Assembly: GCA_902559355.1 (NCBI GenBank)
Contig: CACEHM010000002.1
Location: 171,246-235,245 of the forward strand
Source of the DNA: an uncultured Gammaproteobacteria bacterium
GTDB taxonomy: Bacteria > Pseudomonadota > Gammaproteobacteria > GCA-002705445 > GCA-002716945
Length of the DNA stretch: 64,000 nucleotides
Direction of reading: 5' to 3'
Part shown: in pieces, positions 1 through 64,000 of the stretch
Layout: each line of letters starts with the position of its first letter
Position numbering within the stretch: the first letter of the stretch is position 1
Program-made: the position numbers and the translations under genes
Notes under the pieces: generated by a model
Databases searched by the model: none
What the model saw: only the letters and a program-made list of their open reading frames with translations
What the model was told of the DNA's origin: nothing

Positions 1-366
1 ATTAAAGGCTTTTTAGAAACACTTGCTAAATCAGTTACAGCCAATCCATCGATGCCAATACGTTCAAAAAAAATAAGAAGAGTTTCTGCTGAATCAGTTC
101 ATGAAGAGATAGATCAAGACGATAATATACCTGATGAGACAATCGAAAATGAAAAAATAATACAAAATATTGAAAATGAACCACAAGAGATTAACCAAGA
201 GACATCAGTCTTATCTGATGATAACTTGTCAGGCATTGATCTAGCCAGGGCATTAATTCAAAGTGATGAAAAAGACAAAGCAAAAGAAGTATTGTTAGAT
301 ATCATTAAAAATGGCTCAGCTAACGATGCACATGAGGCGAGAGTACTTAATCTACAAATAAGTTAA
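1..366 (+). CDS. fimV: FimV-like protein, C-terminal domain (5'-truncated by window edge)
   Basis: The ORF is open from nt 1 in frame 1. Its C-terminus (DLARALIQSDEKDKAKEVLLDIIKNGS...HEARVLNLQIS) matches the FimV C-terminal motif, and it lies directly upstream of truA as in Pseudomonas-type synteny. Confidence 0.55.
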   Translation: MKGFLETLAKSVTANPSMPIRSKKIRRVSAESVHEEIDQDDNIPDETIENEKIIQNIENEPQEINQETSVLSDDNLSGIDLARALIQSDEKDKAKEVLLDIIKNGSANDAHEARVLNLQIS

Positions 367-1148
367 TGAGGCTTGCCTTATCAATTGAGTATATTGGCAG
401 TAAATATTATGGCTGGCAAAAACAAAATACTAATTCTACTAACACTATCCAGTTTTATGTTGACGCAGCGTTAACGAAAATTGCAAATCATGAAATTAAA
501 ACTGTTTGCTCTGGGAGAACGGATACAGGTGTAAATGCTCTTAATCAAGTAGTTCACTTTGATACAACATCGAGAAGGCTCGATAAAAATTGGATCGATG
601 GTGTGAATTCTAATTTACCAAACGATATAAGAATCAAAAATATTTATCATGTTGATACAGAATTTCATGCTAGATTCCAAGCACTGTCAAGAACATATCA
701 TTATTACATTAATAATAATGCTGATAGTACAATCTTTAATAATTCTTATACATGGATAATAAAAGATAAGCTTTCAATTACTAAAATGAAATCATCATTG
801 AAATATTTAAATGGATTACAAGATTTTACAAGTTTTAGATCTTCAGGTTGTCAGGCTAATACTCCATTAAGACATATTATAAATACATCAATAAAAAAAA
901 ATAAAAATATCATTATATTTTCAATCACTGCAAATGCTTTCTTATATCATATGGTAAGAAATATTATTGGGACTATTGTTGATGTTGGGACTAATAAAAT
1001 AACACCTAGCGATCTACGTAACATTATTAATAAAAAGGATAGAAAATATTGCAGTAAAATGGCACCTGCGAATGGACTTTTCTTATGGAAAGTATCCTAT
1101 CCTCGCAAATATAAAATTAATTATAATAGTGAATCTATCTTGTTGTAA
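366..1148 (+). CDS. truA: tRNA pseudouridine(38-40) synthase TruA
   Basis: The N-terminus MRLALSIEYIGSKYYGWQKQ and the catalytic-Asp motif CSGRTDTGVNAL are characteristic of TruA. The gene is coupled to the fimV stop by a TAATG overlap. Confidence 0.9.
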   Translation: MRLALSIEYIGSKYYGWQKQNTNSTNTIQFYVDAALTKIANHEIKTVCSGRTDTGVNALNQVVHFDTTSRRLDKNWIDGVNSNLPNDIRIKNIYHVDTEFHARFQALSRTYHYYINNNADSTIFNNSYTWIIKDKLSITKMKSSLKYLNGLQDFTSFRSSGCQANTPLRHIINTSIKKNKNIIIFSITANAFLYHMVRNIIGTIVDVGTNKITPSDLRNIINKKDRKYCSKMAPANGLFLWKVSYPRKYKINYNSESILL

Positions 1149-1157
1149 TATAAAGAT

Positions 1158-1784
1158 ATGACAACTCAAATTAAACTTTGTGGATTTAAAAATATTGAAG
1201 ATATTATTTTTGCTTCTTCGCTTGATATTGATTACTTAGGCATGATTTTTGTTCAAGATATGCCGAGAACAATTGATATCAAAACTGCAATTAGAGCTGT
1301 TAGTATTTGTAAAGATAATGATATTAAATCTGTAGGGGTCTTCTTAAATCAGAGCGTGGAAGATATCTCAAGTGTTATAAATAAAGTGGATTTAGATATT
1401 ATTCAACTACATGGCAATGAGAATATAGATGACTATACTATTTTTAATAAAGATATTATTAACACGATACATGCTTCAGAAAATATTCAATCTCAACTAT
1501 CAAAAATAAATTTAAATAAACATATGCATCTTATTGATGCAACTGATAATCAAATGAGAGGCGGTTCAGGCATAACATTTGATTGGAATATTTTAAAAGA
1601 CCTTAACTGTGAGAAGTTATTTATTGCTGGTGGTTTGAAACCTGATAATATATTAGACTTACTCAGAAGATATACTCCAAGATGTGTTGATGTTAGTAGT
1701 GGAATTGAGCGTAAGGTTGGATACAAAGACCATAAAATTATGAGTGATTTTGTAGAAACCATAAGAACATATTATGAAAAATAA
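1158..1784 (+). CDS. trpF: phosphoribosylanthranilate isomerase
   Basis: The N-terminus [12 protein letters not shown] and the C-terminal GGL...DV..SGIE pattern fit TrpF, and the gene directly precedes trpBA. Confidence 0.8.
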
Positions 1785-2979
1785 AATCAACTTAAAAGAC
1801 TATCCCGATAGATCAGGTCATTTTGACATTTTTGGAGGTGTCTATGTATCTGAGACATTAATTCATCCACTAAAAGAGTTATTCAGCGCATATAAGTCTA
1901 TTGCAACATCTGCAAGTTTTAGAAAAATACTTAAAGCTGAACTTAAAGATTATGTTGGGAGGCCAACTCCAATTTACTATGCTGAAGCTCTGAGCAAATA
2001 TCTTGGTAAATCTCACATATACCTCAAAAGAGAGGATTTAAATCATACCGGTGCACACAAAATCAATAACGCTCTAGGACAAGCATTACTTGCAAAGAAA
2101 ATGGGCAAAACAAGAATTATTGCAGAAACTGGTGCTGGACAGCATGGAGTAGCAACAGCAACAGCATGCGCAAGGCTAAATTTGAAATGCGTTGTTTATA
2201 TGGGAGAACAAGATATTCAAAGACAGTCAGTGAATGTTTACAGAATGAAACTTTTAGGTGCTGAAGTTGTGTCAGTAAATTCTGGCACCAAAACACTCAA
2301 AGATGCACTTAATGAAGCACTGAGAGATTGGGTTACTAATGTTGATGATACACATTATATAATTGGTTCAGTTGCTGGGCCTCACCCTTATCCAATGATA
2401 GTACGTGACTTTCAGTCAGTAATTGGTCACGAGGCAAGAGCTCAATTTAAGCGGGACTATAAATGTCTGCCTGATTACTTAATAGCTTGTGTGGGAGGCG
2501 GATCTAATGCTATAGGGTTGTTCCATCCTTTTTTGAACGACGATGTAAAAATTATTGGAGTAGAAGCTGGTGGTTCCGGTATTAAAACAGGTAAACATGC
2601 AGCACCCTTAAGCGCGGGAACTCCTGGAGTGCTTCATGGCAACAAGACATATATTATGGAAGATAAGAATGGTCAAATTAAAAATACACATTCTATTTCA
2701 GCTGGCTTGGATTACCCAGGAGTTGGTCCTGAACATTCCTGGCTTAAAGATTTAAATAGAGTGGAATATACATCTGTAACAGACAAAGAAGCTTTAAATG
2801 CATTTTTTACATTAACTCAAAAAGAAGGAATTATCCCTGCTCTTGAAACAGCCCATGCGCTTGCATATGCATTTAAACTTGCAAAAAATTCTAAACATAA
2901 AAAGTTATTAATTAATTTATCTGGAAGAGGAGATAAAGATATTGATACGATTGCCAAATTAAAAAATATTAAATTATGA
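1774..2979 (+). CDS. trpB: tryptophan synthase beta chain
   Basis: Contains [39 protein letters not shown], the PLP-lysine region of TrpB. Confidence 0.95.
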
Positions 2980-3782
2980 CTTCAAGAATCCCGTTTATAT
3001 TTAGAGAAAACGCCAAGAAAAATAAAAAAACATTTATTAGTTATTTAGTATGTGGGGATCCATCTAAAAATGACACTCTGATAGCTATGAAAATAATGGC
3101 TGATTCCGGAGTTGATGTAATTGAGCTAGGTATACCTTTTACTGATCCTATTGCAGATGGCCCAGTAATACAAAAAAGCATTGATAGAGCTTTAAAAAAT
3201 AATGTCTCACTAAAAGATGTTATATCTGTTGTTGAAAAGTTTAGAAAAACTAATAAAAAAACTGCAGTTGTACTCATGGGTTATATGAACCCGGTACATA
3301 AGATGGGTGTTGAAAAATTTACTAAATCAATTAATAAGAATGATATCGATGGAGTTCTGATTGTAGATTCACCACCTGAGGAATCAATAGACTTAAATTC
3401 ATCTCTTAAAAAATATAATAAATCTCATATATATCTTGCTTCACCAACTACGACTGACCAAAGAATGAGAAGTATTACTCAGATGTCATCAGGTTATGTT
3501 TATTATGTCACTGTTAAGGGAATAACTGGTTCAAAGTTGACTGATATATCAACAATTAAGAAAAATGTAGCTAAAATAAAAAAGTATTCTAAAAATAATA
3601 TTCCTGTTGCTGTTGGTTTTGGAATAAAAGACAGTAAATCAGCCAAACAGATGTCTAAGTTTTCAGATGGTATAATAATAGGGAGTTCTATAGTAGAATT
3701 AATCCATAAGCATTCGAATAATAAAAATGTTATGAAAAAAAATCTTACAAGCTACCTTTCATCAATCTCTAGAGCTATATAA
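2976..3782 (+). CDS. trpA: tryptophan synthase alpha chain
   Basis: Overlaps trpB by 4 nt. Contains TrpA-type motifs ([21 protein letters not shown]). Confidence 0.9.
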
Positions 3783-4648
3783 TGAGCTGGTTAGATAAAA
3801 TATTGCCTTCAAGAATTCGTGCCACTAAAGATGATAAAGGTTCAGTCCCTGAAGGACTATGGCATAAATGCAGTAATTGCGGTGCTGTACTATATACTGC
3901 TGAATTTGATAAAAATTCCCATGTTTGTCCAAAATGTAATCATCATGAAAGAATATCTGCGAGAAAAAGAGTAAACATTTTTCTTGATAAGGGTGATCAT
4001 GAAGAAATGTTTAATAATCTCTCTCCAAGAGATATGCTCAAATTTAAAGACAAACAAAAGTATCAAGATAAATTCCAACAGTCTCAAGAGAAAACAGGTG
4101 AAAAAGATGCGCTTTTAGTGTTTAAAGGAAACCTAAAAAACATACCTGTGATAGTTTGTGCCTTTGAATACTCTTTTTTTGGAGGATCAATGGGGTCTGT
4201 TGTCGGAGAAAAGTTTATTAGAGCAGTAAAGCTGTCTATCGAATTAAATAGACCATTAATATGTTTCTCTGCAAGTGGTGGAGCAAGAATGCAAGAATCA
4301 TTGTTCTCATTATTTCAAATGTCTAAAACAAGTGCTGCATTAGCAGAATTATCTGATCATGCGATACCATACATATCTGTATTGACAGATCCAACCATGG
4401 GTGGTGTGTCAGCAAGCCTGGCAGTATTAGGTGATATAAATATTGCTGAACCTAATGCTCTCATCGGATTTGCTGGGCCAAGAGTTATAGAGCAAACTGT
4501 TAGAGAAAAACTACCAGAGGGTTTTCAGCGTAGTGAGTTTCTTCAAGAACATGGAGCTATTGACATGATTGTAGAAAGGAAGGACCAGCCAGATAAGATT
4601 GCTAATATATTAAGTATTCTTGGTTTCCCTTATGAAAAGAAGATTTGA
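3782..4648 (+). CDS. accD: acetyl-CoA carboxylase carboxyltransferase subunit beta
   Basis: Has the N-terminal C4 zinc ribbon CSNCGAVLY...CPKCNHH followed by a carboxyltransferase domain. Confidence 0.9.
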
Positions 4649-5927
4649 TACAGTTAATGAATGGTTAGAATGGCAACAAACTGTCCATCCTTTAAACATT
4701 GATTTTAAACTTGAAAGAATACTTAGCGTTTATGAAAAACTTGATGTAGCTAAGGTTGCTAAGAAAGTAATTACAGTTGCCGGCACTAATGGAAAAGGGT
4801 CAACTGTTTCTTTTTTAGAGTCTATACTCTGTAAGAATAATATCAATGTTGGCACTTTCACTTCTCCTCATATATTAAAATACAATGAACGAATAAAGAT
4901 TAACGGAAAGGAAGTAGATGATGAATCGTTGTTAAATGTTTTTGAATTAATCGATCAAAGAAGAGGTAACACAACCTTAACGTATTTTGAATTTGCGACG
5001 TTAAGTGCTTTTTATTTATTTAGTAAAGCAGACCTAGATGTCGTGGTATTAGAGGTTGGTTTAGGTGGACGATTAGATGCAACTAACATTATCGATTCAG
5101 ATGTCTCTATTATTACATCCATTGGAATTGATCATACTGAATTTCTTGGAGATACCATTGACAGTATCGCTCTTGAAAAAGCAGGAGTTATGAGATCATT
5201 TAAAAAATGTATTTTTGCGCAAGAAAATCCTCCTTCTGTACTATATAAATATTCTAAAAATAGATCTGTAAATCTGCTAACCCATAACAATGATTATACT
5301 GTTAATAGATACTCAGATTCCTGGTCCATAGTTTCGAAAGCTATGGAAATACACGATATTCCGAACTTAAAAATGATCGGAGATTACCAATATAATTATG
5401 CTACAGCATCTGTAATAGCTCTAAATGATATTTTACCCGAAGCATTATCTGATCAAGAGCTCCTTAAAAATGCACTTTGTGATACTTTGATACCAGGAAG
5501 GTTTCAGTATCTTCAGCATTCACCAGATATTATTCTTGACGTAGCTCACAACGAAGATGCAGCAAGAAGTCTTGCCACGAATATAAAACGACTAGGCTAT
5601 AATAACATCCATGTTGTTTTGGGAATACTCGCAGATAAGGATGTCTATAGCATTGTAAAGCCATTTTCACATCTTGTTGATCATTGGCATATTGGGACTA
5701 TTAGTAGTGAGAGAGGTATGAATGCTGAAGAAATCAAATTTCGGATAAAGTCGTTATTCAAAAACAAATTCTCAATAGAAACATATAATTCTATTTCTGC
5801 AGCTTACCATGAAGCAGTAAAACAACAAGATGATAACACCCTAATACTAGTCTATGGTTCCTTTTATACCGTATCTGAAGCATTGCAATCAAATAGCTAT
5901 ATATTAAAAAAAGAAGATGCGATTTAG
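4620..5927 (+). CDS. folC: dihydrofolate synthase / folylpolyglutamate synthase
   Basis: Contains the P-loop [13 protein letters not shown] of the Mur ligase family. The accD-folC order is conserved. The start may instead be the Met at 4632. Confidence 0.85.
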
Positions 5928-6321
5928 ACTAATTCTATTTATTTTTTTAATAACATATATATTTTCAGGCGTACTCTTAGGCTACTTTCAATCTACGGAG
6001 TCTATATCTTTTAAAGACATACAAGAACAAATTATTCTTGATGAAAATGAATTGAATGTTTTTGAAAAAAAATCATTAGATGATATTAATGTTACTGAAA
6101 AGAGAGTAAAAGCATGGCTCATACTAATTAACTATAATGAATCTAATGAGGTCGGCATTAAATCTATATTAGATAAAAGTGGTTATAAAACTAATCATAA
6201 TGAAAAAAAAATGTATTTCTCTTTAGGACCTTTTGCTGATATCTCTCATGCAAATAATGAGGCAAAGAAGTTAAAAAAAATATACAGCATTGATAGTAAA
6301 GTTGTAGACTTTATTTTCTAA
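5917..6321 (+). CDS. SPOR-domain cell-division protein (DedD-like)
   Basis: Has an N-terminal TM helix and a C-terminal SPOR-like segment (YFSLGPFADISHANNEAKKLKK). It sits between folC and cvpA as dedD does in enterics. Confidence 0.5.
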   Translation: MRFRLILFIFLITYIFSGVLLGYFQSTESISFKDIQEQIILDENELNVFEKKSLDDINVTEKRVKAWLILINYNESNEVGIKSILDKSGYKTNHNEKKMYFSLGPFADISHANNEAKKLKKIYSIDSKVVDFIF

Positions 6322-6806
6322 TGGCCATAGTCGATTATATATTTATTCTAATTACCATCATCTATTCGATTATTGGTCTTACCCGTGGTTTTTCTAAACA
6401 ACTTATTTCATTTATAGTGTGGGTTATTTTTCTTTTTATCGTCTTTAATTATCTATCAGAACTTACAGATATAATCTCGAGCTACACTGCTCTTAGTTTG
6501 CAATATAATAGAATTATTGGCATCACCACACTTATATTATTGAGTCTGTTTAGCATATTTATATTAAATTTAACACTAGCAAAAATTATAGCTTCTGTAG
6601 TTTTTGAAAATTCTAACAGGATCCTTGGTCTACTCATGTCATTTGTGAAGGCACAAATTTATATATTGGTATTTATTCTTATTATAGTAGATACATCTTT
6701 TGCTGATGATATTCTAGATGAGTCATATATAACGCCATATTACCTTTATTTTATTGAATATATTTCTAATTATGATGATTCACTCTTTAATACTTTTAAA
6801 ATATAA
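6321..6806 (+). CDS. cvpA: colicin V production protein CvpA (membrane)
   Basis: Four predicted TM helices, placed immediately upstream of purF. Confidence 0.7.
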   Translation: MAIVDYIFILITIIYSIIGLTRGFSKQLISFIVWVIFLFIVFNYLSELTDIISSYTALSLQYNRIIGITTLILLSLFSIFILNLTLAKIIASVVFENSNRILGLLMSFVKAQIYILVFILIIVDTSFADDILDESYITPYYLYFIEYISNYDDSLFNTFKI

Positions 6807-6821
6807 ATATAATGTGCATAT

Positions 6822-8333
6822 ATGTGTGGCATTGTAGCTGTATCTGGAAGTAAAGATGTGATTCATGACATCTACGAGTCCCTGACTGTGTTACAGCATA
6901 GAGGTCAAGATGCTTCCGGAATACTTACCAATCACAAAGGTAAAATTACACTACGAAAATCATTAGGATTAGTTAGAGACGGTTTCTCTAAAAAACACAT
7001 TGATAGATTACGTGGATCTATAGGTATAGGACATGTACGTTATCCAACTGCAGGACACGCAGACAATTCTTCAGAAGCCCAACCTTTTTATGTAAATTCA
7101 CCCTATGGTATAGCATTAGCGCATAATGGAAATTTAATAAATTCTGATAAATTAAAATCTGATTTATTTAAAGAAGATCTGAGACATATTAATACGAAAT
7201 CAGATTCTGAAATTTTGCTTAATATCTTTGCTCATGAGTTATATCTTCACAGTAAAGTGGCATTTACGCCAGATAGCGTATTCTATGCTGTAGCTGGTGT
7301 ACACAGAAGAGTAAAAGGAGCTTATGCTGTCGTATCTTTGATTACTGATAAAGGTGTAGTAGCTTTTAGAGACCCTCATGGTATACGCCCCTTATGCTAT
7401 GGCCACAGAATTGTTGATGGTAAAACTGAAACAATGATTGCTTCAGAATCAGTGGCACTTGATTCAGCTGGTTACACATTAGAGAGGGATGTTAAACCTG
7501 GTGAGGCAATATTTATTGATATGGATGGTAATGTTCACACAAGATTATGTGCAAAAACAAATAGCTTCAACCCTTGTATATTCGAATACGTTTATTTTGC
7601 AAGGCCTGATTCTATAATTGATGGAATCTCAGTTTACAAAGCTAGAATGAATATGGGAACAGCACTTGCGAATAATATCAAAAATGCATTCCCAAATAAT
7701 GATATAGATGTTGTTATACCTATTCCTGATACAAGCAGAATATCAGCATTAGAATTATCTGCTAAACTTAAAATTCCATTTAGAGAAGGCTTTATAAAAA
7801 ATAGATATATTGGAAGAACGTTTATCATGTCTGAACAAAATGAAAGATCTAAATCTGTAAAAAGAAAATTAAATGCCATTAAATCGGAATTTAAAGACAA
7901 AACAGTTTTACTGGTAGATGATTCGATAGTTAGAGGCACTACATCAAAACAAATTGTTGAAATGGCTAGAGAAGCTGGAGCAAAGAAAGTTTATATGGCA
8001 TCCGCTGCACCTCCAGTCAAATTTCCTAATGTTTATGGTATTGATATGCCTGCTAGTAAAGAATTCATAGCAGATAATCGAACCATCGATGAAATAGCTC
8101 AATTTATTGGTTGTGATAAAATATTTTATCAAGATATTAATGATCTTATTGAATCTGTAAAATCTGAAAGCAAAGAAATATCAAGTTTTGACTCATCATG
8201 TTTTAGTGGCAAATATATTACTGGAAATGTGGATAAAGAGTACTTAACTGCTCTTGATAAATTAAGAAATGATGCTGAGAAAATAAAGAATAGTCAAAAA
8301 GAACAAACTTTTGATGAAGTAGTTGTTTACTAA
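6822..8333 (+). CDS. purF: amidophosphoribosyltransferase
   Basis: MCGIVAV Ntn nucleophile start plus a PRPP-binding motif (VLLVDDSIVRGTT). Confidence 0.95.
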   Translation: MCGIVAVSGSKDVIHDIYESLTVLQHRGQDASGILTNHKGKITLRKSLGLVRDGFSKKHIDRLRGSIGIGHVRYPTAGHADNSSEAQPFYVNSPYGIALAHNGNLINSDKLKSDLFKEDLRHINTKSDSEILLNIFAHELYLHSKVAFTPDSVFYAVAGVHRRVKGAYAVVSLITDKGVVAFRDPHGIRPLCYGHRIVDGKTETMIASESVALDSAGYTLERDVKPGEAIFIDMDGNVHTRLCAKTNSFNPCIFEYVYFARPDSIIDGISVYKARMNMGTALANNIKNAFPNNDIDVVIPIPDTSRISALELSAKLKIPFREGFIKNRYIGRTFIMSEQNERSKSVKRKLNAIKSEFKDKTVLLVDDSIVRGTTSKQIVEMAREAGAKKVYMASAAPPVKFPNVYGIDMPASKEFIADNRTIDEIAQFIGCDKIFYQDINDLIESVKSESKEISSFDSSCFSGKYITGNVDKEYLTALDKLRNDAEKIKNSQKEQTFDEVVVY

Positions 8334-8355
8334 TTTTTATTATTTTAATTATTGA

Positions 8356-8817
8356 ATGATATTTATTAATACAGCCAGACAAAAACTTTATCTCTTAGAT
8401 GATAATAAAATTAAATATGAATTTCCTGTATCAACTTCTTTCAATGGAACAGGTTGTCAAGAAGATTCATATAAAACTCCTATTGGTCTTCATACTGTAA
8501 TATCTAAAATTGGCGCCGGCTTACCACCAGGAACATTATTTAAAAATCGTAGGCCAACAAAAAGAATAGTAAATCTTTTACCACAAGATCAATATGATTA
8601 TATTACATCAAGAATAATTAGGCTGAGTGGATTAGAAGATGACATTAATAAAGGAGGAAATGTAGATACGTACAATAGATATATATATATTCATGGTACG
8701 CCACATATTGATAGACTAGGGGAGCCGGAATCACATGGGTGCATTAGAATGTCTGATGATGATGTGATTACTCTCTTTAATGCTATAGATTATAAGACCC
8801 TTGTCCTGATTGATTAA
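8356..8817 (+). CDS. L,D-transpeptidase (YkuD) catalytic-domain protein
   Basis: Contains the YkuD His/Cys catalytic signature HGT...SHGCIRMSDDDV. Confidence 0.6.
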   Translation: MIFINTARQKLYLLDDNKIKYEFPVSTSFNGTGCQEDSYKTPIGLHTVISKIGAGLPPGTLFKNRRPTKRIVNLLPQDQYDYITSRIIRLSGLEDDINKGGNVDTYNRYIYIHGTPHIDRLGEPESHGCIRMSDDDVITLFNAIDYKTLVLID

Positions 8818-9473
8818 ATATAATCTTTTAATTCTAATGCATTATAAATTATTAAGTCTGAGTTCCAAGATCTCACATTAATATCGTTACTAATGAAACC
8901 AAAATCTGCTGCTACAGTATTCATTCCTGCATCTCTACCAGCAATAATATCTCTTTCATCATCACCCACATAGATAATCTCATCAACGTTGCATTGAATC
9001 TCTTCAGCTGCCTTAATTAAACCATCAATTGCTGGTTTAGCATTAAGAACCATATCGCCAGTTATTACGCAATTTAATTTTTTGGTTAAGCCTAGACCAT
9101 CAATTATTTTTTTAACATATCTAGAATGTTTATTCGTTACTATACCAATCATTATATTTTTTTTTATCAGATAATTTAGTAGCTTATCCATATCTTTATT
9201 TAATTTTGTTTCAACAAAAGGATGATGTTTATAGTCATCTAAAAACTCTGATCGCAATAGTGATGAGTCAATATCTCTCCCATTAATATGTGATGCATAT
9301 TCAATAACACCGACAGCCCCTCTAGATATATGCTTTTTTAAATTCATACAGTCTACAGTTTTTAATTTATGAGAAACTAATACTCTATTAAGAGATGAAC
9401 ACATATCTGGAGAGGTATCTGCAAGAGTACCATCTAGATCGAATAAGACAGCTTTAATTTTATTTTTCTGCAT
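8814..9473 (-). CDS. HAD-superfamily phosphatase (Gph/MupP-like)
   Basis: Has HAD motif I (KIKAVLFDLDGTLADT) and motif IV (VGDDERDIIAGRDAG). It lies downstream of ubiG as in Pseudomonas. I preferred the Met at 9473 because it puts motif I near the N-terminus, although the ORF is open back to 9521. Confidence 0.65.
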   Translation of the reverse strand: MQKNKIKAVLFDLDGTLADTSPDMCSSLNRVLVSHKLKTVDCMNLKKHISRGAVGVIEYASHINGRDIDSSLLRSEFLDDYKHHPFVETKLNKDMDKLLNYLIKKNIMIGIVTNKHSRYVKKIIDGLGLTKKLNCVITGDMVLNAKPAIDGLIKAAEEIQCNVDEIIYVGDDERDIIAGRDAGMNTVAADFGFISNDINVRSWNSDLIIYNALELKDYI

Positions 9474-10146
9474 ATAGAAAATAATTAATATCAGTATTGT
9501 TTGATAAAACAAACGATTCATCTATAGGGTTAAAATTTAATCCACTTATATCACTTAAATTATAATTATTATTTTCTACCATTTTTGATAGTTCATATGG
9601 CGTTATGAATTTTGCATATTGATGAGTTCCTTTTGGTACATAATTTAGGATATATTCAGCCATTATTTTAGCTAATATAAATGATTTCAGATTCCTGTTA
9701 ATTGTAGATAAAAACAATCCAGATTTTTTTGCGCTTAGCTCATTAATTTTTTTGATTAATTTATTTGGTTTGTCTATGTGCTCAATCATTTCAAAACAAA
9801 CAATAAAATCAAAATTGTCACTACCAGTAATGTCAAAAATAGATTTGTTAATATATTTTATATCATAATTTTTCTCTTCAGCATGTTGTCTAGCGATTGT
9901 GATTGATTTACTTGATGAGTCTATACCCGTTACTATAGCTCCTTGTTTATGTAATTGTTCAGAAAGAATCCCACCTCCACATCCAATATCTAAGACTCTT
10001 TTACCATGGATGTTACATTTTGATAATATATATTCTAGTCTTACGGGGTTTAATCTATGAAGAAGCTTATAGTGACCAGACTTATTCCACCAATCATAAG
10101 CGAATTCATCAAAATGGGATTCTTGATAAGACTCTTTTTTATTCAT
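9460..10146 (-). CDS. ubiG: ubiquinone biosynthesis O-methyltransferase
   Basis: Contains the SAM-binding motif VLDIGCGGGILSE. It is divergent from gyrA, as in enteric and pseudomonad synteny. Confidence 0.85.
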   Translation of the reverse strand: MNKKESYQESHFDEFAYDWWNKSGHYKLLHRLNPVRLEYILSKCNIHGKRVLDIGCGGGILSEQLHKQGAIVTGIDSSSKSITIARQHAEEKNYDIKYINKSIFDITGSDNFDFIVCFEMIEHIDKPNKLIKKINELSAKKSGLFLSTINRNLKSFILAKIMAEYILNYVPKGTHQYAKFITPYELSKMVENNNYNLSDISGLNFNPIDESFVLSNNTDINYFLYAEK

Positions 10147-11222
10147 TACATTTTATATTGTTCACCTGCTGACCATACATGAGTTAAGCTTTGCTTGTCA
10201 AGAATGCTTAGTTTGGGATTACAATTCTTATTTTTAAGAAGTTGATTTGATGTAAAGTCAAATAAGTTAAAAGATGCCTTATTACCTCTCTTTATAGATC
10301 CTGCAGATATGAAATTAGAAAAAAGGTTTGATGCATTTTCTGTAACACAGTTGATAATTTTATTTTTATCAAAAATATTATTTGGGTTAGTATCTAGTTT
10401 CTCAATTATTTTAATAATTTGGTATAAATCATATGAATTAAATGTTTCAGTTATCAAAACACATTTAGTTTTCTTTTCAAGTAGATGTAGGTATTTCATT
10501 ATATTATCAATACTTAATAATTCATTATATGAAATTATAGCTGTGATGTTCTTTTTTTTAAAATTAGTTATCCAATAATTATTTAAACTAAGAGCCCCAT
10601 GCAAGTAACTATTATTAATTAGATTTATTTCACTCCAAAAAGTTACTAGATCATTAATTTTTTCCTTGTCTGTTATATTTTGAAGACAATTTCCTTTGAT
10701 ATGTAAATTAATATCAATTTCATTTAAAATGGACGATAATTTTATAATAATATCTTGATCAAAATCTATAATATTATTTAGACTTATACAAAACTGCTTA
10801 CTTGAATCAGATTTATAAAAGTCCAACACATCAGTCATTTCCTTTATGTCTGCCTGCTGAATGGTTTTCCCATCTAGTTCTATTATATGAACTATATCTA
10901 CCTGACTAATATCAATACTCATTATATCTTTATAATTCTTGCCATGTATGCATAATCTGGTGACACCGTTTTTTAATAATGACTTCATTTTTGTTTCAAC
11001 TTCTATTTTATTTAAACAATTATTTGAATTAAGATAGCTTTCTGTAAATGTAGGCATTAATACATGGTTTGGATATTCGATTCTAGATATTCCTTTGTAC
11101 TTTTTTTCAATAGTTTCATTTTTTAAAATTTCTGTAATTATAGGACCATCTATCAGAATAGATTTATCTATTTCTAGTTTAGTATTGTTCAAATAAATCC
11201 ATTTTGGAGATACAATTAACAT
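10146..11222 (-). CDS. amidohydrolase-family protein (TRZ/ATZ, MtaD-like), possibly catalytically degenerate
   Basis: The C-terminal GSIKRGNKASFNLFDF resembles the amidohydrolase G-S-[IL]-E-x-G-K-x-A-D-hhhhD motif. The N-terminal HVLMPTFTESY occupies the position of HVLMPGLIDAHTH, so the HxH metal ligands are not conserved. Its position upstream of ubiG matches mtaD in pseudomonads. Confidence 0.4.
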   Translation of the reverse strand: MLIVSPKWIYLNNTKLEIDKSILIDGPIITEILKNETIEKKYKGISRIEYPNHVLMPTFTESYLNSNNCLNKIEVETKMKSLLKNGVTRLCIHGKNYKDIMSIDISQVDIVHIIELDGKTIQQADIKEMTDVLDFYKSDSSKQFCISLNNIIDFDQDIIIKLSSILNEIDINLHIKGNCLQNITDKEKINDLVTFWSEINLINNSYLHGALSLNNYWITNFKKKNITAIISYNELLSIDNIMKYLHLLEKKTKCVLITETFNSYDLYQIIKIIEKLDTNPNNIFDKNKIINCVTENASNLFSNFISAGSIKRGNKASFNLFDFTSNQLLKNKNCNPKLSILDKQSLTHVWSAGEQYKM

Positions 11223-11320
11223 TATAAAATTCTATCCTGTTCGTGACTCAATTTATATCGTTTATAATCACTATTTATGCTAAAATAATGAGCATAAAAT
11301 GCCTCAAAAATTAACCATTA

Positions 11321-13849
11321 ATGTCTGAATATTCGCAAATTAAACTTGACGATGAAATGCGTCATTCGTATATAGAATATGCGATGTCAGTCATTGTTGG
11401 TAGAGCATTGCCGGACGTGAGAGATGGGCTAAAACCAGTCCACAGAAGAGTACTTTATTCAATGCATGAACTAAACAATGGTTACAACAAGGCATATAAA
11501 AAATCAGCTAGAATTGTAGGCGATGTTATTGGTAAATATCACCCACATGGTGATACTGCAGTATACGACACAATTGTAAGATTAGCTCAGCCCTTCTCAA
11601 TGAGATACCCACTGGTTGATGGACAAGGTAACTTTGGTTCAATAGATGGAGATTCTCCAGCTGCAATGAGGTATACGGAAGTAAGAATGTCTCGTCTATC
11701 TCACGAGCTTTTATCTGATATAGATAAAAATACTGTGGACTTTAATCCAAATTATGATGGGTCGGAAAATGAACCTACAGTTTTACCAACTAGGATACCT
11801 AACTTACTTATAAATGGAGCATCTGGTATTGCAGTAGGCATGGCTACAAATATTCCACCTCATAACTTGAATGAAGTCGTTGATGGAGTCATAGCTATAA
11901 TTAATGATCCGACATTAGGCCAGGATGATTATATAGAACAATTTATAATTCAAACAGGATTTAAAGGTCCAGACTTTCCCACGGGAGCTGAAATCAAAGA
12001 TAACGGAGGGATTAATGATGCTATAAAAACGGGCCGTGGTTCTTTTAAAATTAGAGCCATTCATTCTATCGAAGAAAAAAAAGATAAAAGCTCTATAGTC
12101 ATTAATGAACTGCCATACCAAGTAAATAAAGCAAAGCTAATTGAATCAATAGCTTTATTAGTTAGAGATAAAAAAATCACAGGCATAAGTCATCTTAGAG
12201 ATGAATCTGATCGAGATGGCCTTAGAGTTGTTATTGAACTAAAAAAGGGCGAACAACCTGATGTTATTTTAAGTAGTCTATACAAACAAACCAACTTACA
12301 AACTTCATTTTCAGTGAATATGGTTTGTTTAGTTGATGGCGAACCTTGCACTATAAGTGTACCAAGAGCTCTGCAAGAGTTTATTAAGCATCGTAGGGAA
12401 ATCATTACAAGAAGAACATTATATCTTTTGAATAAGACATACAGCAAAGCTCATGTGCTTGAAGGTCTAAGTATAGCCTTAGATAACATAGATGAAATGA
12501 TTGATTTGATTAAAAAATCAAAATCTACAGATGAAGCTAAGAAAAAAATAATAAATAAAACATGGGGAACAACTAAAAATAAATGGGTTCTATCTAAACT
12601 AATAAATGACTGTAAAGACTTTATGACAGTTGATAATAAAGTTGGATCGAAAGATGAAAAATATAAAATTAGCGAGGAGCAAGCCCAAGCTGTATTAGAT
12701 ATGAAACTTAACAAGTTGACAAACTTGGAGCAAGACACAATTTTAAATGATTATAATTCTGCTATCACATCTATTAGAGAATATTTAAGTATCCTATCTA
12801 ATCCTCAAGAGCTCAATAATTTAATGATTAGTGAATTATTAGAGATTAAGGACATATATGGACAAGAGCGAAAATCACAAATCTCACAAGATGAAGGTCT
12901 ATTAAATAGAGAAGACATGATTAAAAAAGAAGATGTTATAGTTGTACTTACAGATGCAAATTATGTCAAGCGTATGCCAATTACAGAATTTAGAAGTCAA
13001 AAACGTGGTGGAAGAGGCATAAATGCTGCAAATTTTAAAGAAGGAGATAAAGCAAAGCTACTTGTATGTGCTCATACTCATGATACGGTACTATGCTTTT
13101 CTACCAAGGGCAAAGCGTTTTCTATAAGAGTATTTGACATACCAGATACTAGTAGACAGGCTAGAGGAAAATCTATAAACAATATTATCCCCCTTGAATC
13201 TGATGAATCTATATCAGCAATATTAGCGATTAAAAATTTCGATGAGGATAGTTATTTATTCTTAACAACAAGAGATGGCATGGTTAATAGAATGTCATTA
13301 TCATCATTTAAAAAGGTACGTAATAGCGGGCTTAAGGCTATTCTTCTAAAAAGCAATGATTATTTATTTAACGCATTGCATACGACTGGAAATGATAAAA
13401 TTATTTTGTCTTCAACAAGTGGTAAATCAATTATGTTTTCAGAGTCGCAAATTAGAGAAAGATCGAGAGGAACGCAAGGTGTCACAGGCATCAAACTTCC
13501 TAGAGGCTCAAAGATTATTTCATCACTAAATGTACAATGTAGCCAAGTTATATTTGTTACTGAGAATGGCTTTGGTAATAAAATATCTGTTGATTCGTAC
13601 AACGAACAAAATAGAGGCGGGCAAGGGGTCATTTCTATAAAAACCTCAGATCGAAATGGTCAGGTTGTAGGTGCTGCAAATTTAGATAATACAGACCATA
13701 TAATACTAATAACAAATAAAGGAAAAACAATTAAGATATCAGCCTCTGATATGAAAACAATTAATAGAAATACTCAAGGTGTTCGATTGCAAGATATGTC
13801 GGATGATGAGAAAATATCAGCTGTATCATCTGAACGCGCGAATGATTAA
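11321..13849 (+). CDS. gyrA: DNA gyrase subunit A
   Basis: Contains [26 protein letters not shown] with the active-site Tyr region, plus C-terminal beta-pinwheel repeats. Confidence 0.97.
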
Positions 13850-13852
13850 ATA

Positions 13853-14923
13853 ATGCTAAAGAAATTTCGAACTAATATAGATAAAATAGATGAAAAGTTA
13901 CTAGATCTTTTGAATCAAAGAGCAAATATTGCTAAACAAGTTGCTGACTACAAAAAATCATCAAATAATAAAATTATATTTAGACCTGAAAGAGAATCTC
14001 AAATTATTAAAAGTTTAAGAACTCTTAATAAAGGACCTCTTAATGCAGATCACATTCATAATATATACAGGGAAATAATATCGTCTTGTCTATCACTTGA
14101 AACAAATCTTAATGTCTCCTTCTTAGGACCAATAGGAACATATAGTGAGATTGCTATGACCAAATTCTTTGGTAGTAGTATTCAAAAAAATAGCAAAAAT
14201 AATATTCATGAAGTATTTGATTCTGTTAAAAACAACACTTGCGACTATGGAGTTGTTCCTGTTGAAAATTCAAATCAAGGAAGCATCAAAAGCACATTAG
14301 ATTTCCTCATAAAATATAAAGTTAACATTTGTGGAGAGCAAAATATCCCAATTAAACACTGCTTAATGTCACAGAGTAACTCTGTGACTGGTATTAAAAA
14401 AATATATGCACATAACCAGACGTTATCTCAGTGCAGCTCATGGTTATCTAAAAATTATCCAAATGCCGAATATATAGCCTCAGATAGCAATGCACAAGCT
14501 GCCCTTATTGCAAAAAAACACAAGAATTCATCATGCATAGCCAACGAAATTTGCAGCAAACTCTATAAGTTAAAAATCATTGCTAGAAATATACATGATG
14601 TTCATAATAATACGACACGTTTTCTAATAATTGGTAATACTGAAGTCTCTAAATCTAAAAATGATAAAACTACCTTCATTATGTCGTTACAAAATAAAGC
14701 GGGAGCGTTATCAAAAGCGTTAGAAGTTTTAGCAAATAATAAGATATCAATGACTAAAATTGAATCTATACCAACAAAAGAAAAAAACTGGGAATACTTA
14801 TTCTTAATTGATATATCAGGGCACATAAGTGAAAAAAAAGTTTATAACGCACTTACTAAAATTGAGTCGTTCGCTGGATTTTTTCAATGTCTGGGATCAT
14901 ATCCAAAGAGCATAGATCAGTGA
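13853..14923 (+). CDS. pheA: bifunctional chorismate mutase / prephenate dehydratase
   Basis: An N-terminal CM_2 helix (IDKIDEKLLDLLNQRANIAKQV) is followed by PDT and ACT domains. Confidence 0.9.
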   Translation: MLKKFRTNIDKIDEKLLDLLNQRANIAKQVADYKKSSNNKIIFRPERESQIIKSLRTLNKGPLNADHIHNIYREIISSCLSLETNLNVSFLGPIGTYSEIAMTKFFGSSIQKNSKNNIHEVFDSVKNNTCDYGVVPVENSNQGSIKSTLDFLIKYKVNICGEQNIPIKHCLMSQSNSVTGIKKIYAHNQTLSQCSSWLSKNYPNAEYIASDSNAQAALIAKKHKNSSCIANEICSKLYKLKIIARNIHDVHNNTTRFLIIGNTEVSKSKNDKTTFIMSLQNKAGALSKALEVLANNKISMTKIESIPTKEKNWEYLFLIDISGHISEKKVYNALTKIESFAGFFQCLGSYPKSIDQ

Positions 14924-16023
14924 ATCTAAAAAATATAAAAAAATACACTCCTGGATTCAATATTCATGATATCCAAAAAAAATATAAATTAAAAAAAGTT
15001 ATTAAGCTTGCTTCAAATGAAAATCCATTTGTTTCAAATGACGTACTATCTTTCATTAAAAAATCAAATCATAAATTAAATCTTTATCCAGAAAGTAATC
15101 CTGATGAGCTACATAAATTATTAGCTGATACTGTTGGTCACAGGATGACTAGAAATAATATTATTCTAGGCAATGGTAGCAATGAAATTCTAGAATTTAT
15201 TGTCAGAGCAAAAGTAGATAATAAATCTGAAGTTATTATACCAAAGCATTCATTTCTAGTTTATGAAATTATATCAAAACTTCAAAATGCAAAAATTATC
15301 GTAACAAAACCAGATAATGATAAAGCCTCTGAAAACTATTTAGGCATTAATTTGGAATCAGTTATAAAAAAGATTACAAAAAAAACTAAATTAATATTTA
15401 TTGCAAATCCTGCAAATCCAACCGGAACCTACATTGATTTATCAAAAATTGATAACTTTCTTCAGTCGTTACCTAAAAATACTTCTGTAATTATTGATGA
15501 AGCTTATTATGAGTACTTAAATCCAAAGATTAATAAAACTGCAGTCAGTCTAATCAATAAATATAAAAACTTATATGTGACAAGGTCTTTTTCTAAAATT
15601 TATGGCTTAGCATCCCTGAGAGTTGGATACGGGATTTCATCACGAGATAATATATCTATATTAAAAAATTATAAACAACCATTTAACAGTAATCTATTTG
15701 CCCAAAAAGCTGCACTATTAGCCTTAAAAGATTTTAAGTTCACGCGAGTAAGTAAAGAGAATAATGATATTGCTAGGATTAAACTTACTGAACTTTTTAA
15801 TAGGTTATCTATTGATTATTTAGGGACCTATTGTAATTTTATTACTTTCAGAGCGGGTAAAAGATCAAAACAACTATTTGAATATCTGCTTAAAAATGGA
15901 GTGATAGTTCGACCTTTGACTAATTATGGACTCACGGATTACCTTCGTGTTTCACTAGGAACTCCCCATGATAATAATATTTTTATTAAACATATGAAGT
16001 TGTTTTATAGTGATAAAATATAA
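14887..16023 (+). CDS. hisC: histidinol-phosphate aminotransferase
   Basis: Class-II aminotransferase with the PLP-Lys region (YVTRSFSKIYGLASLRVGY). The pheA-hisC-tyrA-aroA order is conserved. Confidence 0.8.
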   Translation: MSGIISKEHRSVNLKNIKKYTPGFNIHDIQKKYKLKKVIKLASNENPFVSNDVLSFIKKSNHKLNLYPESNPDELHKLLADTVGHRMTRNNIILGNGSNEILEFIVRAKVDNKSEVIIPKHSFLVYEIISKLQNAKIIVTKPDNDKASENYLGINLESVIKKITKKTKLIFIANPANPTGTYIDLSKIDNFLQSLPKNTSVIIDEAYYEYLNPKINKTAVSLINKYKNLYVTRSFSKIYGLASLRVGYGISSRDNISILKNYKQPFNSNLFAQKAALLALKDFKFTRVSKENNDIARIKLTELFNRLSIDYLGTYCNFITFRAGKRSKQLFEYLLKNGVIVRPLTNYGLTDYLRVSLGTPHDNNIFIKHMKLFYSDKI

Positions 16024-16858
16024 TAATATACTTATTGTCGGTATTGGCATGATGGGTGCTTCATTATGCAAGTCAATTAAAAAAAATAAAATTTCAAAAA
16101 AAATAACTGGTTTTGATACTAACTCTAAATCCTTAGATTATGCTTTAAAAAATAAAATAATAGATAATGCTATATCTAAAATAAGCGATACTGAGCATCC
16201 TGATTTGATTATATTATGCACACCTGTAAGTTCGTATGAAAGACTTACTTTGAAGTTGAGTAAGGTAGTAACAAAAAAATCTATACTTACAGATATTGGA
16301 AGCTCTAAAGGGAATATGCATAATAATATTTATAAAATATTATTAAAAACAAAAATAAGTTATTTAAGCTCTCATCCAATGGTTGGCTCTGAAAAATCTG
16401 GTGTTCAGAATAATCAATCAAATATGTATAAAGATAAAATTATTTTTTTAATCGACAAACCTAAGTGTAGTAATTCTACCTACAAATCATTAAATAACTT
16501 TTGGAAATCATTAGGTTCATTTACATATAATTTAACAAAGAATCAACATGATACTTTAATGTCACAGACTAGCCATATCGCACATTTAATGTCTTATATT
16601 TTTGTACAGTCATTACCTCAATCAATTATAAATGATAATTTATCATTACTTCTTGGAGGAGGCATAAAAGAGCATATTAGACTTAGTAAAAGTGACCCTA
16701 AGATGTGGACAGATATATTTGTAAATAATAGATCTAATTTAATTAAGTCTATCAACCGCATTGAAAAAAATATTTCAAATCTAAAAAAAATGATATCAGA
16801 ATCAGATGTAAATAAAATAAAACGTCTTTTAAGTAAAATACAAATTAAAACTAAATGA
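16010..16858 (+). CDS. tyrA: prephenate/arogenate dehydrogenase
   Basis: Has an NAD-binding Rossmann motif (ILIVGIGMMGASL) and lies between hisC and aroA. Confidence 0.75.
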   Translation: MIKYNNILIVGIGMMGASLCKSIKKNKISKKITGFDTNSKSLDYALKNKIIDNAISKISDTEHPDLIILCTPVSSYERLTLKLSKVVTKKSILTDIGSSKGNMHNNIYKILLKTKISYLSSHPMVGSEKSGVQNNQSNMYKDKIIFLIDKPKCSNSTYKSLNNFWKSLGSFTYNLTKNQHDTLMSQTSHIAHLMSYIFVQSLPQSIINDNLSLLLGGGIKEHIRLSKSDPKMWTDIFVNNRSNLIKSINRIEKNISNLKKMISESDVNKIKRLLSKIQIKTK

Positions 16859-18159
16859 GCTCTTCGAATAATCTGATTGTTAACAAATCTAAGCCATTCC
16901 TTGGCAAGGTGATTATTCCAGGAGATAAATCAATTTCACATAGAAGTATAATTCTAGGTTCCATGGCTAAGGGTAAAATTATAATAACTAATTTTCTTAA
17001 ATCTGATGACTGTCTTAAAACTATTTCTGCTATGAGAAGTCTAGGGGCTAAAATTACAGCCTTTAATGAACAAATAATGATAGAAGGAATAGGTCTTAAT
17101 AATCTTAAAAAGCCAAATAAGACTATAGATGCTGGGAATTCTGGAACTCTTATTCGGCTATTAACAGGCATTCTCTCTGTCCAGAATTTCAGTTCAACTA
17201 TCACTGGAGATGAATCACTTAATACAAGACCGATGAGGAGAATTATAAATCCTTTAGTCGCGCACGGAGCAATGATAGATTCTAATAATTTTAAGGCACC
17301 TTTAAAAATTACAGGTAATACAAAACTCTTACCTATAAATTATAAACAAGATGTAGCAAGTGCTCAGGTGAAATCGTGCCTGATGTTAGCTGCGTTATTC
17401 ATAGAAGGAGAATCAAAATTTTATGAAGATATTGTTACACGTGATCATACTGAAAACTTACTTGAATATTTAGGCTATGATATGAATAAATCTGAACATG
17501 AGATTAGTTTTAAAGGCTGTCAACCCCTCATAGCAAAAGATATAAATATCGGCTCTGATATTTCATCAGCTGCTTTTTTTATTGTTGCTGCGCTAATATT
17601 AAAAAATTCTGAAATCAAAATTCCTAATATAAATATAAATAAGTATAGAGTTGGTATTATAACTGTTCTAAAAAAAATGGGTGCTAATATATCTATAATC
17701 AATAAACGACTTGATTCAAATGAAGAAATAGGAGATTTAATAATTAAATCAAGTCATCTTAAATCCTTAAATTTAGGTGGAGAAATAATATCAACATTAA
17801 TAGATGAATTACCTATATTATTTATTGCATGTGCTGTTTCATCAGGAGTTTCTAAAATATCTGGTATAGAAGAATTAAGATATAAAGAAAGCGATAGGAT
17901 TAAATCAATGGAAGAGGGATTAAATGCAGTGGGCATTAAATCTACATCAACACTTGATTCAATCGAAATAAATGGCGGAGAAATATTGGGTGGTAAAATA
18001 AATAGTTACGGTGATCATCGAATTGCCATGGCATTTTCGATAGCTGCACTAATCTCAAAAAAATCTATTACTATTACTGATACGAAAAATATCTCTACAT
18101 CATTTCCAAACTTTATTGATCTAATGAGAGAACAAAGAGCTGATATTTATGAACTTTAA
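16855..18159 (+). CDS. aroA: 3-phosphoshikimate 1-carboxyvinyltransferase (EPSP synthase)
   Basis: Contains EPSPS motifs (LGNSGTLIRLLTG, KESDRI). Confidence 0.9.
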   Translation: MSSSNNLIVNKSKPFLGKVIIPGDKSISHRSIILGSMAKGKIIITNFLKSDDCLKTISAMRSLGAKITAFNEQIMIEGIGLNNLKKPNKTIDAGNSGTLIRLLTGILSVQNFSSTITGDESLNTRPMRRIINPLVAHGAMIDSNNFKAPLKITGNTKLLPINYKQDVASAQVKSCLMLAALFIEGESKFYEDIVTRDHTENLLEYLGYDMNKSEHEISFKGCQPLIAKDINIGSDISSAAFFIVAALILKNSEIKIPNININKYRVGIITVLKKMGANISIINKRLDSNEEIGDLIIKSSHLKSLNLGGEIISTLIDELPILFIACAVSSGVSKISGIEELRYKESDRIKSMEEGLNAVGIKSTSTLDSIEINGGEILGGKINSYGDHRIAMAFSIAALISKKSITITDTKNISTSFPNFIDLMREQRADIYEL

Positions 18160-18829
18160 TCCTACTTATATAATTACTATTGATGGTACTAGTAGTTCAG
18201 GAAAATCAACAATATCGAGATTACTTGCAAAAAAGCTAAACTTTAAATTATTAGATAGTGGTAAATTATATAGGTCAGCAGGTTATATTGCATGTGACAT
18301 GTATGATTCACTTGATATGGTCAAAGACTACCCCGGATTAGTATCTAAAATATCATTAAAACCAAATATCAACTCTCATGAATATGAAGTCTATTATAAA
18401 AATAAAATAATTGACTCTCTTCTCTATGACGAAAATATTGGTTTAGCTGCATCGATAGTTTCAAAAGTACCTCAAGTTCGAGAAAGTATGTATAACCTTC
18501 AACATTCTTGCGTTCAAGGCAATGGCTTAATTGCAAATGGTCGAGATATGGGTACAGAAGTATTTAAAGATGCACAATTGAAAATATATATTACTGCGGA
18601 AATTAATATAAGAGCAAGAAGAAGATTTGAAGAACTTATAGATAAAGGCGATGATGTCCACTATCAGGATATATACAATTCTCTCAAGAAAAGAGATGAT
18701 AGTGATATAAATAGAGACATATCACCCCTTAAAATACCTAATAATGCACATATATTAGATACTTCTCACGTAAAACCCGATGCAATTGTTGATAAAATAT
18801 TAAATTTGTATACTATTACAAACAATTAA
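18149..18829 (+). CDS. cmk: cytidylate kinase
   Basis: P-loop ITIDGTSSSGKST, located upstream of rpsA. Confidence 0.9.
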   Translation: MNFNPTYIITIDGTSSSGKSTISRLLAKKLNFKLLDSGKLYRSAGYIACDMYDSLDMVKDYPGLVSKISLKPNINSHEYEVYYKNKIIDSLLYDENIGLAASIVSKVPQVRESMYNLQHSCVQGNGLIANGRDMGTEVFKDAQLKIYITAEINIRARRRFEELIDKGDDVHYQDIYNSLKKRDDSDINRDISPLKIPNNAHILDTSHVKPDAIVDKILNLYTITNN

Positions 18830-18842
18830 TTGAATATAACAT

Positions 18843-20417
18843 ATGACTACAACATCAGAATTTGAACAACTAATAGAATCAAATATTTCACAGCTAAATA
18901 TGAATGTCGGAGAAATTATTCCTGCAACCGTCATAGATATAAAAAATGACTTCGTTATCACAAATGCAGGTCTGAAATCTGAAGGTATAATTCCAAAAAG
19001 TCAGTTTATAAATTCGAATGGAGAGTTAGAAGTTGCTATTGGAGATATAGTCGAAGTTACTCTTGATATAGTTGAGGACGGATATGGAGAAACAATCATG
19101 TCCAGAGATAAGGCTAAACGGAAAAAAGTTTGGTCAACATTAGAAGGATTATTAAAAAACCAAGAAATTGTTCCAGGTAAAGTTTGTGGAAAAGTCAAAG
19201 GTGGGTTTACTGTTGAGCTAATGGATGTAAAAGCATTTCTTCCAGGATCACTTGTTGATGTAAGACCAACCAAAGAAACTGATTATCTGGAAGGTAAAAC
19301 TTTAGACTTTAAAATTATAAAAATGGACAAGATTAGAAATAATATCGTCTTATCAAGAAAGGCAGTATTATTGGATCAAAATTCTAGTTCTGAAGAAATA
19401 AAAGAAAAATACGCAGAAGGAAATGTTACTAAAGGGTTTGTTAAGAATTTAACAGATTACGGTGCTTTTATTGATTTGGGTGGTATGGATGGTTTACTTC
19501 ATATCACAGATATATCTTGGAAACGTATTAATCATCCTCAAGAAATATTAAAAGTTGGTGATGAGATTGATGTTAAGGTACTCAAATTTGATGACGAAAA
19601 AAATAGAGTGAGCCTTGGAATGAAACAACTTACTGATGACCCTTGGGATAAAGTAGAGGGAAATATTGAGCTTGATGCTACATACGAAAGTAAAGTTGTA
19701 AACATCGCTGATTATGGTGTATTCGTTGATCTTGGAGATAGTATTGAAGGATTGATCAGAACGTCTGAGCTTGATTGGACTAATAAAAATATAAGTCCTA
19801 AAAAAGTACTCAACCTCGGAGATAAGATAAATGTTAAGGTCATTGAGATCGATGATGAAAAAAGAAGATTGTCTCTGAGTTACAAACAATGCTTGCCAAA
19901 TCCTTGGTCAGATTTTTCGTCTCGACATAACAAAAACGATGTCATTAAAAGTGAAATTAAATCTATAACAGATTTTGGTATTTTTGTTGGTCTGGAAGGT
20001 GGCATTGATGGATTGGTTCATATATCTGATGTCACAAACCTAGGTAAACCTGAGGATTTTATTCGTACATATAAAAAAGGTGATGTGATAGAGACAATTG
20101 TTCTATCTATTGACGCCGAAAGAGAGAGGATATCTCTAGGGTTAAAGCAATTTATTGAATTAAATTTTAATTCTCTCACGGATAGTATTGAAGTCGGTTC
20201 TGAGATGTCTGCTGATATAGTTAGTATTTCTGATACTGGTGTATATCTGAAATTAAAAAATAATCTCAATGGTACACTTAAGCTTCTTCAAAAAGAACTT
20301 CGTGAAATATTAGAAAGTAATACGTTAGAAGTAGCTCAATCTGTAAAATGCAACATAAAATCAATTGATAAGAAAAACTTTCAAGTAATTTGTACTTTAT
20401 CAAGTGATAGTAAATAA
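18843..20417 (+). CDS. rpsA: 30S ribosomal protein S1
   Basis: Six S1 repeats (GAFIDLGG..GLLHI, GVFVDLG..GLI, and others). Confidence 0.95.
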   Translation: MTTTSEFEQLIESNISQLNMNVGEIIPATVIDIKNDFVITNAGLKSEGIIPKSQFINSNGELEVAIGDIVEVTLDIVEDGYGETIMSRDKAKRKKVWSTLEGLLKNQEIVPGKVCGKVKGGFTVELMDVKAFLPGSLVDVRPTKETDYLEGKTLDFKIIKMDKIRNNIVLSRKAVLLDQNSSSEEIKEKYAEGNVTKGFVKNLTDYGAFIDLGGMDGLLHITDISWKRINHPQEILKVGDEIDVKVLKFDDEKNRVSLGMKQLTDDPWDKVEGNIELDATYESKVVNIADYGVFVDLGDSIEGLIRTSELDWTNKNISPKKVLNLGDKINVKVIEIDDEKRRLSLSYKQCLPNPWSDFSSRHNKNDVIKSEIKSITDFGIFVGLEGGIDGLVHISDVTNLGKPEDFIRTYKKGDVIETIVLSIDAERERISLGLKQFIELNFNSLTDSIEVGSEMSADIVSISDTGVYLKLKNNLNGTLKLLQKELREILESNTLEVAQSVKCNIKSIDKKNFQVICTLSSDSK

Positions 20418-20688
20418 ATCTGACATTATAAATCTTGTATCTGAGAAAAACAGTCTTAGTCTAGCTGATACTGAGTATTCTATAAAAAAGCTCATTGATT
20501 ATATGGGTTCGAACCTATATTCGGGCAATAGAATTGAAATTAGAGGTTTTGGTACATTTTGTCTTCACACACATAAGTCACGCATAGCTAGAAACCCTAA
20601 AACGGGTGAAAAGATTGCGCTAGAAAGAAGGAACACTGTGCATTTCAAACCTAGTAAAGAACTCAAGTCTAGAGTTAATAATATATAA
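20404..20688 (+). CDS. ihfB: integration host factor subunit beta
   Basis: Contains the HU/IHF arm GFGTFCLHTHKSRIARNPKTGEKIALERRNTVHFKPSKEL. Confidence 0.85.
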   Translation: MIVNKSDIINLVSEKNSLSLADTEYSIKKLIDYMGSNLYSGNRIEIRGFGTFCLHTHKSRIARNPKTGEKIALERRNTVHFKPSKELKSRVNNI

Positions 20689-20725
20689 TCTATTCAATTT
20701 CGTTAAATTACATTAGAATATAGAT

Positions 20726-21022
20726 ATGGGTAGACTGTTTTTTCTAATATTCACATCTATATTAATTATAATTTCAGTTGTAATATCAACTTATAACTTT
20801 AAAGTTACAGAGATTAGCTTTTATTTACAAACCTATGAACTACCATTATCTATTATAATTCTATACTCTTTCATAGCGGGTGTAGTAACAACATCTATAT
20901 ATCTTATTGCTACAATCTTCTCATATAAAAAAAAATATCGTGAAATGAAGATCTCACTCCAGAATAACCAAGAGGAACTTGATAATCTTAGAAGAAATCC
21001 ATTAAGAGATGGAACTGAATGA
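20726..21022 (+). CDS. lapA: lipopolysaccharide assembly protein LapA (two-TM)
   Basis: Two TM helices and a coiled C-terminus, immediately upstream of lapB. Confidence 0.5.
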   Translation: MGRLFFLIFTSILIIISVVISTYNFKVTEISFYLQTYELPLSIIILYSFIAGVVTTSIYLIATIFSYKKKYREMKISLQNNQEELDNLRRNPLRDGTE

Positions 21023-22176
21023 TAGAAATTTTTATTATACTTATTGTCATTTTTTTGCTTTTCATTTTTCTAACAACCAGAAAATATCAAAAAGAAAGCT
21101 TATCAAACAATGTTTATAGTGCGGAATACTATCGTGGCCTTAACTACCTTTTAAATGATGAAAATGATAAAGCTCTAAAAATATTTACAGATCTTATAGA
21201 TGTGGATAGCTCTACTATTGAAACCCACTTAGCGTTAGGAGGCGTCTACAGAAGAAGAGGAGAATTTGATAAGGCCATTTTAATACATCAAAATTTACTA
21301 TCAAGACCAAAACTAGATAGAGGAATTAAAAATCAAACTCTTTATGAGCTTGGTAAAGATTTCTTCTCTGCTGGTCTTTATGATAAATCTGAAAAAATCC
21401 TCTATAACTTACAAAAAAATAAATCATATGAAGAATCATGTTCAGAATATCTCTTGTTGATATATGAACTTTCAAAAGATTGGGACAGTGCTATCAAATT
21501 AACTAAAAATATCAATAAGGATCAAATAAGAAATCTTTCAATTAATGATTTAATCTCACAATACTATTGTGAAAAAGCGAGTGAATATCAAAAGGATAAT
21601 CAATTAAATAAAGCTATTACAGTATTAAGAAAAGCAATTAATATTAATGACTCTAGTAGAAGACCATATTCAATGTTATTTAAGTTAAATATTCAATCTA
21701 ACCCAAGTAGTGCTATAGAAAATCTTCTTAATCTCGTCCGTTTAGATTCTTCATTTCTAGTAATATTGGCTAATGAAATAATTGAATTATCCACTATTCA
21801 TCAAGACAAAGATATTGATAAAAGGATTTCAGATATTATTCTTGAATTTTCTAGTGAAGATCGATTTTCACCTCAAATTTATGAATTTATGTTTAATATT
21901 AACGGTTATTGTTCACCAGATGAATATATAAACAGAATAAGAAAAAATGTATTTGCAAATATATTTGATAATTTATACTCAGAGAAGAGCATGAACAGTA
22001 ATGAGTCGAAAACTAATTTAGATATACTAACTCTGATTGGAGAAAACTTCCTCACATATAACTGTAGTAATTGCGGACATTCTGTAAGAAATCATATATG
22101 GCAATGTCCATCATGTAATCATTGGGAAACATTTAAGCCTAATACTATAAGTGATAGGGTAGCAATTAATGATTGA
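21019..22176 (+). CDS. lapB: lipopolysaccharide assembly protein LapB (TPR + rubredoxin-type zinc finger)
   Basis: An N-terminal TM helix and TPR repeats are followed by the C-terminal CSNCGHSVRNHIWQCPSCNHW. The gene lies upstream of pyrF. Confidence 0.75.
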   Translation: MIEIFIILIVIFLLFIFLTTRKYQKESLSNNVYSAEYYRGLNYLLNDENDKALKIFTDLIDVDSSTIETHLALGGVYRRRGEFDKAILIHQNLLSRPKLDRGIKNQTLYELGKDFFSAGLYDKSEKILYNLQKNKSYEESCSEYLLLIYELSKDWDSAIKLTKNINKDQIRNLSINDLISQYYCEKASEYQKDNQLNKAITVLRKAININDSSRRPYSMLFKLNIQSNPSSAIENLLNLVRLDSSFLVILANEIIELSTIHQDKDIDKRISDIILEFSSEDRFSPQIYEFMFNINGYCSPDEYINRIRKNVFANIFDNLYSEKSMNSNESKTNLDILTLIGENFLTYNCSNCGHSVRNHIWQCPSCNHWETFKPNTISDRVAIND

Positions 22177-22846
22177 TTCTAAAAAAATTATTATTGCTTT
22201 AGATTATAATAATAGTCAAGAAGTATCAAAATTGATAAATAACATAGATCCAAATCTTTGCCGTCTTAAAATTGGAAAAGAACTTTTTACAAAATATGGC
22301 CCTAAAACTATACTTGAACTTCATGATAAGGGATTTGAGGTTTTCCTAGATTTAAAATTTCATGATATTCCAACCACAGTCTATAAAGCATGTATATCTG
22401 CTTTTTCACTAAATGTTTGGATGTTAAACATACATTTGTCTGGCGGTTATGATATGGCTATAGCAGCGATGAATGCAAAGAAGGACTGTCAATCTAATTC
22501 AAAACTAATCGGAGTTACTGCGTTAACGAGCTTAACAGATGATGATTGTATAAGAATATATGGCTGCAATAGATCAGATCAACTAAAAAGATTAAAAGAT
22601 ATTGGTCTAGATGCAAATATAGATGGTTTCGTGTGTTCACCATATGATATAGATACTCTTAAAGCAGATAATAAAATATTTGTAACACCTGGTATAAGAA
22701 CTAATAATAATACCAATGATCATCATAAAGTTATTGCCCCACAAGAAGCTCTAAAACTAGGCTCTAATTATTTAGTCATTGGAAGAAGTATCACCGAGAG
22801 TTCAAATCCAAATAAAGAGATAGAGAAAATTGTAAATTCTTTATAA
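22169..22846 (+). CDS. pyrF: orotidine-5'-phosphate decarboxylase
   Basis: Contains the DLKFHDIPTT active-site motif. Confidence 0.9.
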   Translation: MIDSKKIIIALDYNNSQEVSKLINNIDPNLCRLKIGKELFTKYGPKTILELHDKGFEVFLDLKFHDIPTTVYKACISAFSLNVWMLNIHLSGGYDMAIAAMNAKKDCQSNSKLIGVTALTSLTDDDCIRIYGCNRSDQLKRLKDIGLDANIDGFVCSPYDIDTLKADNKIFVTPGIRTNNNTNDHHKVIAPQEALKLGSNYLVIGRSITESSNPNKEIEKIVNSL

Positions 22847-23833
22847 ATCTGAGTAAAGCGCTTTATACTCACTTTCACTATCAAACTTAGGACCATATTC
22901 TTGAATAATTTTTCCAGAACATTTATTTGCAAATTTGATAGATTCAGAAATATTTTTATTTTTAGCTTTTGATGAAAGATATGCAGCTAAGAACATATCT
23001 CCTGCACCTGTTAGATCAACTGGTACAACTTTTTCACAGGATACATGTGTAAGAGCATTGTCATGATACACATATGCGCCATCACTACCTGAAGTAATTA
23101 TTATTTCATCAGAAAACTTATTAAGAAATTCTACAGCAGCATCTATGTTATCTGATGAAGAGATATTATATGCTTCTTGTTTATTACAAAATATAATATC
23201 AAATTTCTTATTAATCAATTCCATCATATTATCTTTAAAAAAATTTACTACATTCGGATCTGATAAAGTAATGATTTTTTTAATATTATTTTCATTTGCT
23301 ATATCTAAGCAATGTTTTGCAACATTATTTGTTTCATCGGAAGTGACTAAATAACCTTCAATCAAGATATACTCCGAGTTCATAATTGCTTCTTTCGAAA
23401 CATCCTTTATAGATAAATCAGATGAAACGCCAAGGTAGGTGTACATTGTTCTCTCATGATCAGGCGTTATAAGTACAATACATTCTCCAGTAATTCCATC
23501 CTTGACTTGTTTAATCGCAGATTGCATTCCAACAAATTTCAAGGATTCTTCAAATGTTGCACCTACATTATCTTTTGCGACTCTTCCAGTGAACGACACG
23601 TTTTCTCCAAATTGCGCAAGTGCATATAATGAATTTGCAACTGATCCTCCAGGCATCATTTTTACAACCCCATATTCTTTTTTAAGTTGATTGCTTAATT
23701 TATTATGATTATCTACATCATTAAGTTCCATGCAGCCTTTTGTTAAATTAAGTTGTAAGAGCTCTTCGTCAGTGATTTTATATTCACTATCCACAAGTGC
23801 GTTTCCAATCCCATATATAAATGTTTTATTCAT
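22841..23833 (-). CDS. PfkB-family sugar/nucleoside kinase (adenosine kinase-like)
   Basis: N-terminal GGSVANSLYALAQFG and the C-terminal anion-hole motif DLTGAGDMFLAAYL. Confidence 0.75.
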   Translation of the reverse strand: MNKTFIYGIGNALVDSEYKITDEELLQLNLTKGCMELNDVDNHNKLSNQLKKEYGVVKMMPGGSVANSLYALAQFGENVSFTGRVAKDNVGATFEESLKFVGMQSAIKQVKDGITGECIVLITPDHERTMYTYLGVSSDLSIKDVSKEAIMNSEYILIEGYLVTSDETNNVAKHCLDIANENNIKKIITLSDPNVVNFFKDNMMELINKKFDIIFCNKQEAYNISSSDNIDAAVEFLNKFSDEIIITSGSDGAYVYHDNALTHVSCEKVVPVDLTGAGDMFLAAYLSSKAKNKNISESIKFANKCSGKIIQEYGPKFDSESEYKALYSDL

Positions 23834-23848
23834 TTTAATCCTCTTGAT

Positions 23849-24870
23849 TTATGTTAAATATTCTAGTGTCTGCATTTCATTAAGTCTACTTTTACATCTT
23901 CTCCAAAGTTCTATAAGTTTATCACCTGTATAAATATGATTATATGAGCAGTTATTAAAAAAAAATTTAATCTTTATTTTGTTTCTATAGCAAATATCTA
24001 TAAAGGATATAAACCTTCTGATAAGATCGGCTGAATCATCATTACAAATAATAAAATCATTTATAAAGATCCACTCTATGTTTTCTGACATCTCAATATA
24101 TTCTTTATCTCCTCCAGGCTCTTTGAAGAAGTCTGAAAAAGAAATCCATAAAAAATCACATGATGTTGCTTTACAACTAAAACTTCTAGAATTGATACAG
24201 TACTTTTTATTAAAAGTTAGATTTTCAAAATTATTTTTTAAAAACTTTACAATATCTTTATCATCATAATTTTGATTTACATTATCATTATACATATTAA
24301 CAATATTTCTTGATCTATAATCTACCAAGCCTTCTACTTTATATAGATTAATTGATTCTTGCATAATCTTCATCTCATTAATAAACACTTCTCTCTGTAG
24401 ACCATTTTTATATAATTCTTCTGGATGTGTATTAGAAGTTAAATACAGAGTAACATTTAATTTAATGAGCTGATTTAGTAGGCTTCCGATAATCATCGCG
24501 TCTGATATATCCTCAACTTGAAATTCATCAATAAATATAACTTTACATTTTTTACTTAAAGATCTAGCTACAATATTCAAAGGATTTTTTTTACCTGACA
24601 AGCCAGATAATTCATCATGTACGATCTGCATGAGCTCCATGTAATGGAATGATGCTTTTCTTTCTGTTAGTAAATTAATAAAAGATTTTGTAATTAAAGT
24701 TTTACCTGTTCCAACATCTCCCCATATATAGAAACCTTTCTTGGAATCTTTATTTTCTAATTTATTTGTTAAATCTTTTTCAGGTTGAATAGATTCAATC
24801 ATTTTGTGAATCAAATCTGATTGTGCTGAATCTAATTTAATCCCTCTTTTTTTTAAACTTTTTTCAATAT
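23849..24870 (-). CDS. zapE: AFG1-family ATPase (cell division protein ZapE)
   Basis: Walker A IWGDVGTGKT and Walker B VIFIDEFQVEDI. I chose the ATG at 24870 (MFEYIEKSL...). The ORF is open upstream to 24982, but only by reading through a tRNA fragment. Confidence 0.7.
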
Positions 24871-24888
24871 ACTCAAACATTTTTTTAA

Positions 24889-24940
24889 TACCACTGATCG
24901 GACTCGAACCGATACTTTCTTGCGAAAAAGGGATCTTGAG
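24889..24940 (-). pseudogene. 3' half of a split tRNA-Leu(CAA) gene: anticodon 3' stem, variable arm, T-arm, acceptor 3' strand
   Basis: The minus strand reads CTCAAGA-TCCCT-TTTTCGCAAGAAAGT-ATCGG-TTCGAGT-CCGAT-CAGTGGT-A. This gives a T-arm with a GGTTCGAGTCC loop, a GNRA-capped variable hairpin, and an acceptor 3' strand complementary to GCCACTG at 29674-29680. Confidence 0.7.
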
Positions 24941-24999
24941 TGCATTGTCTGCACCAACCCAACAGTTACAAGATTTTAACACATTTTTTAATATTTTTT

Positions 25000-25028
25000 T
25001 TACATAAGATATTCATAAGTGCTATAAT
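25000..25028 (+). promoter_or_regulatory. sigma70-like promoter (TTACAT-17 nt-TATAAT)
   Basis: -35 TTACAT at 25000-25005, a 17-nt spacer, and a perfect -10 TATAAT at 25023-25028. An AAGGAGA Shine-Dalgarno sits 7 nt before the ATG at 25097. Confidence 0.4.
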
Positions 25029-25096
25029 AGAGTCTGTCTTGATTTAGAAATTACTCTACTTGCTGGGACATTAAACAAACGCTAAAGGAGAATATA

Positions 25097-25279
25097 ATGA
25101 AATTATCTATTCAGACTATCAAAGACTATTTCAAAAGTAAAAAAGATAAAAATAAAGATCTCATCTTTTTTGAAGAAATAGGAAATCAAAAAACTTCTAA
25201 AGATGACATCATGAAAAATTTGGTCAAGATCTTAGAAAAAAAAGGTTTCAAATATATAGATACAAAATATAAAGACTAA
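25097..25279 (+). CDS. small charged hypothetical protein (60 aa), first gene of the insertion
   Basis: Strong SD (AAAGGAGA), a promoter upstream and a terminator 20 nt downstream. I recognise no homolog. Confidence 0.45.
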   Translation: MKLSIQTIKDYFKSKKDKNKDLIFFEEIGNQKTSKDDIMKNLVKILEKKGFKYIDTKYKD

Positions 25280-25300
25280 ACACATATAATTGTGTAATAC

Positions 25301-25343
25301 AAAAAGAGAGTAACGAGTGCATCTCAACTACTCTCTTTTTTTG
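25301..25343. terminator. rho-independent terminator (bidirectional: A-run / hairpin / T-run)
   Basis: AAAAA-AGAGAGTA-(16-nt loop with inner GAG/CTC pairing)-TACTCTCT-TTTTTTT. Confidence 0.5.
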
Positions 25344-25411
25344 TGATAATCCATTCAATCTGATATCTATCCGATCAACAATCCTACTCTATACAGATTG
25401 TAGTAGAAAAT

Positions 25412-25440
25412 TTGACTTACAAATATCAGTAAACATAATA
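25412..25440 (+). promoter_or_regulatory. candidate sigma70 promoter for the five-gene cassette (TTGACT-17 nt-ATAATA)
   Basis: -35 TTGACT at 25412-25417, a 17-nt spacer, and -10 ATAATA at 25435-25440, about 70 nt upstream of the 25511 ATG. Confidence 0.35.
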
Positions 25441-25510
25441 ATTATTTTTCATAATAAAAAAGTATTTTTTTTTACTTGCTTTTATTATTTATCAGAATAA
25501 AGATACTAAT

Positions 25511-26134
25511 ATGGATAAAGAAAAAATTAAAAATAAAATCTTAGATATTGAAACCAAGTATAATTTTACCGAGGGATACAAATTGCTATATTGTCCATGG
25601 TCAACTATTGAACACTCTTCGATTGCGTTTATATCATTAAACCCTGGCAGTAAAATGCCTGATGAGGCAGATATTAGATTGTTATCTGATGAGAGAGGTA
25701 ATTCATATGAAATAGAAATGCATACTACTAAATCTCCTATTACTCATCAATTTTTAGAACTGTGCAAACTTCTCAATAAGAATCCCTCAGATATTCTTAC
25801 TGGCACAATTTGTCCATTTAGAGGTAAATCATGGACATCATTTTCTCGTGATCAGAGAAATGCAGGTCTAATGCTAGGCAAATATTTCTGGCACAAAACT
25901 CTAGATAAGATTAACTTACTCATTTGCGTTGGTAATGATGTTGCAAAAAATATGACTTCTATTTCTGATTTTAAAAAAGAGAAAATTTTTGATTCAGGTT
26001 GGGGTGATATTAAAATAACAAGATATAAAGACAGCACAGGTAAGATACTTATTCATTTACCACACCTCTCTACTTTTAAACTTTTTTCTCGAAAAGAGTG
26101 CTTACTTGTTCTAAAACAAGTTTTTAAGTTATAG
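25511..26134 (+). CDS. hypothetical protein with UDG-superfamily (uracil-DNA glycosylase fold, family 4/SMUG-like) motif pattern
   Basis: IAFISLNPGSKMPDEAD resembles UDG motif 1 (hhhhG-x-[NA]-PG followed by acidic residues). HQFLELCKLL matches the following helix. TICPFRGKSW...LLICVGNDVA resembles the V-x-C-RP..NR...hhV-LG region. The C-terminal HLPHLS resembles UDG motif 2 (HPSPL). This is a recalled pattern match, not a database hit. Confidence 0.45.
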   Translation: MDKEKIKNKILDIETKYNFTEGYKLLYCPWSTIEHSSIAFISLNPGSKMPDEADIRLLSDERGNSYEIEMHTTKSPITHQFLELCKLLNKNPSDILTGTICPFRGKSWTSFSRDQRNAGLMLGKYFWHKTLDKINLLICVGNDVAKNMTSISDFKKEKIFDSGWGDIKITRYKDSTGKILIHLPHLSTFKLFSRKECLLVLKQVFKL

Positions 26135-26149
26135 ACTATAATTTAAATA

Positions 26150-27226
26150 ATGATTGATATACATGATAAACTGCCCTCTGATCTAATTATTGGCAATGAA
26201 TATACTAAACAAGAATTAGATAAGTTGTTTAAGACATCTGAAATTGAAAACATTTATGGGGGTATTGGAAAGATAAATAATCGTTTAATCTTGCTTATCA
26301 CTCTAGACAAAACCTACACCGCAGAACTTCCTAAAAATGAGTCTGAAATGTCAAGAGAAGAGAAGGAAGAGCATAATTATCGTCATCTTGACTATTTTGA
26401 TATGGAGGAAAATATTTTCTGTTGGGATGGACCTACTAATATGAATCTTGAGAGTCCTTTAATAAAAGACTTTACCTCAAAATTATATCAATGCCTGTTG
26501 TTTGTTAGAGAGTATTATCATAAAGATGAATATGAATTTAAGAATAAAATTACTAATGATAAGTATTTTTACTGTGGGAAGATAAGATATCAAAAACATA
26601 TTGATACTAAAATTAAACATTTTATTTCAAGTTTAGAAGATGAACCTAATAAGAAACTTAATCATTTATATAAATTCATACCGACTGAATTAGATGAAAG
26701 AAAGAAAGAATTTAATATCTTAAAAGAAAAAGAGAAAAATGATTTTATTGAGTTAGTGCATCAAGAAGAATCTCGCACTCATGAAAGGAAAAGCACTTTT
26801 TCTGGAAATCCAGGCATTAAAAAAGAGTATATGGTTGAAAGTAACCTCAAAGCAGTATGCGGTTTTCTTAATGAAAGAGGTGGTAACCTTATGATTGGTA
26901 TCGAAGACGATGGGGAGGTTACTGGTATAGAGAAAGATTATAATTATAAAGACAATGATCAATTTGAGAGACATATTCTTTTTCAAATGAGAAAACTAAT
27001 GGATAAATTTGAAGTAATTGAAAAATATATTAAGTTTCAATTTGAATATGCTTCTTTAAGTGATAAAGACTCATCTAGAAAAATAGTATGTAGAATAAAT
27101 TGTAGACCATTACCTGATGATGAAGTTTCTTATGTTAACGGTAAACTTTATTTAAGAGTAGGACCCCAAACTAATGAATTAAGTGTAAAAGAGGCGTTAT
27201 CATGGTTAAAGAGAAGACAAAAGTAA
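26150..27226 (+). CDS. protein with C-terminal AlbA_2 / Schlafen-like (divergent AAA-4) domain
   Basis: EESRTHERKSTF...AVCGFLNERGGNLMIGIEDDGEVTGIEKD matches the AlbA_2 signature (E-S-x-T-x-E-[FY]-K ... A-F-x-N-x-x-GG-x-L-x-IG-V-x-D-D-G-x-V-x-G-I). I recognise no family for the N-terminal ~190 aa. Confidence 0.5.
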   Translation: MIDIHDKLPSDLIIGNEYTKQELDKLFKTSEIENIYGGIGKINNRLILLITLDKTYTAELPKNESEMSREEKEEHNYRHLDYFDMEENIFCWDGPTNMNLESPLIKDFTSKLYQCLLFVREYYHKDEYEFKNKITNDKYFYCGKIRYQKHIDTKIKHFISSLEDEPNKKLNHLYKFIPTELDERKKEFNILKEKEKNDFIELVHQEESRTHERKSTFSGNPGIKKEYMVESNLKAVCGFLNERGGNLMIGIEDDGEVTGIEKDYNYKDNDQFERHILFQMRKLMDKFEVIEKYIKFQFEYASLSDKDSSRKIVCRINCRPLPDDEVSYVNGKLYLRVGPQTNELSVKEALSWLKRRQK

Positions 27227-27636
27227 AGATATACCAAGGTGGTTCAACAGGTTTAGTTCAACAAAATAAACGCATGATTATGAAGTCTTCTCACACCAAA
27301 GGTGATGTAGGGATTCAAAGACAATTAAAAGATATGTTAAAAGCGAAATTTTCTTTTCATATAGTAATTATGCACTTTGGTGATTTTTTCAGGATAATCG
27401 AAGAGGACGCAGAGTTTTTTAATAAAGAATTTAATTTTAAACTTTCACAACCAGGACGATACACTTTCGTTACAACTGCGTTCCCTCTAAATAGTAGGCA
27501 AAAATATATAGATAAACTTACTGATATGGAAAAACAATTTTGTCTTCTAGATCAATATAAAGTTGACGGTACAGAGGAATTTTATAGGAAGGTAAACATA
27601 TCAACAAATAAAGATGCACTAGGGTTCTGGTACTAA
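27202..27636 (+). CDS. stand-alone MutS domain I (mismatch-recognition domain)-like protein
   Basis: [45 protein letters not shown] parallels E. coli MutS [71 protein letters not shown] parallels [28 protein letters not shown]. The GDF-Y-E Glu is Arg here (GDFFR). The gene overlaps the upstream ORF by 25 nt; an alternative start is the Met at 27274. Confidence 0.5.
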   Translation: [144 protein letters not shown]

Positions 27637-27656
27637 ATAAGAGAAGTCTCTAGTTC

Positions 27657-28352
27657 ATGATTGATATAACTTTTGATATGTTCTCGGATACTCCTGAAGG
27701 AAAAGATCCAGATACATGGAGTCCAACGTTAAGAAAGTACCATCAAATTTTATGGAATAAACGATTACCCAATGGAACTATGTTTAGTCTTGATCTTGAG
27801 ACAAGACAGTTATTACATCACAGATCTCAATTAGGAGAATTTTATTTATCAAGTGATTGTATAGGTCATACATACAGTCGTACTAAAAGTATTTCTGATA
27901 TAGTCAATCAGATTCCCTTAAGTGAAATAGATTCGTTTTATAAACTATGTAGCACAATAGGTTCTTATATCATATATCCTTGCAAAAGAATTGATAATAA
28001 GATGACATTTAATGGTGCTCGAGGTACTAATCGCAAGATAAAAGATAGATTCGACCTAACATTAGAATGTATTCGATTGTTTTATCAAAATGAAAAAAGT
28101 CCACTTAGTGAGACTATAGAAAGATATAAATCATATTTTAAACTATTTGATAACTTTCAAGGTTATGTTGATTTCTTTTTACTTCAAGATTTAGTATCAA
28201 GTGATTATTCGTCTATTAAATATCTTATACCTTTTAAAGATTTCGATAGTCCAGCACTACCATGCAACGTAGAAGAATATATTACTTATAAAGATAATAC
28301 GACAAAATTTATTTCACAAAGAAATGAAAGAATATTAAAATCAATACAATGA
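27657..28352 (+). CDS. hypothetical protein (orphan, 231 aa)
   Basis: Tightly linked to its neighbours (ATGA overlap with the next gene). I recognise no motif. Conserved-looking stretch: DPDTWSPTLRKYHQILWNKRLPNG. Confidence 0.5.
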   Translation: MIDITFDMFSDTPEGKDPDTWSPTLRKYHQILWNKRLPNGTMFSLDLETRQLLHHRSQLGEFYLSSDCIGHTYSRTKSISDIVNQIPLSEIDSFYKLCSTIGSYIIYPCKRIDNKMTFNGARGTNRKIKDRFDLTLECIRLFYQNEKSPLSETIERYKSYFKLFDNFQGYVDFFLLQDLVSSDYSSIKYLIPFKDFDSPALPCNVEEYITYKDNTTKFISQRNERILKSIQ

Positions 28353-29419
28353 GTAAATTTAAACCTATCTTATACGACGAACTATTTAAATTAATAACAC
28401 TTGGTGATGATGAAGAATGGGAAAAATTTTCTTCAGAGTACGAACATGTCTTTACACCAGGGTTTTTCTCACAACTTTCTGACACCGAAATTTATGAACT
28501 ATTTAATCATTATCAATTTTTATCCATTGAATATTGGAATATTTATTCTTCTTCATTAATTAACTCAGAGAATAATAAAATTAGATCCAATCAACTTCTA
28601 AAAAAATATCGTGAAATATGGGAAGGAAAAACACATAATAAAAATAGCACAGTCACTCCTGGAATTAACGAAAGAAAAATTAAAGAAATTGATGATTTTG
28701 AATTTGCAATTAATTATCCAGTCGAGGAAATATTAGATCCATCATTAAGCGCCGCAGGACCACATTTCTCAGAGATTGTATTTTGTTCAATACTTTATAG
28801 TTTTTTTGAGGAAATACTAACAACCTTCGTATTTAATGTATCTGGAAGTAAGTGTTTTTTTAATAATATAAAATATAAAGATCATTACTTCTATAAAACA
28901 AATAGATATACAGACTTGTATAAAGATTATATGAAACATTCAATCAAAGAACCAAAGAGAAAAGACTATAAGAATTTAGATGATTTTTATTCGGAAAGAT
29001 TAAGATATAGAAACATTACTAAAAAAAGTCTTCCTGAAATTAAAAACAATGAATGGTTAGAGTTTTATAGAAATAATAAGGGTATTGATGGTCGAGAAGT
29101 CCCTGATTACATTATTAAAGCAAAATATATAGATCAAAGATGTGACAGTACATTATATTCTGACTTAATATCACAGAGTAGATTTAAAGAATTCAAAATT
29201 AAAAGGAACAATGTGATGCATGCAAAATCAAATGAATCTAATATATCAACTCTTGCATGTTTTGATATTATAACTGATTTGCTTAACTTCTTAATTAATG
29301 ATAAGAATATTATCAATCAATATTCTAGTTGTATAAGTCAAAACAGTCTAAGATTTGATATTGATAAATTAGATGACGATGATGCTATTTGGGTATTTCA
29401 ATCTGAGATGACTTATTAA
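28349..29419 (+). CDS. hypothetical protein with C-terminal HEPN/Abi_2-like R-x4-H motif (candidate RNase effector)
   Basis: The C-terminal FKIKRNNVMHAKSNESNISTLACFDII contains an R-N-x-x-x-H motif typical of HEPN abortive-infection proteins. Size and composition are compatible with AbiD/AbiF-like proteins. Weak. Confidence 0.35.
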   Translation: MSKFKPILYDELFKLITLGDDEEWEKFSSEYEHVFTPGFFSQLSDTEIYELFNHYQFLSIEYWNIYSSSLINSENNKIRSNQLLKKYREIWEGKTHNKNSTVTPGINERKIKEIDDFEFAINYPVEEILDPSLSAAGPHFSEIVFCSILYSFFEEILTTFVFNVSGSKCFFNNIKYKDHYFYKTNRYTDLYKDYMKHSIKEPKRKDYKNLDDFYSERLRYRNITKKSLPEIKNNEWLEFYRNNKGIDGREVPDYIIKAKYIDQRCDSTLYSDLISQSRFKEFKIKRNNVMHAKSNESNISTLACFDIITDLLNFLINDKNIINQYSSCISQNSLRFDIDKLDDDDAIWVFQSEMTY

Positions 29420-29425
29420 TATTTA

Positions 29426-29509
29426 TAGCGATAGACAGACTCGAACTGTCACTCTGTTGCCAGAATCGGATTTTGAGTCCGACGCGTCTACCAATTCCGC
29501 CATATCGCC
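29426..29509 (-). tRNA. tRNA-Leu (anticodon CAA), class II with long variable arm
   Basis: Cloverleaf read manually on the minus strand: acceptor GGCGATA/TATCGCT (G1-U72), D-arm GCG-GAATTGGTAGA-CGC, anticodon arm TCGGA-CTCAAAA-TCCGA, variable hairpin TCTG-GCAA-CAGA, T-arm GACAG-TTCGAGT-CTGTC, discriminator A, and no encoded CCA. Confidence 0.85.
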
Positions 29510-29640
29510 ATGAGTAATTTATTCTATCAAAAACACAAACACTTTGGAAAGGTGTATGTACGGATAAATGTTTGTGCAATGTTTGTGACTAAAATTTACA
29601 AATTATAAGCATTACCAAGGCATCTGATGCATCCGTCTTC

Positions 29641-29680
29641 GTTTTGAGTCCCTCGTGTCTACCAATTCCACCACAGTGGC
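29641..29680 (-). pseudogene. 5' half of the split tRNA-Leu(CAA): acceptor 5' strand, D-arm, anticodon 5' stem and loop
   Basis: The minus strand reads GCCACTG-TG-GTG-GAATTGGTAGA-CAC-G-AGGGA-CTCAAAA, then diverges into GAAGACGG... with no anticodon 3' stem or T-arm. AGGGA pairs with TCCCT in the fragment at 24929-24933. Confidence 0.65.
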
Positions 29681-29717
29681 ATAATATTATTTATTTATGT
29701 GTTATCATTACAGAATA

Positions 29718-29915
29718 ATGGATTATATCACATATATTGTTCTCATTGTTCTCGTAATATTCGGTGTCATATATTTTAAAAAACAGTTTTTACTCTCTAG
29801 AGATATTCGTTTAGAAGATACAACACTAGAAGAACTAGATGAAAAATTAAAAAAGCATAAATTAATTGGCGGACGCCATAAAAGAACTAATAAAAAGAAC
29901 CCGCCAATAGTTTAG
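29718..29915 (+). CDS. small single-TM hypothetical protein
   Basis: MDYITYIVLIVLVIFGVIYF gives a TM helix followed by a charged tail. The ORF track starts 21 nt earlier, at 29697. Confidence 0.3.
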   Translation: MDYITYIVLIVLVIFGVIYFKKQFLLSRDIRLEDTTLEELDEKLKKHKLIGGRHKRTNKKNPPIV

Positions 29916-30355
29916 CTGTTTTCTTCTTTTGCAGACTGAGCCATTTTAGCCATCTCAGGCGTATATGCCTCACCTTGCCAGAGCATATCATAGACTATTT
30001 CTTCATTTCCATTTTCACAAAGATCTATTACTTTTTGGAATAAAGGTTGGAACTTATCACTTTTATGAGAGTTTTCATGTTCTTCATATGATTTCCAATA
30101 AGTTATTATAAGAGCTTCCTTGTCCTTTAGATCACTTTCTAGAGCTTTACCTAAATTACTTCCTTCATTAGATATTTGTCCACTATTCAAAACAACCATA
30201 CCCCCTATAAAACCAGTTTCTGAGTGATATGTTTTTACATTTTCGCACATTAAAGCCACTCTTTCTTGCAGTTCGTCTAAAGTACGGCCTTTTTTAAGAA
30301 TTACACGATTGATGGTAACGATACCATCATGAGGGAAACCTTTTATTAATGCCAT
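29912..30355 (-). CDS. ABM-domain (antibiotic biosynthesis monooxygenase-like) protein
   Basis: ITYWKSYEEHENSHKSDKFQ fits the ABM W-x-S-x-E-x-H-x-x-S-x-x-F pattern. Weak. Confidence 0.35.
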   Translation of the reverse strand: MALIKGFPHDGIVTINRVILKKGRTLDELQERVALMCENVKTYHSETGFIGGMVVLNSGQISNEGSNLGKALESDLKDKEALIITYWKSYEEHENSHKSDKFQPLFQKVIDLCENGNEEIVYDMLWQGEAYTPEMAKMAQSAKEENS

Positions 30356-30452
30356 GTTACACTCCTTTGTGTATTGATTGAATCTATGAACTACCTATTT
30401 TGTAACAAATTTCTTTTTAATTTGCAATGATGATGATCTATAATTCAGCCCT

Positions 30453-32887
<2,435 letters not shown>

Positions 32888-32888
<1 letters not shown>

Positions 32889-34672
32889 TGCATAAGTATC
32901 CTACCTGGAAATATATTTTAGTACTAATAGTTTTAACTTATGCAGTAATTTATTCATTACCAAATTTTTATAACACATACCCATCTATTAATGTTACAAC
33001 GTTCGAGAACAAAGAAATATCTAAGGAAGAGTTATTAACGCTTTCAAACAAACATAAATTTTCTAATATTGGTATTGATGGAAATAGCATCTTTTTTGAA
33101 TCGATAGATAATCAACTAAAAGCATACAATAAATTATCTCAAGAAAAACTGTATCAGTATACGCTCAGTAATTATAATCAAATTCCTCGATGGTTAAGTG
33201 CTATTAATGCAAACCCTGTTTCATTGGGCCTTGACTTAAAAGGAGGGGTTCATTTCTTACTTCAAATAGACAGTGAAAACGTAAAAAAATCTAGAGTGAA
33301 TCAACTAGAGAGTAATCTTAGGAATTTTTTTATTGATAATGGCATAAGGTATAGCAGCTTTGTAAGTAATGATGAAAAAGTCACTTTCAATTTATCGAAT
33401 AAAACAATTGATCCAGAAGTTATGACTATACTTGAAGATAACTTTTCAGACTATGAAATAATTACTACTGATTCAAATGATGGATTAGATCTAATTGCCA
33501 ACTTATCACAAGAATCATTAGATAATGATATTAAAGCCTCAATGAAAAAGAATATCACTATTCTAAGATCACGAGTGAATGAGCTTGGAGTTTCTCAACC
33601 CATTATTCAACAACAAGGAAAAGAACGTATAATAGTTCAGCTCCCAGGACTTCAAGATTCTACAAGAGCTAAAAATATACTTGGCTCTACGGCAACACTT
33701 GAATTCAGATTAACAAAAGGGACTCCTGATGATTGGAATCAATCACTAGCAGCGGGAACAAATACCATCAGTGAATCACTTCTTTACAGGCACAAAAATG
33801 GTTCACCAATCTTGCTTTCAAGAAATGTAATTGCTTCTGGAAAAGATATTGAAGGAGCAAATTCAGGTTTTGACGGTCAGACCAATCAGCCTGCTGTCTT
33901 TGTAAACTTAAGCTCATTTGGCGCTTCTAATATGTTAGAGACTACTTCGAGAAATATTGGAAATAGGATGGCTGTAGTCTTTGTAGAACAAGATAAAAAT
34001 CAAGTTATTAATGTTGCTACAATTAGAGAGGCATTCAGCAAGCGTTTTCAAATTACTGGCCTTGATCTTCAAGAAGCTAAAGATTTAGCAATACTTTTAA
34101 GGTCAGGTTCATTGAGCGCACCTATGGCTATAGTAGAAGAGAGAACAGTTGGACCTAGCTTGGGTAGTCAAAATATTATCTCAGGACGAGACTCAATGGC
34201 ATTAGGGATGATGTTAGTTATTATATTTATGTTTATTTATTATAAAAAATTTGGCTTTGTAGCAAACATAGCATTAATAGTTAACATCTTAATAATTACT
34301 GCAACATTATCATTATTTCAGGCTACTTTGACTTTATCGGGTATAGCTGGAATTGTACTGACAGTTGGAATGGCCGTAGATGCCAATGTACTCATATATG
34401 AACGAATAAGAGAAGAGCTCCTTAATGGGAATAGCCCAAATGCTAGTATTATTTCTGGGTATAATAAAGCATTCTCAACAATCTCTGATGCAAATATTAC
34501 TACGTTAATAGCTGCTATTGCTCTACTAACCATAGGTACTGGCGTTGTAAAAGGGTTTGCTGTCACTCTTGTCATAGGAATACTATCCTCAATGTTTACA
34601 GCAATCGTTGGGACGAGAGCTATAGTAAGTATCATTTACGAAAATAAAAATAACAAAGGACTGTCTATATAA
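32888..34672 (+). CDS. secD: protein translocase subunit SecD
   Basis: Large periplasmic domain followed by a C-terminal 6-TM bundle; yajC-secD-secF order. Confidence 0.9.
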
Positions 34673-35562
34673 TGTTTAGAATTGTCAAAGATTTAGATAT
34701 TAAATTTATGAATATTAGAAGAGTTCCATTAATCATATCTGCTCTATTAATATTTATTTCTATGTCAAGTATAGCAGTGAAAGGCTTCAATTTCGGTATA
34801 GACTTTTCAAGTGGGTACATTGTACAGCTGAAATTTGACAATCAAGTTACAGTTGCAACTATTCAGGAAAAACTATATGAAAACAACTTAAACGATGTTT
34901 CGGTTCAGTTATATGGCTCTAGTAATGAAATATTAATAAAGCTTAGAGATGAAGAAATATTTAAAAAAATAAATATTAATAATCATATTAATGAAATCTT
35001 TAAAGATGATACTTTTATTATAACAAAACTTGAATATGTTGGAGCACAGGTAGGTAGCGAATTAAGAGATAAAGGAGAATGGGCAATGTTAATTGCACTA
35101 TTTAGTATTCTTATTTATGTTGCTCTAAGATTCGAGCTGATCTATGGATTAGGTGCTATATCAGCACTAGTGCATGATGTGATAATTACTCTTGGAATAT
35201 TTTCGTTTTTCAATCTAACCTTTGACCTTAGTGTCCTAGCTGCAATTTTAGCTGTAATAGGTTACTCACTAAATGATTCGATTGTCGTTTTTGATCGTAT
35301 AAGGGAGAATAATATCATTCTCAGGAAACTTTCAATATTTGACGTTCTTGATAAATCGATAAATCAGACTCTATCTAGAACGCTTGTAACATCACTGACT
35401 ACACTATTGGTCATAATATCGTTGTTAATGTTTGGAGGCAATGCTGTAGAAAACTTCGCTATCGCAATGCTAATAGGCATAATAATTGGGACTTATTCTT
35501 CAATCTTTATAGCGAGTGCAAGCTTATCTTATTTTGGGATAACTAGGCCTGAGGAAAATTAA
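34672..35562 (+). CDS. secF: protein translocase subunit SecF
   Basis: SecF topology and motifs (FGIDFSSG...). Confidence 0.9.
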   Translation: MFRIVKDLDIKFMNIRRVPLIISALLIFISMSSIAVKGFNFGIDFSSGYIVQLKFDNQVTVATIQEKLYENNLNDVSVQLYGSSNEILIKLRDEEIFKKININNHINEIFKDDTFIITKLEYVGAQVGSELRDKGEWAMLIALFSILIYVALRFELIYGLGAISALVHDVIITLGIFSFFNLTFDLSVLAAILAVIGYSLNDSIVVFDRIRENNIILRKLSIFDVLDKSINQTLSRTLVTSLTTLLVIISLLMFGGNAVENFAIAMLIGIIIGTYSSIFIASASLSYFGITRPEEN

Positions 35563-36290
35563 TTTAGTTTTTTCATATTATTTTCATTAGCCAGTATCAA
35601 ATAATCGCCAGATGTTTCTATGATAATTCCAGCTTCTTTCGCAATAAGTATACAATCTTGATTATGATTATATTCATCCATACTTAATAAATAAAAGTCA
35701 ATTAGACCTCTTGAAAGGTAAATTAATTCAACAGATACAGAATTAAGAGATATTTTTTCCATAGTATTAAAATATTCAGGAATAATTATATCTTTAGAAG
35801 TTCCATAAATAAGTCTTTCTGTACTAATATTTGATCTAATCTTCCTCTGATTATTTACAGAACCAGAACCTTTCTCGCTAAATAGCAATATATCTAGAAA
35901 TGGGTTTAATAAGAACGAAGATATAACATTTTTTTTGTGAATAATTGATAATGATAAAGTCCAAAAAGGTAATTTCCTACAAAAGTTATCATAATCATGT
36001 ATAAAGTTAATTGCCCATACATACGACTCCTCTTTATGTTTTGATGCGTTGTAGATAATATTAGGATCTTCTAGACGAAGTCGCTTCTCATCCTCTATAT
36101 ATGTAAAACTAATAAAATCATTTTCACCAAACTTATAATATGTATTAATATGTTCTACAGCTTTACTCGTAAGTATTTCTCTTACAGGCATATTTTTTAG
36201 TGCATCAGTACTTTTATTAATAAAGAATCTTCTGACTTCCTCTTCAATAAGTTCGCCTGCAGATTTTGCTATATTCAGTCTTGGTTGCAT
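35559..36290 (-). CDS. suhB: SuhB/inositol-monophosphatase-family protein with degenerate metal-binding motif
   Basis: The N-terminus MQPRLNIAKSAGELI parallels SuhB MHPMLNIAVRAARKAG. The gene is divergent from trmJ-iscR, as suhB is in enterics. The W-V-I-DPLDGT-TNF region reads W-A-I-NFIHDY-DNF, so both Asp of DPxDGT are lost. Confidence 0.6.
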   Translation of the reverse strand: MQPRLNIAKSAGELIEEEVRRFFINKSTDALKNMPVREILTSKAVEHINTYYKFGENDFISFTYIEDEKRLRLEDPNIIYNASKHKEESYVWAINFIHDYDNFCRKLPFWTLSLSIIHKKNVISSFLLNPFLDILLFSEKGSGSVNNQRKIRSNISTERLIYGTSKDIIIPEYFNTMEKISLNSVSVELIYLSRGLIDFYLLSMDEYNHNQDCILIAKEAGIIIETSGDYLILANENNMKKLN

Positions 36291-37034
36291 AATATAATTT
36301 TGTTAGATAGTGTATATTACATTATGTCTAGTAATATTAATATTGTTTTAGTTAAGACCAGTCACCCAGGAAATATTGGCTCTACAGCAAGGGCTATGAA
36401 AACTATGGGTTTAAAGAATCTCACTCTCGTGCAACCAAAAAACTTTCCATCCGATATTGCAAAAGCACAAGCTGTTGGATGTGTTGACATTTTAAATAAT
36501 GCTAATATTACTACAGTTTTAAAAGAGGCTTTAGGTTCTTCAAAATTAGCAATCGGCTTCTCAGCAAGATCTAGAAAATCAAATATACCATCACTTTCAA
36601 TGAATGAATTGATGGACCTATTGAATGTGTATGATAAAGAAAATGTTTCTATTGTTTTTGGAAATGAGCAATCAGGTTTATCTAATGAAGAACTTCAATT
36701 ATGTAATTATCTAGTATCTATTCCTACAGACAGTGCTTATACCTCTCTAAATTTAGCATCTTCAGTTCAAATATTTTCTTATGAGTACTTTAAATCATGT
36801 GACGCTAAACCAATCTCCAAAAAACTTCAAGATTTAGCAAGTCATTCCAGTAAACTTGTCTTGATAGAGAAATTTTTATCAATAATGTCTGACTTAGATA
36901 TCATTACAGAAAAGAATAAAAAATCACTTGTCCAAAATATTCATATAATTTTTAATAAAACAAATTTTACTGAAAATGAAGTCAATTTATACCTTGGTAT
37001 TCTTACTAAAATAGGAAAAGCCTTAAAAAAATAA
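36285..37034 (+). CDS. trmJ: tRNA (cytidine/uridine-2'-O)-methyltransferase TrmJ (SpoU family)
   Basis: SPOUT motifs (VLVKTSHPGNIGSTARAMKTMG, VFGNEQSGLSNEEL), located upstream of iscR. Confidence 0.8.
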   Translation: MHNIILLDSVYYIMSSNINIVLVKTSHPGNIGSTARAMKTMGLKNLTLVQPKNFPSDIAKAQAVGCVDILNNANITTVLKEALGSSKLAIGFSARSRKSNIPSLSMNELMDLLNVYDKENVSIVFGNEQSGLSNEELQLCNYLVSIPTDSAYTSLNLASSVQIFSYEYFKSCDAKPISKKLQDLASHSSKLVLIEKFLSIMSDLDIITEKNKKSLVQNIHIIFNKTNFTENEVNLYLGILTKIGKALKK

Positions 37035-37072
37035 TTGTTGACTAGATAAGTCAGGTATATGATAATTCACTC

Positions 37073-37519
37073 ATGAAATTAAGTACTAAATCAAGATATG
37101 CTATCACAGCTATAATTGACCTTGCGCAAAATCAAAATGGCGCAGTTTCTCTTAAGGATATCTCTATTAGACAGGGAATATCCCTTTCTTATTTAGAACA
37201 GCTTTTTTGTAAATTGAAAAATAAAAAAGTTGTAACAAGTAGAAGAGGGCCTGGTGGCGGATACACTTTGAATAGAAAAAGCAGTGATATTTCATTGTTT
37301 CAAATTATTACAGCTGTAGATGAAAATATTGATCAAACCCAATGCGCAGGAAGCATGAATTGCTTAAAAGATAAACCATGTACAACGCATCATGTTTGGA
37401 CCGGACTTAATAAAATTATAAAGGACTATATGAAAAGCATAACTATTGAAGATGTAATTACAAATCAAGTTATACATAATTTGCATGATGCAAGGGAGAG
37501 CAAGACTCATGTCAGCTAA
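37073..37519 (+). CDS. iscR: Fe-S cluster assembly transcriptional regulator IscR (Rrf2 family)
   Basis: An Rrf2 helix-turn-helix ([18 protein letters not shown]...[10 protein letters not shown]) and Cys ligands (CAGSMNC...C). Confidence 0.85.
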
Positions 37520-38756
37520 CACTAAAAAAATAAATTCTACTTTAAGTATTCCAATATATTTGGATTACTCATCAACAACACCTGTGGATAAACGTGTTGC
37601 TGATAAAATGTCGGAGTGTCTAACACTAGATGGAGCTTTTGGAAATCCAGCTTCAAGGTCACACTCTTTTGGTTGGGATAGCGACCATCTTATTAAAACA
37701 GCACGAGCAAATGTTGCTAATCTTCTTAAATGTGATAGCAAAGAAATTGTTTGGACTAGTGGTGCAACCGAATCTAACAATCTTGCAATCAAAGGCGCTG
37801 CACATTTTTATAAATCTAAAGGTGATCATTTAATTACACTTACAACTGAACATAAAGCAGTTTTAGATACTATGAGACAGTTAGAGCTTGAAGGGTACAA
37901 TGTAACATACCTTGATCCTGAGCCAAATGGATTAGTAGATCTTAAAAAACTAGAAGATGCCATAACAGAGAAAACTCTTCTTGTATCCATAATGCATGTA
38001 AATAATGAAATAGGCGTCATACAAGATTTGGAAAGTATTGGTAAATTATGTAAAAAGCATAAAATATTATTTCATGTTGATGCTGCTCAAAGCCCAGGGA
38101 AAGTTGATATTGATGTAAATAAATTTAATGTTGATTTAATGTCATTATCTGCTCATAAAGTCTATGGGCCAAAAGGCATAGGAGCTTTATTCATTAGAAG
38201 AAAGCCTAGAGTTAGGTTAGAAGCTCAAATGCATGGAGGAGGCCATGAAAGAGGTTTTAGATCTGGTACTCTACCAACTCATCAAATAGTAGGAATGGGA
38301 GAAGCTTTCAGAATTGCAAATGAAGAAATGGAAGTTGATAACATACGTATAAGAAAACTTAGAGATAAATTTTGGGCTCAACTTAAAGATGTTGAAGAAA
38401 TATATCTAAATGGTGATTTAGACAGCAGAATCCCTGGAAACCTTAACGTTAGTTTCAATTATGTTGAGGGTGAAAGCTTAATCATGGCAATTAAAGATAT
38501 CGCTGTATCATCAGGTTCAGCATGTACCTCTGCCAGTCTAGAGCCTAGTTATGTTCTTCGTGCACTTGGAAGAGATGATGAACTGGCTCATAGTTCAATT
38601 AGAATTACTATCGGAAGATACACAACTGAAGAAGAAGTCGATTATGCAGTGGAATTGTTAAAAAAATCTGTAGCCAAGCTTAGAGATTTATCACCATTAT
38701 GGGATATGTATAAAGATGGTGTGGATATTAAATCTATCAAATGGAATACACATTAA
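37509..38756 (+). CDS. iscS: cysteine desulfurase IscS
   Basis: N-terminus [15 protein letters not shown]-Lys region [15 protein letters not shown], active-site loop SSGSACTS, and a C-terminus ([20 protein letters not shown]) close to E. coli IscS. The ORF is open upstream to 37485. Confidence 0.9.
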
Positions 38757-38759
38757 TTC

Positions 38760-39080
38760 ATGATTAGTATAACTGAAAAAGCAGCAGATCATATTAAGGG
38801 ACAATTAAGCCAACGTGGTAAAGGTCTAGGCATAAGACTTGGTGTGAAAACTACTGGATGCTCAGGATTAGCATATGTTATAGAGTTCGCTGATAGTGAA
38901 AATGACGATGATAATGTATTTTTAGACAAAGGAATTAAGTTAATAGTAAATCCAAAAAGCTATGTTTATTTAAAAGGCACTGAAGTAGATTTTGCAAAAG
39001 AGGGTATCAATGAAGGATTTAAGTTTAAGAATCCAAATGTAAAAGATACTTGTGGTTGCGGCGAAAGCTTCAATGTGTAA
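38760..39080 (+). CDS. iscA: Fe-S cluster A-type carrier IscA
   Basis: HesB-family protein with the C-terminal CGCGESF motif. It starts 4 nt after the iscS stop. Confidence 0.8.
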
Positions 39081-39571
39081 TGTCACCACTAAACCTTACT
39101 TATTTCGAAATATTTGATGTAGAAATTAACATCTCTATAGATCTTAATGATCTAGACTCGAAATATCTAAAACTACAATCAAAGTTCCATCCTGATAAGT
39201 TTGTCAATGCATCTTCAATTGAAAAATCTATGGCAGTGAGAATATCAACTCATATCAATGATGGTTATAAAACACTAAAAGATCTTGTATCAAGAGTAGA
39301 TTATATTTTAAAAATTAATAACTTTATTATTGACGAAAATAAAACCTTTAAAAACAGTAAATTCTTAGTTGAACAAATGGAACTTACAGAGATAATCAAA
39401 GATAGTGAAAAATCTAAATATGACGCTATTAGAATGGATATTAAAAATAAAATATCTTTATTAATTATAGAGATGAAAAATAATCTTTTTAACAAAGATT
39501 TTGATATACTTCACCAAAATAATTCAATGATAAAATTTTACAAAAAAAACATCAATCAACTCAGTATGTAA
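39080..39571 (+). CDS. hscB: co-chaperone HscB (J-domain)
   Basis: J-domain with HPDKF, upstream of hscA. The start is taken at the ATG that overlaps the iscA stop. Confidence 0.7.
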
Positions 39572-39572
39572 T

Positions 39573-41372
39573 ATGGCTTTAATACAGATATCTGATCCAG
39601 AAATTAAAACCGAGATAAAAAGAAAATTCTCTGTTGGTATTGACCTTGGAACCACCCATTCATTGATAGCAGAAAGAGTAAACAATAAGATTACAATCTT
39701 TGAGGAAAATGGCTCTTCTTTAATTCCGTCTATAGTTTCAGAAGTTGAGGGAAACTTAGTTATTGGTCAAAAACATCATAATAATTCAATATCATCCATA
39801 AAAAGACTTATGGGCTTGACTTCAGATGAAACCTTAAAAATTGACTTTGGTAAATTATTAATTGATTCAAGCCTGGATATGCCAACAGTAAAACTCGGAG
39901 AAAAAAAATATAATGCTATAGAGCTATCATCAAAAATTCTCTCCCATTTATGCTCTATTGCACATAATGATAAGTCTGTTGAATCTGCTGTTATAACGGT
40001 ACCAGCATACTTCAATGATATGCAGCGGCAAGCTACAAAATTAGCTGCAGAGATGGCAGATATTGAGGTATTACGCTTAATTAGCGAACCTACAGCGGCT
40101 GCAATTGCTTATGGTATTCAAGATAACCAGAAAGGAAATTTTATTATTTATGATTTAGGTGGTGGCACTTTTGATGTCTCAGTTCTAACAATTGATAAAG
40201 GTATATTTAAGGTTCTCTCTACTAAAGGCGACACACATCTGGGAGGCGATGATATAGATAGATTGTTGGTTGAGTATATATGTACTAGATATGAAAATTT
40301 ATTAAACCTATCTACAATTGATTTGTATAAACTAGCAAGATCGTTAAAACATCAGTTATCACAAAAAAATATTGCTATAGAGAATAGTCATAATGTCTCA
40401 GTTTCTATCGATGATTTTAATAGTATAATTAATCCGCTAATAGAAAAAACTATCAATATTATAACTGAGGCACTCAATGAATCGTCATTAAGTATAGATC
40501 AAATAAATAATATCATTTTAGTTGGAGGATCATCGAGACTTAAGCTTGTTAAAGAAAAGCTTAATAAAAAATATAATATTAATATTTTAGATCATCTTAA
40601 TCCAGATACTGTGGTTGCTGAGGGTGCTGCTATACAAGCAGAGATTTTATCAGGAAATACTAAAGATGATCTACTATTACTAGACGTATTACCTCTATCA
40701 CTTGGCGTTGAAACATATGGTGGGCTCTCAGAAAAAGTTATTACTAGAAATACTCCAATTCCTACATCATCAGAAAAAACATTTACTACATTTAAAGATG
40801 GACAAACTAAAATGATGATTAAAATAGTCCAAGGTGAGAGAGAGGACATATCGGAATGTATATCTTTAGGTGAATTTGTTTTATCTGATATTCCACCTCT
40901 TGTCGCTGGTGCTGCAAGAATACTTGTTAGGTTTCAAGTTGATGCTGACGGCCTATTAACTGTTAGTGCAAAAGAACAAACCATAAATAAGGAAGCATCA
41001 ATAGTAATTAAGCCTTCACATGGTTTAACTCCTGAGAAAATTCAAGAAATGATCACTTCATCTAATAAAAAAGCTGAAACTGATAAAGACTTTAGAGCTC
41101 TAAAAGAGCATATTGTTGAATCTGAAAGAGCAATTTATGCAATAGAGGAGGCCTTGAAGACAGACAGCGATGAATTATTGAATAAAACTGAACTTAAATT
41201 GATCAATGATGCCGTTACAAAGTTAAAAAATACCATCAAAACAAATCATCTAGATGCTATTAAAGACGCAAATAAAAATCTTGAAAATATTTGCGAATTT
41301 TATGTAGAACGAAGAATGAATAATAGCATCAAGTCATTAATTACAGGCAAAGATATTAATGATATAGTGTGA
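39573..41372 (+). CDS. hscA: Fe-S assembly chaperone HscA (Hsp70-type)
   Basis: Hsp70 signatures ([27 protein letters not shown]). Confidence 0.9.
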
Positions 41373-41713
41373 TTATGCCAAAATTAACATTTCTACCAAA
41401 CTCTGAACTCTGTCCCGAAGGAATTACAGTTGATGCTAAAAAGGGTGATTCGATTTGCAAAATTGCCTTGGATAATGGAATAAAAATTGAACACGCATGT
41501 GAAATGTCATGTGCCTGTACAACATGTCATGTTTATATCAATAACGGTTATGATACTTTAGAATCACCAACTGATGATGAAGATGATTACCTTGACAAAG
41601 CATGGGGATTAAGACCGGAGTCACGACTAAGCTGTCAAGCCAAGATCGCAGATGATGATTTGGTTATAGAGATACCAAAATATACGATTAATCATGCTTC
41701 GGAGAATCACTAA
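41369..41713 (+). CDS. fdx: [2Fe-2S] ferredoxin of the ISC system
   Basis: Cys pattern [12 protein letters not shown]...C. Confidence 0.85.
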
Positions 41714-41913
41714 TGCCACTTAAATGGACAGATAGCCTTGATATTGCAATTGATTTAACTGAAAAATACCCTGATATAGATCCAAAGTACATTCGGTTTA
41801 CTGATCTCCATAAGTGGGTTGTTGAGTTAGAAGATTTTGAAGACAATCCTGATAATTCAAATGAGAAAATACTTGAAGCAATTCAAATGAACTGGATAGA
41901 GGAATCACAATAA
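41713..41913 (+). CDS. iscX: Fe-S assembly protein IscX
   Basis: 66 aa, acidic, beginning [15 protein letters not shown], immediately after fdx. Confidence 0.7.
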   Translation: MPLKWTDSLDIAIDLTEKYPDIDPKYIRFTDLHKWVVELEDFEDNPDNSNEKILEAIQMNWIEESQ

Positions 41914-42314
41914 TGGAACAGACCTTGGCGCTAATAAAACCTGATGCTGTTGAAAGAAATATAATTGGAAAAATATTAGCAATGATAGAAAATGATAACT
42001 TCAAAATAAGACATATGAAGTTAACTCAAATGTCTGAACAACTTGCTAAAACATTCTATGCTATTCATGAAGGAAAGTCATTTTATGATAAATTAATAAA
42101 ATATATGACCTCTGGAAGTATTATTGCGTTAGTACTTGAAAAAGAAAATGCTGTTGCAAGTTATAGAAAATTAATTGGAGCAACTGACCCAGCTAAAGCT
42201 GACGATAACACTATAAGAAAGCTTTATGCGCTTGATAAATCATTCAATTCAGTGCATGGCTCTGATTCAGTTGAAAATGCAAAGATAGAGATTTCTATTA
42301 TGTTCGGTGACTAA
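41913..42314 (+). CDS. ndk: nucleoside-diphosphate kinase
   Basis: N-terminus LALIKPDAVERNIIG, active-site His in NSVHGSDS, and the C-terminal EISIMF. Confidence 0.85.
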   Translation: MEQTLALIKPDAVERNIIGKILAMIENDNFKIRHMKLTQMSEQLAKTFYAIHEGKSFYDKLIKYMTSGSIIALVLEKENAVASYRKLIGATDPAKADDNTIRKLYALDKSFNSVHGSDSVENAKIEISIMFGD

Positions 42315-43580
42315 ATGAGTAATCTAATTTCTAAAAAAATACGTGGCTTCCGTGACATTCTTCCTATTGAAAGTAAGAAATTTCTTTATATCGAAAATGT
42401 AATTCATAGAATTGCACCATTATTTAATGTTCAACAAATTAGATTACCTGCTCTTGAGTCAATTGATTTATTTAAAAGATCAATAGGTGAAACATCCGAT
42501 ATAGTTACAAAAGAAATGTATTCCTTTGAGGATAGAAATAATGATATTTTGTGTATGATTCCTGAGGGAACAGCTTCATGCGTTAGACTGGCATTAGAAA
42601 ATAATCTTATCTATGATAGAGGTCCTAAAAAACAACGGTTATACTACATAGCGCCTATGTTCAGACATGAGCGCCCTCAGAAAGGAAGGTATAGACAGTT
42701 TACACAATTTGGCGCAGAGTTCTTTGGTGATACATCATACACAAATGACATAGACCTTATTTTGTTAATAACAAAGATTTTTGAAAAACTTAATTTATTA
42801 GATATTAAGTTATCTATAAATACAATTGGCACTGCTGTTGACAGAAAAAAGTATTCTCAAGAATTAGTTACATATTTTCATTCTTGTAGTGAGGAATTAT
42901 CCGATGCACAACACGATACTTTAAGTAAAAACCCCATGAGATTACTTGACAGTAAGGACCCAAAACTAAAATCTATCATTGCATCTGCCCCGCTTATTAG
43001 TGGTTTTCTTAATGAAGAATCACAAGCTAATTTTGATACTATCAAGGAAAAACTTGATAGATTAAAAATTCCTTTCATACATGATCCTAAATTAGTACGA
43101 GGACTTGATTATTATAATGACCTTGTATTTGAATGGAAAACCAATAAACTTGGTTCCCAAGACGCTGTATGTGCGGGTGGAAGATATGATAATCTATCCG
43201 AAACTATAGGAGGCAAGCCTGTCCCATCTGTAGGTTTTGCGATGGGCTTAGATCGAATTGTAGAGCTTGTAGACTATGAATCAAATGTATTAATTATTGG
43301 TCTAGCTGTCATTAGTAATTCAAATGATGAAAGTTATAAAATTCTGAACTCATTAAGAAAAATTGACTTAACATTTAATCTTATTCATATGGATGATAAT
43401 AAATCACTATCCAAGCAAATAAAGCAAGCTGATAAGTCTAACTGCGATATTTTAATAATTGTAGGCAATGATGAAATAAGTAATAATACGTTTACTGTAA
43501 AACACTTGAAATGTGACAGGAAAGACCAAAATATTCCATTTGGGCAGCTAATTGATTTAATAACAGAGTATAAGAAATGA
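42315..43580 (+). CDS. hisS: histidyl-tRNA synthetase
   Basis: Class II aaRS motifs (MFRHERPQKGRYRQFTQFG, GGRYD). Confidence 0.9.
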   Translation: MSNLISKKIRGFRDILPIESKKFLYIENVIHRIAPLFNVQQIRLPALESIDLFKRSIGETSDIVTKEMYSFEDRNNDILCMIPEGTASCVRLALENNLIYDRGPKKQRLYYIAPMFRHERPQKGRYRQFTQFGAEFFGDTSYTNDIDLILLITKIFEKLNLLDIKLSINTIGTAVDRKKYSQELVTYFHSCSEELSDAQHDTLSKNPMRLLDSKDPKLKSIIASAPLISGFLNEESQANFDTIKEKLDRLKIPFIHDPKLVRGLDYYNDLVFEWKTNKLGSQDAVCAGGRYDNLSETIGGKPVPSVGFAMGLDRIVELVDYESNVLIIGLAVISNSNDESYKILNSLRKIDLTFNLIHMDDNKSLSKQIKQADKSNCDILIIVGNDEISNNTFTVKHLKCDRKDQNIPFGQLIDLITEYKK

Positions 43581-44170
43581 GTGATGAAGAAAAGGTTGTA
43601 AGTTGGCTAGAAGAAAATTATAAAGGTTTGATTGTAGGTGTAATTATAGGATTAAGCATTCTTTATGGTTACAAAGCCTACATATCAAATCAAAATACCA
43701 AACAGTTGAATTTATCTCGTGAGTATGATCTCGCAATAAACGAATATAATAGTGGAAAGATAAATGAAGTTTTAAAATTTTCCAGAAATAATATTTCTCA
43801 AAATCCTGAAAATATATATACAAGCTTAGCAAGCTTGTATTCAGCAAAGGAAATGTATAAGCAAAATAATTTTGAGGAGGCATATGTATTTTTAGAGCAC
43901 ATCATAAAATATTCATCTGATAAAGAAATAAAAAGCCTCGCTAAATACAGAAAAGCTAAATTACTTATTGAAGAGCAAAGATATGAGGAGGCTCACTTAT
44001 TAATAGGAGATGAGCCAGATAATTATCAACATATTGAATTAAAAGGAGATCTATATTTAATTCAAAATCAATACACCAAAGCAATCAATCATTATAATGA
44101 TGTTCTTACTTATAGCATCACACCAAATGAAAGAAAAAATATTATTGCTAAAATAAATTTAATCAAATGA
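43577..44170 (+). CDS. YfgM-like TPR membrane protein (ancillary SecYEG subunit)
   Basis: One N-terminal TM helix plus TPR-like helices, at the conserved hisS-yfgM-bamB-der position. Confidence 0.5.
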   Translation: MSDEEKVVSWLEENYKGLIVGVIIGLSILYGYKAYISNQNTKQLNLSREYDLAINEYNSGKINEVLKFSRNNISQNPENIYTSLASLYSAKEMYKQNNFEEAYVFLEHIIKYSSDKEIKSLAKYRKAKLLIEEQRYEEAHLLIGDEPDNYQHIELKGDLYLIQNQYTKAINHYNDVLTYSITPNERKNIIAKINLIK

Positions 44171-45426
44171 TTACTCTTAAACCCTTTATTATTGTATTTC
44201 TTTTGTTTATTACATCATGTTCTAATTTATTAACTTGGCATCTTGATAAAGGTATCCACAAACAAGCTAAGATTGATGCAAATCAATCACCATCCGCGCA
44301 GGATGATGATAATGAAGTTATAGTCAAGGTCGATATCTCAGCGAATATGGTATGGTCGAAATCTATAAATTCTGGATTAGAGGGCAATAGTGGATATCTG
44401 TATCCAGTAAAAAATAATAACACTATTTACACTGTTGACACTGATGGACTATTATCTGCGATAGATTTGACGAACGGTAATGTAAACTGGGCTATACCTA
44501 CAAATAGAGAGATCAGTTCTGGCTTAAGTGTGCTAAATGATTCGATATGTCTTGGCACAGCGAGAGCTAAATTAATATGTCATAATATTAATCAACTTGC
44601 TTCAAATAAACACACACCTATAATTACCTCATTGTCCAATCTGACAAAATTCTCTGAATATCCAGTGGATACTGAAGTGGATTTGATCACTGAACTAGCA
44701 GCCCCAGTTGTAGGTATTAATAACCTATTTTTACTTAAACTTGATAATGATGATTTATATTTAATAAATCCAGATAACGCAGAAGTCATTTGGAAGTCTG
44801 AAAGTCAAAATATTCCTTTGAGAACGAAAGGTTCCTCTAGACCATTATATCTTGATAATGCTGTCTTTGTTGCTAGAGACAATGGTTCTGTTTCTTCTTA
44901 TAGTGCTATCGATGGAACACTGAACTGGTTTACAATAATCTCCTCAAGATCTGGAAGAAATGATCTAGAGTCACAAAGAGATGCAGAAATGGAGATTCTC
45001 ATAGACAATGATAAATTATATTATGGGCATTTCCAGGGTGAACTCAATGCTCTTGATATTAATACTGGGAACATTATATGGACTAGTCCATTTTCATTTA
45101 TCAATAATATTATTATAAATAATAATTCAATCTACGGGTCTACATCAGATAATATGATTGTTTCTATTGACCAAGCATCAGGCTTTGTAAACTGGAAAAG
45201 TAAGACCTCAAGTGAGCAACTTACGCAGCCATTCATTATTAGTGATGTGGTTATGGCTTTTACTACCAAAGGAACATTAGTAGCATTTAATCAGGATGGT
45301 TACCTTATTTATGAAAAAGCATTTGACTTGGACATACACTCTCAGACACAATTTATGCAAGATGGAAATAAACTATATTTTCAAACCATAGATGGTGATA
45401 TAGTTCATTTTATAATTAATCTATAA
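44167..45426 (+). CDS. bamB: outer-membrane protein assembly factor BamB (PQQ beta-propeller lipoprotein)
   Basis: Lipobox LFITSCS, repeated PQQ-like blades (NW-containing repeats), located upstream of der. Confidence 0.7.
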   Translation: MITLKPFIIVFLLFITSCSNLLTWHLDKGIHKQAKIDANQSPSAQDDDNEVIVKVDISANMVWSKSINSGLEGNSGYLYPVKNNNTIYTVDTDGLLSAIDLTNGNVNWAIPTNREISSGLSVLNDSICLGTARAKLICHNINQLASNKHTPIITSLSNLTKFSEYPVDTEVDLITELAAPVVGINNLFLLKLDNDDLYLINPDNAEVIWKSESQNIPLRTKGSSRPLYLDNAVFVARDNGSVSSYSAIDGTLNWFTIISSRSGRNDLESQRDAEMEILIDNDKLYYGHFQGELNALDINTGNIIWTSPFSFINNIIINNNSIYGSTSDNMIVSIDQASGFVNWKSKTSSEQLTQPFIISDVVMAFTTKGTLVAFNQDGYLIYEKAFDLDIHSQTQFMQDGNKLYFQTIDGDIVHFIINL

Positions 45427-45430
45427 CTCC

Positions 45431-46756
45431 ATGACTGATTCAATCGCCCTTGTTGGCAGAACTAATGTAGGAAAATCTCTATTATTTAATAAATTAGTTC
45501 AGTATAAAAACTCGATAGTTCTAAATAAACATGGCGTTACAAGAGATGTCAATCAAGGCAAACTTTTGTATGAAGATAAATATCTACATTTATATGATAC
45601 AGCAGGTATAACATCTCAAGATGAACAGTTCACCAAACTAGCCTATGAAAAAACACTGCAAGCTATAGATAAATCATCAGTCGTACTATTTGTTACCTCA
45701 TTAGAAGATGGTGTTACATCCAGCGATAAAGAAATATGTTCAATATTGAGAAAACTTAATAAAGAGATTATTTTGGTAATTAATAAATCTGATAAACAGA
45801 AATCTATCCTTAAAAAGTATGAATTTTCAGAATTAGGAATTAATAATTCTTTTGAAGTCTCAGCTAAAACAAACAAAGGACTGCTTGATTTAATAAAAAA
45901 AACTTTTTCTTTAACTAACTCAGGTATTTATTCTGAAATAAAAACCAATCGAATTGCATTCATAGGAAAACCAAATGTAGGAAAATCAACTTTGATTAAT
46001 AGCATTTTAAATGAAAGTAGATCCATAATATCTGATACTCCAGGCACAACTATAGATTCACTTGAAATACCTTTTACATTTAAAGATCAAAACTACTTGA
46101 TTTATGATACTGCTGGTATTATGAAAAAATCCTCTACTAAAGATATTATCAATAAATATTCTATAAATATGTCATTAAAATGCATTAACGATGCAAATGT
46201 ATGCATACTAGTCATATCGGGTACTGAACTTGTATCAAAACAAGATAAAAATATATTTAATATAATTAAAGAAAACAATAAACCATTTATTCTTGTAATA
46301 AATAAAGTTGATTTAATAAATAAAAATGATATGAAAAAACTTAGAAGTAGTATTGATTATTTTTCTAATATTTTATTTGGAACAAAAATTATCTATTTAT
46401 CGGCACTTGAAAATAGAAATATAAGAAAACTTCTTTTTACAATCAAAGGATTGGTTTCTAACTTACATAAAGAATATAGACCATCAAAGCTGACAAAAAT
46501 ATTAAATGACGCGTGTAATAAACATCCAGTAAAAAATAATCGCAACAGATTAATAAAACTTAAATTTGCAAAACAGAACAAAAGTTCTGATTTCTCGATT
46601 TCAATACATGGAAATCAAACTGATAAGATTCCAGATTCATATCGGAAATATTTAGTAAATTATTTTTCAGATCAGTTGGGACTTTCAGGTGTTCCTATAA
46701 GATTAATTTTTAAAAAAGAAAAGAACCCATATGATATGGGTTCTAATTCAAAATAA
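45431..46756 (+). CDS. der: ribosome-biogenesis GTPase Der (EngA)
   Basis: Two G domains (GRTNVGKSLLFN, GKPNVGKSTLIN) and a KH-like C-terminus. Confidence 0.9.
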   Translation: MTDSIALVGRTNVGKSLLFNKLVQYKNSIVLNKHGVTRDVNQGKLLYEDKYLHLYDTAGITSQDEQFTKLAYEKTLQAIDKSSVVLFVTSLEDGVTSSDKEICSILRKLNKEIILVINKSDKQKSILKKYEFSELGINNSFEVSAKTNKGLLDLIKKTFSLTNSGIYSEIKTNRIAFIGKPNVGKSTLINSILNESRSIISDTPGTTIDSLEIPFTFKDQNYLIYDTAGIMKKSSTKDIINKYSINMSLKCINDANVCILVISGTELVSKQDKNIFNIIKENNKPFILVINKVDLINKNDMKKLRSSIDYFSNILFGTKIIYLSALENRNIRKLLFTIKGLVSNLHKEYRPSKLTKILNDACNKHPVKNNRNRLIKLKFAKQNKSSDFSISIHGNQTDKIPDSYRKYLVNYFSDQLGLSGVPIRLIFKKEKNPYDMGSNSK

Positions 46757-46761
46757 TTCAA

Positions 46762-47034
46762 TTAGTCGGCTGTTTTTGGACTAATTATATTTTTTACTTC
46801 TGAGATACTATTTGCAGGAAAACCACCTGTGTTAGCATGCTCTTTGATAAGTTCTGCATTATCAGCATTATAGACACAGTAAACTTTATCTCCTGTTACA
46901 TAACTTTGAACCCATTCGATACCAGTACCCATATCTTTAAGAATTCCACATGATTTTTGTGAAATACCCTTTAGATCATCAGATGTAAGATCTCCAGCAC
47001 CTGCTATCTCTCTTTCTATTACATATTGTGGCAT
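46762..47034 (-). CDS. DUF4242-family small protein
   Basis: MPQYVIEREIAGAGDLTSDDL...GFPANSISEV resembles the DUF4242 consensus (MP.F..ER...GAG.LT..EL...GFPA). Confidence 0.4.
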   Translation of the reverse strand: MPQYVIEREIAGAGDLTSDDLKGISQKSCGILKDMGTGIEWVQSYVTGDKVYCVYNADNAELIKEHANTGGFPANSISEVKNIISPKTAD

Positions 47035-47102
47035 ATTACCCCTCCTTTATTTATATCTTGATATTATCTTATTATATTAATTAATTATCAAGCATACATA
47101 GT

Positions 47103-47918
47103 CTAGTTATTAATCAATTCTAGCGGATCTATGTAACTATTATTGAGCATGACCGACCAATGCAAGTGTGGCCCTGTTGATAGACCCGTTGATCCAATGG
47201 CTCCTATGATTTGACCTTTCTCAATAATGTCATCTTTTTTCACAGCTATTTCATCTAGATGAAGAAATATACTAATAAGATTATTTCCATGGTTTACCAT
47301 TATAAATTTACCATTATAATAGTAGTCTCCAGTGAGAGTCACTATTCCTGATGAAGGTGCATATACTGGAGAACCTAAGTCTGCAGCAATATCATATCCA
47401 TTATGATAATTACCTTTTTTACCATTATAATATCTGACTGTACCATATGTACCTGATGATGGTCCTACCGCTGGCATAGTAAACTTATAATCAGGAAACC
47501 TATCATAGGTTTGTTTTTTTGCTTTAATCATTTCGTCTCTTTCTTTTGCTATACGCTTATATTCATCTTCTGTTTTAGTTTTAAACTTTTTTATTTCAAT
47601 TCTTTGAATAGGATATTTATTTTTTAAAATATTTAAAGTCACTTTCTTAATGATTTTTTCACTCTTGAATATAAACTGATTCTTACCATCTTTTGTATAA
47701 TAAGGGATACCAAATAGTAGATAGGGACTGTTATCTTTTAAGACCTTAGTAGTTAGATTGCTATTATAATAAAAGTTCATCGATCTTTCATTTTCTTCTA
47801 ATGAAATAAAAACAATATCACCAGGACTATAATCTGTATCTGAATATGTATTTACAGAAAAAATAAAAAGTATCGATAATATTAGTAATCTAGATAAGAT
47901 TGGTATTTTTCCATCCAT
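47103..47918 (-). CDS. M23-family metallopeptidase (peptidoglycan DD-endopeptidase)
   Basis: An N-terminal signal/TM segment and M23 motifs (HNGYDIAA...GSPVYA; NHG; TGLSTGPHLHWSV). Confidence 0.8.
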   Translation of the reverse strand: MDGKIPILSRLLILSILFIFSVNTYSDTDYSPGDIVFISLEENERSMNFYYNSNLTTKVLKDNSPYLLFGIPYYTKDGKNQFIFKSEKIIKKVTLNILKNKYPIQRIEIKKFKTKTEDEYKRIAKERDEMIKAKKQTYDRFPDYKFTMPAVGPSSGTYGTVRYYNGKKGNYHNGYDIAADLGSPVYAPSSGIVTLTGDYYYNGKFIMVNHGNNLISIFLHLDEIAVKKDDIIEKGQIIGAIGSTGLSTGPHLHWSVMLNNSYIDPLELINN

Positions 47919-48258
47919 TTTTCTTTTTCTTTATTTCTACGTATGTAGTTATGCCACCTCTAACTTTCCAATGAGCATTAATCTTCATGAATCTGGGTTT
48001 TATGAGCGTAAAAAGGTGGTTAAAGATCTTGTTAGTGATGTCTTCGTGAAAAGCCCCAATATCCCTATACGAACCCATGTATAATTTGAGCGACTTGAGC
48101 TCAACACATAACTTATCAGGAACATATTCAAGATAAAATTCTGCAAAATCTGGTTGCGACGTTAAAGGACAAATACATGTGAATTCAGGTATATCCATTT
48201 TTATAAGATAATCATCTTTCTTTTGTGGATTTTCAAATGTCTCTAAAATATCTTTCAT
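47890..48258 (-). CDS. queF: NADPH-dependent 7-cyano-7-deazaguanine reductase QueF (type I)
   Basis: Catalytic-Cys motif EFTCICPLTSQPDFA and the QueF motif ELKSLKLYM. Confidence 0.75.
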   Translation of the reverse strand: MKDILETFENPQKKDDYLIKMDIPEFTCICPLTSQPDFAEFYLEYVPDKLCVELKSLKLYMGSYRDIGAFHEDITNKIFNHLFTLIKPRFMKINAHWKVRGGITTYVEIKKKKNGWKNTNLI

Positions 48259-48321
48259 ATGAATTATAAAGTCAATCTATAGTATAATACAAAATAACAT
48301 ATTATAATTTAAAATCATCAA

Positions 48322-51102
48322 ATGAGATTATCTAGAATAAAATTATCAGGCTTTAAAACATTTGTTGATTCTACTTCTCTAAACTTACCAAGTAATCTAA
48401 CTGGTATCGTAGGACCAAATGGATGCGGCAAGTCAAATATTATAGATGCAATCAGATGGGTTATGGGAGAATCATCAGCCCGAAATTTACGGGGAGAAAC
48501 AATGGATGATGTCATATTCTCAGGTTCATCATCAAGAAGTGAAGTAAGCCATGCTAGTATCGAACTATTATTTGACAACTCAGACAATAAACTAGATTCA
48601 AAATTTGCAAAATTCAGTGAGATCATGATACGCCGAGAAGCTAATCGTGATGGGACTTCAACGTATTTTTTAAATAATGCTCGTTGTAGAAGAAAAGATA
48701 TTAGAGAGGTTTTTCTTGGAACGGGACTTGGGCCTAGAAGTTATGCAATTATCGAGCAAGGTATGATATCGAAGATTATAGATTCAAAACCTGAGGAACT
48801 AAGAACATACTTAGAAGAAGCAGCTGGAATTAGTAAATATAAAGAAAAAAGAAGAGAAACTGAGTTGCGACTAAAGCATACCTCTGAAAACCTATCTAGA
48901 TTAAATGATATTATGCGTGAAATAAATTCATCTTTGACAAAACTTCAAAAACAAGCCAGAGATGCGGAATTATACAAAGAATTAAAATCTAAAGAAGAAA
49001 GTTTGAAAATAAAAATCACCGCAAAAAAAATCATAAGCTTTGATGGAAAATTAGAAGATTCTAAAAAAGAAAATCACACATACTTAGTTCAAAAAGAAAA
49101 ATATAAATCAGAGTCAACAGGATATGTTAGTAAAGTTGATGAATTAAGATTATCCAGAGATACTGAACAAGACAGATATGCAAAAATTCAATCAGAGTCA
49201 TTTCATATTGCTGCTGAGATTGCTAGAGCAGAAAAAGATATAGAATACACCCAACAAATCGAAACAAGCAAAAAAGATAATATTAATGACATAAATACAG
49301 ATATTGAAAAAATTCAAACCCAAATAGACGATTTAAATAATAAAAAATTATTAAACAATAATTTAATTGATAAAAATGAAATTAATAAAAAAGAATTAGA
49401 AACAAAAATAAAAAATATAGATAAAGCAATTAAAGATTCTTCATTCTCACTTCAGAACTGGCAGTCAAACTTTAATAAATTCCTTGCTGATAAACTTGAG
49501 CTACAAAAGAAAATTGAACTAGAAAAATCTAGAATAGAGTCTTATATTGAAAATATTAAAAATTTGGAAAATAGACTTGATAAATATAATGAATCTGATG
49601 ACTCTACTGAAAATAATATTCAAATAGAACTTCTAGAAAACTCTGAGGTATTCCAAAAAAAGTTAATTAATTTTAAAGTTGACTACGAAAGGTATATAAA
49701 AAAACTTCCATCTGATGCAACTAAATCTCTAAATCAGATGTTAAATAATTTAATTGATGAATTTAAAGGGATTGTTATCAAAATTAAGGAAAATAATAAA
49801 TCTGTTAGACAACAAATTAAAGATACACAAAATAATATCAAAATTTATAAAGATAAAATTATATCAAGCGAAGATCTGCTAATTAAGTTTGCTAATCAAA
49901 ATGATGAATATGAAAAACATAAAAATTATCTTGAAAAACAAAAAATAGACTTAAAACAAGTCCATGATAAATTAAACTGGCAATTTAATGAGTCTTCTGA
50001 AGAGCTTAATGTCAAAAATGTTCAAGTCACAACTTTAAAGACTGAAATCTCATCTTATGCAGATAACCTTGCTAGATCATCAGCTGATATAGATGTACTC
50101 GTCCAAAAAAAACAAGAATTATTGTCTAATTCTGAAAAACCCATTGGATTAAACATTAAAAACAAACTACATAATTTTATAAATCATAAAAAAGAAAAAG
50201 ATATACAACTTACAAAATCTCAAGACAAAATATCTTATATTGATAATGAAATTAGACAATATGAAGATATGATAGGCAAATTATCAATCAAATCACAATC
50301 AGTGGAGAAGCAAATAAATGATTCGAATATTGCTCTAGCTGAAATAAAAACAAATAAACTTGCGTTATTAGAAAATTCAGACTTCGATAAAGATAGAATA
50401 TTACAAACAATTAAAACTATTGATGAAATCGCATTAGATGATAATGAAAAGATGTTGTCTGAGACTAAGAATAAAATTGATAAGTTAGGTGCTATCAACC
50501 TTGCAGCTATAGACGAGCTTAAAGAGCAGGAGGAACGTAAGATATATCTTGATAAGCAATTTGAAGATCTTACAAAATCTGTGGAAATACTTGAAAGCGC
50601 AATAAAGAAAATCGATATTGAAACAAAATCTAAATTTAAAGATACTTTTGATGCTATCAATAAAAATCTTTCTTACTTTTTCCCGAAAATCTTTGGTGGT
50701 GGGAAATCTTATTTGGAGCTTACTGATAACGATTTACTAAATACAGGTGTTAATATTATGGCTAAGCCGCCAGGCAAATTAGTTAAAAATTTAAACTTAC
50801 TATCAGGTGGTGAAAAAGCAGGTACAGGAATTGCATTTGTTTTTTCTATCTTTAGAATCAATCCTGCTCCTTTCTGTTTACTTGATGAGGTAGATGCACC
50901 ACTAGATGAGGCTAATAACGAAAGGTTTTGTAACGTTGTTAAAGAGATGTCTGAAACAGTCCAATTTATATTTATTACTCATAACAAATCAACTATGCAA
51001 ATGGCAGACGTTCTATCAGGTGTCACCATGAGAGAGGCTGGAGTCTCTAAGATGGTATCTGTTAATGTGGAAGATGCTCTTCAAATGACATCAGAAAATT
51101 AA
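48322..51102 (+). CDS. smc: chromosome segregation protein SMC (short, 926 aa)
   Basis: N-terminal Walker A GPNGCGKSNIIDAIRWVMGE, long coiled coils, the C-terminal LSGGEK signature, and Walker B LLDEVDAPLD. It is followed by ligA. Confidence 0.8.
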   Translation: MRLSRIKLSGFKTFVDSTSLNLPSNLTGIVGPNGCGKSNIIDAIRWVMGESSARNLRGETMDDVIFSGSSSRSEVSHASIELLFDNSDNKLDSKFAKFSEIMIRREANRDGTSTYFLNNARCRRKDIREVFLGTGLGPRSYAIIEQGMISKIIDSKPEELRTYLEEAAGISKYKEKRRETELRLKHTSENLSRLNDIMREINSSLTKLQKQARDAELYKELKSKEESLKIKITAKKIISFDGKLEDSKKENHTYLVQKEKYKSESTGYVSKVDELRLSRDTEQDRYAKIQSESFHIAAEIARAEKDIEYTQQIETSKKDNINDINTDIEKIQTQIDDLNNKKLLNNNLIDKNEINKKELETKIKNIDKAIKDSSFSLQNWQSNFNKFLADKLELQKKIELEKSRIESYIENIKNLENRLDKYNESDDSTENNIQIELLENSEVFQKKLINFKVDYERYIKKLPSDATKSLNQMLNNLIDEFKGIVIKIKENNKSVRQQIKDTQNNIKIYKDKIISSEDLLIKFANQNDEYEKHKNYLEKQKIDLKQVHDKLNWQFNESSEELNVKNVQVTTLKTEISSYADNLARSSADIDVLVQKKQELLSNSEKPIGLNIKNKLHNFINHKKEKDIQLTKSQDKISYIDNEIRQYEDMIGKLSIKSQSVEKQINDSNIALAEIKTNKLALLENSDFDKDRILQTIKTIDEIALDDNEKMLSETKNKIDKLGAINLAAIDELKEQEERKIYLDKQFEDLTKSVEILESAIKKIDIETKSKFKDTFDAINKNLSYFFPKIFGGGKSYLELTDNDLLNTGVNIMAKPPGKLVKNLNLLSGGEKAGTGIAFVFSIFRINPAPFCLLDEVDAPLDEANNERFCNVVKEMSETVQFIFITHNKSTMQMADVLSGVTMREAGVSKMVSVNVEDALQMTSEN

Positions 51103-51117
51103 TCTATCTGCCAATAA

Positions 51118-53124
51118 TTGTTTATGACTGATGAAAAAAATATAAAGATGCGTTATCAAGAACTAATCAGTATCATTAATAAACATAATCTGCTGTATCA
51201 CTCGTATGACTCCCCAGAGATATCTGACTCTGAGTATGATAATTTATATAAAGAGTTAAAGATAATTGAAAGTAATAATCCAAAGATCATTAAAATTAAT
51301 TCTCCTACTCAAAGGGTAGGTGCAAGTTTATTGGACCATTTTGATAAAATTAAACATGATATTCCCATGCTTTCCTTATCAAATGCAGCTGATGAATCGG
51401 AATTTAAAGACTATTATGTCAGAATAACAAAGTCATTATCTTCATCTAATGTTGAATTATTTGCTGAGCCTAAATTTGATGGTTTGGCTGTCAGCATTAC
51501 TTATAAAGACGGCAAGTTTGATAAAGCCGTTACAAGAGGTGATGGATATATTGGAGAAGATGTAACACAAAATGTGAAGACGATCAAATCGATACCATTG
51601 TTCATAAAGGATAAGCATCTCCCTAGTAAATTCACACTCAAAGGAGAGGTATTTATAGATAAAAAAGATTTTGAAATAATTAATAAGGAGCTTAATAACA
51701 AAGAGGATAAAAAATATTCAAATCCTAGAAATTTAGCTGCTGGAAGTATACGACAATTAGACCCCTTAGTTGCATCAAATCGTAATTTAAAGTTATTTAT
51801 TCATGGAATATCAGATTATGAAAAATTCAGACATATCAATAAGCATGATATCTTAATAGAACATCTAAAAGATCTTGGTTTCCCAATAAATAAATATTAT
51901 AAGGTATTAAAAAATTTAGACGAGGCTATTCATTATTTCAATGAGATGAAAAAAACTAGAAATTCTATTCCTTATGAGATTGATGGCCTTGTTTATCGCA
52001 TAAATAACTTAACTGATTATAAAACCCTAGGCTCTACTTCAAAAGCGCCTAAATGGGCAATTGCATATAAATTTAAAGCGTTGGAAGCACTAACAAGAAT
52101 ACGTGATGTTACTTTCCAAGTTGGGAGAACAGGTACCATAACGCCTGTTGCTGAACTCGATAAAGTAAATATTGGCGGGGTAAGTGTTTCAAGGGCAACA
52201 CTCCATAATTTTTCAGAAATTAGATCGAAAGATATACATATAAACGATTATGTCTATGTTAAAAGAGCAGGTGATGTAATTCCAGATATTGACAGAGTTG
52301 AATTGAAAAAGAGGAATAATGTAAAAAAAATTAGCACACCAAAAAGATGTCCAAGTTGCAACAGCCTATTATCACAGCTTGAAGGACAAATTGCTTTCAG
52401 ATGTCTAAATTCAAAAAAATGTACTCCTCAGATAGAGCAAACTATAATTCATTTTATCTCACGCAAAGCCATGAATATAGTTGGAATAGGCGATCAAATA
52501 ATAAAAGAGCTTGTTTCTAAAAAAATAATATCTAGATCTGCTGATTTATTTATCCTTGATAAGGCTAGCTTTGAAAAACTTGATCGTGTAGGGGATAAGT
52601 CGATTAATAATTATTTGTCTGCTATAGAGAAATCTAAAACTGTAACATTTGATAAGTTTATTTTTGCACTAGGTATCAAAGAGGTAGGTGAAGCATCATC
52701 TAAATCACTAGCAAGGACCTTTAAAAGTATTAATGAATTTTTAAAATGCAATAAAGATAACCTTATCGAGATCAATGACATTGGCCCAATAGTTGCTGAT
52801 AATATTATTGATTTTATAAAAGACTCTGATAATAAAAAAAATATTACGGACCTCTTAAATTCTGGGATTAATCTTAACTATCCGTCACATACAAGTAACT
52901 ATAAAGTAGTAGTAATAACCGGAAAATTTCTAACTCTCTCTAGAGATGAAATTATTAATGATCTTACGAAGCTTGGATATCATGTTTCCAACACTGTATC
53001 TAAAAAGACTGAATTTTTAATCTGTGGAGAAAAGCCAGGAAGCAAAGAAAAAAAAGCCAATGACCTCGGTATAAAAATTATTTATGAAGATGAGCTCGTC
53101 AAGCTTCTCGCAAAAGCTCATTGA
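51118..53124 (+). CDS. ligA: NAD-dependent DNA ligase
   Basis: Adenylation motif KFDGLAV, an OB fold, a Cys4 zinc finger (CPSCNS...C..KC), HhH motifs and a C-terminal BRCT domain. Confidence 0.95.
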
Positions 53125-53908
53125 TACCGACTTTACTCAAAGTCTTTGCATCAACTTTTTTTACAATTACTGCGCAGTATAAGTTGCATGTACCGTCTTT
53201 TGATGGAAGCGAACCTGAGACTACAACAGAGCCTTCGGGAACTTCACCATATGAAACTGACTTGGTTTCTCTGTCATATATCTTTGTACTTTTTCCTATA
53301 AAGACTCCCATAGAAATTACTGAATTTTTTCTTACAATGACGCCTTCTACAACTTCAGACCTTGCTCCTATAAAGCAATTATCTTCAATTATCGTTGGGG
53401 AGGCTTGTAAAGGTTCCAGAACACCACCTATACCTACACCACCGGATAAGTGTACATTTTCGCCTATCTGAGCACATGACCCTACTGTTGCCCATGTATC
53501 AACCATTGTTCCTTCACCGACGTATGCACCAATATTTACAAATGATGGCATTAAGACTACATTCTTATCTATAAAGGACCCATGACGCGCTATAGCCTGT
53601 GGAACTATTCGAATATTCTTTTCTTTTAGAAACTGTTCTGAAGTGTATAAAAATTTTGAATCAACTTTATCATAAAATTTTGTATAGCCTGTATCAATTG
53701 CTTTATTTTGATTTAATCTAAACGATAGTAAAATAGCCTTTTTAGCCCATTCATTTACAGTCCATTGGCCATCTTTATTTTCAGCAACTCTTAATATACC
53801 CTGATCTAGAGAAGATATAGTTTCCGATACAGCATTTGATACGTGCTTCTTATTATCATCAGTTATACCACTCTCGAATGCTTCATTAATTATATCTGTG
53901 TTATTCAT
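53099..53908 (-). CDS. dapD: 2,3,4,5-tetrahydropyridine-2,6-dicarboxylate N-succinyltransferase
   Basis: Left-handed beta-helix hexapeptide repeats with DapD N- and C-termini. Confidence 0.85.
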
Positions 53909-55215
53909 AATGTATCCGGAACCTCGTCAAGTATTTTATTATCTATCTTATTATCTTTTTGTTCTAAAAATGAGATTATATCATAGTATTGTTTAACATT
54001 TTCTATATATTGAACTGCTTCCCAGCCTCGTGCATATCCATATTTCATTTGTTTATAAAATTGTTTTTTATTTAACTTCAGTAAATATTTTTTAAGCGTA
54101 TCCCAATCCTCAATGCTTTTATTATCTAAAATAGAAAGTTTAATAATATCGCTTATATGACCAGGACCAAGGTTATAGGCACCAAGTGTCATGTTAATTT
54201 GTGTATCTTCATTAAATTCAGTATATTTTCCTCTTAGTTTTTTTAAGTACCTAGATGCTCCAATGATACTCTCATCAGGTATTAGTCTATTAACTCCTAG
54301 CATTTCAGCAGTATTCTTTGTAAGCATCATTAAACCTCTGACCCCTGTTGGTGATATTGCATCATTATTCCATTTTGATTCCTGATACGAAATTGCAGCA
54401 AGTAATTTCCAATCCAGATTATTTAGTGACGCTGCTTGTTTGAACTTACTTTCATAAACAGGAAGCTTTGTAACCATATCTGAAATAAATATTCTGGATC
54501 CTATAAATATATATGATGATATAGAATTCTTTGAATAATACTTATTATTTAAATCAGCAACTAAAGAGGATGTTTCGCTTGATTCTAAAAACTTAAAAAG
54601 ATTATTTTGTAATGAACCATCATCTACTGAAAATTTCCACAATAGATTGATTTTCCCAATAACTTTTTTTATAGATAAGTTTGGATAATATTTTTTATAA
54701 AACAAGTATGAGCTTCTTGTTATAATTGTATGAGAAATAAGGTTTTTACTAAGATTATAAATTAAGTCATCTAAACTGTTATTCACATAGCTCATTTTAT
54801 AATTTTTTAAAATAGCATTATCAATTAAACTTTTTTGAAATGTCTCTATAATTTCAATATCATATTCTTCATTATCATAATCATTAGAAACTAATAATAA
54901 ATCTTGATTGTTGATAACAATACATTTTTCACAAATATCCTTAGAATAAAATATCTTTAAATCAAACTTACTATCATTAAATTTTACTTTTTTCTTATTT
55001 AAACTATCAAGGTACTCTATTAAAATTTCATATTGATAACCAGCATTTTCCTCTTTTGCGGGAAGAATTATTTCAGGTAAGTTCTCAAGACTTACAAAAA
55101 TTATTTCTTTCTTTTTGAATTGTGTAAATGATGTTTGTGTGGTATTTGTGTACAGTAAATAGATTACAGCAATGAGTATCATTGCAGCTAAAAATCTAGC
55201 AAATAACCTTAACAT
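53905..55215 (-). CDS. mltF: membrane-bound lytic murein transglycosylase F-like (PBP-like N-domain + SLT domain)
   Basis: C-terminal SLT motif [26 protein letters not shown] and an N-terminal signal peptide. Confidence 0.65.
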
Positions 55216-57029
55216 TACTCTTCGTTATTTTTTGACCGAGTATTTTTTGTATAGTTCCTTCTATTATTGGATTTATATTTATTATATTTATAATTTTTAT
55301 TATAACGTCTATTCTTATTATAATATCTTCTCGGTTTTGAAGATTTCTTTTCTTCTTCTTTACCAAAGAGCATGTTAAATATTCTCTTAAATATATTCAA
55401 TTTAGATTTTGATATTTTTGCGTTAGTTTTGCGCGGTTTAGGTGGCGCACTCTTTGGTGCAACTGCAGACATAAGAGCAACCTCTTGATCTTGAATAATC
55501 TTTCCATCTACTGCATTATTATTTTTGTTATAACGTTGACTTTTATTTTTATTTTTCAATCTTTCTTTAAAATCAGATTCACTAAGACCCTCATTATCTA
55601 TTTCATATCCAGAGGCATCTAGTTCAGGATCAGGTACAATTTTAATAGCTACATTATGTCTAGACTCAATATTTTGTATTGTTCCTTTCTTTTCATTTAA
55701 CAAAAAAGTTGCCAATCTTACTGGGAGATATACTGTTTGTTTTGTTTCAGCATTCATTGCTTCTTCTTCTATTATTCTTAGAAGGGATATGGCCAGCGAA
55801 GATAGAGATTTAATCTGTCCTGTTCCTCCGCAAGTAGGACAATTTTCATAGTTATTTTGTATTATTGATGATTTTAGTTTTTGCCTAGATAGCTCCATTA
55901 GACCAAATTTTGATATTCTAGCAAATTGTATTTTAGCTTTATCTTTTTTTGCATATTCAGCAACTTTTCTCATTACATTTTTTTGAGAATTAATAGACAT
56001 CATATCAATAAAATCAATTACAATAAGTCCACCTATGTCCCTAAGCCTCAGTTGAGTTAATATTTCTATTGCAGCTTCAATATTTGTATTTTGTGCCGTG
56101 TCTTCTATATCACTTCCTTTAGTAGATCTAGCAGAGTTAACATCAATGCTCACCAGAGCTTCTGTTGAATCAATTACTATATTACCACCAGAAGGTAAGT
56201 TAATATTTCTTTTGTAAACAGTTTGTACTTGCCTTTCAATTTTATGTTTACTGAATATTGGCGTTAGGTCCGAGTGATGCTCAGTCTTAACTTTATGATG
56301 AGGCATAAAAAGTTTCTTTGCACCAATAAAATCATCAAAAAACTTCTTATCATCAATGAAGACTTCATCAATAGTCTCATCACAATAATCTCTAATAAGC
56401 CTAGCCATCATACTACTTTCTTGATAGATAAGAAATGGAGCAGTTTGCTGTATAGATGTCTCCAAAACTGATTCATATATCTGAATTAAATATTCAATGT
56501 CCCATTTAACCGATTCATTTGACGCTTCGAGACTTGATGTTCTGAGTATAACGCTCATTCCTTCAGGAATTTCAAGTGATTCCATAAGTTTTTTTGCCTT
56601 CACTCTGTCTTCACCTTCTATTCTTCTCGAAATTCCTCCTGTAGATGGATTCTTTGGAAGTAATACTAGGTATTTTCCAGCAAGGCTTAGATAAGTAGTT
56701 AATGCGGCACCCTTGTTTCCACGTTCTTCTTTATCAACTTGTACTATTACTTCTTTTCCAGATTGAAGACAATCACGAGATGACTTGTTTGTATGTGAGA
56801 ATATCTCAGGGGAAATCTCTTTAAATGGAAGAAACCCATGTCTGGTTCTTCCAAAGTTAATGAACGCTGCTTCTAAGCTTGGTTCAACCCTTGAGATTGT
56901 GCCTTTGTATATGTTTGATTTGATGTTCCTTGATGGAAAGTCTATATCTAAATCTATCAGCTTGTTGTCTTCTATGACAGCAAGTCTCACCTCTTCCTTC
57001 TGAGAGGCGTTGAGTAATATTTTTTTCAT
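55215..57029 (-). CDS. rne: ribonuclease E (minimal form: catalytic domain + short basic tail)
   Basis: S1 and catalytic-domain motifs (NIYKGTISRVEPSLEAAFINFG, DIDVNSAR), a zinc link (CPTCGGTG), a low-complexity R/K/N/Y-rich C-terminus, and the divergent rluC neighbour as in enterics. Confidence 0.85.
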   Translation of the reverse strand: MKKILLNASQKEEVRLAVIEDNKLIDLDIDFPSRNIKSNIYKGTISRVEPSLEAAFINFGRTRHGFLPFKEISPEIFSHTNKSSRDCLQSGKEVIVQVDKEERGNKGAALTTYLSLAGKYLVLLPKNPSTGGISRRIEGEDRVKAKKLMESLEIPEGMSVILRTSSLEASNESVKWDIEYLIQIYESVLETSIQQTAPFLIYQESSMMARLIRDYCDETIDEVFIDDKKFFDDFIGAKKLFMPHHKVKTEHHSDLTPIFSKHKIERQVQTVYKRNINLPSGGNIVIDSTEALVSIDVNSARSTKGSDIEDTAQNTNIEAAIEILTQLRLRDIGGLIVIDFIDMMSINSQKNVMRKVAEYAKKDKAKIQFARISKFGLMELSRQKLKSSIIQNNYENCPTCGGTGQIKSLSSLAISLLRIIEEEAMNAETKQTVYLPVRLATFLLNEKKGTIQNIESRHNVAIKIVPDPELDASGYEIDNEGLSESDFKERLKNKNKSQRYNKNNNAVDGKIIQDQEVALMSAVAPKSAPPKPRKTNAKISKSKLNIFKRIFNMLFGKEEEKKSSKPRRYYNKNRRYNKNYKYNKYKSNNRRNYTKNTRSKNNEE

Positions 57030-57229
57030 TATGAATCCTGTTTATCATTATATTTATGTATATATTTCTTTATTTATTGCGCATTTTTTAGCTATTTTTT
57101 TGCTCGCGCTTCTATCTAATTTATATATGTTTTTTGTTATATAAAATGTCTATGTTAATACATTTGAACTTTATAAAACACTAATATAGCAATGATTGAT
57201 GCTATCATCAATCTAAAATAGATAATCAG

Positions 57230-58144
57230 ATGATGAAAAAATCTAATATTTTTGAAATAAATCAAGAACTAAGCGGGCAAAGACTTGATAATTTCTTGAT
57301 TAAAAAGCTAAAAGGCTTACCAAAAAGTCTTATTTATAAGCTCGTGAGAAGCGGGCAAGTCAGGGTCAATAAGAAGCGTAGTAAAGTATCCTATAGGATT
57401 TCAGATAATGACCTCATACGAATACCACCATATCTTCTTCAGGAGAATGTAATAGCAGATAAAATCTTACTAAATACCAACGAATATATATATTATGAAA
57501 ATGAAAATTTCTTGGTAATTGATAAACCATATGGCATATCAGTCCATTCTGGGACTAATCAAGAAGTTGATTTCTTATCTTCATTAAGAAAGGCTCAAAA
57601 TAATCTTAATTTATCATTGGTTCATCGTTTAGATAAAAATACCTCCGGGTGCCTCCTAGTATCAAAAAATTATCATGTAGCATCCGACCTAGGTAAAGAA
57701 CTAATGAATAAAAATATTAAGAAAAAATATTATGCTTTATTAGTAGGAGTATTAGACAAGGAAATTATTGAAATAGAATCAAAGATAGAAAAAGATGCTA
57801 AGTATCAAAAAATGATAGTGAATGAAGATGATGGAAGAGAAGCATATACTAAGATAACTCTTCTACAAAAGTATAAATCTTTTTCATTTGTTGAGATCGA
57901 GATCGAAACAGGCAGAACACATCAAATTAGAGTTCATACATCATCTATTGGACATCCTGTAGTGGGCGATAGCAAATATGGTGTATTAAATAGTAAAAAG
58001 ATTAATAAAGAATTAAATTTAAAAAGGTTATTCTTGCATGCGTATTACTTATCTTTTTACTATGATAAAAAATATGAATTTATATTAGATTTACCTGATG
58101 ACTTAAAAGAAGTATTATCAGTATTAGAGAAAGATAATGAGTGA
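57230..58144 (+). CDS. rluC: 23S rRNA pseudouridine synthase RluC
   Basis: An S4 domain and the RluA-family catalytic motif HRLDKNTSGCLL. Confidence 0.8.
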   Translation: MMKKSNIFEINQELSGQRLDNFLIKKLKGLPKSLIYKLVRSGQVRVNKKRSKVSYRISDNDLIRIPPYLLQENVIADKILLNTNEYIYYENENFLVIDKPYGISVHSGTNQEVDFLSSLRKAQNNLNLSLVHRLDKNTSGCLLVSKNYHVASDLGKELMNKNIKKKYYALLVGVLDKEIIEIESKIEKDAKYQKMIVNEDDGREAYTKITLLQKYKSFSFVEIEIETGRTHQIRVHTSSIGHPVVGDSKYGVLNSKKINKELNLKRLFLHAYYLSFYYDKKYEFILDLPDDLKEVLSVLEKDNE

Positions 58145-59033
58145 AAACGATAAAACATTAAATGATATAGTCTCTGCGCTCTTAGCGGAAAGAAAGCGAG
58201 ATTATCGGAATAAGCTTATTTTTAGATCATTATTTGTATTAGTTATTTTTTTTATTGTCTTTTTTGCTCCGATGGCAAAAGATATTAATTTTAATGATCC
58301 ACATGTTGCTATGATTGAAATAAATGGACTAATTTCATCAGAGACTAAATCTAGTGCCGAGAAGATTATTCCTCTCTTGCAAAGAGCAAGTCAAAATATA
58401 AATGCATCAGCTATTATTATTAAAATCAATAGCGGAGGTGGAAGTGCAACTCAATCTAAGATTATTTATGACGAAATCGTTAAAATTAAAAAAACATCGA
58501 ATAAGAAGATCATATCTGTTATAGAGGACGTCGGGGCATCTGGCGGTTATTATATAGCTATGGCAGCTGATCATATTATTGCATCGGAGACGAGCATAGT
58601 TGGTTCTATTGGAGTAAGGTTAGATAGTTATGATATAAGACGTTTATTTAATAATCTGGGTATTAAGTCAAGAACAATTTATTCTGGAGAAAATAAATTA
58701 ATATTAGACCCATTTCATGAATTAACATCAAAACAATATGATCATGTAAAAAGTTTAACAGATGAGATTCACACTCAGTTTATCAATGACCTAAAAAGCA
58801 GCAGAAAAGATAAAATCAATCCTGATGATAAACTTATTTATTCAGGCCTATTTTATACTGGCAATCAGGCCAAAGCACTTGGTTTGGTAGATGATATATC
58901 TTCTATTTATAAGTTAAATAATGAAGAATATGAGAATATGAAAATCCAAAAATATAATAGTGAAAATAATTTAATCAATCAGCTAATACAAACATCTTTT
59001 CATTATTTATTTCAAAGTAAAATAAATTATTAA
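58137..59033 (+). CDS. sppA: signal peptide peptidase SppA (S49, 36K type)
   Basis: S49 motifs (EDVGASGGYYIAMAADHI, GSIGV). Confidence 0.8.
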   Translation: MSENDKTLNDIVSALLAERKRDYRNKLIFRSLFVLVIFFIVFFAPMAKDINFNDPHVAMIEINGLISSETKSSAEKIIPLLQRASQNINASAIIIKINSGGGSATQSKIIYDEIVKIKKTSNKKIISVIEDVGASGGYYIAMAADHIIASETSIVGSIGVRLDSYDIRRLFNNLGIKSRTIYSGENKLILDPFHELTSKQYDHVKSLTDEIHTQFINDLKSSRKDKINPDDKLIYSGLFYTGNQAKALGLVDDISSIYKLNNEEYENMKIQKYNSENNLINQLIQTSFHYLFQSKINY

Positions 59034-60496
59034 TGGCAAATATATATTTTCATCCTGATATTGATTATCAAGGGATAAAAGATATTGAAAATAAATATAC
59101 TTCTATTGATAAAGATTATTTAGTAAATGAAGCTTCAGATTATATCTGTCAAATTCTGAAGAAATTAGTAAAAAAAACAGACAGCATTCTTTTCATTTGT
59201 GGACCTGGTCATAATGGTCTCGATACTTTATTTACTGCACATAAACTCTTAGATCTAAAATACAATATCTCAATTTTTTTGATACAAAAAAACACCCATG
59301 TAGAATATGTTAAAAAATATGACCTAAATAATTTTATTATTAGTGCTTATGATGCATACGATAGTTATGCATATATCATAGATGGCATTTTTGGATACGG
59401 ATTAAATAGAAACCTTGATAACAATTCAATAGATCTAATTAAATCAATCAATCAATCGTCATCGAAAGTAATTTCTGTGGATATGCCAAGTGGACTTAAC
59501 CATACTACTGGACAATCCATGCCTGTAAGCCTTAGATGTGAGCTTCTAATTTCATTATTAACTATGAAAAGAGGCCTTTTTACTAATCGAGGCAGGGACT
59601 CTTGGAAAGAAATCACTATTTGTAAGCTTATAAATGCAGAGATTACATCTAAGAATTATTTAGTAACTGCTAATAATAAATTTGGTAATGATTCAAATAT
59701 TAAATCTAAAGATTATTATCATGAAGAATCTCATTCAACACATAAGAAATCAAATGGAGTAAGTTGTATTGTTGCAGGAGAAAAACCGTATCATGGAGCG
59801 ATGATACTTGCTGCCTCAGCAGCCATTCAAACTGGATCAAAGTATCTACAAATTTATACAGACTCCGAGTATGCCCATACTTTACCAATGATTATGCCTC
59901 AAATCATCGCAAAGCCATTTTCGATATCTGATTTTAAAGATAACATTGGAACAGTCAAACATGTATTAATTGGTCCAGGTGCTAATGATGTTAAGGCATA
60001 TGTCGATGTTGCTCTGGAAAATATTACTTCACTCAGCTCATTGATAATTGATGCAGGAGGATTGAGTCACATTGATAAAAACAAATCATACTCAGATAAA
60101 TTAATTATCACCCCTCATCCAGGTGAAGCAGCTAGAATATTGAATATCTCGGTATCAGAAGTTCAAGCAGATAGATATAAAACAGCTCGTAAGTTATATG
60201 ATTTATTCAATTGTCTTATAATACTTAAAGGTTCAGGATCAATTATATTTGATGGTGATAGATTTTATACCTGCATGGACGGCAATTATAAAATGGGGAC
60301 TGCAGGTATGGGTGATACGCTTAGTGGAATTTTATTAACTGAAACAGCATTATTTAAAAACAATCTAGATGCTTGTATAAAAAGTGTTGTTTTTCACTCT
60401 TATGCGTCTGATGTCTTGTATCAGGAATCAAAAAATAAGAATATTACACCATCAATTTTATCAAATAAATATAGCGAACTGACGGATGGCAAATAA
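59033..60496 (+). CDS. nnr: bifunctional NAD(P)H-hydrate repair enzyme Nnr (epimerase + dehydratase)
   Basis: YjeF-N motif ICGPGHNGLD and C-terminal kinase-like motifs (GMGDTLSGIL). Confidence 0.85.
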   Translation: MANIYFHPDIDYQGIKDIENKYTSIDKDYLVNEASDYICQILKKLVKKTDSILFICGPGHNGLDTLFTAHKLLDLKYNISIFLIQKNTHVEYVKKYDLNNFIISAYDAYDSYAYIIDGIFGYGLNRNLDNNSIDLIKSINQSSSKVISVDMPSGLNHTTGQSMPVSLRCELLISLLTMKRGLFTNRGRDSWKEITICKLINAEITSKNYLVTANNKFGNDSNIKSKDYYHEESHSTHKKSNGVSCIVAGEKPYHGAMILAASAAIQTGSKYLQIYTDSEYAHTLPMIMPQIIAKPFSISDFKDNIGTVKHVLIGPGANDVKAYVDVALENITSLSSLIIDAGGLSHIDKNKSYSDKLIITPHPGEAARILNISVSEVQADRYKTARKLYDLFNCLIILKGSGSIIFDGDRFYTCMDGNYKMGTAGMGDTLSGILLTETALFKNNLDACIKSVVFHSYASDVLYQESKNKNITPSILSNKYSELTDGK

Positions 60497-60908
60497 AAAT
60501 TACCTCATTAAAAATCTTGGTGATTATGTATCACTTTTTAAAAACATCAACCTTTGTGTCAATAGTAGAACGGTAATTTTTTTAAAAGGAGAACTTGGTT
60601 CCGGAAAAACGACTTTTGTTCAAAATTATCTCAAATATAAATATGCTTTTACAAATGCCACTAGTCCAACATTTGGAATAGTGAATACGTATTCAATTAG
60701 TCAAATAATGATATATCATTATGATTTATACAGAATCACAAAACCAGAGGAGCTTAATGACATAGGACTTTATGATAATTTAGAGGCAAACGCTCTTCAT
60801 TTTGTCGAGTGGCCTGAAATAATTCCTAAACAAATCTGTAAGCCAAATATTATAATTAATTTTCAATCACTTTCTAAAGAACGAATAATATCTATCAATA
60901 TTATATGA
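60486..60908 (+). CDS. tsaE: tRNA threonylcarbamoyladenosine biosynthesis protein TsaE
   Basis: P-loop GELGSGKTTF and the conserved HFD/YR motifs. Confidence 0.8.
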   Translation: MANKNYLIKNLGDYVSLFKNINLCVNSRTVIFLKGELGSGKTTFVQNYLKYKYAFTNATSPTFGIVNTYSISQIMIYHYDLYRITKPEELNDIGLYDNLEANALHFVEWPEIIPKQICKPNIIINFQSLSKERIISINII

Positions 60909-61822
60909 ATAATATTTTTATCCTCATAGGACCTACTGCTTCTGGGAAATCTAATTTAGCCATGATGTTGATGAGCAAATTCCCTTTTGAAATAATTAAT
61001 GCAGATTTATATTCTACATACAAAGGTTTAAATATAGGAACAGCAAAACCCTTAAAAGAAGAATTAAATAAATATAAGCATCATTTAATTAATATCCTTG
61101 AACCTACAATGGATTATAATGTTTCTCAATATTGTAAAGATGCAAATGAATGTATTAATGAGATATTATCATTAAATAAAGTTCCACTAATTGTTGGCGG
61201 CACCATGATGTATATATATCAATTATTAAACGGACTTTCTCATGAGTATGATCTGTCTGATACTGACTCAAAACTTATCAAATTTATACAAAACCAATAT
61301 ACTAATGAACAAATAGTTAAGGCTATTTCTAGTTTTAGTCCTGCTTTGACTGACAAAATTAATATTAACGATTCGTATCGTATAGAAAAACTCTTAGAGC
61401 GTTTAATATCAAATAAGAATAAAAAAAATAATTTTAAAGGTTTATATAAAGAAAAAAATCTAAAAATTCATATTATTTTTATTACTATCGATGATAGAGA
61501 ACTTTTGAGGGAAAACATAATGAAAAGAACTTCTAATATGTTGCAAGATGGACTGATTGATGAAGTTAAAAATCTATTATGTAAATTTAATTTAAATTAT
61601 AAGACCCAATGTATGAAAGCAATTGGATACAAGGAAACTTTACAGTTTCTTAATAAAGACATTAGTCTTGAGGAGCTTCATTCGTCAATAACAATTGCCA
61701 CTCAGCAACTTGCTAAACGTCAAGTAACTTGGATGAATAAATTCAAGATTGATTATCGATTTTCATATCCTGAGAATAATTACCATAGTCTTTTTAATTA
61801 TATTAAAAAAATATTAAATTAA
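60905..61822 (+). CDS. miaA: tRNA dimethylallyltransferase
   Basis: P-loop GPTASGKS plus the MiaA body. Confidence 0.9.
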   Translation: MNNIFILIGPTASGKSNLAMMLMSKFPFEIINADLYSTYKGLNIGTAKPLKEELNKYKHHLINILEPTMDYNVSQYCKDANECINEILSLNKVPLIVGGTMMYIYQLLNGLSHEYDLSDTDSKLIKFIQNQYTNEQIVKAISSFSPALTDKININDSYRIEKLLERLISNKNKKNNFKGLYKEKNLKIHIIFITIDDRELLRENIMKRTSNMLQDGLIDEVKNLLCKFNLNYKTQCMKAIGYKETLQFLNKDISLEELHSSITIATQQLAKRQVTWMNKFKIDYRFSYPENNYHSLFNYIKKILN

Positions 61823-61882
61823 ACTAATATAAAATTGATGAGCTGATATCTATGGTATATTATCTAACTGGAGATAATTTAT

Positions 61883-63001
61883 ATGGCATGGAATGAACCT
61901 GGTAATAAAGACCCTTGGGGCAGAAACAAGAATAACTCTAGTTTAGATGGAGTTTTCAAAGATTTTAAAAAAACAATAGATGATTTATTAGGAGGTAAAG
62001 CAGGCTCGACTCCACCTTCTTCTCAAAAAAGTGCCGGATTTTTATCTGTAATCATTTTAGTTATTTACCTATTATCTGGGATCTATATTGTAAATGATGG
62101 AGAAAGAGGCGTCGTTCTTCAGTTTGGGGGTTTCAATGAGATAACAATGCCGGGTCCTCATTGGTATCCAAGATTTATACAAGCTGTTGAAATTGTAGAT
62201 GTGAGTAAAATAAGATCTGTTCAACAAAAAGCTGTAATGCTTACAGAGGATGAGAATATTGTAAGCATAAGTTTCGCAATACAGTATGATATTAAAGATG
62301 CTAGTGACTTTATATTTAATCTGCGTGAACCAGATACAACAGTCTCACAAGCTGGAGAAAGTGCTATAAGGGAAGTTATGGGACAAAATACAATGGACTA
62401 CATCATCACGGAAGGTAGGACTGGAGTAGCTGCGGATACAAAAAAATTGCTACAAAGCGTACTTGATAGCTATGGAGCTGGTGTAAATGTTCAAACTCTT
62501 AACATTTTAGAGGCACAGCCACCTGAACAAGTTCAGGATGCATTTTCCGATGCAATTAAAGCAAGAGAAGATGAGCAAAGATATATCAATGAAGCTGAGG
62601 CTTACAGAAATGAAATCATCCCACTTGCAAGAGGTGAAGCTAAACAAATGTTGGAGCAAGCCATAGCTTATAGAGTTAAATTAATCAATGCAGCAGAAGG
62701 TGAGGCATCAAGGTTTACTCAGCTATATAATGAATATAAAAAAGCTCCCGACGTTACTAAAGAAAGATTATATATTGAAGCAGTTCAATCAGTTTTATCT
62801 AATAGCAGCAAAGTAATGATTGATATTGAAGGTGGGAATAACTTAATGTATCTTCCTCTAGATCAACTTATCAATAATAATAAGCAGCCTAGAAATAATA
62901 ATGATCTACAAAAATCAGATAATGAAACCAACATAATGGATCGCATAAATGAAAATAAAAATAATTTTAATCTAAGGAAAAGGGATTTATATAATGAATA
63001 A
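61883..63001 (+). CDS. hflK: FtsH protease modulator HflK
   Basis: Single TM helix followed by an SPFH/band-7 domain, with hflC downstream. Confidence 0.9.
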   Translation: MAWNEPGNKDPWGRNKNNSSLDGVFKDFKKTIDDLLGGKAGSTPPSSQKSAGFLSVIILVIYLLSGIYIVNDGERGVVLQFGGFNEITMPGPHWYPRFIQAVEIVDVSKIRSVQQKAVMLTEDENIVSISFAIQYDIKDASDFIFNLREPDTTVSQAGESAIREVMGQNTMDYIITEGRTGVAADTKKLLQSVLDSYGAGVNVQTLNILEAQPPEQVQDAFSDAIKAREDEQRYINEAEAYRNEIIPLARGEAKQMLEQAIAYRVKLINAAEGEASRFTQLYNEYKKAPDVTKERLYIEAVQSVLSNSSKVMIDIEGGNNLMYLPLDQLINNNKQPRNNNDLQKSDNETNIMDRINENKNNFNLRKRDLYNE

Positions 63002-63863
63002 TAGAAACCTTGTTACAGGATTAGTCGCTTTAGTATTAATTGCAATATCTTCAACTTTTATAGTCGATGAAAGGGAAGTTGTAATAAAGTTCAGATTAGG
63101 CGAGATTGTAACAACTTATAATGAGCCAGGCTTATATTTTATGATTCCTTTTTTGAATAATGTTAAAAAATATGATTCAAGGCTCTTAACAATGGACTCT
63201 AAACCAGAACAGTTTCTTACAAGTGAAAAGAAAAACGTTATAGTTGATTCGTTCGTCAAGTGGAGAATATCCGACCCTAGAAACTTTTACAGATCTTCCA
63301 AGGGTGATGAAAGAATCGGGGTCAATCGTTTATCACAAATAGTCAATGATTTGACAAAAAGTGAGTTCAGTAAACGAACTGTTAATGATGTGGTATCAGG
63401 TGATAGAGTAGAAATAATGGCTAAAGTTACAAAAGAGGCTAACCAATTGTCTCAGACATTAGGAATAACTGTGGTAGATGTAAGACTTAAAAAAGTTGAT
63501 TTACCTAGTGAGGTTAGTAACTCTGTATATGCACGAATGGTAAAAGAAAGAGCTACAGTAGCTAAATCATTTAGGTCTAAAGGTAAAGAAGAAGCAAAGG
63601 GTATTACTTCTCTCGCTGAGCGTGAGTCTGAAACAATTATTGCTGAGGCTTATAGAGAGTCTCAAGAAATAAAAGGACAAGGTGATGCGCAATCTACACA
63701 AATCTATGCAGATGCATTTTCTGTTAGCCCTGATTTCTACTCATTTTATAGAAGTTTAGAAGCATATAAATCAACGTTTAATGATAAAGGAAATATGATA
63801 CTTCTAAAACCAGATTCTGATTTCTTTAAATTTTTTAATGACACTGATGGTGTTACAAAATAA
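62994..63863 (+). CDS. hflC: FtsH protease modulator HflC
   Basis: SPFH domain, 8-nt overlap with hflK. Confidence 0.9.
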   Translation: MNNRNLVTGLVALVLIAISSTFIVDEREVVIKFRLGEIVTTYNEPGLYFMIPFLNNVKKYDSRLLTMDSKPEQFLTSEKKNVIVDSFVKWRISDPRNFYRSSKGDERIGVNRLSQIVNDLTKSEFSKRTVNDVVSGDRVEIMAKVTKEANQLSQTLGITVVDVRLKKVDLPSEVSNSVYARMVKERATVAKSFRSKGKEEAKGITSLAERESETIIAEAYRESQEIKGQGDAQSTQIYADAFSVSPDFYSFYRSLEAYKSTFNDKGNMILLKPDSDFFKFFNDTDGVTK

Positions 63864-63865
63864 CG

Positions 63866-64000
63866 ACTTTAGAAACAGTAGCACTAGTTTTTGCATTTAT
63901 TTTAATAATCGAAGGTATTATTCCACTAATTTACCCCAACAAGTTCAAAAACTTACTTTCCTCAATAATAGATATGGACGATAAATCATTGAGAATGATT
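63866..64000 (+). CDS. possible DUF2065 (YjeT-like) small membrane protein, 3'-truncated, start unclear
   Basis: The frame reads TLETVALVFAFILIIEGIIPLIYPNKFKNLL, which is YjeT-like, and it follows hflC as yjeT does in E. coli. There is no ATG/GTG/TTG between the upstream in-frame stop at 63845 and this region. Confidence 0.25.

What the first reader, a model, noticed from the sequence alone, without database searches (positions are those of the whole stretch)
26150..27226. AlbA_2 / Schlafen-like domain protein with an unassigned ~190-aa N-terminal region
Residues ~205-265 (EESRTHERKSTF...AVCGFLNERGGNLMIGIEDDGEVTGIEKD) match the AlbA_2 (divergent AAA / Schlafen core) signature closely. This domain is a nucleic-acid-binding module that recurs in defense-associated and regulator proteins. 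The N-terminal half has no recognisable family and could be the sensor or effector part.
Basis: partly seen in the sequence, partly recalled or inferred. Interest (0 to 1): 0.6.

Follow-up and report, generated by a model that had tools for sequence, protein, structure and literature searches.

The report
Modified-DNA reader fused to Schlafen nuclease
This gene encodes a rare single-protein candidate phage-defence factor that joins a domain of the kind that recognises chemically modified cytosines in DNA to a Schlafen-type nuclease, the enzyme family that humans and bacteria use to cut tRNA during viral infection.

Summary
The ORF at 26150-27226 (+), 358 aa, is real. Its C-terminal AlbA_2/Schlafen match is significant (Pfam PF04326, E 5e-14, 53 bits against a cut-off of 25, residues 207-344). 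The prokaryotic Schlafen catalytic motif Ex4ExK (E207, E212, K214) and a third acidic residue (D253) are invariant down to 29% identical relatives.

In canonical relatives the same reader is fused to PD-(D/E)XK, HNH or GIY-YIG DNases. Here a Schlafen nuclease takes that position.

The gene behaves as an independent cassette. Its neighbours differ even in 96-97% identical relatives, and its homologues sit beside Pbe, type I restriction and candidate defence genes.

Most likely mechanism (inferred): modified phage DNA is sensed and tRNA is then cut. I found no description of this fusion, so I rate it a new variant of a known kind.

The parts
26150..27226 (+). Complete gene, 358 aa plus stop: DUF3427/SRA-like reader, linker helix, Schlafen (AlbA_2) nuclease
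   Evidence: ORF. Ten full-length homologues at 49-96% identity. Alignments A1 and A5.
26177..26683 (+). Residues ~10-178: divergent DUF3427 / SRA-like beta-barrel domain, the predicted modified-base reader
26318..26377 (+). Residues ~57-76: insertion of ~17 aa specific to this clade (AELPKNESEMSREEKEEHN), absent from canonical DUF3427 domains. It lies just before the conserved YxxxDYFD...FxWD block.
   Evidence: Alignment A4. It is present only in the Schlafen-fused clade (rows 1-13). Its position relative to the SauUSI base-contacting loop is my inference only (pocket residues).
26690..26764 (+). Residues ~181-205: long linker helix between the two domains
   Evidence: DSSP on both models.
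26765..27223 (+). Residues 206-358: Schlafen / AlbA_2 nuclease domain (single lobe)
26768..26791 (+). Residues 207-214, ESRTHERK: the Ex4ExK catalytic motif (E207, E212, K214)
   Evidence: Invariant in A1 and in A5 down to 29% identity. Motif definition from PMC13056530. Carboxylate triad from PMC8789055.
26906..26908 (+). D253 in GGNLMIGIEDDG: candidate third carboxylate (equivalent to rSlfn13 D248 / SLFN5 D233)
   Evidence: Invariant in A1 and A5. The HMMER alignment to SLFN5 places D233 opposite D252/D253; the register is uncertain by one residue.
24882..24998 (-). Context: pseudo-tRNA-Leu(CAA)-like element at the left edge of the island. Its 3' half is ~97% identical to copies that flank cassettes in L016 and L017.
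   Evidence: blastn. Alignment A6. ARAGORN calls the second L016 copy a tRNA. Not called as a tRNA in the window.
29425..29510 (-). Context: intact tRNA-Leu(CAA) at the right edge of the island, with its 3' end facing the cassettes
   Evidence: ARAGORN. Rfam tRNA 60.1 bits. The same tRNA sits at the syntenic position in L096.

Best explanation
The gene encodes a single-polypeptide defence protein built as sensor plus effector.

The N-terminal DUF3427/SRA-like domain binds DNA that carries a modified base. By analogy with SauUSI and the McaZI group, this is most likely a 5-substituted cytosine such as 5mC or 5hmC, or a bulkier derivative found in phage genomes. The C-terminal domain is a catalytically competent, single-lobe Schlafen nuclease.

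Single-lobe prokaryotic Schlafen domains are active only after dimerisation or oligomerisation. The likeliest activation route is therefore that several copies bind densely modified invading DNA, which brings the Schlafen domains together. The active enzyme would then cut tRNA and stop translation, giving an abortive-infection or growth-arrest outcome.

Shown here: the identity of both domains, conservation of the catalytic residues, the equivalence of this architecture to DUF3427-DNase fusions, the independence of the gene from its neighbours, and the defence-island context of its homologues.

Inferred: the ligand, DNA-templated activation, and tRNA as the substrate.
For: Domain identities.

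Direct Pfam support for DUF3427 within the Schlafen-fused clade: the precomputed annotation of P0012 lists PF11907 plus PF04326, and P0013 matches PF11907 at E 0.007.

Catalytic residues: E207, E212, K214 and D253 are invariant across 11 sequences down to 29% identity. They fit the Ex4(E/D)xK motif and the E-E-D triad.

Architecture: relatives of the same N-terminal domain carry NOV_C/DUF3883 (PD-(D/E)XK; 14 proteins), HNH_2 (7) or GIY-YIG-like domains in the C-terminal position. DUF3427-PD-(D/E)XK proteins bind 5mC/5hmC DNA and restrict T4gt (PMC6765204). The SauUSI TRD is an SRA fold that discriminates 5mC (PMC7913695).

Substrate and activation precedent: all three characterised prokaryotic Schlafens (RorSlfn5, CbCash, RzAgo) are trigger-activated tRNases that need oligomerisation.

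Defence context of homologues: PbeA (E 1.9e-141), PbeC and a methyltransferase next to P0009; the candidate defence gene PDC-S18 (E 1.8e-85) next to P0001; type I HsdR plus an HNH protein next to the L017 homologue.

Autonomy: only the gene itself is shared between loci.
Against: There is no experimental evidence for this family.

The window protein itself does not reach Pfam DUF3427, even at E<=1.

This clade has WDGP where canonical domains have WDSQ, and it carries a ~17-aa insertion near the presumed pocket. The ligand may therefore differ from 5mC/5hmC, or binding may have been lost.

The base-contacting residues could not be mapped, because the profile does not align to SauUSI by sequence.

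None of the window's own cassette proteins matches PADLOC.

By position, the Schlafen domain replaces DNases, which could equally point to DNA cleavage.

DUF3427-PD-(D/E)XK proteins showed little in vitro nuclease activity, so the biology of the wider class is not fully understood.

Human SLFN5 keeps the triad and yet does not cleave tRNA, so conserved residues do not guarantee activity.
Confidence: 0.45

Rival explanations
1. It is a classical type IV (modification-dependent) restriction enzyme. The SRA-like domain binds modified DNA and the Schlafen-fold domain cleaves that DNA directly, doing the job that PD-(D/E)XK or HNH domains do in McaZI-like proteins.
Against: Every Schlafen-fold nuclease whose substrate is reported in the papers read here cleaves RNA, namely tRNA or rRNA. 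The SLFN5 core showed no DNase activity.
Confidence: 0.2
2. It is one component of a multi-gene system with DUF6994, a predicted HNH-like, type IV-like nuclease, and possibly with the MutS-domain-I protein or the 207-aa protein. In this reading the reader-Schlafen protein senses and DUF6994 executes, or the reverse.
For: The five ORFs from 25511 to 29419 are tightly packed on one strand, with overlapping or nearly abutting ends. A 37% identical homologue (P0012) is followed directly by a DUF6994 gene, with a 14-nt overlap, that is 71-74% identical to the window's. DUF6994 is predicted to be related to type IV REases and HNH (PMC11701544). The 207-aa gene accompanies the Schlafen gene in the window, L010 and L017.
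Against: The 96-97% identical relatives have PDC-S18 or DUF2130 downstream instead. P0004, P0005, P0009 and P0013 have none of these neighbours. DUF6994 has at least 4,936 homologues, against roughly 15 for this fusion. DUF6994 also occurs with other upstream genes or directly after a tRNA. In the syntenic locus L096 the 207-aa gene is coupled to DUF6994 with no Schlafen gene present. Gene order is shuffled in L017.
Confidence: 0.12
3. It is not a defence protein. It would be a DNA- or chromatin-associated reader or regulator that recognises the host's own epigenetic marks or DNA lesions, possibly linked to the neighbouring MutS-domain-I protein, and its AlbA_2 domain would only bind nucleic acid.
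For: Many bacterial AlbA_2 proteins are annotated as regulators. About 30% of prokaryotic Schlafen genes are not near known defence genes. The window's own neighbours have no PADLOC matches. A MutS mismatch-recognition domain is encoded next door.
Against: Strict conservation of the catalytic motif and D253. Patchy, very rare distribution, with one hit among 185,579 species representatives. Location in a variable tRNA-linked island with different neighbours in each genome. No HTH or other regulatory output domain. Defence genes sit beside the homologues.
Confidence: 0.1

Closest known systems
McaZI / BwiMMI / EfaL9I group (DUF3427 fused to DUF3883/NOV_C PD-(D/E)XK), Lutz et al. 2019, PMC6765204
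   Same: Homologous N-terminal DUF3427 domain: these architectures are retrieved by the profile of this protein's N-terminus. Same order of reader then nuclease, similar size, single-gene units, and location in defence islands. The group binds 5mC/5hmC DNA and restricts T4gt.
   Different: The C-terminal domain here is a Schlafen/AlbA_2 nuclease, not a PD-(D/E)XK. It falls below the Pfam DUF3427 threshold.
SauUSI (type IV ATP-dependent restriction enzyme of S. aureus), PDB 7CLG, PMC7913695
   Different: SauUSI is a 953-aa PLD nuclease with an SF2 ATPase and a TRD, and it acts as a translocating DNase. This protein has no ATPase and no PLD domain, and its reader is N-terminal.
RorSlfn5 / pSlfn family (Nat Microbiol 2026, PMC13056530)
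   Same: Single-lobe Schlafen nuclease with the Ex4(E/D)xK motif fused to a putative sensor domain in one polypeptide. Defence-island association. The model is trigger binding, then oligomerisation, then tRNA cleavage.
   Different: The sensor there is a C-terminal Ig-like domain that recognises a phage tail-assembly chaperone, which is a protein trigger. Here the sensor is an N-terminal SRA-like DNA-modification reader. A DUF3427 or SRA fusion is not mentioned in the main text. The supplementary table of 55 architectures could not be read.
EcoSlfn7 (DUF262-Slfn) and GmrSD-type proteins with appended AlbA_2
   Same: A Schlafen domain combined with a module typical of type IV restriction enzymes. 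EcoSlfn7 protects against several phages. AlbA_2 is noted as a C-terminal addition in DUF1524/GmrSD proteins.
   Different: The partner domain is different: a DUF262 ParB-like NTPase rather than an SRA-like reader. The mechanism of EcoSlfn7 is not described in the text read.
CbCash (Csx15-Schlafen, type III CRISPR-associated) and RzAgo (SLFN-pAgo)
   Same: A Schlafen tRNase effector kept inactive until a sensor domain detects infection. Activation is by reorganisation of oligomers.
   Different: Their triggers are cA4 and guide-dependent recognition of target DNA. Both work within larger systems. The present protein is small (358 aa) and stands alone.

Membership tests
Schlafen / AlbA_2 nuclease domain (Pfam PF04326; prokaryotic Schlafen, pSlfn) | Significant match to the PF04326 profile over essentially its whole length | tested here: met
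   E 5.1e-14, 53.3 bits against a cut-off of 25.3; residues 207-344 cover profile positions 1-117 of 118.
Schlafen / AlbA_2 nuclease domain (Pfam PF04326; prokaryotic Schlafen, pSlfn) | Schlafen-lobe fold | tested here: met
Schlafen / AlbA_2 nuclease domain (Pfam PF04326; prokaryotic Schlafen, pSlfn) | Catalytic Ex4(E/D)xK motif | tested here: met
   E207-SRTH-E212-R-K214, invariant in 11 sequences down to 29% identity. Motif as defined in PMC13056530.
Schlafen / AlbA_2 nuclease domain (Pfam PF04326; prokaryotic Schlafen, pSlfn) | Third carboxylate of the triad (rSlfn13 D248 / SLFN5 D233) | tested here: met
   D253 is invariant. SLFN5 D233 aligns to D252/D253, with the register uncertain by one residue. 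Triad from PMC8789055.
Schlafen / AlbA_2 nuclease domain (Pfam PF04326; prokaryotic Schlafen, pSlfn) | Trigger-dependent tRNA cleavage and phage protection | not testable with these tools
   Requires biochemistry and phage assays.
Schlafen / AlbA_2 nuclease domain (Pfam PF04326; prokaryotic Schlafen, pSlfn) | Location near known defence genes | tested here: inconclusive
   Homologues lie next to PbeA/PbeC and a methyltransferase, next to PDC-S18, and next to type I HsdR plus HNH. In the window itself there are no PADLOC hits among the neighbours. The neighbour DUF6994 is only predicted to be nuclease-like.
DUF3427 (PF11907) / SRA-like modified-DNA readers | Match to the PF11907 profile | tested here: inconclusive
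   The window protein has no match at E<=1. However, its profile retrieves canonical DUF3427 proteins at E down to 4e-19 in 1.84e9 sequences, and 38 of 44 aligned relatives match PF11907, best 1.2e-19. Clade members: P0012 is precomputed as PF11907 and P0013 matches at E 0.007.
DUF3427 (PF11907) / SRA-like modified-DNA readers | SRA-type fold | tested here: met
DUF3427 (PF11907) / SRA-like modified-DNA readers | Base-flipping pocket residues (SauUSI Y831, F841, I842, D858, W868) | tested here: inconclusive
   D81, F83, F90 and W92 are at least 90% conserved across the family. The D81-to-W92 spacing (11) is close to D858-to-W868 (10). No residue-level alignment to SauUSI could be obtained.
DUF3427 (PF11907) / SRA-like modified-DNA readers | Preferential binding of modified DNA | not testable with these tools
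   Requires EMSA or similar assays.
Type IV modification-dependent restriction enzymes (reader plus DNase fusions) | Reader domain N-terminal to a nuclease domain in one polypeptide | tested here: met
   This is the arrangement described in PMC6765204.
Type IV modification-dependent restriction enzymes (reader plus DNase fusions) | Catalytic domain of a recognised DNase class (HNH, PD-(D/E)XK, PLD, GIY-YIG) | tested here: not met
   The only C-terminal family is SLFN_AlbA_2. The structural matches are Schlafen/SAMD9.
Type IV modification-dependent restriction enzymes (reader plus DNase fusions) | No cognate methyltransferase of matching specificity in the host | tested here: inconclusive
   A regex for C5 and N6/N4 methyltransferase motifs in all ORFs of at least 120 aa in the 64-kb window found none. 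The rest of the genome was not available.

The most novel reading that the evidence does not exclude
This would be a previously undescribed defence logic that couples type IV-style sensing to a Schlafen effector. An SRA-like reader recognises hypermodified phage DNA, the DNA acts as a scaffold that assembles Schlafen lobes into active dimers or oligomers, and the response is tRNA cleavage and translation arrest rather than cutting of the invader's DNA. DNA modification, which phages use to escape restriction, would then become the alarm for an abortive-infection tRNase.
Probability: 0.35. Interest if true: 0.75.

Novelty: new variant of a known kind. Interest (0 to 1): 0.6.

Why it matters
Prokaryotic Schlafen nucleases were shown only in 2025-2026 to be phage-defence tRNases, and what their many fused sensor domains detect is an open question. 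The known triggers are a phage protein, cA4 and guide-matched DNA.

This protein offers a sensor whose ligand class can be predicted and tested directly with defined substrates, namely modified DNA. It also links two fields that have been studied separately: modification-dependent restriction and tRNA-targeting abortive infection.

If the Schlafen domain turns out to cut DNA instead, that would be a new substrate class for the fold.

A compact 358-aa reader-nuclease could also be of interest as a reagent for detecting DNA modifications.

The family is very rare. It comprises about six clusters at 50% identity among 1.84 billion representatives, nearly all from marine metagenomes. Routine annotation sees only "AlbA_2 domain protein".

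Tried and rejected
Direct library scans of the N-terminal half (Pfam, NCBIfam, PHROGs, PADLOC) gave nothing usable.

Sequence-profile searches of PDB with the N-terminal alignments found only chance hits and did not reach SauUSI. The SauUSI pocket residues therefore could not be mapped.

Searches for phage-encoded copies were negative. tblastn against 50,697 phage records found no match. The IMG/VR scan matched only the generic GGxLxIGVxD core. I rejected a phage origin.

The GTDB species-representative scan gave one partial hit, in a Gammaproteobacteria MAG. The window organism was not identified further.

The exact window protein is not in the contig index.

The promoter and terminator scan was uninformative: 26 promoter-like sites against 29.8 expected.

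A first repeat search for att sites started at 24900 and so missed the pseudo-tRNA. It was found later through comparison with L016 and L017.

I tested the idea that the five-gene cassette is one conserved system and largely rejected it.

The 207-aa neighbour has no match by Pfam or by PDB sequence search.

Sub-threshold Rfam hits, c-di-GMP-I at 27130-27213 (24.6 bits against 35) and SAM_alpha at 25026-25101, were treated as chance.

The supplementary tables of the two prokaryotic Schlafen papers are not held. I could not check whether this architecture is among their 55 listed compositions.

The afdb50 fold library was unavailable.

Comparing divergence of the two domains showed similar rates (mean pairwise identity 43% and 40%). 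There is no sign that the sensor evolves faster than the nuclease.

Full report
**1.
The window has one ATG-started ORF at 26150-27226 on the + strand, encoding 358 aa. Pfam gives SLFN_AlbA_2 (PF04326) at E 5.1e-14 and 53.3 bits (curated cut-off 25.3). Residues 207-344 cover profile positions 1-117 of 118. Residues 1-200 match nothing at E<=1 in Pfam, NCBIfam, PHROGs or PADLOC.

**2. The family is small and full-length.**
A search of 5.8 billion proteins returned only ten relatives. All are full-length, 49-96% identical, and come from marine metagenomes. In their alignment both halves are conserved.

**3. The N-terminal half is a divergent DUF3427 / SRA-like domain.**
- I cut residues 1-203 from nine family members into a profile and searched 1.84 billion representative proteins. 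The search found 49 proteins at E<=0.001, 19 of them at E<=1e-10.
- I aligned 43 of these proteins with the window protein and scanned all 44 sequences individually against Pfam. Thirty-eight match DUF3427 (PF11907, best E 1.2e-19).
- Their other domains are NOV_C/DUF3883, a PD-(D/E)XK nuclease (14 proteins), HNH_2 (7), AlbA_2 (6), and single cases of GIY-YIG-like T5orf172/MUG113, HNH and SRA.
- The trimmed alignment shows the shared blocks LFxTLDK, YxDYF, FxWD(S/G), LFxR and YCG.
- Members of the Schlafen-fused clade carry an extra ~17 residues before the YxxxDYFD block and read WDGP instead of WDSQ. This explains why Pfam misses them.
- Two clade members do connect directly to Pfam. P0012 is precomputed as PF11907 plus PF04326, and P0013 matches PF11907 at E 0.007.

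**4. Structure confirms both domains.**
- With the 36-sequence alignment, AlphaFold2 gives a confident model of residues 1-203 (pLDDT 90.4, pTM 0.86).

**5. What these domains are known to do (from papers).**
- The SauUSI C-terminal TRD is a DUF3427 with an SRA fold. It gives the enzyme its preference for 5mC over C and is modelled to flip the base into a pocket formed by Y831, F841, I842 and W868, with D858 reading the base (PMC7913695).
- DUF3427-PD-(D/E)XK fusions (McaZI, BwiMMI, EfaL9I) bind 5mC/5hmC DNA, restrict T4gt in vivo, and tend to lie in defence islands.
- The Schlafen triad is E205/E210/D248 in rSlfn13 and E191/E196/D233 in SLFN5 (PMC8789055).
- Prokaryotic Schlafen domains share an Ex4(E/D)xK motif, 97% are fused to other domains thought to be sensors, and 70% lie within 10 kb of known defence genes (PMC13056530).
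- The three prokaryotic Schlafens characterised so far all cleave tRNA and all depend on changes in oligomeric state: RorSlfn5 (Ig-like sensor of a T5 tail-assembly chaperone), CbCash (cA4) and RzAgo (guide-dependent recognition of target DNA).

**6. The catalytic residues are present.**
The window protein reads E207-S-R-T-H-E212-R-K214, which is exactly Ex4ExK. It also has D253 in GGNLMIGIEDDG. E207, E212, K214, N241, G244, G245, D253 and R336 are invariant in an alignment that reaches 29% identity. A HMMER alignment to SLFN5 places its D233 opposite D252/D253. This argues for an active nuclease rather than a binding module. SLFN5 shows that an intact triad does not guarantee activity.

**7. 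The gene is an independent cassette, not part of a fixed operon.**

Gene order at each locus ("seg" is the pseudo-tRNA described in section 8):

| Locus | Identity of the Schlafen gene to the window's | Gene order |
|---|---|---|
| Window | - | seg, 60 aa, 207 aa, Schlafen, MutS-domain-I protein (144 aa), DUF6994 (231 aa), 356 aa, tRNA-Leu(CAA) |
| L010 | 96% | 207 aa, Schlafen, PDC-S18 |
| L016 | 97% | seg, Schlafen, DUF2130, seg, MutS_I |
| L017 | 73% | type I HsdR, HNH, pseudo-tRNA, MutS_I-like, seg, Schlafen, 207 aa |
| P0009 locus | ~50% | Schlafen gene alone on its strand beside PbeA/PbeC and a Dam-like methyltransferase |
| P0005, P0004, P0013 loci | lower | other neighbours again |
| P0012 locus | 37% | Schlafen followed directly by a DUF6994 gene 71-74% identical to the window's |

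- The P0012 pairing is the only recurrence that hints at a partnership.
- Against a partnership, DUF6994 has at least 4,936 homologues and occurs with other upstream genes or right after a tRNA.
- In the syntenic locus L096 (pyrF ... queA), DUF6994 is coupled to the 207-aa gene with no Schlafen gene present.
- I conclude that these are shuffled single-gene modules in one hotspot. I keep a multi-gene system as a minor rival.

**8. The hotspot is a tRNA-linked flexible island.**
- Window 24882-24998 (minus strand) is a degenerate tRNA-Leu(CAA)-like sequence. Its 3' half is about 97% identical to the copies that separate cassettes in L016 (two copies) and L017.
- An intact tRNA-Leu(CAA) bounds the island on the other side, at 29425-29510.
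- A 41-nt copy of a tRNA-Leu 5' half lies at 29642-29682. Its acceptor strand GCCACTG is complementary to the pseudo-tRNA's CAGTGGT.
- This is the known pattern of successive integrations at a tRNA gene, as described for marine genomic islands and tycheposons (bioRxiv 10.1101/2020.12.28.424599).
- No integrase lies in the island.

**9. Distribution.**
- One partial hit among 185,579 species-representative genomes, in a Gammaproteobacteria MAG.
- No phage record and no viral contig with the whole architecture.
- Five full-length relatives in the JGI metagenome scan.
- About six clusters at 50% identity carry both domains.

**10. Mechanism.**
Both domains, the catalytic residues, the architectural equivalence to reader-DNase fusions, the autonomy of the gene and the defence neighbourhoods of its homologues are shown above.

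Three steps are inferred. Second, binding brings single-lobe Schlafen domains together. Third, the active enzyme cuts tRNA. I put the whole chain at about 0.45. Domain identity is above 0.9 and a defence role is around 0.7.

The main rival is direct cleavage of modified DNA, that is, a true type IV enzyme with an unusual nuclease (0.2). Cooperation with DUF6994 (0.12) and a non-defence reader role (0.1) follow.

**11. Novelty.**
Sensor-Schlafen fusions and DUF3427-nuclease fusions are each known. In the searchable literature "DUF3427" occurs in six papers, none of them about Schlafens. The two prokaryotic Schlafen surveys do not mention SRA or DUF3427 in their main text, and their supplementary tables could not be read. 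I therefore rate the finding as a new variant of a known kind, of moderate to good interest, and directly testable.

Noticed in passing
window 24882-24998 (-), 29425-29510 (-), 29642-29682 (-); L016 1-46 and 2405-2518; L017 5082-5133 and 5855-5912: The island that holds the gene is bounded by an intact tRNA-Leu(CAA) and a pseudo-tRNA-Leu-like element. The element's 3' half is ~97% identical to copies separating cassettes in related metagenome contigs. A lone 5' tRNA half (29642-29682) has an acceptor strand complementary to the pseudo-tRNA's 3' acceptor, as if one ancestral tRNA had been split. No integrase is present. The pattern fits tRNA-seeded additive islands (tycheposon model).
   Followed up: partly
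window 27657-28352 (+); L013 1211-1903; L096 6001-6693; L097 and L098 6001-6693: The DUF6994 gene (Pfam E 3e-90) is predicted in the Pfam paper to be an HNH-like, type IV-restriction-like fold lacking the catalytic His. It can also follow a tRNA-Ser(gga) directly. This may be a conserved effector with interchangeable partners, or simply a common island cassette.
   Followed up: partly
window 27202-27636 (+); L016 2522-2938; L017 5289-5843: Small proteins consisting only of a MutS domain I (the mismatch-recognition domain; Pfam E 1e-7, 3e-6 and 2e-3) recur in these islands, each time directly next to a pseudo-tRNA element or the Schlafen gene. I know of no described role for a stand-alone MutS domain I.
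   Followed up: partly
window 25511-26134 (+); L010 1-246; L017 7191-7814; L096 5381-6004: A 207-aa protein has no Pfam, NCBIfam, PADLOC or PDB-sequence match. It is 84-89% conserved across four loci. It accompanies the Schlafen gene in either order, and in L096 it is translationally coupled to DUF6994. Its ISLNPG and HLPHLS motifs reminded me of the uracil-DNA glycosylase superfamily, but this was not tested.
   Followed up: partly
window 23849-24982 (-): The mechanically listed GTG start of the AFG1/ZapE-like ATPase ORF is probably about 34 codons too far upstream. The extension overlaps the pseudo-tRNA, the Pfam match begins at residue 49, and an ATG (MFEYIEK) lies near 24880. The syntenic locus L096 has no ZapE gene at this position, only a 50-aa ORF.
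   Followed up: partly
window 28349-29419 (+): A 356-aa ORF overlaps the DUF6994 stop by 4 nt. It has no match in any library and no relative in the 95 loci searched by tblastn. It is an orphan at the tRNA-proximal end of the island.
   Followed up: partly
L001 1766-9767: Next to the P0009 homologue lies an apparent Pbe-type system: PbeA PLD-SNF2 helicase (E 1.9e-141), PbeC (E 2e-20), a Dam-like type II methyltransferase, and unannotated genes of 459, 219 and 126 aa. It sits between the Schlafen gene and dCMP deaminase. In L005 the Schlafen gene abuts dCMP deaminase directly, so this is a second variable hotspot.
   Followed up: partly
window 27130-27213 (+) and 25026-25101 (+): There are sub-threshold Rfam matches to the c-di-GMP-I riboswitch (24.6 bits, gathering 35, E 0.11) inside the 3' end of the Schlafen gene, and to SAM_alpha (19.6 bits, gathering 36). 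Both are most likely chance in AT-rich sequence.
   Followed up: no

What the first reader, a model, noticed from the sequence alone, without database searches (positions are those of the whole stretch)
28349..29419. Last cassette gene carries a HEPN/Abi-type R-x4-H motif: candidate toxic RNase effector
The C-terminal KIKRNNVMHAKSNES contains the R-N-x-x-x-H arrangement diagnostic of HEPN nucleases (the Abi_2/AbiD/AbiF, RnlA and LsoA classes). The rest is K/N/Y-rich and predicted helical. The gene is translationally coupled (ATGA) to the preceding orphan ORF, as expected for an effector kept under partner control. The similarity is weak and motif-level only.
Basis: inference. Interest (0 to 1): 0.55.

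Follow-up and report, generated by a model that had tools for sequence, protein, structure and literature searches.

The report
Rare HEPN-like defence-island gene
The last gene of a small island inserted into a tRNA-Leu gene of an AT-rich marine bacterium most likely encodes a new, very rare family of HEPN-type RNA-cutting defence proteins, but it is probably not held in check by the gene in front of it as first proposed.

Summary
The ORF (28349-29419, 356 aa), the KRNNVMH motif and the ATGA overlap with the upstream gene are all real. The gene is under purifying selection (dN/dS 0.10-0.19). The family is tiny: 10 proteins among 1.84 billion representatives, all from marine metagenomes. R286, N287 and H291 are invariant in all nine full-length members, down to 22% identity. 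They are three of only five invariant polar residues.

The "orphan" upstream ORF is DUF6994, an abundant HNH-like family (at least 4936 proteins). It occurs without this gene, and this gene occurs without it, so partner control is not supported.

Verdict: probable new HEPN family, of Abi2/RiboL-PSP type, acting as an RNase defence effector. RNase activity is untested.

Context: the gene lies in a 4.7-kb island that splits a resident tRNA-Leu(CAA) gene and carries its own copy.

The parts
28349..29419 (+). Target gene, 356 aa. All-helical protein of a rare marine family, probably with a HEPN-type core: helix about 137-164, a variable insert, helix 277-291 carrying RNxxxH, and helices 301-332. 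It also has a family-specific N-terminal region (YPHxFxPG, EYWNIY).
29204..29221 (+). Codons for R286-N-N-V-M-H291, the invariant R-N-x3-H motif and proposed RNase active site.
27657..28352 (+). Upstream gene, 231 aa, Pfam DUF6994. The Pfam authors predict an HNH-like (beta-beta-alpha), type-IV-restriction-endonuclease-like fold. Its stop overlaps the target's start (ATGA).
28349..28352 (+). ATGA start/stop overlap between DUF6994 and the target. It suggests co-transcription and possible translational coupling in this instance.
   Evidence: the same arrangement occurs in L002
24941..29641 (.). 4.7-kb island lying between the two halves of a resident tRNA-Leu(CAA) gene. It is absent from dozens of related contigs, which have an intact tRNA there. 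No integrase was found.
29425..29510 (-). Intact tRNA-Leu(CAA) carried by the island. It is about 80% identical to the resident type and lies 6 nt downstream of the target's stop, convergent with it.
29642..29680 (-). Orphaned 5' half of the resident tRNA-Leu(CAA), running from the acceptor stem through the anticodon loop.
24889..24940 (-). 3' half of the resident tRNA-Leu(CAA), from the anticodon loop to the 3' end. It is preceded (24941-24983) by a degenerate 5'-half-like stretch.
25511..27636 (+). Other island genes on the same strand, closely spaced. They are a 207-aa protein of unknown family (25511-26134), a 358-aa protein with a C-terminal Schlafen AlbA_2 domain (26150-27226) and a 144-aa MutS-domain-I-only protein (27202-27636). 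In related contigs the 207-aa and MutS_I-like genes recur next to DUF6994.

Best explanation
The gene encodes a member of a previously unclassified, very rare family of HEPN-superfamily proteins, closest to the Abi2/AbiD/AbiF and RiboL-PSP-HEPN assemblage.

Inferred mechanism, by analogy with characterised HEPN enzymes: R286, N287 and H291 lie at the end of one core helix and form a metal-independent endoribonuclease site, possibly assisted by D262 or the acidic residue at 154/155. The enzyme would cut RNA, leaving 2',3'-cyclic phosphate ends. Its role would be that of an abortive-infection-type or second-line defence effector encoded in defence islands.

Most family members stand alone. Activity is therefore more likely restrained within the protein itself, by the family-specific N-terminal region and the insert between core helices, than by a dedicated antitoxin.

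In this genome the gene is the terminal cargo of a tRNA-Leu-associated island and is probably co-transcribed with DUF6994.

Shown here: gene reality, motif invariance, helical architecture and motif position, enrichment of HEPN structures among fold matches, sub-threshold HEPN profile hits, and defence-island neighbourhoods. Inferred: RNase activity, toxicity, defence role and self-regulation.
For: Conservation and motif:
- RNxxxH is invariant in nine full-length members at 22-96% identity, and the only other invariant polar residues are D262 and C265.
- The residue after R is N, as is typical of HEPN.

Structure:
- In the AlphaFold2 model built on 12 sequences (mean pLDDT 69.6, pTM 0.65; blocks around residues 250-330 mostly score 74-94), helix 277-291 ends with the motif, followed by loop 292-300 and helix 301-317.

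Sequence profiles:
- Pfam scans of C-terminal fragments hit HEPN_RiboL-PSP below threshold. P0002 gives E 0.0025 over profile positions 35-190 of 191, P0011 gives E 0.0029 over 86-186, and P0003 gives E 0.25.
- Both better hits place the motif R at profile position about 153-155.

Context:
- Neighbours of homologues are an HKD+Snf2 helicase and a type IIG R-M enzyme (1e-215) in L002.
- In L001 they are PbeA, PbeC, DndD and DndC (down to 3e-178).
- In L005 they are a type II restriction enzyme and methyltransferase.
- HEPN genes are known to cluster with R-M systems, and Abi2/AbiF/AbiD also with ParB-HNH DNases (PMC3710099).

Selection: dN/dS is 0.10-0.19.
Against: - No curated profile reaches threshold. 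Pfam, NCBIfam, PADLOC and PHROGs give nothing for the full-length proteins, and the best HEPN hit is 18.2 bits against a gathering score of 28.4.
- PDB sequence and profile searches find no HEPN chain.
- Foldseek against PDB and BFVD gives nothing significant.
- The model rests on 12 sequences, and 89 residues have pLDDT below 50.
- I could not see residue-level superpositions. It is therefore not shown that R286 and H291 overlay catalytic residues.
- No experiment bears on RNase activity, toxicity or phage defence.
Confidence: 0.55

Rival explanations
1. The protein is a HEPN toxin held in check by the translationally coupled upstream protein (DUF6994), which acts as antitoxin or controlling partner, as in a type II toxin-antitoxin or effector-immunity pair.
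For: - The ATGA overlap is present in the window, and the same overlapping pair occurs in L002.
- The pair lies directly next to the island's tRNA-Leu in both contigs.
- HEPN toxins generally need a restraint, according to general knowledge of HepT-MntA and RnlA-RnlB.
Against: - DUF6994 has at least 4936 relatives at 60-90% identity, whereas the target family has about 10 representatives.
- In L010, a contig syntenic with the window, DUF6994 is followed by unrelated 223-aa and 159-aa genes. In L011 it is followed by a MutS_I-like gene, and in L012/L013 by an LpqE-like gene.
- Target homologues in L001, L003 and L005 have no DUF6994 nearby.
- Elsewhere DUF6994 overlaps a gene upstream of it (207 aa in L010, 283 aa in L012/L013), which suggests its regular partner lies on its other side.
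- Between the window and L002, the target is 96.8% identical in DNA but DUF6994 only 86% (dS 0.098 against 0.568), with mosaic identity. The two genes have therefore not travelled as one unit.
- The window and L002 pairs are close relatives and effectively count as one observation.
Confidence: 0.1
2. DUF6994 (HNH-like, type-IV-restriction-like) and the HEPN-like protein act together as a two-nuclease defence module. One protein targets DNA and the other RNA, with neither acting as an antitoxin.
For: - The overlapping genes occur in two contigs.
- The Pfam authors predict an HNH/type-IV-REase-like fold for DUF6994 (PMC11701544).
- Anantharaman et al. list Abi2/AbiF/AbiD HEPN genes in neighbourhoods with a ParB+HNH DNase protein, and RiboL-PSP-HEPN in operons with ParB.
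Against: - The same non-co-occurrence data apply as for the toxin-antitoxin model.
- PADLOC recognises neither protein.
- The Pfam authors note that the catalytic His of the HNH motif is replaced in DUF6994.
Confidence: 0.13
3. The protein has a HEPN-like helical bundle but is not a nuclease. It would bind a nucleotide, nucleic acid or protein partner, as non-catalytic HEPN domains do (for example the substrate-binding domains of nucleotidyltransferases, or MtlR).
For: - Non-catalytic HEPN domains are well known (PMC3710099).
Against: According to the same paper, the non-catalytic families are the ones that have lost Rx4-6H. In this family R, the following N and H are all invariant.
Confidence: 0.08
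4. The protein is not a HEPN domain at all. It is an unrelated helical protein whose conserved R-N-x3-H serves another purpose, and the fold and profile similarities are generic helical-bundle noise.
For: - All sequence-profile matches are below curated thresholds.
- Foldseek finds nothing significant.
- The alignment behind the model is shallow.
Against: - HEPN proteins are a tiny fraction of the 48,164 chains searched, yet they supply about 15 of the 38 best hits, and they cover 90% of small HEPN proteins.
- Two members only 20-30% identical to each other hit the same HEPN Pfam model in the same register.
- The motif type, its position relative to the helices and the defence-island context all agree.
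Confidence: 0.14

Closest known systems
Abi2/AbiD/AbiF HEPN abortive-infection proteins (Pfam Abi_2, PF07751)
   Same: Both are single proteins of roughly 300-350 aa with a family-specific N-terminal part and a HEPN core carrying R-N-x3-H. Both are encoded in or beside R-M and other defence loci, and some Abi2 genes lie near an HNH-type DNase (PMC3710099). Both are presumed to be self-restrained RNases.
   Different: No Abi_2 profile match appears even at E up to 10. The N-terminal region (YPHxFxPG, EYWNIY) and the KYIDxxC helix are unique to this family. The family is known only from marine metagenomes.
RiboL-PSP-HEPN (Pfam PF18735)
   Same: This is the only curated family that any member touches. 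Three members give colinear sub-threshold hits over most of the 191-position profile, with the motif R in the same register. The family conserves Rx4-6H and is described as distantly related to AbiF and AbiD.
   Different: Scores of 11.7-18.2 bits fall below the 28.4-bit gathering score. The window protein itself gives no hit. There is no fusion to an L-PSP endoribonuclease domain and no ParB gene nearby.
HepT (DUF86) toxins of HEPN-MNT toxin-antitoxin systems, for example SO_3166 and PDB 5yep, 7ae2, 8xdj
   Different: HepT proteins are about 130-aa single domains paired with an MNT nucleotidyltransferase antitoxin. The target is 356 aa, has extra regions, and has no MNT gene beside it in any context.
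RnlA/LsoA HEPN toxins with RnlB/LsoB antitoxins
   Same: They are HEPN RNases of similar overall size that act in anti-phage defence.
   Different: No sequence or structural match to RnlA or LsoA appeared in any search. The target has no small downstream antitoxin gene; a convergent tRNA follows it.

Membership tests
HEPN superfamily | Conserved Rx4-6H motif | tested here: met
   R286-x4-H291 is invariant in nine full-length members at 22-96% identity. The definition comes from PMC3710099.
HEPN superfamily | Polar residue (N, D or H) immediately after the motif R | tested here: met
   N287 is invariant.
HEPN superfamily | Motif at the end of core helix 3 and the start of the loop to helix 4 | tested here: met
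   In the AlphaFold2 model, helix 277-291, loop 292-300 and helix 301-317 give this arrangement, with block pLDDT of 74-94. This is a prediction, not a solved structure.
HEPN superfamily | Four-helix up-down bundle of two alpha-hairpins, often with an insert between helices 2 and 3 | tested here: inconclusive
HEPN superfamily | Second conserved acidic residue near the active site (often Ex3[KR] in helix 2) | tested here: inconclusive
   An acidic residue is present at position 154 or 155 in all nine members (FFE[ED]IL), with K or R four residues later in some members only. D262 is invariant. Spatial proximity to the motif could not be checked.
HEPN superfamily | Significant profile match to a curated HEPN family | tested here: not met
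   The best match is HEPN_RiboL-PSP at 18.2 bits (E 0.0025) against a gathering score of 28.4. Full-length proteins give no hit. HHpred-type profile-profile comparison could not be run.
HEPN superfamily | Metal-independent RNase activity that depends on R and H | not testable with these tools
   This needs biochemistry.
Abi_2 (AbiD/AbiF) family | Match to the Pfam Abi_2 profile | tested here: not met
   No hit appears at E up to 10 for any of the family members or their C-terminal fragments.
RiboL-PSP-HEPN (PF18735) | Profile match at the gathering score; L-PSP fusion or ParB operon | tested here: not met
   The hits are sub-threshold only. No L-PSP domain or ParB neighbour was found.
HEPN-MNT (HepT-MntA) toxin-antitoxin | Adjacent minimal nucleotidyltransferase antitoxin gene | tested here: not met
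   The neighbours are DUF6994, a tRNA, R-M and Dnd/Pbe genes, and small unknown ORFs. No nucleotidyltransferase is among them.
Two-gene toxin-partner module with DUF6994 | Conserved co-occurrence of the two families | tested here: not met
   They are paired only in the window and its 96% relative L002. The target occurs without DUF6994 in L001, L003 and L005. DUF6994 occurs without the target in L010-L013 and is about 500 times more numerous.

The most novel reading that the evidence does not exclude
The HEPN-like protein could be an anticodon-type nuclease functionally tied to the island's own tRNA-Leu(CAA). The island breaks the resident tRNA-Leu(CAA) in its anticodon loop, supplies a sequence-variant replacement 6 nt downstream of the nuclease gene, and the nuclease would discriminate between resident-type and island-type tRNA. 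That would make the cell dependent on the island, a form of tRNA addiction.

A more modest alternative is that DUF6994 plus this protein form a new two-nuclease defence system (probability about 0.13).
Probability: 0.03. Interest if true: 0.85.

Novelty: new variant of a known kind. Interest (0 to 1): 0.4.

Why it matters
If confirmed, this adds an unclassified family to the HEPN RNase superfamily. It would also add a candidate single-gene defence or abortive-infection effector from an AT-rich marine gammaproteobacterial lineage (it may have a streamlined genome; this was not tested). Current defence catalogues (PADLOC, Pfam, NCBIfam) do not recognise the family. It shows that motif invariance plus fold prediction can recover such families when profile searches fail. 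The surrounding locus also documents a tRNA-Leu integration hot spot where single-gene cassettes, several of them nuclease-like, accumulate. That hot spot is a practical place to look for further unknown defence genes in uncultured marine bacteria. The finding itself is not surprising to a specialist, because HEPN domains are already known to be widespread in defence islands.

Tried and rejected
Structure and fold searches:
- The first AlphaFold run, on 4 sequences, was too poor to use (pLDDT 48.6). It was repeated with 12 sequences.
- Foldseek against PDB and against BFVD viral structures gave no significant match.
- The afdb50 library was not available.

Sequence searches that found nothing useful:
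- PDB sequence and profile searches with A1, A2 and A3 gave no HEPN chain, only chance hits (MsrB, OspE).
- tblastn against phage and plasmid records gave nothing meaningful.
- A second database search with the 12-sequence profile added no new members.

Ideas considered and dropped:
- A conserved small partner. A 78-82-aa ORF lies next to the homologues in L001 and L003 (72% identical to each other). However, it sits in opposite relative orientations, is absent from the window, and carries the same leader as other small cassette genes. I treat it as a co-resident cassette, not a partner.
- P0008, a UmuC N-terminus joined to the C-terminal half of a family member, is regarded as a chimera or gene disruption, not a domain architecture.
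- My guess that the 207-aa island protein is UDG-like has no support.
- My provisional assignment of the window to SAR11, based, was withdrawn. The aroA-cmk-rpsA-ihfB-lapA-lapB-pyrF gene order points to Gammaproteobacteria. That reading of the gene order rests on my own knowledge.
- Rfam gives no family at threshold for the leader RNA.
- The promoter and terminator scan was no better than shuffled sequence.

Full report
**Observation.** The ORF at 28349-29419 (+) exists and encodes 356 aa. Residues 283-297 are KIKRNNVMHAKSNES, so R286-N-N-V-M-H291 is an R-x4-H motif with N after the R. The start codon overlaps the stop of the preceding ORF (27657-28352) as ATGA. The protein is K/N/Y-rich and is predicted to be almost entirely helical. 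In shuffles of this sequence, R-x4-H arises with P = 0.25 and R-N-x3-H with P = 0.024. The motif in a single sequence therefore proves little.

**The family.** A word-indexed search of 5.8 billion proteins found three relatives, at 96, 67 and 49% identity. An exhaustive HMMER profile search of 1.84 billion representatives found ten proteins in all. Those whose contigs I retrieved all came from marine metagenomes, including Tara samples. A second profile search added nothing. In the nine full-length members, at 22-96% identity, only eleven columns are invariant. The polar ones are D262, C265, R286, N287 and H291. The motif reads KRNNVMH, MRNSIMH, LRNKVVH, ARNTSMH, MRNAIVH and QRNSIVH in different members. 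The gene is under purifying selection, with dN/dS of 0.19 and 0.10.

**Is it HEPN?**
- Full-length proteins match nothing in Pfam, NCBIfam, PADLOC or PHROGs, nor any PDB sequence.
- I then scanned only the region from the first conserved core helix to the end (alignment A3). Three of eight members hit Pfam HEPN_RiboL-PSP (PF18735). P0002 gave E 0.0025 over profile positions 35-190 of 191, P0011 gave E 0.0029 over 86-186, and P0003 gave E 0.25. The gathering score is 28.4 bits and the best hit is 18.2.
- The two better hits come from proteins only distantly related to each other, and both place the motif R at profile position about 153-155.
- An AlphaFold2 model from four sequences was poor (pLDDT 48.6). 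With twelve sequences it reached mean pLDDT 69.6 and pTM 0.65, with the conserved helices mostly at 74-94.
- In that model, helix 277-291 ends with the motif, a loop follows, and then come helices 301-317 and 319-332.
- Anantharaman et al. 2013 define the HEPN domain as a four-helix up-down bundle. It often has an insert between helices 2 and 3. [quoted passage not shown] The model and the alignment fit this description. The candidate acidic residues are 154/155 and D262, and a poorly conserved insert spans about 165-245.
- Foldseek against PDB and against viral models was not significant.

I conclude that HEPN homology is probable but not proven. A profile-profile (HHpred) test could not be run.

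**Genomic context of homologues.**
- L002 (96% homologue): the same DUF6994-target pair follows an HKD+Snf2 helicase and a type IIG restriction-methyltransferase.
- L001 (67% homologue): the gene abuts a Dnd/Pbe phosphorothioate system, with PbeA, PbeC, DndD and DndC.
- L005 (P0012): the gene lies beside an Mrr-like gene, near a type II restriction enzyme and methyltransferase, an AAA_13 fragment and a transposase, next to glmS.

This agrees with the documented tendency of HEPN genes to sit in or beside R-M loci. Abi2/AbiF/AbiD genes also neighbour a ParB+HNH DNase.

**The upstream "orphan".** It is a full-length DUF6994 protein (E 3e-90). The Pfam authors predict that this family resembles type IV restriction endonucleases and HNH nucleases, with an altered active site (PMC11701544). 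The family is abundant: at least 4936 proteins at E below 1e-5, many at 60-90% identity.
- In L010, which is syntenic with the window, DUF6994 overlaps an upstream 207-aa gene. That gene is 84% identical to window 25511-26134. DUF6994 is followed there by unrelated genes.
- In L012/L013 DUF6994 overlaps an upstream 283-aa gene.
- In L011 it is followed by a homologue of the window's MutS_I-only gene.
- Between the window and L002, the target is 96.8% identical in DNA but DUF6994 only 86%, with mosaic identity.

The pairing is therefore local and recent, and the antitoxin or partner-control reading is not supported. A looser cooperation between two nucleases remains possible.

**The island.** The gene is the last one before a convergent tRNA-Leu(CAA) at 29425-29510.
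- A second tRNA-Leu(CAA) is split. Its 5' half, through the anticodon loop, lies at 29642-29680. Its 3' half, from the anticodon loop on, lies at 24889-24940. The acceptor and anticodon stems pair across the two halves.
- A pattern spanning the rejoined anticodon stem-loop occurs in at least 50 marine metagenome contigs.
- In many of these contigs the window's left flank (pfkB, with or without the AFG1 ATPase gene) and right flank (72-aa and 147-aa genes, queA, tgt) are contiguous around an intact tRNA-Leu(CAA).
- Window 24941-29641 is therefore an insertion that carries its own tRNA-Leu. No integrase is present.
- Other contigs show arrays of single-gene cassettes separated by copies of the tRNA 3' half (L052, L083).
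- In L002 the island holds only DUF6994 and the target.

**Host.** The gene order aroA-cmk-rpsA-ihfB-lapA-lapB-pyrF (syntenic with the window) suggests a gammaproteobacterium; that inference rests on my own knowledge of the gene order. GC content is about 30%. The organism is not otherwise identified.

**Mechanism and verdict.** The most likely reading (0.55) is a new HEPN family of Abi2/RiboL-PSP type that acts as an RNase defence effector. It would be self-restrained rather than antitoxin-controlled. Enzymatic activity, toxicity and defence are inferred, not shown. The rivals, with evidence and refuting tests in their own sections, are:
- a DUF6994 antitoxin model (0.10)
- a two-nuclease module (0.13)
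- a non-catalytic HEPN-like protein (0.08)
- a non-HEPN helical protein (0.14)

Novelty: a new variant, meaning a new family, of a known kind. Interest: 0.4.

Noticed in passing
window 24889-24940 (-), 29642-29680 (-), 29425-29510 (-); island 24941-29641: A resident tRNA-Leu(CAA) gene is split at its anticodon loop by a 4.7-kb island that carries its own intact tRNA-Leu(CAA), about 80% identical to the resident type, and no integrase. At least 50 related metagenome contigs have the unsplit tRNA, and in many of them the two flanks are contiguous. Unlike ordinary tRNA-site integration, the resident 5' half is not rejoined to a 3' half.
   Followed up: yes
L052 2522-7746; L083 1787-2581: The same tRNA-Leu site in related contigs holds arrays of single-gene cassettes separated by copies of the tRNA 3' half. 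L052 has four copies, with genes of 460, 469, 282 and 328 aa. By eye, two of these look nuclease-like at the C-terminus and two contain MORN-like repeats; neither was searched. L083 has one 142-aa gene that looks glyoxalase-like by eye. The site is an integration hot spot.
   Followed up: partly
window 25034-25096 (+), upstream of the 60-aa ORF 25097-25279: A leader of about 57 nt (GTCYTGATTTAGAAATTACTCTACTTGCTGGGACATTAAACAAACGCTAAAGGAG) is 100% identical to two copies in L001 and near-identical to copies in L003, although the neighbouring genes have diverged. It follows a TGnTATAAT -10 box and ends in the ribosome-binding site. A short stem (GUCYU/NGGAC) and a possible pseudoknot (UUUAG with CUAAA next to the SD) resemble SAM-II/SAM-V riboswitches. 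Rfam gives only a sub-threshold SAM_alpha hit (19.6 bits against a gathering score of 36). My search pattern was nearly exact, so covariation could not be assessed.
   Followed up: partly
L014-L037 (genome contigs); window 25097-25279: The same leader occurs in 24 species-representative genomes. Twenty-three are Pelagibacteraceae (SAR11) and one is a Gammaproteobacteria MAG. It is usually followed 24-27 nt later by a conserved basic protein of 55-60 aa (MKLKIQSIKDYFKSKKDRGL...), homologous to the window's 60-aa ORF. Less often it precedes other small ORFs, such as a 78-83-aa family and a 46-51-aa family. These loci share nothing else with the window, which suggests that a leader-plus-small-gene cassette is shared between SAR11 and this gammaproteobacterial lineage.
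   Followed up: partly
window 25511-27636; L010 6381-7693; L011 7001-8013; L012 6153-7693: DUF6994 recurs with a 207-aa protein of unknown family (84% identical between the window and L010, overlapping DUF6994 in L010) and with a MutS-domain-I-only small protein (downstream of DUF6994 in L011, upstream in the window). In the window, a 358-aa Schlafen AlbA_2-domain protein is also inserted. This may be an uncharacterised DNA-directed system. PADLOC recognises none of these proteins.
   Followed up: partly
window 23849-24982 (-): The long GTG-start reading of the AFG1/ZapE-like ATPase ORF runs across the tRNA 3'-half fragment. The real start is probably the ATG near 24880 (MFEYIEK...). The homologue in L083 starts at the equivalent MFDYIEE.
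   Followed up: partly
P0008 (399 aa, metagenome protein): A UmuC/IMS N-terminal domain (residues 14-158) is joined in frame to the C-terminal half of a target-family member, including the RNKVVH motif. It is probably an assembly chimera or a gene disrupted by insertion.
   Followed up: no
L001 9680-9916; L003 1674-1922; L023 about 1657-1910: A small protein family of 78-83 aa (MTTNYKK...GGNPTxFGGAMYK...) carrying the same leader lies directly beside target-family genes in two contigs. It is upstream on the same strand in L001 and downstream and convergent in L003. It has no Pfam match.
   Followed up: partly

What the first reader, a model, noticed from the sequence alone, without database searches (positions are those of the whole stretch)
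29426..29640. Insertion-borne tRNA-Leu(CAA) with G1-U72 wobble and its own upstream region
The intact tRNA-Leu inside the insertion shares the D-loop (GGAATTGGTAGAC) and the anticodon loop with the split tRNA, but has different acceptor, anticodon and T stems and opens with a G1-U72 pair. It is separated from the orphaned 5' half by about 130 nt containing a TAGAAT -10-like element 11 nt upstream of the mature 5' end. Carrying a complete tRNA rather than a 3'-half att copy is atypical for elements that target the anticodon loop. It implies the host depends on the element for Leu(CAA) decoding, which would act as an addiction-like stabiliser, unless another copy exists elsewhere.
Basis: partly seen in the sequence, partly recalled or inferred. 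Interest (0 to 1): 0.5.

Follow-up and report, generated by a model that had tools for sequence, protein, structure and literature searches.

The report
Island-borne replacement tRNA-Leu(CAA) gene
A 4.7-kb defence-gene island has split this marine bacterium's tRNA-Leu(CAA) gene in the anticodon loop without repairing it, and it carries its own complete, promoter-equipped tRNA-Leu(CAA) as a substitute; related genomes show such substitutes being split and replaced in turn.

Summary
Window 29426-29509 (- strand) is a sound type II tRNA-Leu(CAA), here called B (Rfam 60.1 bits). It lies 132 nt downstream of the orphaned 5' part of another tRNA-Leu(CAA), called A (29642-29680). A's 3' part lies 4.7 kb away (24889-24933).

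A related MAG (96% identical QueA) has A intact and nothing inserted. The 4,708-bp segment is therefore an insertion exactly at the 7-nt anticodon loop.

The B module (spacer, promoter, tRNA) recurs in independent marine contigs. It is 93-100% identical there, while host flanks are only about 80% identical, so it moved horizontally. In three contigs B is itself split at the same loop position by a module bringing a third tRNA-Leu(CAA), called C.

Two corrections apply. G1-U72 is also found in A, in C and in many other tRNA-Leu(CAA) genes. No integrase is present in this island or in any related unit.

The closest known system is tRNA-dependent lysogeny (Guerrero-Bustamante and Hatfull 2024). 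Here it appears on integrase-less defence cassettes stacked at one tRNA. Host dependence on B is plausible but could not be tested from 64 kb. I rate this a new variant of a known kind, interest 0.6.

The parts
29426..29509 (-). Intact tRNA-Leu(CAA) 'B', 84 nt, type II, with G1-U72 and A73 and no encoded CCA. This is the working copy at this locus.
   Evidence: Rfam scores it 60.1 bits over model positions 1-71, and ARAGORN calls it. It is 84/84 identical in L008 and L015, and its 5' half is identical in L020 and L022, while the upstream 132 nt differs by about 7%.
29510..29587 (-). Promoter part of the B module. It holds CACAAACATTGCACAAACAT direct repeats (29568-29587), an inverted copy (29534-29542), TTTCCA (29545-29550), an 18-nt spacer, TG-extended TAGAAT (29521-29529) and an 11-nt leader.
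   Evidence: The promoter scan is, the coordinates come, and conservation across window, L008, L015, L020 and L022 is shown. The C module has a homologous layout.
29588..29641 (-). A 54-nt spacer (CGAAGACGGATGCAT...) that always follows the recombination site in B modules. It forms the left end of the inserted DNA.
   Evidence: The same junction, loop followed by CGAAGACGG, is seen in the window, L020 and L022, and in L008 after a different left partner. The spacer has no detectable similarity to tRNA 3' halves.
29642..29680 (-). Orphan 5' part of the resident tRNA-Leu(CAA) 'A' (positions 1-38), ending with the anticodon loop CTCAAAA (29642-29648), which is the crossover site.
   Evidence: It is identical to the intact gene in L001, L024 and L044-L050. 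The window-to-L001 alignment breaks here.
24889..24933 (-). Orphan 3' part of tRNA 'A' (positions 39-84), directly upstream of zapE.
   Evidence: It is 100% identical to the 3' part of the intact A in L001.
24934..24977 (-). Right end of the insertion. It consists of a loop copy CTCAAGA (24934-24940) preceded by the 'P2' arm (24941-24977), a degenerate look-alike of a tRNA 5' half.
   Evidence: P2-type arms recur at unit borders in L020, L041 and L051. Their similarity to the A 5' half gives z 2.1-4.1 against shuffles.
24934..29641 (.). The whole 4,708-bp insertion, which is absent from the related MAG LRMED-302.
   Evidence: By blastn, window 15750-24957 matches L001 4-9213 and window 29642-41469 matches L001 9190-21017.
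25097..25279 (+). Cargo: a 60-aa ORF of unknown function next to the P2 arm.
   Evidence: Only marginal family hits were found.
25511..26134 (+). Cargo: a 207-aa protein that is probably a member of the uracil-DNA-glycosylase superfamily.
   Evidence: It has no Pfam hit. Of its 81 homologues, two (P0204, P0206; 45-46% identical) are named uracil-DNA glycosylase by JGI. Homologues sit in the L020-L022 arrays, adjacent to the DUF6994 gene, and in L051.
26150..27226 (+). Cargo: a 358-aa protein with a Schlafen/AlbA_2 domain.
   Evidence: Pfam PF04326, E 5e-14. Homologous genes occur in the L020 and L051 arrays.
27202..27636 (+). Cargo: a 144-aa MutS-domain-I-like protein. In five of the six other contexts examined it sits next to restriction-modification genes.
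   Evidence: Pfam PF01624, E 1e-7. The family has only 34 members. Contexts are shown.
27657..28352 (+). Cargo: a DUF6994 protein of 231 aa.
   Evidence: Pfam PF22507, E 3e-90.
28349..29419 (+). Cargo: a 356-aa protein with no family match, convergent with tRNA B.

Best explanation
A 4.7-kb, integrase-less defence island was inserted by site-specific recombination at the 7-nt anticodon loop (CTCAAAA) of the resident tRNA-Leu(CAA) gene A. The island supplies no matching 3' half next to the junction, so A stays split and dead.

Instead, the island carries a complete tRNA-Leu(CAA) gene (B) 132 nt inside its left end. B is driven by its own conserved TG-extended -10 promoter, and it takes over UUG decoding.

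Shown: the insertion, the crossover position, the integrity and strong conservation of B, horizontal spread of the B module, and repeated use of the same loop site by other units.

Inferred: that B is expressed, is charged by LeuRS and is needed by the cell. Also inferred: that the recombinase acts in trans from elsewhere, and that the island is a composite of a '5' module' (spacer, promoter, B 5' half) and a cognate '3' cassette' (B 3' half, cargo, P2 arm).
For: An empty site with intact A lies between the same flanking genes in MAG LRMED-302, and the breakpoints fall at the loop.

Only B is detected as a tRNA between 20000 and 32000, even at E<=10. B scores higher than A (60.1 against 57.0 bits).

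B is 84/84 identical in three contexts with three different downstream cargos. Its 132-nt upstream region is only 92-93% identical in those contexts.

Host flanks of the window and of L020/L021 are 79-82% identical, yet both carry the same junction of A 5' part, loop and CGAAGACGG. This means horizontal movement to the same nucleotide position.

In L020 and L022, B is cut at its own loop by a homologous module carrying intact tRNA C.

All 26 loci that span the site keep at least one intact tRNA-Leu(CAA): B in the window, A' and B in L008, C in L020/L022, another native variant in L030-L039, and A in the rest.

UUG makes up 175 of 1919 Leu codons in the window's ORFs.

A precedent for the logic exists in PMC10865867.
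Against: No integrase or other recombinase is found in the island with Pfam, PADLOC, PHROGs or NCBIfam. None appears in about 10 related units, and none among 28 further window ORFs scanned. How the DNA got in is therefore not shown.

A genome-wide count of tRNA-Leu(CAA) is impossible from 64 kb. UUG may also be read by tRNA-Leu(UAA).

The promoter match alone is no better than chance in this AT-rich DNA.

Most relatives surveyed carry intact A, so the replacement state is a minority state.
Confidence: 0.7

Rival explanations
1. B is only a passenger gene. The cell does not depend on it, because another tRNA-Leu(CAA) exists elsewhere or a wobble-reading tRNA-Leu(UAA) suffices. B's conservation would then reflect recent spread rather than need.
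For: General knowledge: E. coli leuX (CAA) is dispensable. UUG is a minority Leu codon here, at 8.6 per 1000 codons. The orphan A halves have not decayed, which is consistent with very recent events.
Against: B is invariant while its flanks vary. Each disrupting module brings a complete tRNA with a promoter. No locus that spans the site lacks an intact copy. These organisms have small, AT-rich genomes, where tRNA redundancy is usually low; this last point is inference.
Confidence: 0.25
2. The island did not arrive as one element. The locus is a cassette platform in which a trans-acting recombinase shuffles units at the loop site. B would then simply be the junction between a resident 5' module and a later, B-specific classical cassette carrying the B 3' half.
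For: The cargo changes immediately after B's 3' end in the window, L008 and L015. L020 contains C 3' halves both at the working gene and as an orphan after a P2 arm. L051 shows four more borders, three of them carrying 3' halves of further tRNA-Leu(CAA) variants. Units of one to six genes all lack a recombinase.
Against: A 170-nt 5' module alone inserted in A would leave no working tRNA. The module must therefore have entered together with a B 3' half at least once. No recombinase or circular intermediate has been seen. This rival refines the main explanation rather than excluding it.
Confidence: 0.4
3. A and B are old tandem paralogues of the host, and an unrelated island landed between them. 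The 'split' would be a decayed duplicate.
For: L008 has A' and B both intact, about 820 nt apart.
Against: Relatives have A alone with no B (L001, L024, L025, L044-L050). The two A pieces in the window join exactly into the intact gene and are 100% identical to it. In L008, A' is followed by a typical cassette with its arm and loop site before the B module.
Confidence: 0.02
4. The arrangement is an assembly chimera.
For: Metagenome assemblies often break at this locus: 21 of 25 index blocks for one host marker hold only contigs under 2 kb.
Against: The same junctions recur in the window and in contigs listed under different sources (ENA, JGI, NCBI).
Confidence: 0.02

Closest known systems
tRNA-dependent lysogeny of actinobacteriophages (Fionnbharth and other K4 and L phages; Guerrero-Bustamante and Hatfull, mBio 2024, PMC10865867). 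The same paper cites prophage Lj965 of Lactobacillus johnsonii as a likely case.
   Same: Integration occurs in a host tRNA gene with only a short common core, so the tRNA is not rebuilt. [quoted passage not shown]
   Different: There is no phage and no element-encoded tyrosine integrase here. The carrier is a 4.7-kb island of defence-type genes. The tRNA sits 132 nt from the junction as part of a conserved end module. The replacement tRNA is itself re-targeted, giving stacked halves (A, then B, then C). The host is a marine AT-rich gammaproteobacterium. Requirement for the tRNA is untested.
Classical tRNA-gene genomic islands with crossover in the anticodon loop (Williams 2002 sublocation classes; Islander database, PMC4383910).
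   Same: The crossover is at the 7-nt anticodon loop, the island is flanked by a repeat of the loop, and the displaced tRNA fragments mark both ends. Neighbouring units at this same locus (L008, L024, L020) do carry a restoring 3' half.
   Different: The window's island does not restore the target, has no adjacent integrase, and shows its extended similarity to the target on the 5' side (P2 arm) rather than the 3' side.
Tycheposons and the tRNA-seeded islands they build in Prochlorococcus and other marine bacteria (Hackl et al., bioRxiv 10.1101/2020.12.28.424599).
   Same: Arrays of small cargo units and remnants accumulate at one tRNA in an abundant marine lineage, separated by partial tRNAs. 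Many units lack an integrase, and population heterogeneity is high.
   Different: Tycheposons are defined by their own tyrosine (or serine) recombinase and leave partial tRNAs while keeping the host gene. Complete substitute tRNAs and stacked 5' halves are not described there. The target here is tRNA-Leu(CAA), which is not one of their seven targets.

Membership tests
tRNA (Rfam RF00005), type II leucine tRNA | A cloverleaf scoring above the gathering threshold, a CAA anticodon, a long variable arm and an A73 discriminator. | tested here: met
   60.1 bits against a threshold of 29, with the full model aligned. The variable-arm stem is TCTG/CAGA and A73 is present.
tRNA-dependent lysogeny | attB overlaps a host tRNA gene, and the common core is too short to rebuild the tRNA. 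| tested here: met
   The core is the 7-nt loop plus imperfect similarity on the 5' side. No tRNA is detectable at either junction.
tRNA-dependent lysogeny | [quoted passage not shown] | tested here: met
   B is Leu(CAA), as is A.
tRNA-dependent lysogeny | The element is a temperate phage with its own tyrosine integrase next to attP. | tested here: not met
   The six island ORFs give no integrase or phage structural hits in Pfam, PHROGs, PADLOC or NCBIfam. No match was found in IMG/VR or in INPHARED phages.
tRNA-dependent lysogeny | The element's tRNA is required for viability of integrants. | not testable with these tools
   This needs the whole-genome tRNA set and genetics. Only indirect support exists: B is invariant, and an intact copy is present at every locus that spans the site.
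Classical tRNA-targeting genomic island | The island carries a copy of the tRNA's 3' segment that regenerates the target gene. | tested here: not met
   The A 5' part is followed by CGAAGACGG..., which has no similarity to a 3' half (p>0.1). Sister units in L008 and L024 do meet this feature.
Classical tRNA-targeting genomic island | The crossover is within the tRNA, and the island is bounded by the displaced fragment. | tested here: met
Tycheposon | A tycheposon-type tyrosine or serine recombinase lies at the element's end. | tested here: not met
   No recombinase was detected in any unit examined.
Tycheposon | Tandem units at one tRNA are separated by partial tRNA copies. | tested here: met
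   L020 and L022 have six loop sites, and L051 has four.
Integron-like cassette platform | A platform-encoded integrase lies next to the array, and cassettes are bounded by a structured recombination site. | tested here: inconclusive
   Cassette-like units without a recombinase are present. No integrase was found in the scanned genes within about 30 kb on either side in the window. The rest of the genome was not available.

The most novel reading that the evidence does not exclude
The tRNA-Leu(CAA) anticodon loop of this marine clade may serve as the docking site of an integron-like cassette system run by a recombinase encoded elsewhere. Small defence cassettes would be bounded by tRNA halves. 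5' modules (promoter plus 5' half) and 3' cassettes (3' half plus cargo) would stack on opposite sides, and only the innermost cognate pair would form the cell's working tRNA. Each invasion would then replace the host's tRNA gene. This would drive turnover of tRNA-Leu(CAA) sequences across lineages (at least eight variants were seen) and make the newest arrival hard to lose.
Probability: 0.3. Interest if true: 0.8.

Novelty: new variant of a known kind. Interest (0 to 1): 0.6.

Why it matters
It extends 'disrupt the host tRNA and bring your own' from actinobacteriophages to integrase-less defence islands in a very abundant marine gammaproteobacterial lineage.

It also shows that the process can repeat. 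The substitute tRNA becomes the next target, leaving a readable stack of dead halves. That gives a concrete mechanism for tRNA gene turnover, and for stabilising islands through an essential-gene swap.

It further points to an unidentified recombinase that moves one- to six-gene defence cassettes in streamlined ocean bacteria. All of these ideas can be tested directly with existing metagenomes and single-cell genomes.

Tried and rejected
1. I looked for the missing 3' half with acceptor-stem patterns and short blast. Both failed because the 3' strand ends in T, not C. Reading the zapE upstream region found it.

2. An exact look-up of the window's QueA found nothing on record.

3. Seven IMG/VR scans returned nothing relevant: the B 5' part, the B 3' part, the junction, C, A, the P2 arm and the P1 repeats. 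The only hit was a chance T-arm match to a tRNA-Met in a jumbo-phage tRNA array. Megablast and blastn against cultured phages gave only generic tRNA-Leu similarity.

4. I searched for a recombinase with four HMM libraries on the island ORFs, a motif screen over all window ORFs, and Pfam on 28 further window ORFs. All were housekeeping genes. PDB sequence searches of three cargo proteins gave nothing.

5. I tested whether the 54-nt spacer is a decayed restoring 3' half. It is not supported (p>0.1 against shuffles).

6. I considered the MutS_I-like protein as the mobility gene and rejected it. It tracks restriction-modification genes, including at an unrelated locus.

7. I considered the 207-aa protein as a small recombinase and rejected it. 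It has no resolvase hit, and two of its homologues are named uracil-DNA glycosylase.

8. The P0032 context (L040) is a different, frameshift-ridden island without a tRNA.

9. A survey of the 84%-identity lineage (L030-L039) showed only empty sites.

10. MFE folding alone does not reproduce the full cloverleaf. The covariance model is the relevant test.

Full report
WHAT IS AT THE COORDINATES. ARAGORN finds a single tRNA in the 64-kb window, tRNA-Leu(CAA) on the minus strand at 29425-29510. The Rfam tRNA model aligns 29509-29426 from end to end at 60.1 bits (gathering score 29, E 1.7e-10). Its parts are acceptor GGCGATA/TATCGCT (G1-U72), U8, D-loop GAATTGGTAGA, anticodon stem TCGGA/TCCGA, loop CTCAAAA, a long variable arm, T arm GACAG-TTCGAGT-CTGTC, and discriminator A73. 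I call it B.

Reading the minus strand upstream of B gives 132 nt and then GCCACTGTGGTGGAATTGGTAGACACGAGGGACTCAAAA. This is the 5' part of a different tRNA-Leu(CAA), called A, and it stops at the end of its anticodon loop (coordinates). TAGAAT lies 11 nt before B's G1. It has TG just upstream, and TTTCCA sits 18 nt further up. Simple MFE folding gives z = -2.7 but does not reproduce the full cloverleaf. The covariance score is the relevant test.

THE OTHER HALF AND THE EMPTY SITE. The window is a roughly 30% G+C bacterial chromosome: queA-tgt-yajC-secDF lie to the right, and zapE (AFG1) lies to the left. The 3' part of A (TCCCTTTTTCGCAAGAAAGTATCGGTTCGAGTCCGATCAGTGGTA) is just upstream of zapE at 24889-24933. 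It is preceded by CTCAAGA. A also pairs G1 with U72.

A genome scan with QueA found MAG 'Gammaproteobacteria bacterium LRMED-302' (QueA 96% identical). There, one intact tRNA lies between zapE and the same 147-aa gene. It is identical to the window's two pieces joined. By blastn, window 15750-24957 matches that locus at 88.6% and window 29642-41469 matches at 96.5%. The two alignments overlap only over the D-arm-to-loop stretch. So 4,708 bp (24934-29641) is an insertion exactly at the anticodon loop. Neither junction forms a detectable tRNA, even at E<=10.

WHAT THE INSERTION CARRIES. There are six ORFs, all antisense to the tRNAs:
- a 60-aa ORF;
- a 207-aa protein, two of whose 81 homologues JGI names uracil-DNA glycosylase;
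- a Schlafen/AlbA_2 protein;
- a 144-aa MutS-domain-I-like protein;
- a DUF6994 protein;
- a 356-aa protein with no family match.

None of them matches an integrase, transposase or phage protein in Pfam, PADLOC, PHROGs or NCBIfam. Twenty-eight further ORFs of the window are housekeeping genes.

THE B MODULE IS MOBILE AND CONSTRAINED. A metagenome scan with B's D-arm and anticodon-arm sequence returned 16 contigs. Two of them (L008, L015) contain B at 84/84 identity with the same upstream region. Each has different DNA starting 3-5 nt after A73.

Contexts of the MutS_I-like protein gave three more contigs (L020, L021, L022) with the same junction of A 5' part, loop and CGAAGACGG. Host flanks of these contigs are only 79-82% identical to the window. 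The 132-nt module is 92-93% identical, and the B sequence is 100% identical. The module has therefore moved between diverged hosts into the same nucleotide position. B is also conserved far more than its own upstream DNA.

REPLACEMENT REPEATS. In L020 and L022 the minus strand reads as follows:
- A 5' part, loop;
- spacer, promoter, B 5' part, loop;
- a homologous spacer and promoter, then an intact third tRNA-Leu(CAA), C (53.5 bits);
- cargo (52 aa, EEP-like, DUF6994, 207 aa), P2 arm, loop, and an orphan C 3' half with one T-loop mutation;
- HsdR, HsdS, HsdM, MutS_I-like, P2 arm, loop, A 3' half;
- DUF2130, Schlafen, P1 arm, loop, A 3' half, zapE.

The 5' halves pile up on one side and the 3' halves on the other. 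The innermost cognate pair is the only working gene.

In L008 a one-gene unit carrying an A 3' half sits in front of the B module, so A' and B are both intact. L024 has intact A, a one-gene unit and a decayed A 3' half, which is the classical outcome. L041 and L051 add more borders of the same kind. L051 contributes 3' halves of three further tRNA-Leu(CAA) variants. A more distant lineage (L030-L039) has yet another native variant, in inverted orientation. Every variant has G1-U72 and A73, and so do many unrelated metagenomic tRNA-Leu(CAA) genes. The wobble pair is therefore a trait of this isoacceptor, not of the island.

SITE ANATOMY. Every border falls at the loop, [C/T]TCAAAA. On its 5' side, units end in one of two arm types. 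P2 weakly but significantly resembles the 5' half of A (z 2.1-4.1). In L021 it has been partly overwritten by true A sequence. P1 carries the same CAAACAT-N4-CAAACAT repeats found upstream of B and C. The spacer after the loop shows no similarity to any 3' half. The repeats could be recombinase arm sites or a tRNA promoter element; I cannot tell which.

MOST LIKELY MECHANISM. A site-specific recombinase that is not encoded in these units recombines loop-containing sites. The window's island entered A at the loop. It provides no A 3' half, so A is inactivated. The island's own B gene, transcribed from its conserved extended -10 promoter, supplies tRNA-Leu(CAA).

The insertion, its position, the integrity and conservation of B, and reuse of the site are shown. 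Expression, charging and necessity are inferred. UUG accounts for 175 of 1919 Leu codons in the window, so there is demand. However, a modified tRNA-Leu(UAA) might cover it (general knowledge; leuX is dispensable in E. coli).

All 26 loci that span the site retain at least one intact tRNA-Leu(CAA). This fits a requirement, but it is also what the design guarantees.

The varying cargo immediately after B suggests that the island is a composite of a 5' module and a B-specific 3' cassette.

COMPARISON WITH KNOWN SYSTEMS. The logic is that of tRNA-dependent lysogeny. That system has a short core, no rebuilt tRNA, and a same-isotype tRNA with its own promoter on the element, which is required for viable integrants (PMC10865867). 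Two defining features fail here: there is no phage and no element-encoded integrase.

Classical anticodon-loop islands share the crossover site but restore the gene. Sister units at this locus do so; this island does not.

Tycheposon-built islands share the array architecture and marine setting but are defined by their own recombinases.

Serial re-targeting of the substitute tRNA, and the resulting stack of halves, is not described in any of the papers I read.

POPULATION CONTEXT. The flanking 147-aa gene has more than 4,000 homologous clusters, so the lineage is very abundant. Most sampled relatives have intact A, either with an empty site or followed by varied DNA. The replacement state is a minority state. 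Contigs often end at this locus.

VERDICT. I rate it a new variant of a known kind, interest 0.6.

Noticed in passing
window 27202-27636; L015 196-612; L020 2610-3026; L041 190-606; L043 1381-1797: A small (about 138-144 aa) MutS-domain-I-like protein family has only 34 members in 5.8 billion proteins, and the sources recorded for them point to marine samples. In five of the six other contexts examined it lies directly beside restriction-modification genes: type I HsdMSR, N6_N4 methyltransferases, or a Dam-like methyltransferase with a PD-(D/E)xK protein. It may be an uncharacterised restriction-modification accessory.
   Followed up: partly
window 25511-26134 and 27657-28352; L020 9135-10447: A uracil-DNA-glycosylase-like 207-aa protein and a DUF6994 protein travel together in these cassettes, adjacent in L020-L022 and about 1.5 kb apart in the window. 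They may form a two-gene defence module. Neither has a solved homologue by sequence.
   Followed up: partly
window 28349-29419: The 356-aa ORF next to tRNA B has no family match. It contains RNNVMH (an R-x4-H, HEPN-like motif) near its C-terminus. Given the Schlafen-domain neighbour, a tRNA-directed nuclease role is conceivable but unverified.
   Followed up: no
window 15750-24957 versus 29642-41469: The two flanks of the tRNA differ sharply in divergence from MAG LRMED-302 (88.6% left, 96.5% right). This implies a homologous-recombination breakpoint at the tRNA locus.
   Followed up: no
window 23849-24880; L030-L039, L050: zapE (AFG1-like ATPase), next to the tRNA, is present in some relatives and absent in others, where the tRNA abuts pfkB directly.
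   Followed up: no
L030 about 7722-7805: A sister lineage has a different tRNA-Leu(CAA) sequence in the opposite orientation at the same locus. This is consistent with past replacement of the gene.
   Followed up: partly
L021 2813-2898 versus L020 2495-2580: In two otherwise near-identical contigs, the P2 arm of one is partly overwritten with authentic A 5' sequence. This yields a near-complete pseudo-tRNA that ARAGORN calls as tRNA-Leu. It looks like gene conversion between att arms and the tRNA.
   Followed up: partly
window 24934-24940: The loop copy at the right junction is CTCAAGA (G at tRNA position 37), whereas other arrays have CTCAAAA. This is either an element-derived mismatch in the overlap or a later mutation, and it could hinder excision.
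   Followed up: no
window 29700-29900 (+): A conserved 65-68-aa membrane-like ORF (MDYITYIVLIVLVIFGVIYFKK...) overlaps the promoter region of tRNA A on the opposite strand. It is called as a gene in relatives.
   Followed up: no
L003 1464-5721: An IMG/VR contig of 129 kb carries an array of 23 tRNA genes. It was hit only through a chance T-arm and acceptor match to B by its tRNA-Met.
   Followed up: yes
window 27130-27213: There is a sub-threshold c-di-GMP-I riboswitch match (24.6 bits against a gathering score of 35) inside or overlapping coding sequence. It is probably noise.
   Followed up: no

What the first reader, a model, noticed from the sequence alone, without database searches (positions are those of the whole stretch)
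35559..36290. SuhB homolog with a degenerate DPxDGT metal-binding motif
The ORF is the positional orthologue (divergent from trmJ-iscR) and a clear N-terminal sequence homologue of SuhB/IMPase. However, the canonical W-V-I-DPLDGT-TNF segment reads W-A-I-NFIHDY-DNF, and the protein is about 25 aa shorter. SuhB's essential role in the rRNA antitermination complex is structural, so this could be a SuhB retained for antitermination that has lost phosphatase activity.
Basis: partly seen in the sequence, partly recalled or inferred. Interest (0 to 1): 0.5.

Follow-up and report, generated by a model that had tools for sequence, protein, structure and literature searches.

The report
Catalytically dead SuhB in marine bacterium
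This gene is the counterpart of SuhB, a protein that is both a sugar-phosphate phosphatase and a ribosomal-RNA transcription factor, in an abundant uncultured marine bacterium; it has lost its metal-binding catalytic residues yet is kept under strong selection, a natural hint that SuhB's conserved job is not enzymatic.

Summary
The ORF at 35559-36290 (-) encodes a 243-aa protein. It sits where E. coli suhB sits, divergent from trmJ-iscR-iscS. It starts MQPRLNIA (E. coli MHPMLNIA) and reads WAINFIHDYDNF where E. coli has WVIDPLDGTTNF.

D84, D87, T89 and D212 are all replaced, and no conserved acid stands at the E67 position. The second motif, WDxAAG, reads NHNQDC.

The gene is not decaying. Orthologues of 60-98% identity all keep 242-244 aa, and dN/dS is 0.05-0.10. 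A sister lineage with identical gene order carries an intermediate form (WVINPIDCYENF, LDSAAG).

Similar degenerate proteins occur elsewhere, including an alphaproteobacterial SuhB orthologue, so the loss happened more than once.

The antitermination role remains an inference:
- The C-terminal helix that binds NusA AR2 in E. coli is cut short.
- No boxA precedes the gene.
- NusA of this lineage could not be reached.

Verdict: a natural pseudo-phosphatase form of SuhB. It is a new variant of a known kind, of moderate interest.

The parts
35559..36290 (-). suhB orthologue, 243 aa; IMPase fold without the catalytic residues
35982..36017 (-). Degenerate motif A: W92-A-I-N95-F-I-H98-D99-Y100-D-N-F, in place of W-V-I-D84-P-L-D87-G88-T89-T-N-F
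   Evidence: Translation; alignments. In 127 clade sequences N95 is N/S/K and H98 is H/N/Q, while F96, D99 and Y100 are invariant.
35652..35669 (-). Degenerate motif B: N208-H209-N-Q-D212-C213, in place of W211-D212-F-A-A-G216
   Evidence: Translation. The alignment is ungapped back from the conserved KEAG/REAGG anchor. H209 varies (H/K/Y/M); D212-C213 are invariant.
36045..36059 (-). I78-I-Y-N81-A82, the segment aligned with E. coli I-I-T-E67-E68
   Evidence: hhalign and chained BLAST through P0130; translation. Position 81 is N or D and position 82 is A/E/K/N/T in the clade. The AF2 secondary structure would instead put the strand at D58-F62, so this placement is less certain than the others.
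35562..35585 (-). Truncated C-terminal helix (E236-N243); K240 aligns with E. coli K251 and the last residue N243 with L254
   Evidence: hhalign alignment. AF2 helix 236-242. K251/L254 are the NusA-AR2 contact residues in E. coli (PMC6614801).
36291..36323 (.). 33-nt spacer between the divergent suhB and trmJ start codons; its core AATGTARTATACACTATCTAAC is invariant in the clade
   Evidence: Comparison of the window with L001-L006, although dS exceeds 1 in the suhB coding sequence between these sub-lineages. It is not a canonical boxA (consensus from PMC5725501).
36324..37034 (+). trmJ (SpoU methylase), the divergent neighbour; its probable start is M14 of the listed ORF
   Evidence: ORF. tblastn to E. 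coli trmJ gives 39% identity. E. coli gene order.
34672..35562 (+). secF, the convergent neighbour; its stop overlaps the suhB stop by 4 nt
   Evidence: The same arrangement is found in L008-L011.

Best explanation
The gene is the true (positional and sequence) orthologue of suhB in a streamlined, roughly 30% GC, uncultured marine gammaproteobacterium. It keeps the IMPase fold. The carboxylate ligands of the two main metal sites (D84, D87, D212) and the water-activating Thr (T89) are replaced, and no conserved Glu stands at E67. Residues that are Gly or Ala around the phosphate pocket in active enzymes are now invariant Asp and Cys. It is therefore very probably not a phosphatase (inferred from sequence). 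It is nevertheless under strong purifying selection, so it works as a non-catalytic protein. The most likely job (inferred from E. coli work, not shown here) is SuhB's structural role as a Nus factor. In that role a dimer joins NusA, NusG, NusB/NusE and the rRNA leader on RNA polymerase last, and locks the rRNA transcription and folding complex together. The history appears to be a burst of sequence change after catalysis was given up, followed by renewed constraint. Approximate sub-confidences: orthology 0.9, loss of IMPase activity 0.85, Nus-factor role 0.55.
For: Orthology:
- The gene order is the same as in E. coli.
- In a sister lineage the order queA-tgt-yajC-secD-secF / suhB / trmJ-iscR-iscS-iscA-hscB-hscA is identical.
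- That lineage's protein, P0130, links the two ends by full-length BLAST: query-P0130 E 4e-30 and P0130-E. coli SuhB E 1e-27, both starting at residue 1.
- P0130 matches the NCBIfam SuhB model over positions 1-254 of 267.

Loss of ligands:
- D84 is N/S/K, D87 is H/N/Q, T89 is Y, D212 is H/K/Y/M, and the E67 equivalent is N/D.
- These are the metal ligands and the water-activating Thr seen in SuhB crystal structures: PaSuhB Glu67, Asp86, Leu88, Asp89, Asp216 and Thr91.
- The former ligand positions differ between sub-lineages, while their neighbours are invariant.

Selection:
- dN/dS is 0.05-0.10 in unsaturated pairs.
- All orthologues are 242-244 aa with no frameshift.
- At least 209 clusters (90% identity) of the protein were found in marine metagenomes.

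Rate pattern:
- Within the clade, suhB diverges like trmJ and hscB (63% against 62-69% identity).
- Towards the sister lineage it is by far the most diverged gene of the neighbourhood (33% against 45-79%).

From established knowledge:
- IMPase-defective E. coli SuhB mutants are not cold sensitive (PMC4807359).
- SuhB is a structural part of the rrnTAC (PMC6614801, PMC8632103).
- SuhB binds last and stabilises the complex.
Against: - No experiment or genomic link to Nus factors was found here. There is no nus gene in the window.
- There is no boxA upstream of the gene or anywhere in the window.
- The C-terminal helix that holds the NusA-AR2 contacts is cut at the position of L254.
- The protein falls below the Pfam gathering score and far below the NCBIfam SuhB cut-off of 332 bits (17.8 bits).
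- The placement of E67 is ambiguous: hhalign and AF2 secondary structure disagree, and a conserved acidic pair, E66-D67, lies nearby.
- The invariant D99 and D212 could in principle bind a metal.
- The AF2 alignment contained canonical IMPases, which favours that fold.
Confidence: 0.6

Rival explanations
1. The old active-site pocket has been rebuilt into a new binding or catalytic site. The invariant residues D99, Y100, C104, D212 and C213 (with H98/H209 in this strain) would bind a different metal or ligand, or RNA. The protein would then have a new molecular activity instead of, or in addition to, the scaffold role.
For: These residues replace Gly, Thr, Ile, Ala and Gly of canonical enzymes and are invariant in 127 sequences, while the former ligand positions vary. 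The segments around the old pocket (DYDNFCRKLPFW, SLNSxSVELIYLS, QDCxLxAKEAG) are among the most conserved in the clade.
Against: Core segments of a fold are conserved in any case. An I-to-C and G-to-C pair may simply be compensating packing changes, and Asp in place of Gly in a phosphate pocket is what plain inactivation would look like. H98 and H209 are not conserved in the clade. The model's coordinates could not be inspected, so no geometry supports a site.
Confidence: 0.12
2. It is a SuhB descendant that left the Nus complex and is kept for some other non-enzymatic role, such as another partner in RNA or membrane-protein biogenesis.
For: Sequence change on the branch to this clade was very large: 21% identity to E. 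coli SuhB against 30-68% for the neighbouring genes. The NusA-AR2-binding helix is truncated. There is no boxA autoregulation signal.
Against: In E. coli the AR2 contact is dispensable for SuhB entry into the rrnTAC (PMC6614801). BoxA upstream of suhB was shown for Enterobacteriaceae; elsewhere another Nus gene is typically the autoregulated one (PMC5725501). No other function of SuhB proteins is known that would explain retention in a streamlined genome.
Confidence: 0.15
3. It is still an inositol or sugar-phosphate phosphatase, and the apparent loss of ligands is an alignment artefact in a very divergent, AT-biased sequence.
For: Identity to solved IMPases is only 12-20%. The N-terminal third aligns differently with different methods. 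Most clade members have D-E at positions 81-82.
Against: Motif A is anchored by W and NF on either side, and motif B by the ungapped KEAG helix. All methods agree there. No Asp lies at positions 84, 87 or 212 in any of the 127 clade sequences. The sister protein P0130 shows a stepwise intermediate (N-P-I-D-C-Y and L-D-S-A-A-G) in the same register.
Confidence: 0.05
4. It is a decaying gene, a pseudogene in the making.
For: The catalytic residues are lost and the protein is shorter.
Against: dN/dS is 0.05-0.10. Length is constant and the frame intact across 60-98% identical orthologues and hundreds of metagenomic variants. The N-terminal 55 residues are almost invariant.
Confidence: 0.02

Closest known systems
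E. coli / P. aeruginosa SuhB (Nus factor SuhB, inositol-1-monophosphatase; PDB 2qfl, 6ib8, 6tqn, 8wdq)
   Same: Same chromosomal position next to trmJ-iscRS. Same N-terminus and fold. Homology is traceable over the full length through P0130.
   Different: About 21% identity. The metal-ligand Asp residues and the catalytic Thr are replaced, and no conserved acid is at E67. It is 24 aa shorter, with the C-terminal AR2-binding helix cut at L254. There is no boxA in the leader. It scores far below the NCBIfam equivalog cut-off.
Engineered IMPase-defective SuhB mutants of E. coli (cited in PMC4807359 as not cold sensitive)
   Same: SuhB without phosphatase activity that still supports growth; this is the logic the present protein appears to follow in nature.
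   Different: Those are laboratory mutants of an otherwise intact enzyme. Here the whole pocket has been rewritten by evolution and fixed in a lineage.
P0130, the suhB orthologue of a sister marine lineage (loci L008-L011)
   Same: Identical gene neighbourhood. 33% identity over residues 1-224. It also has D84 to N and T89 to Y.
   Different: It keeps P85, D87 and the L-D-S-A-A-G motif with D212. It is 259 aa with a longer C-terminus, and so represents an intermediate state.
Degenerate IMPase-family proteins of other lineages, e.g. P0136 (E 4e-42 to canonical Bartonella SuhB 3luz), and P0133 and P0135 (directly downstream of efp; P0133 from a 558-kb genome record, CP060235.1)
   Same: IMPase-family proteins that lack the EE, DPxDGT and WD acids.
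   Different: P0136 is alphaproteobacterial by its match to Bartonella SuhB. P0133 and P0135 sit in a different genomic context from the gamma arrangement. These losses are therefore independent, and their sequences are unrelated to this clade beyond the family level.

Membership tests
IMPase / FBPase-type sugar phosphatase fold (Pfam PF00459) | Five-layer alpha-beta-alpha-beta-alpha fold | tested here: met
IMPase / FBPase-type sugar phosphatase fold (Pfam PF00459) | Sequence match above the curated Pfam threshold | tested here: not met
   25.1 bits against a gathering score of 27 for the single sequence. Homology is nevertheless secure at profile level: hhalign probability 99.8%, E 3.3e-27.
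Active Mg-dependent IMPase-family phosphatases | Motif A, D-P-[ILV]-D-[GS]-[TS], supplying the two Asp ligands and the catalytic Thr | tested here: not met
   The motif reads N-F-I-H-D-Y. In the clade the first Asp is N/S/K, the second is H/N/Q, and the Thr is Y. Ligand roles are taken from PaSuhB structures.
Active Mg-dependent IMPase-family phosphatases | Motif B, W-D-x-A-A-G, supplying the third Asp ligand | tested here: not met
   The motif reads N-H-N-Q-D-C. The Asp position is H/K/Y/M.
Active Mg-dependent IMPase-family phosphatases | Glu of the E-E pair (E67) binding metals 1 and 3 | tested here: inconclusive
   hhalign and chained BLAST give N81-A82 in the window and D-E in most clade members. 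The AF2 secondary structure suggests S61-F62 instead, with a conserved E66-D67 close by. No placement gives a conserved Glu.
SuhB orthologous group (Nus factor SuhB) | Conserved gammaproteobacterial position, divergent from trmJ-iscR-iscS | tested here: met
SuhB orthologous group (Nus factor SuhB) | Full-length sequence relationship to SuhB, including the N-terminal helix | tested here: met
   MQPRLNIA against MHPMLNIA. BLAST chain query-P0130-E. coli, each from residue 1. P0130 matches PRK10757 over positions 1-254.
SuhB orthologous group (Nus factor SuhB) | NCBIfam equivalog score (PRK10757, cut-off 332 bits) | tested here: not met
   17.8 bits for the window protein, 24 bits for P0121 and L005, and 81 bits for P0130.
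SuhB orthologous group (Nus factor SuhB) | NusA-AR2 contact on the C-terminal helix (K251, L254 in E. coli) | tested here: inconclusive
   K240 aligns with K251 (K in 124 of 127 sequences). The chain ends at the L254 position (N243, or absent). Whether NusA of this lineage has an AR2 domain could not be determined.
SuhB orthologous group (Nus factor SuhB) | Homodimer that joins NusA/NusG/NusB/NusE and boxA RNA on RNA polymerase | not testable with these tools
   This needs biochemistry or multimer modelling. No nus gene or rrn leader lies in the window.
SuhB orthologous group (Nus factor SuhB) | BoxA in the suhB leader (autoregulation; shown for Enterobacteriaceae, so not strictly defining) | tested here: not met
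   The best upstream candidate, ACTATCTAACA, differs from GYTCTTTAANA at positions 1, 4 and 6. There is no perfect match in the window.

The most novel reading that the evidence does not exclude
Giving up phosphatase chemistry is a recurrent outcome for SuhB in streamlined and reduced genomes, not a single accident. In this abundant marine clade the emptied pocket has been rebuilt, with invariant D99, Y100, C104, D212 and C213, into a new binding site for a metal, a small ligand or RNA that serves the transcription or ribosome-assembly role. That would make it a pseudo-enzyme with a newly evolved function rather than a merely inactivated one.
Probability: 0.15. Interest if true: 0.65.

Novelty: new variant of a known kind. 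Interest (0 to 1): 0.45.

Why it matters
SuhB is one of the classic moonlighting proteins. It has a real IMPase activity with no obvious use in E. coli, and it has an essential-like structural role in the rRNA transcription complex. Evidence that the enzyme activity is dispensable comes from laboratory mutants.

A widespread natural lineage that has erased the catalytic residues, yet keeps the protein under strong selection, is an independent evolutionary test of that idea. There are also parallel cases elsewhere. Comparing dead and live SuhBs could show which surfaces matter for the Nus function.

There is also a practical point. Such proteins are annotated as "inositol monophosphatase family enzymes", so metabolic reconstructions of these marine genomes would wrongly credit them with that activity.

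Tried and rejected
- **BoxA upstream of suhB.** The conserved spacer contains ACTATCTAACA(A), a 9/12 match to GCTCTTTAACAA. It differs at positions 4 and 6, which are critical in E. coli, and matches of this quality are at chance level in the window (12 found, 11 expected). There is no perfect GYTCTTTAANA anywhere. Rejected as evidence.
- **NusA or other nus genes, or an rrn leader, in the window.** None were found (Rfam; Pfam). Five of the ORFs of at least 120 aa were not scanned: 53099-57029 (-), 62994-63863 (+) and the antisense ORF 50235-50660. annotates 62994-63863 as Band_7.
- **Extending beyond the window ends by exact protein look-up.** One protein was not on record; the other lay on a 1.1-kb contig.
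- **Foldseek against AFDB,** to get organism names: the library was not available.
- **Huang et al. 2020 (rrnTAC cryo-EM),** wanted for residue-level SuhB contacts: the paper is not held.
- **MAFFT and hhalign pairing of the query's GENDFIS with E. coli GSNDFVT (residues 35-41).** I treat this as probably spurious. The P0130 bridge and the AF2 helices instead place query helix 36-51 on E. coli helix 2. This affects only the E67 assignment.
- **Pseudogene reading.** Rejected on dN/dS.
- **PADLOC on the small island at 25.5-29.4 kb.** No hits.
- **Literature.** No paper holds both SuhB and pseudoenzyme, or both SuhB and SAR86, and none of those read describes a natural catalytically dead SuhB. 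The library is limited, so this is not proof of novelty.
- **Taxon.** It could not be pinned below "uncultured marine Gammaproteobacteria" (record titles). SAR86 is only my guess from the GC content and the habitat.
Full report
**1. What is there**

The ORF at 35559-36290 on the minus strand encodes 243 aa from an ATG. It converges on secF, and the two stop codons overlap by 4 nt. Its start codon lies 33 nt from the probable start of trmJ on the other strand. trmJ is followed by iscR, iscS, an iscA-like gene, hscB and hscA.

E. coli K-12 has the same arrangement, with suhB divergent from trmJ-iscR-iscS. The window is about 30% GC throughout. It carries ordinary housekeeping and biosynthetic genes of a free-living bacterium, including trpFBA, purF, gyrA, pheA, tyrA, aroA, rpsA, ligA, der and miaA.

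The closest genome records are marine MAGs and single-cell genomes titled only "Gammaproteobacteria bacterium". The protein is common in marine metagenomes, Tara included: 209 clusters at 90% identity, one of them with 253 members.

**2.

Residues 92-103 read WAINFIHDYDNF. HMMER against solved structures, MAFFT and a profile-profile alignment all place them on W81-V-I-D84-P-L-D87-G-T89-T-N-F of E. coli SuhB.

The second signature of the family, W211-D212-x-A-A-G, reads N208-H209-N-Q-D212-C213. Here the alignment runs ungapped back from the conserved KEAG/REAGG helix.

The E67-E68 pair aligns with N81-A82 (IIYNAS against IITEES), both by hhalign and by chaining BLAST alignments through an intermediate protein. 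This last placement is less secure, because the secondary structure of the AF2 model would put the corresponding strand at D58-F62. Neither placement yields a conserved Glu.

In SuhB crystal structures the metal ligands are Glu67, Asp86, Leu88 (carbonyl), Asp89 and Asp216, and Thr91 takes part in water activation (P. aeruginosa numbering). These correspond to E. coli E67, D84, L86, D87, D212 and T89. The three Asp ligands and the Thr are therefore replaced in the window's protein, and no conserved acid stands at E67.

The protein is 24 aa shorter than E. coli SuhB. In the hhalign alignment the missing residues lie in three places: the C-terminal helix (the alignment ends at E. coli residue 254), the 160-180 region, and a hairpin near residue 230.

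**3. It is an IMPase-fold protein and the SuhB orthologue**

On its own the sequence is marginal: Pfam PF00459 scores 25.1 bits against a cut-off of 27, and the NCBIfam SuhB model scores 17.8 bits against 332. At profile level the homology is secure. A clade profile against 67 canonical IMPases gives probability 99.8% and E 3.3e-27.

An AF2 model built on a 126-sequence alignment has pLDDT 89.5 and pTM 0.87.
- Foldseek ranks P. aeruginosa SuhB first (E 9.7e-14) and finds E. coli SuhB inside the rrn antitermination complex (6tqn, E 1.7e-11).
- The fold alone does not separate SuhB from HisN or IMPA2.

Orthology therefore rests on position and on a bridge. An exhaustive search of 1.84 billion cluster representatives shows that the clade is small and isolated: its own cluster, P0121 at 60% identity, then P0130 at 34%, then generic IMPases below 33%.

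P0130 comes from another marine lineage of about 30% GC. Its locus has exactly the same gene order: queA-tgt-yajC-secD-secF, then suhB, then trmJ-iscR-iscS-iscA-hscB-hscA-fdx-iscX-ndk-hisS. P0130 aligns with the query from residue 1 (E 4e-30) and with E. coli SuhB from residue 1 (E 1e-27). It also matches the NCBIfam SuhB model over positions 1-254.

P0130's motifs are intermediate: W-V-I-N-P-I-D-C-Y-E-N-F and L-D-S-A-A-G. D84 and T89 are already lost, while D87 and D212 are still present.

**4. It is maintained, not decaying**

Six genome orthologues (62-98% identity) and P0121 (60%) are all 242-244 aa with intact frames. Nei-Gojobori dN/dS is 0.10, 0.085, 0.062 and 0.054 for the four pairs whose dS is unsaturated, and 0.08-0.24 for the saturated pairs.

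Within the clade, suhB diverges about as fast as trmJ, hscB and hscA (63% identity against 62-69%). Towards the sister lineage it is much the most diverged gene of the neighbourhood (33% against 45-79%), and likewise towards E. coli (21% against 30-68%). This fits a burst of change when catalysis was abandoned, followed by renewed constraint.

In 127 clade sequences the former ligand positions differ between sub-lineages:
- position 95 is N/S/K;
- position 98 is H/N/Q;
- position 209 is H/K/Y/M;
- position 81 is N/D.

Many neighbouring residues are invariant: F62, D67, F96, D99, Y100, N102, F103, C104, D212 and C213. So is nearly the whole N-terminal 55 residues. D99, C104, D212 and C213 stand where active enzymes have Gly88, Ile93, Ala215 and Gly216. 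My reading, from general knowledge of IMPase active sites, is that these side chains fill or block the phosphate and substrate pocket. I could not inspect coordinates to check this.

**5. How it probably works**

Shown here: a SuhB orthologue with the IMPase fold, without the catalytic residues, under purifying selection. The remaining steps are inferences.

Without the Asp ligands of metal sites 1 and 2, without the catalytic Thr and without a conserved Glu, the protein should not hydrolyse phosphomonoesters. No member of this superfamily is known to me that works without them.

The retained function is most likely SuhB's structural one. In E. coli:
- The growth defect of suhB loss is not reproduced by IMPase-defective mutants (PMC4807359).
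- A SuhB dimer, together with the Nus factors, forms a ring at the RNA exit channel of RNA polymerase on rRNA operons (PMC8632103).
- SuhB is needed for stable integration of NusB/NusE (PMC6614801).
- In single-molecule work it binds last and stabilises the whole complex (bioRxiv 10.64898/2026.03.17.712431).

Two features do not fit neatly.
- The helix carrying K251 and L254 is cut. [quoted passage not shown] Here K240 aligns with K251 and the chain ends at the L254 position. However, AR2 is dispensable for SuhB entry into the complex in vitro, and AR domains are not universal in NusA.
- There is no boxA. The gammaproteobacterial consensus GYTCTTTAANA (PMC5725501) has no perfect match in the window. 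The conserved spacer sequence ACTATCTAACA differs at positions 4 and 6, both critical in E. coli. That paper also reports that typically only one Nus gene per genome is autoregulated, so absence upstream of suhB is not informative.

NusA and the rrn leader of this lineage could not be reached.

**6. The same thing has happened elsewhere**

I scored the 132 full-length proteins of the alignment set: 125 cluster representatives recovered by the query, six clade orthologues and the E. coli reference. Each was scored on D84, D87, T89 and D212.
- 61 keep all four residues.
- 59 keep two or fewer; seven of these are the present clade and one is P0130.

This sample is biased towards sequences that resemble a degenerate query, so the fraction means little. 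The cases themselves are real.
- P0136 matches the canonical Bartonella SuhB structure at E 4e-42 yet reads P-T for E-E, I-N-I-I-D-G-F for I-D-P-L-D-G-T, and F-E for W-D.
- P0133 (from a 558-kb genome record, CP060235.1) and P0135 both lie directly downstream of efp and keep none of the four scored residues.

Because P0136 is alphaproteobacterial by its match, and the genomic contexts differ from the gamma arrangement, loss of the catalytic residues occurred at least twice independently. I found no paper describing this, within the limits of the library.

**7. Comparison, novelty and score**

The protein works like SuhB minus its enzyme function, which is an inference. By position and descent it belongs to the SuhB orthologous group. 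It fails every test for membership among active IMPases, and it falls below the curated sequence thresholds that annotation pipelines use.

I rate it a new variant of a known kind: a natural pseudo-phosphatase SuhB. It is not categorically new, because laboratory mutants already showed that the activity is dispensable. It would matter in two ways. It is an evolutionary confirmation of that result, and it offers a way to map which SuhB surfaces serve the Nus function. It also matters for correct annotation.

Interest is 0.45. The more novel reading, a rebuilt pocket with a new binding function, is possible but unsupported (probability about 0.15).

Noticed in passing
window 37485-41372; L008 2859-6778: The isc operon has no iscU. 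iscS is followed 3 nt later by an iscA-like gene, then hscB and hscA. tblastn with E. coli IscU finds nothing in the window or in the sister locus. HscA and HscB normally act on IscU, so either iscU lies elsewhere or the system works differently.
   Followed up: partly
window 36291-36323: The 33-nt spacer between the divergent suhB and trmJ starts has an invariant core, AATGTARTATACACTATCTAAC, in all six orthologous loci, although synonymous sites in the suhB coding sequence are saturated between these sub-lineages. It is not a canonical boxA. It is probably made of overlapping divergent promoters and initiation regions, but this is unexplained.
   Followed up: partly
window 25511-29510: There are five ORFs beside tRNA-Leu(CAA): two unknown, one with a Schlafen/AlbA_2 domain, a 144-aa MutS-domain-I-like protein and a DUF6994 protein. 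The ORFs are missing from the otherwise syntenic sister locus L008. This looks like a small inserted island. There are no PADLOC defence-system hits.
   Followed up: partly
window 60905-63001: miaA is followed after 60 nt by hflK. The hfq and hflX genes, which in E. coli lie between them (from memory), are absent here.
   Followed up: no
L008-L011 (P0130, gene at 8001-8780): The sister marine lineage carries an intermediate SuhB (WVINPIDCYENF, LDSAAG; 259 aa) in the identical neighbourhood. It is a useful stepping stone for reconstructing the order in which the ligands were lost.
   Followed up: yes
L012 5001-5705 (P0133), L014 5001-5741 (P0135), L013 5001-5789 (P0136): Other IMPase-family proteins lack the catalytic acids. 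Two sit directly downstream of efp, one of them in a 558-kb genome record. The third is a clear relative of the canonical Bartonella SuhB. This suggests recurrent loss of SuhB catalysis in reduced genomes.
   Followed up: partly
window 35559-35562: secF and suhB converge, and their stop codons overlap by 4 nt, leaving no room for a terminator between them. This is typical of a tightly packed genome.
   Followed up: no
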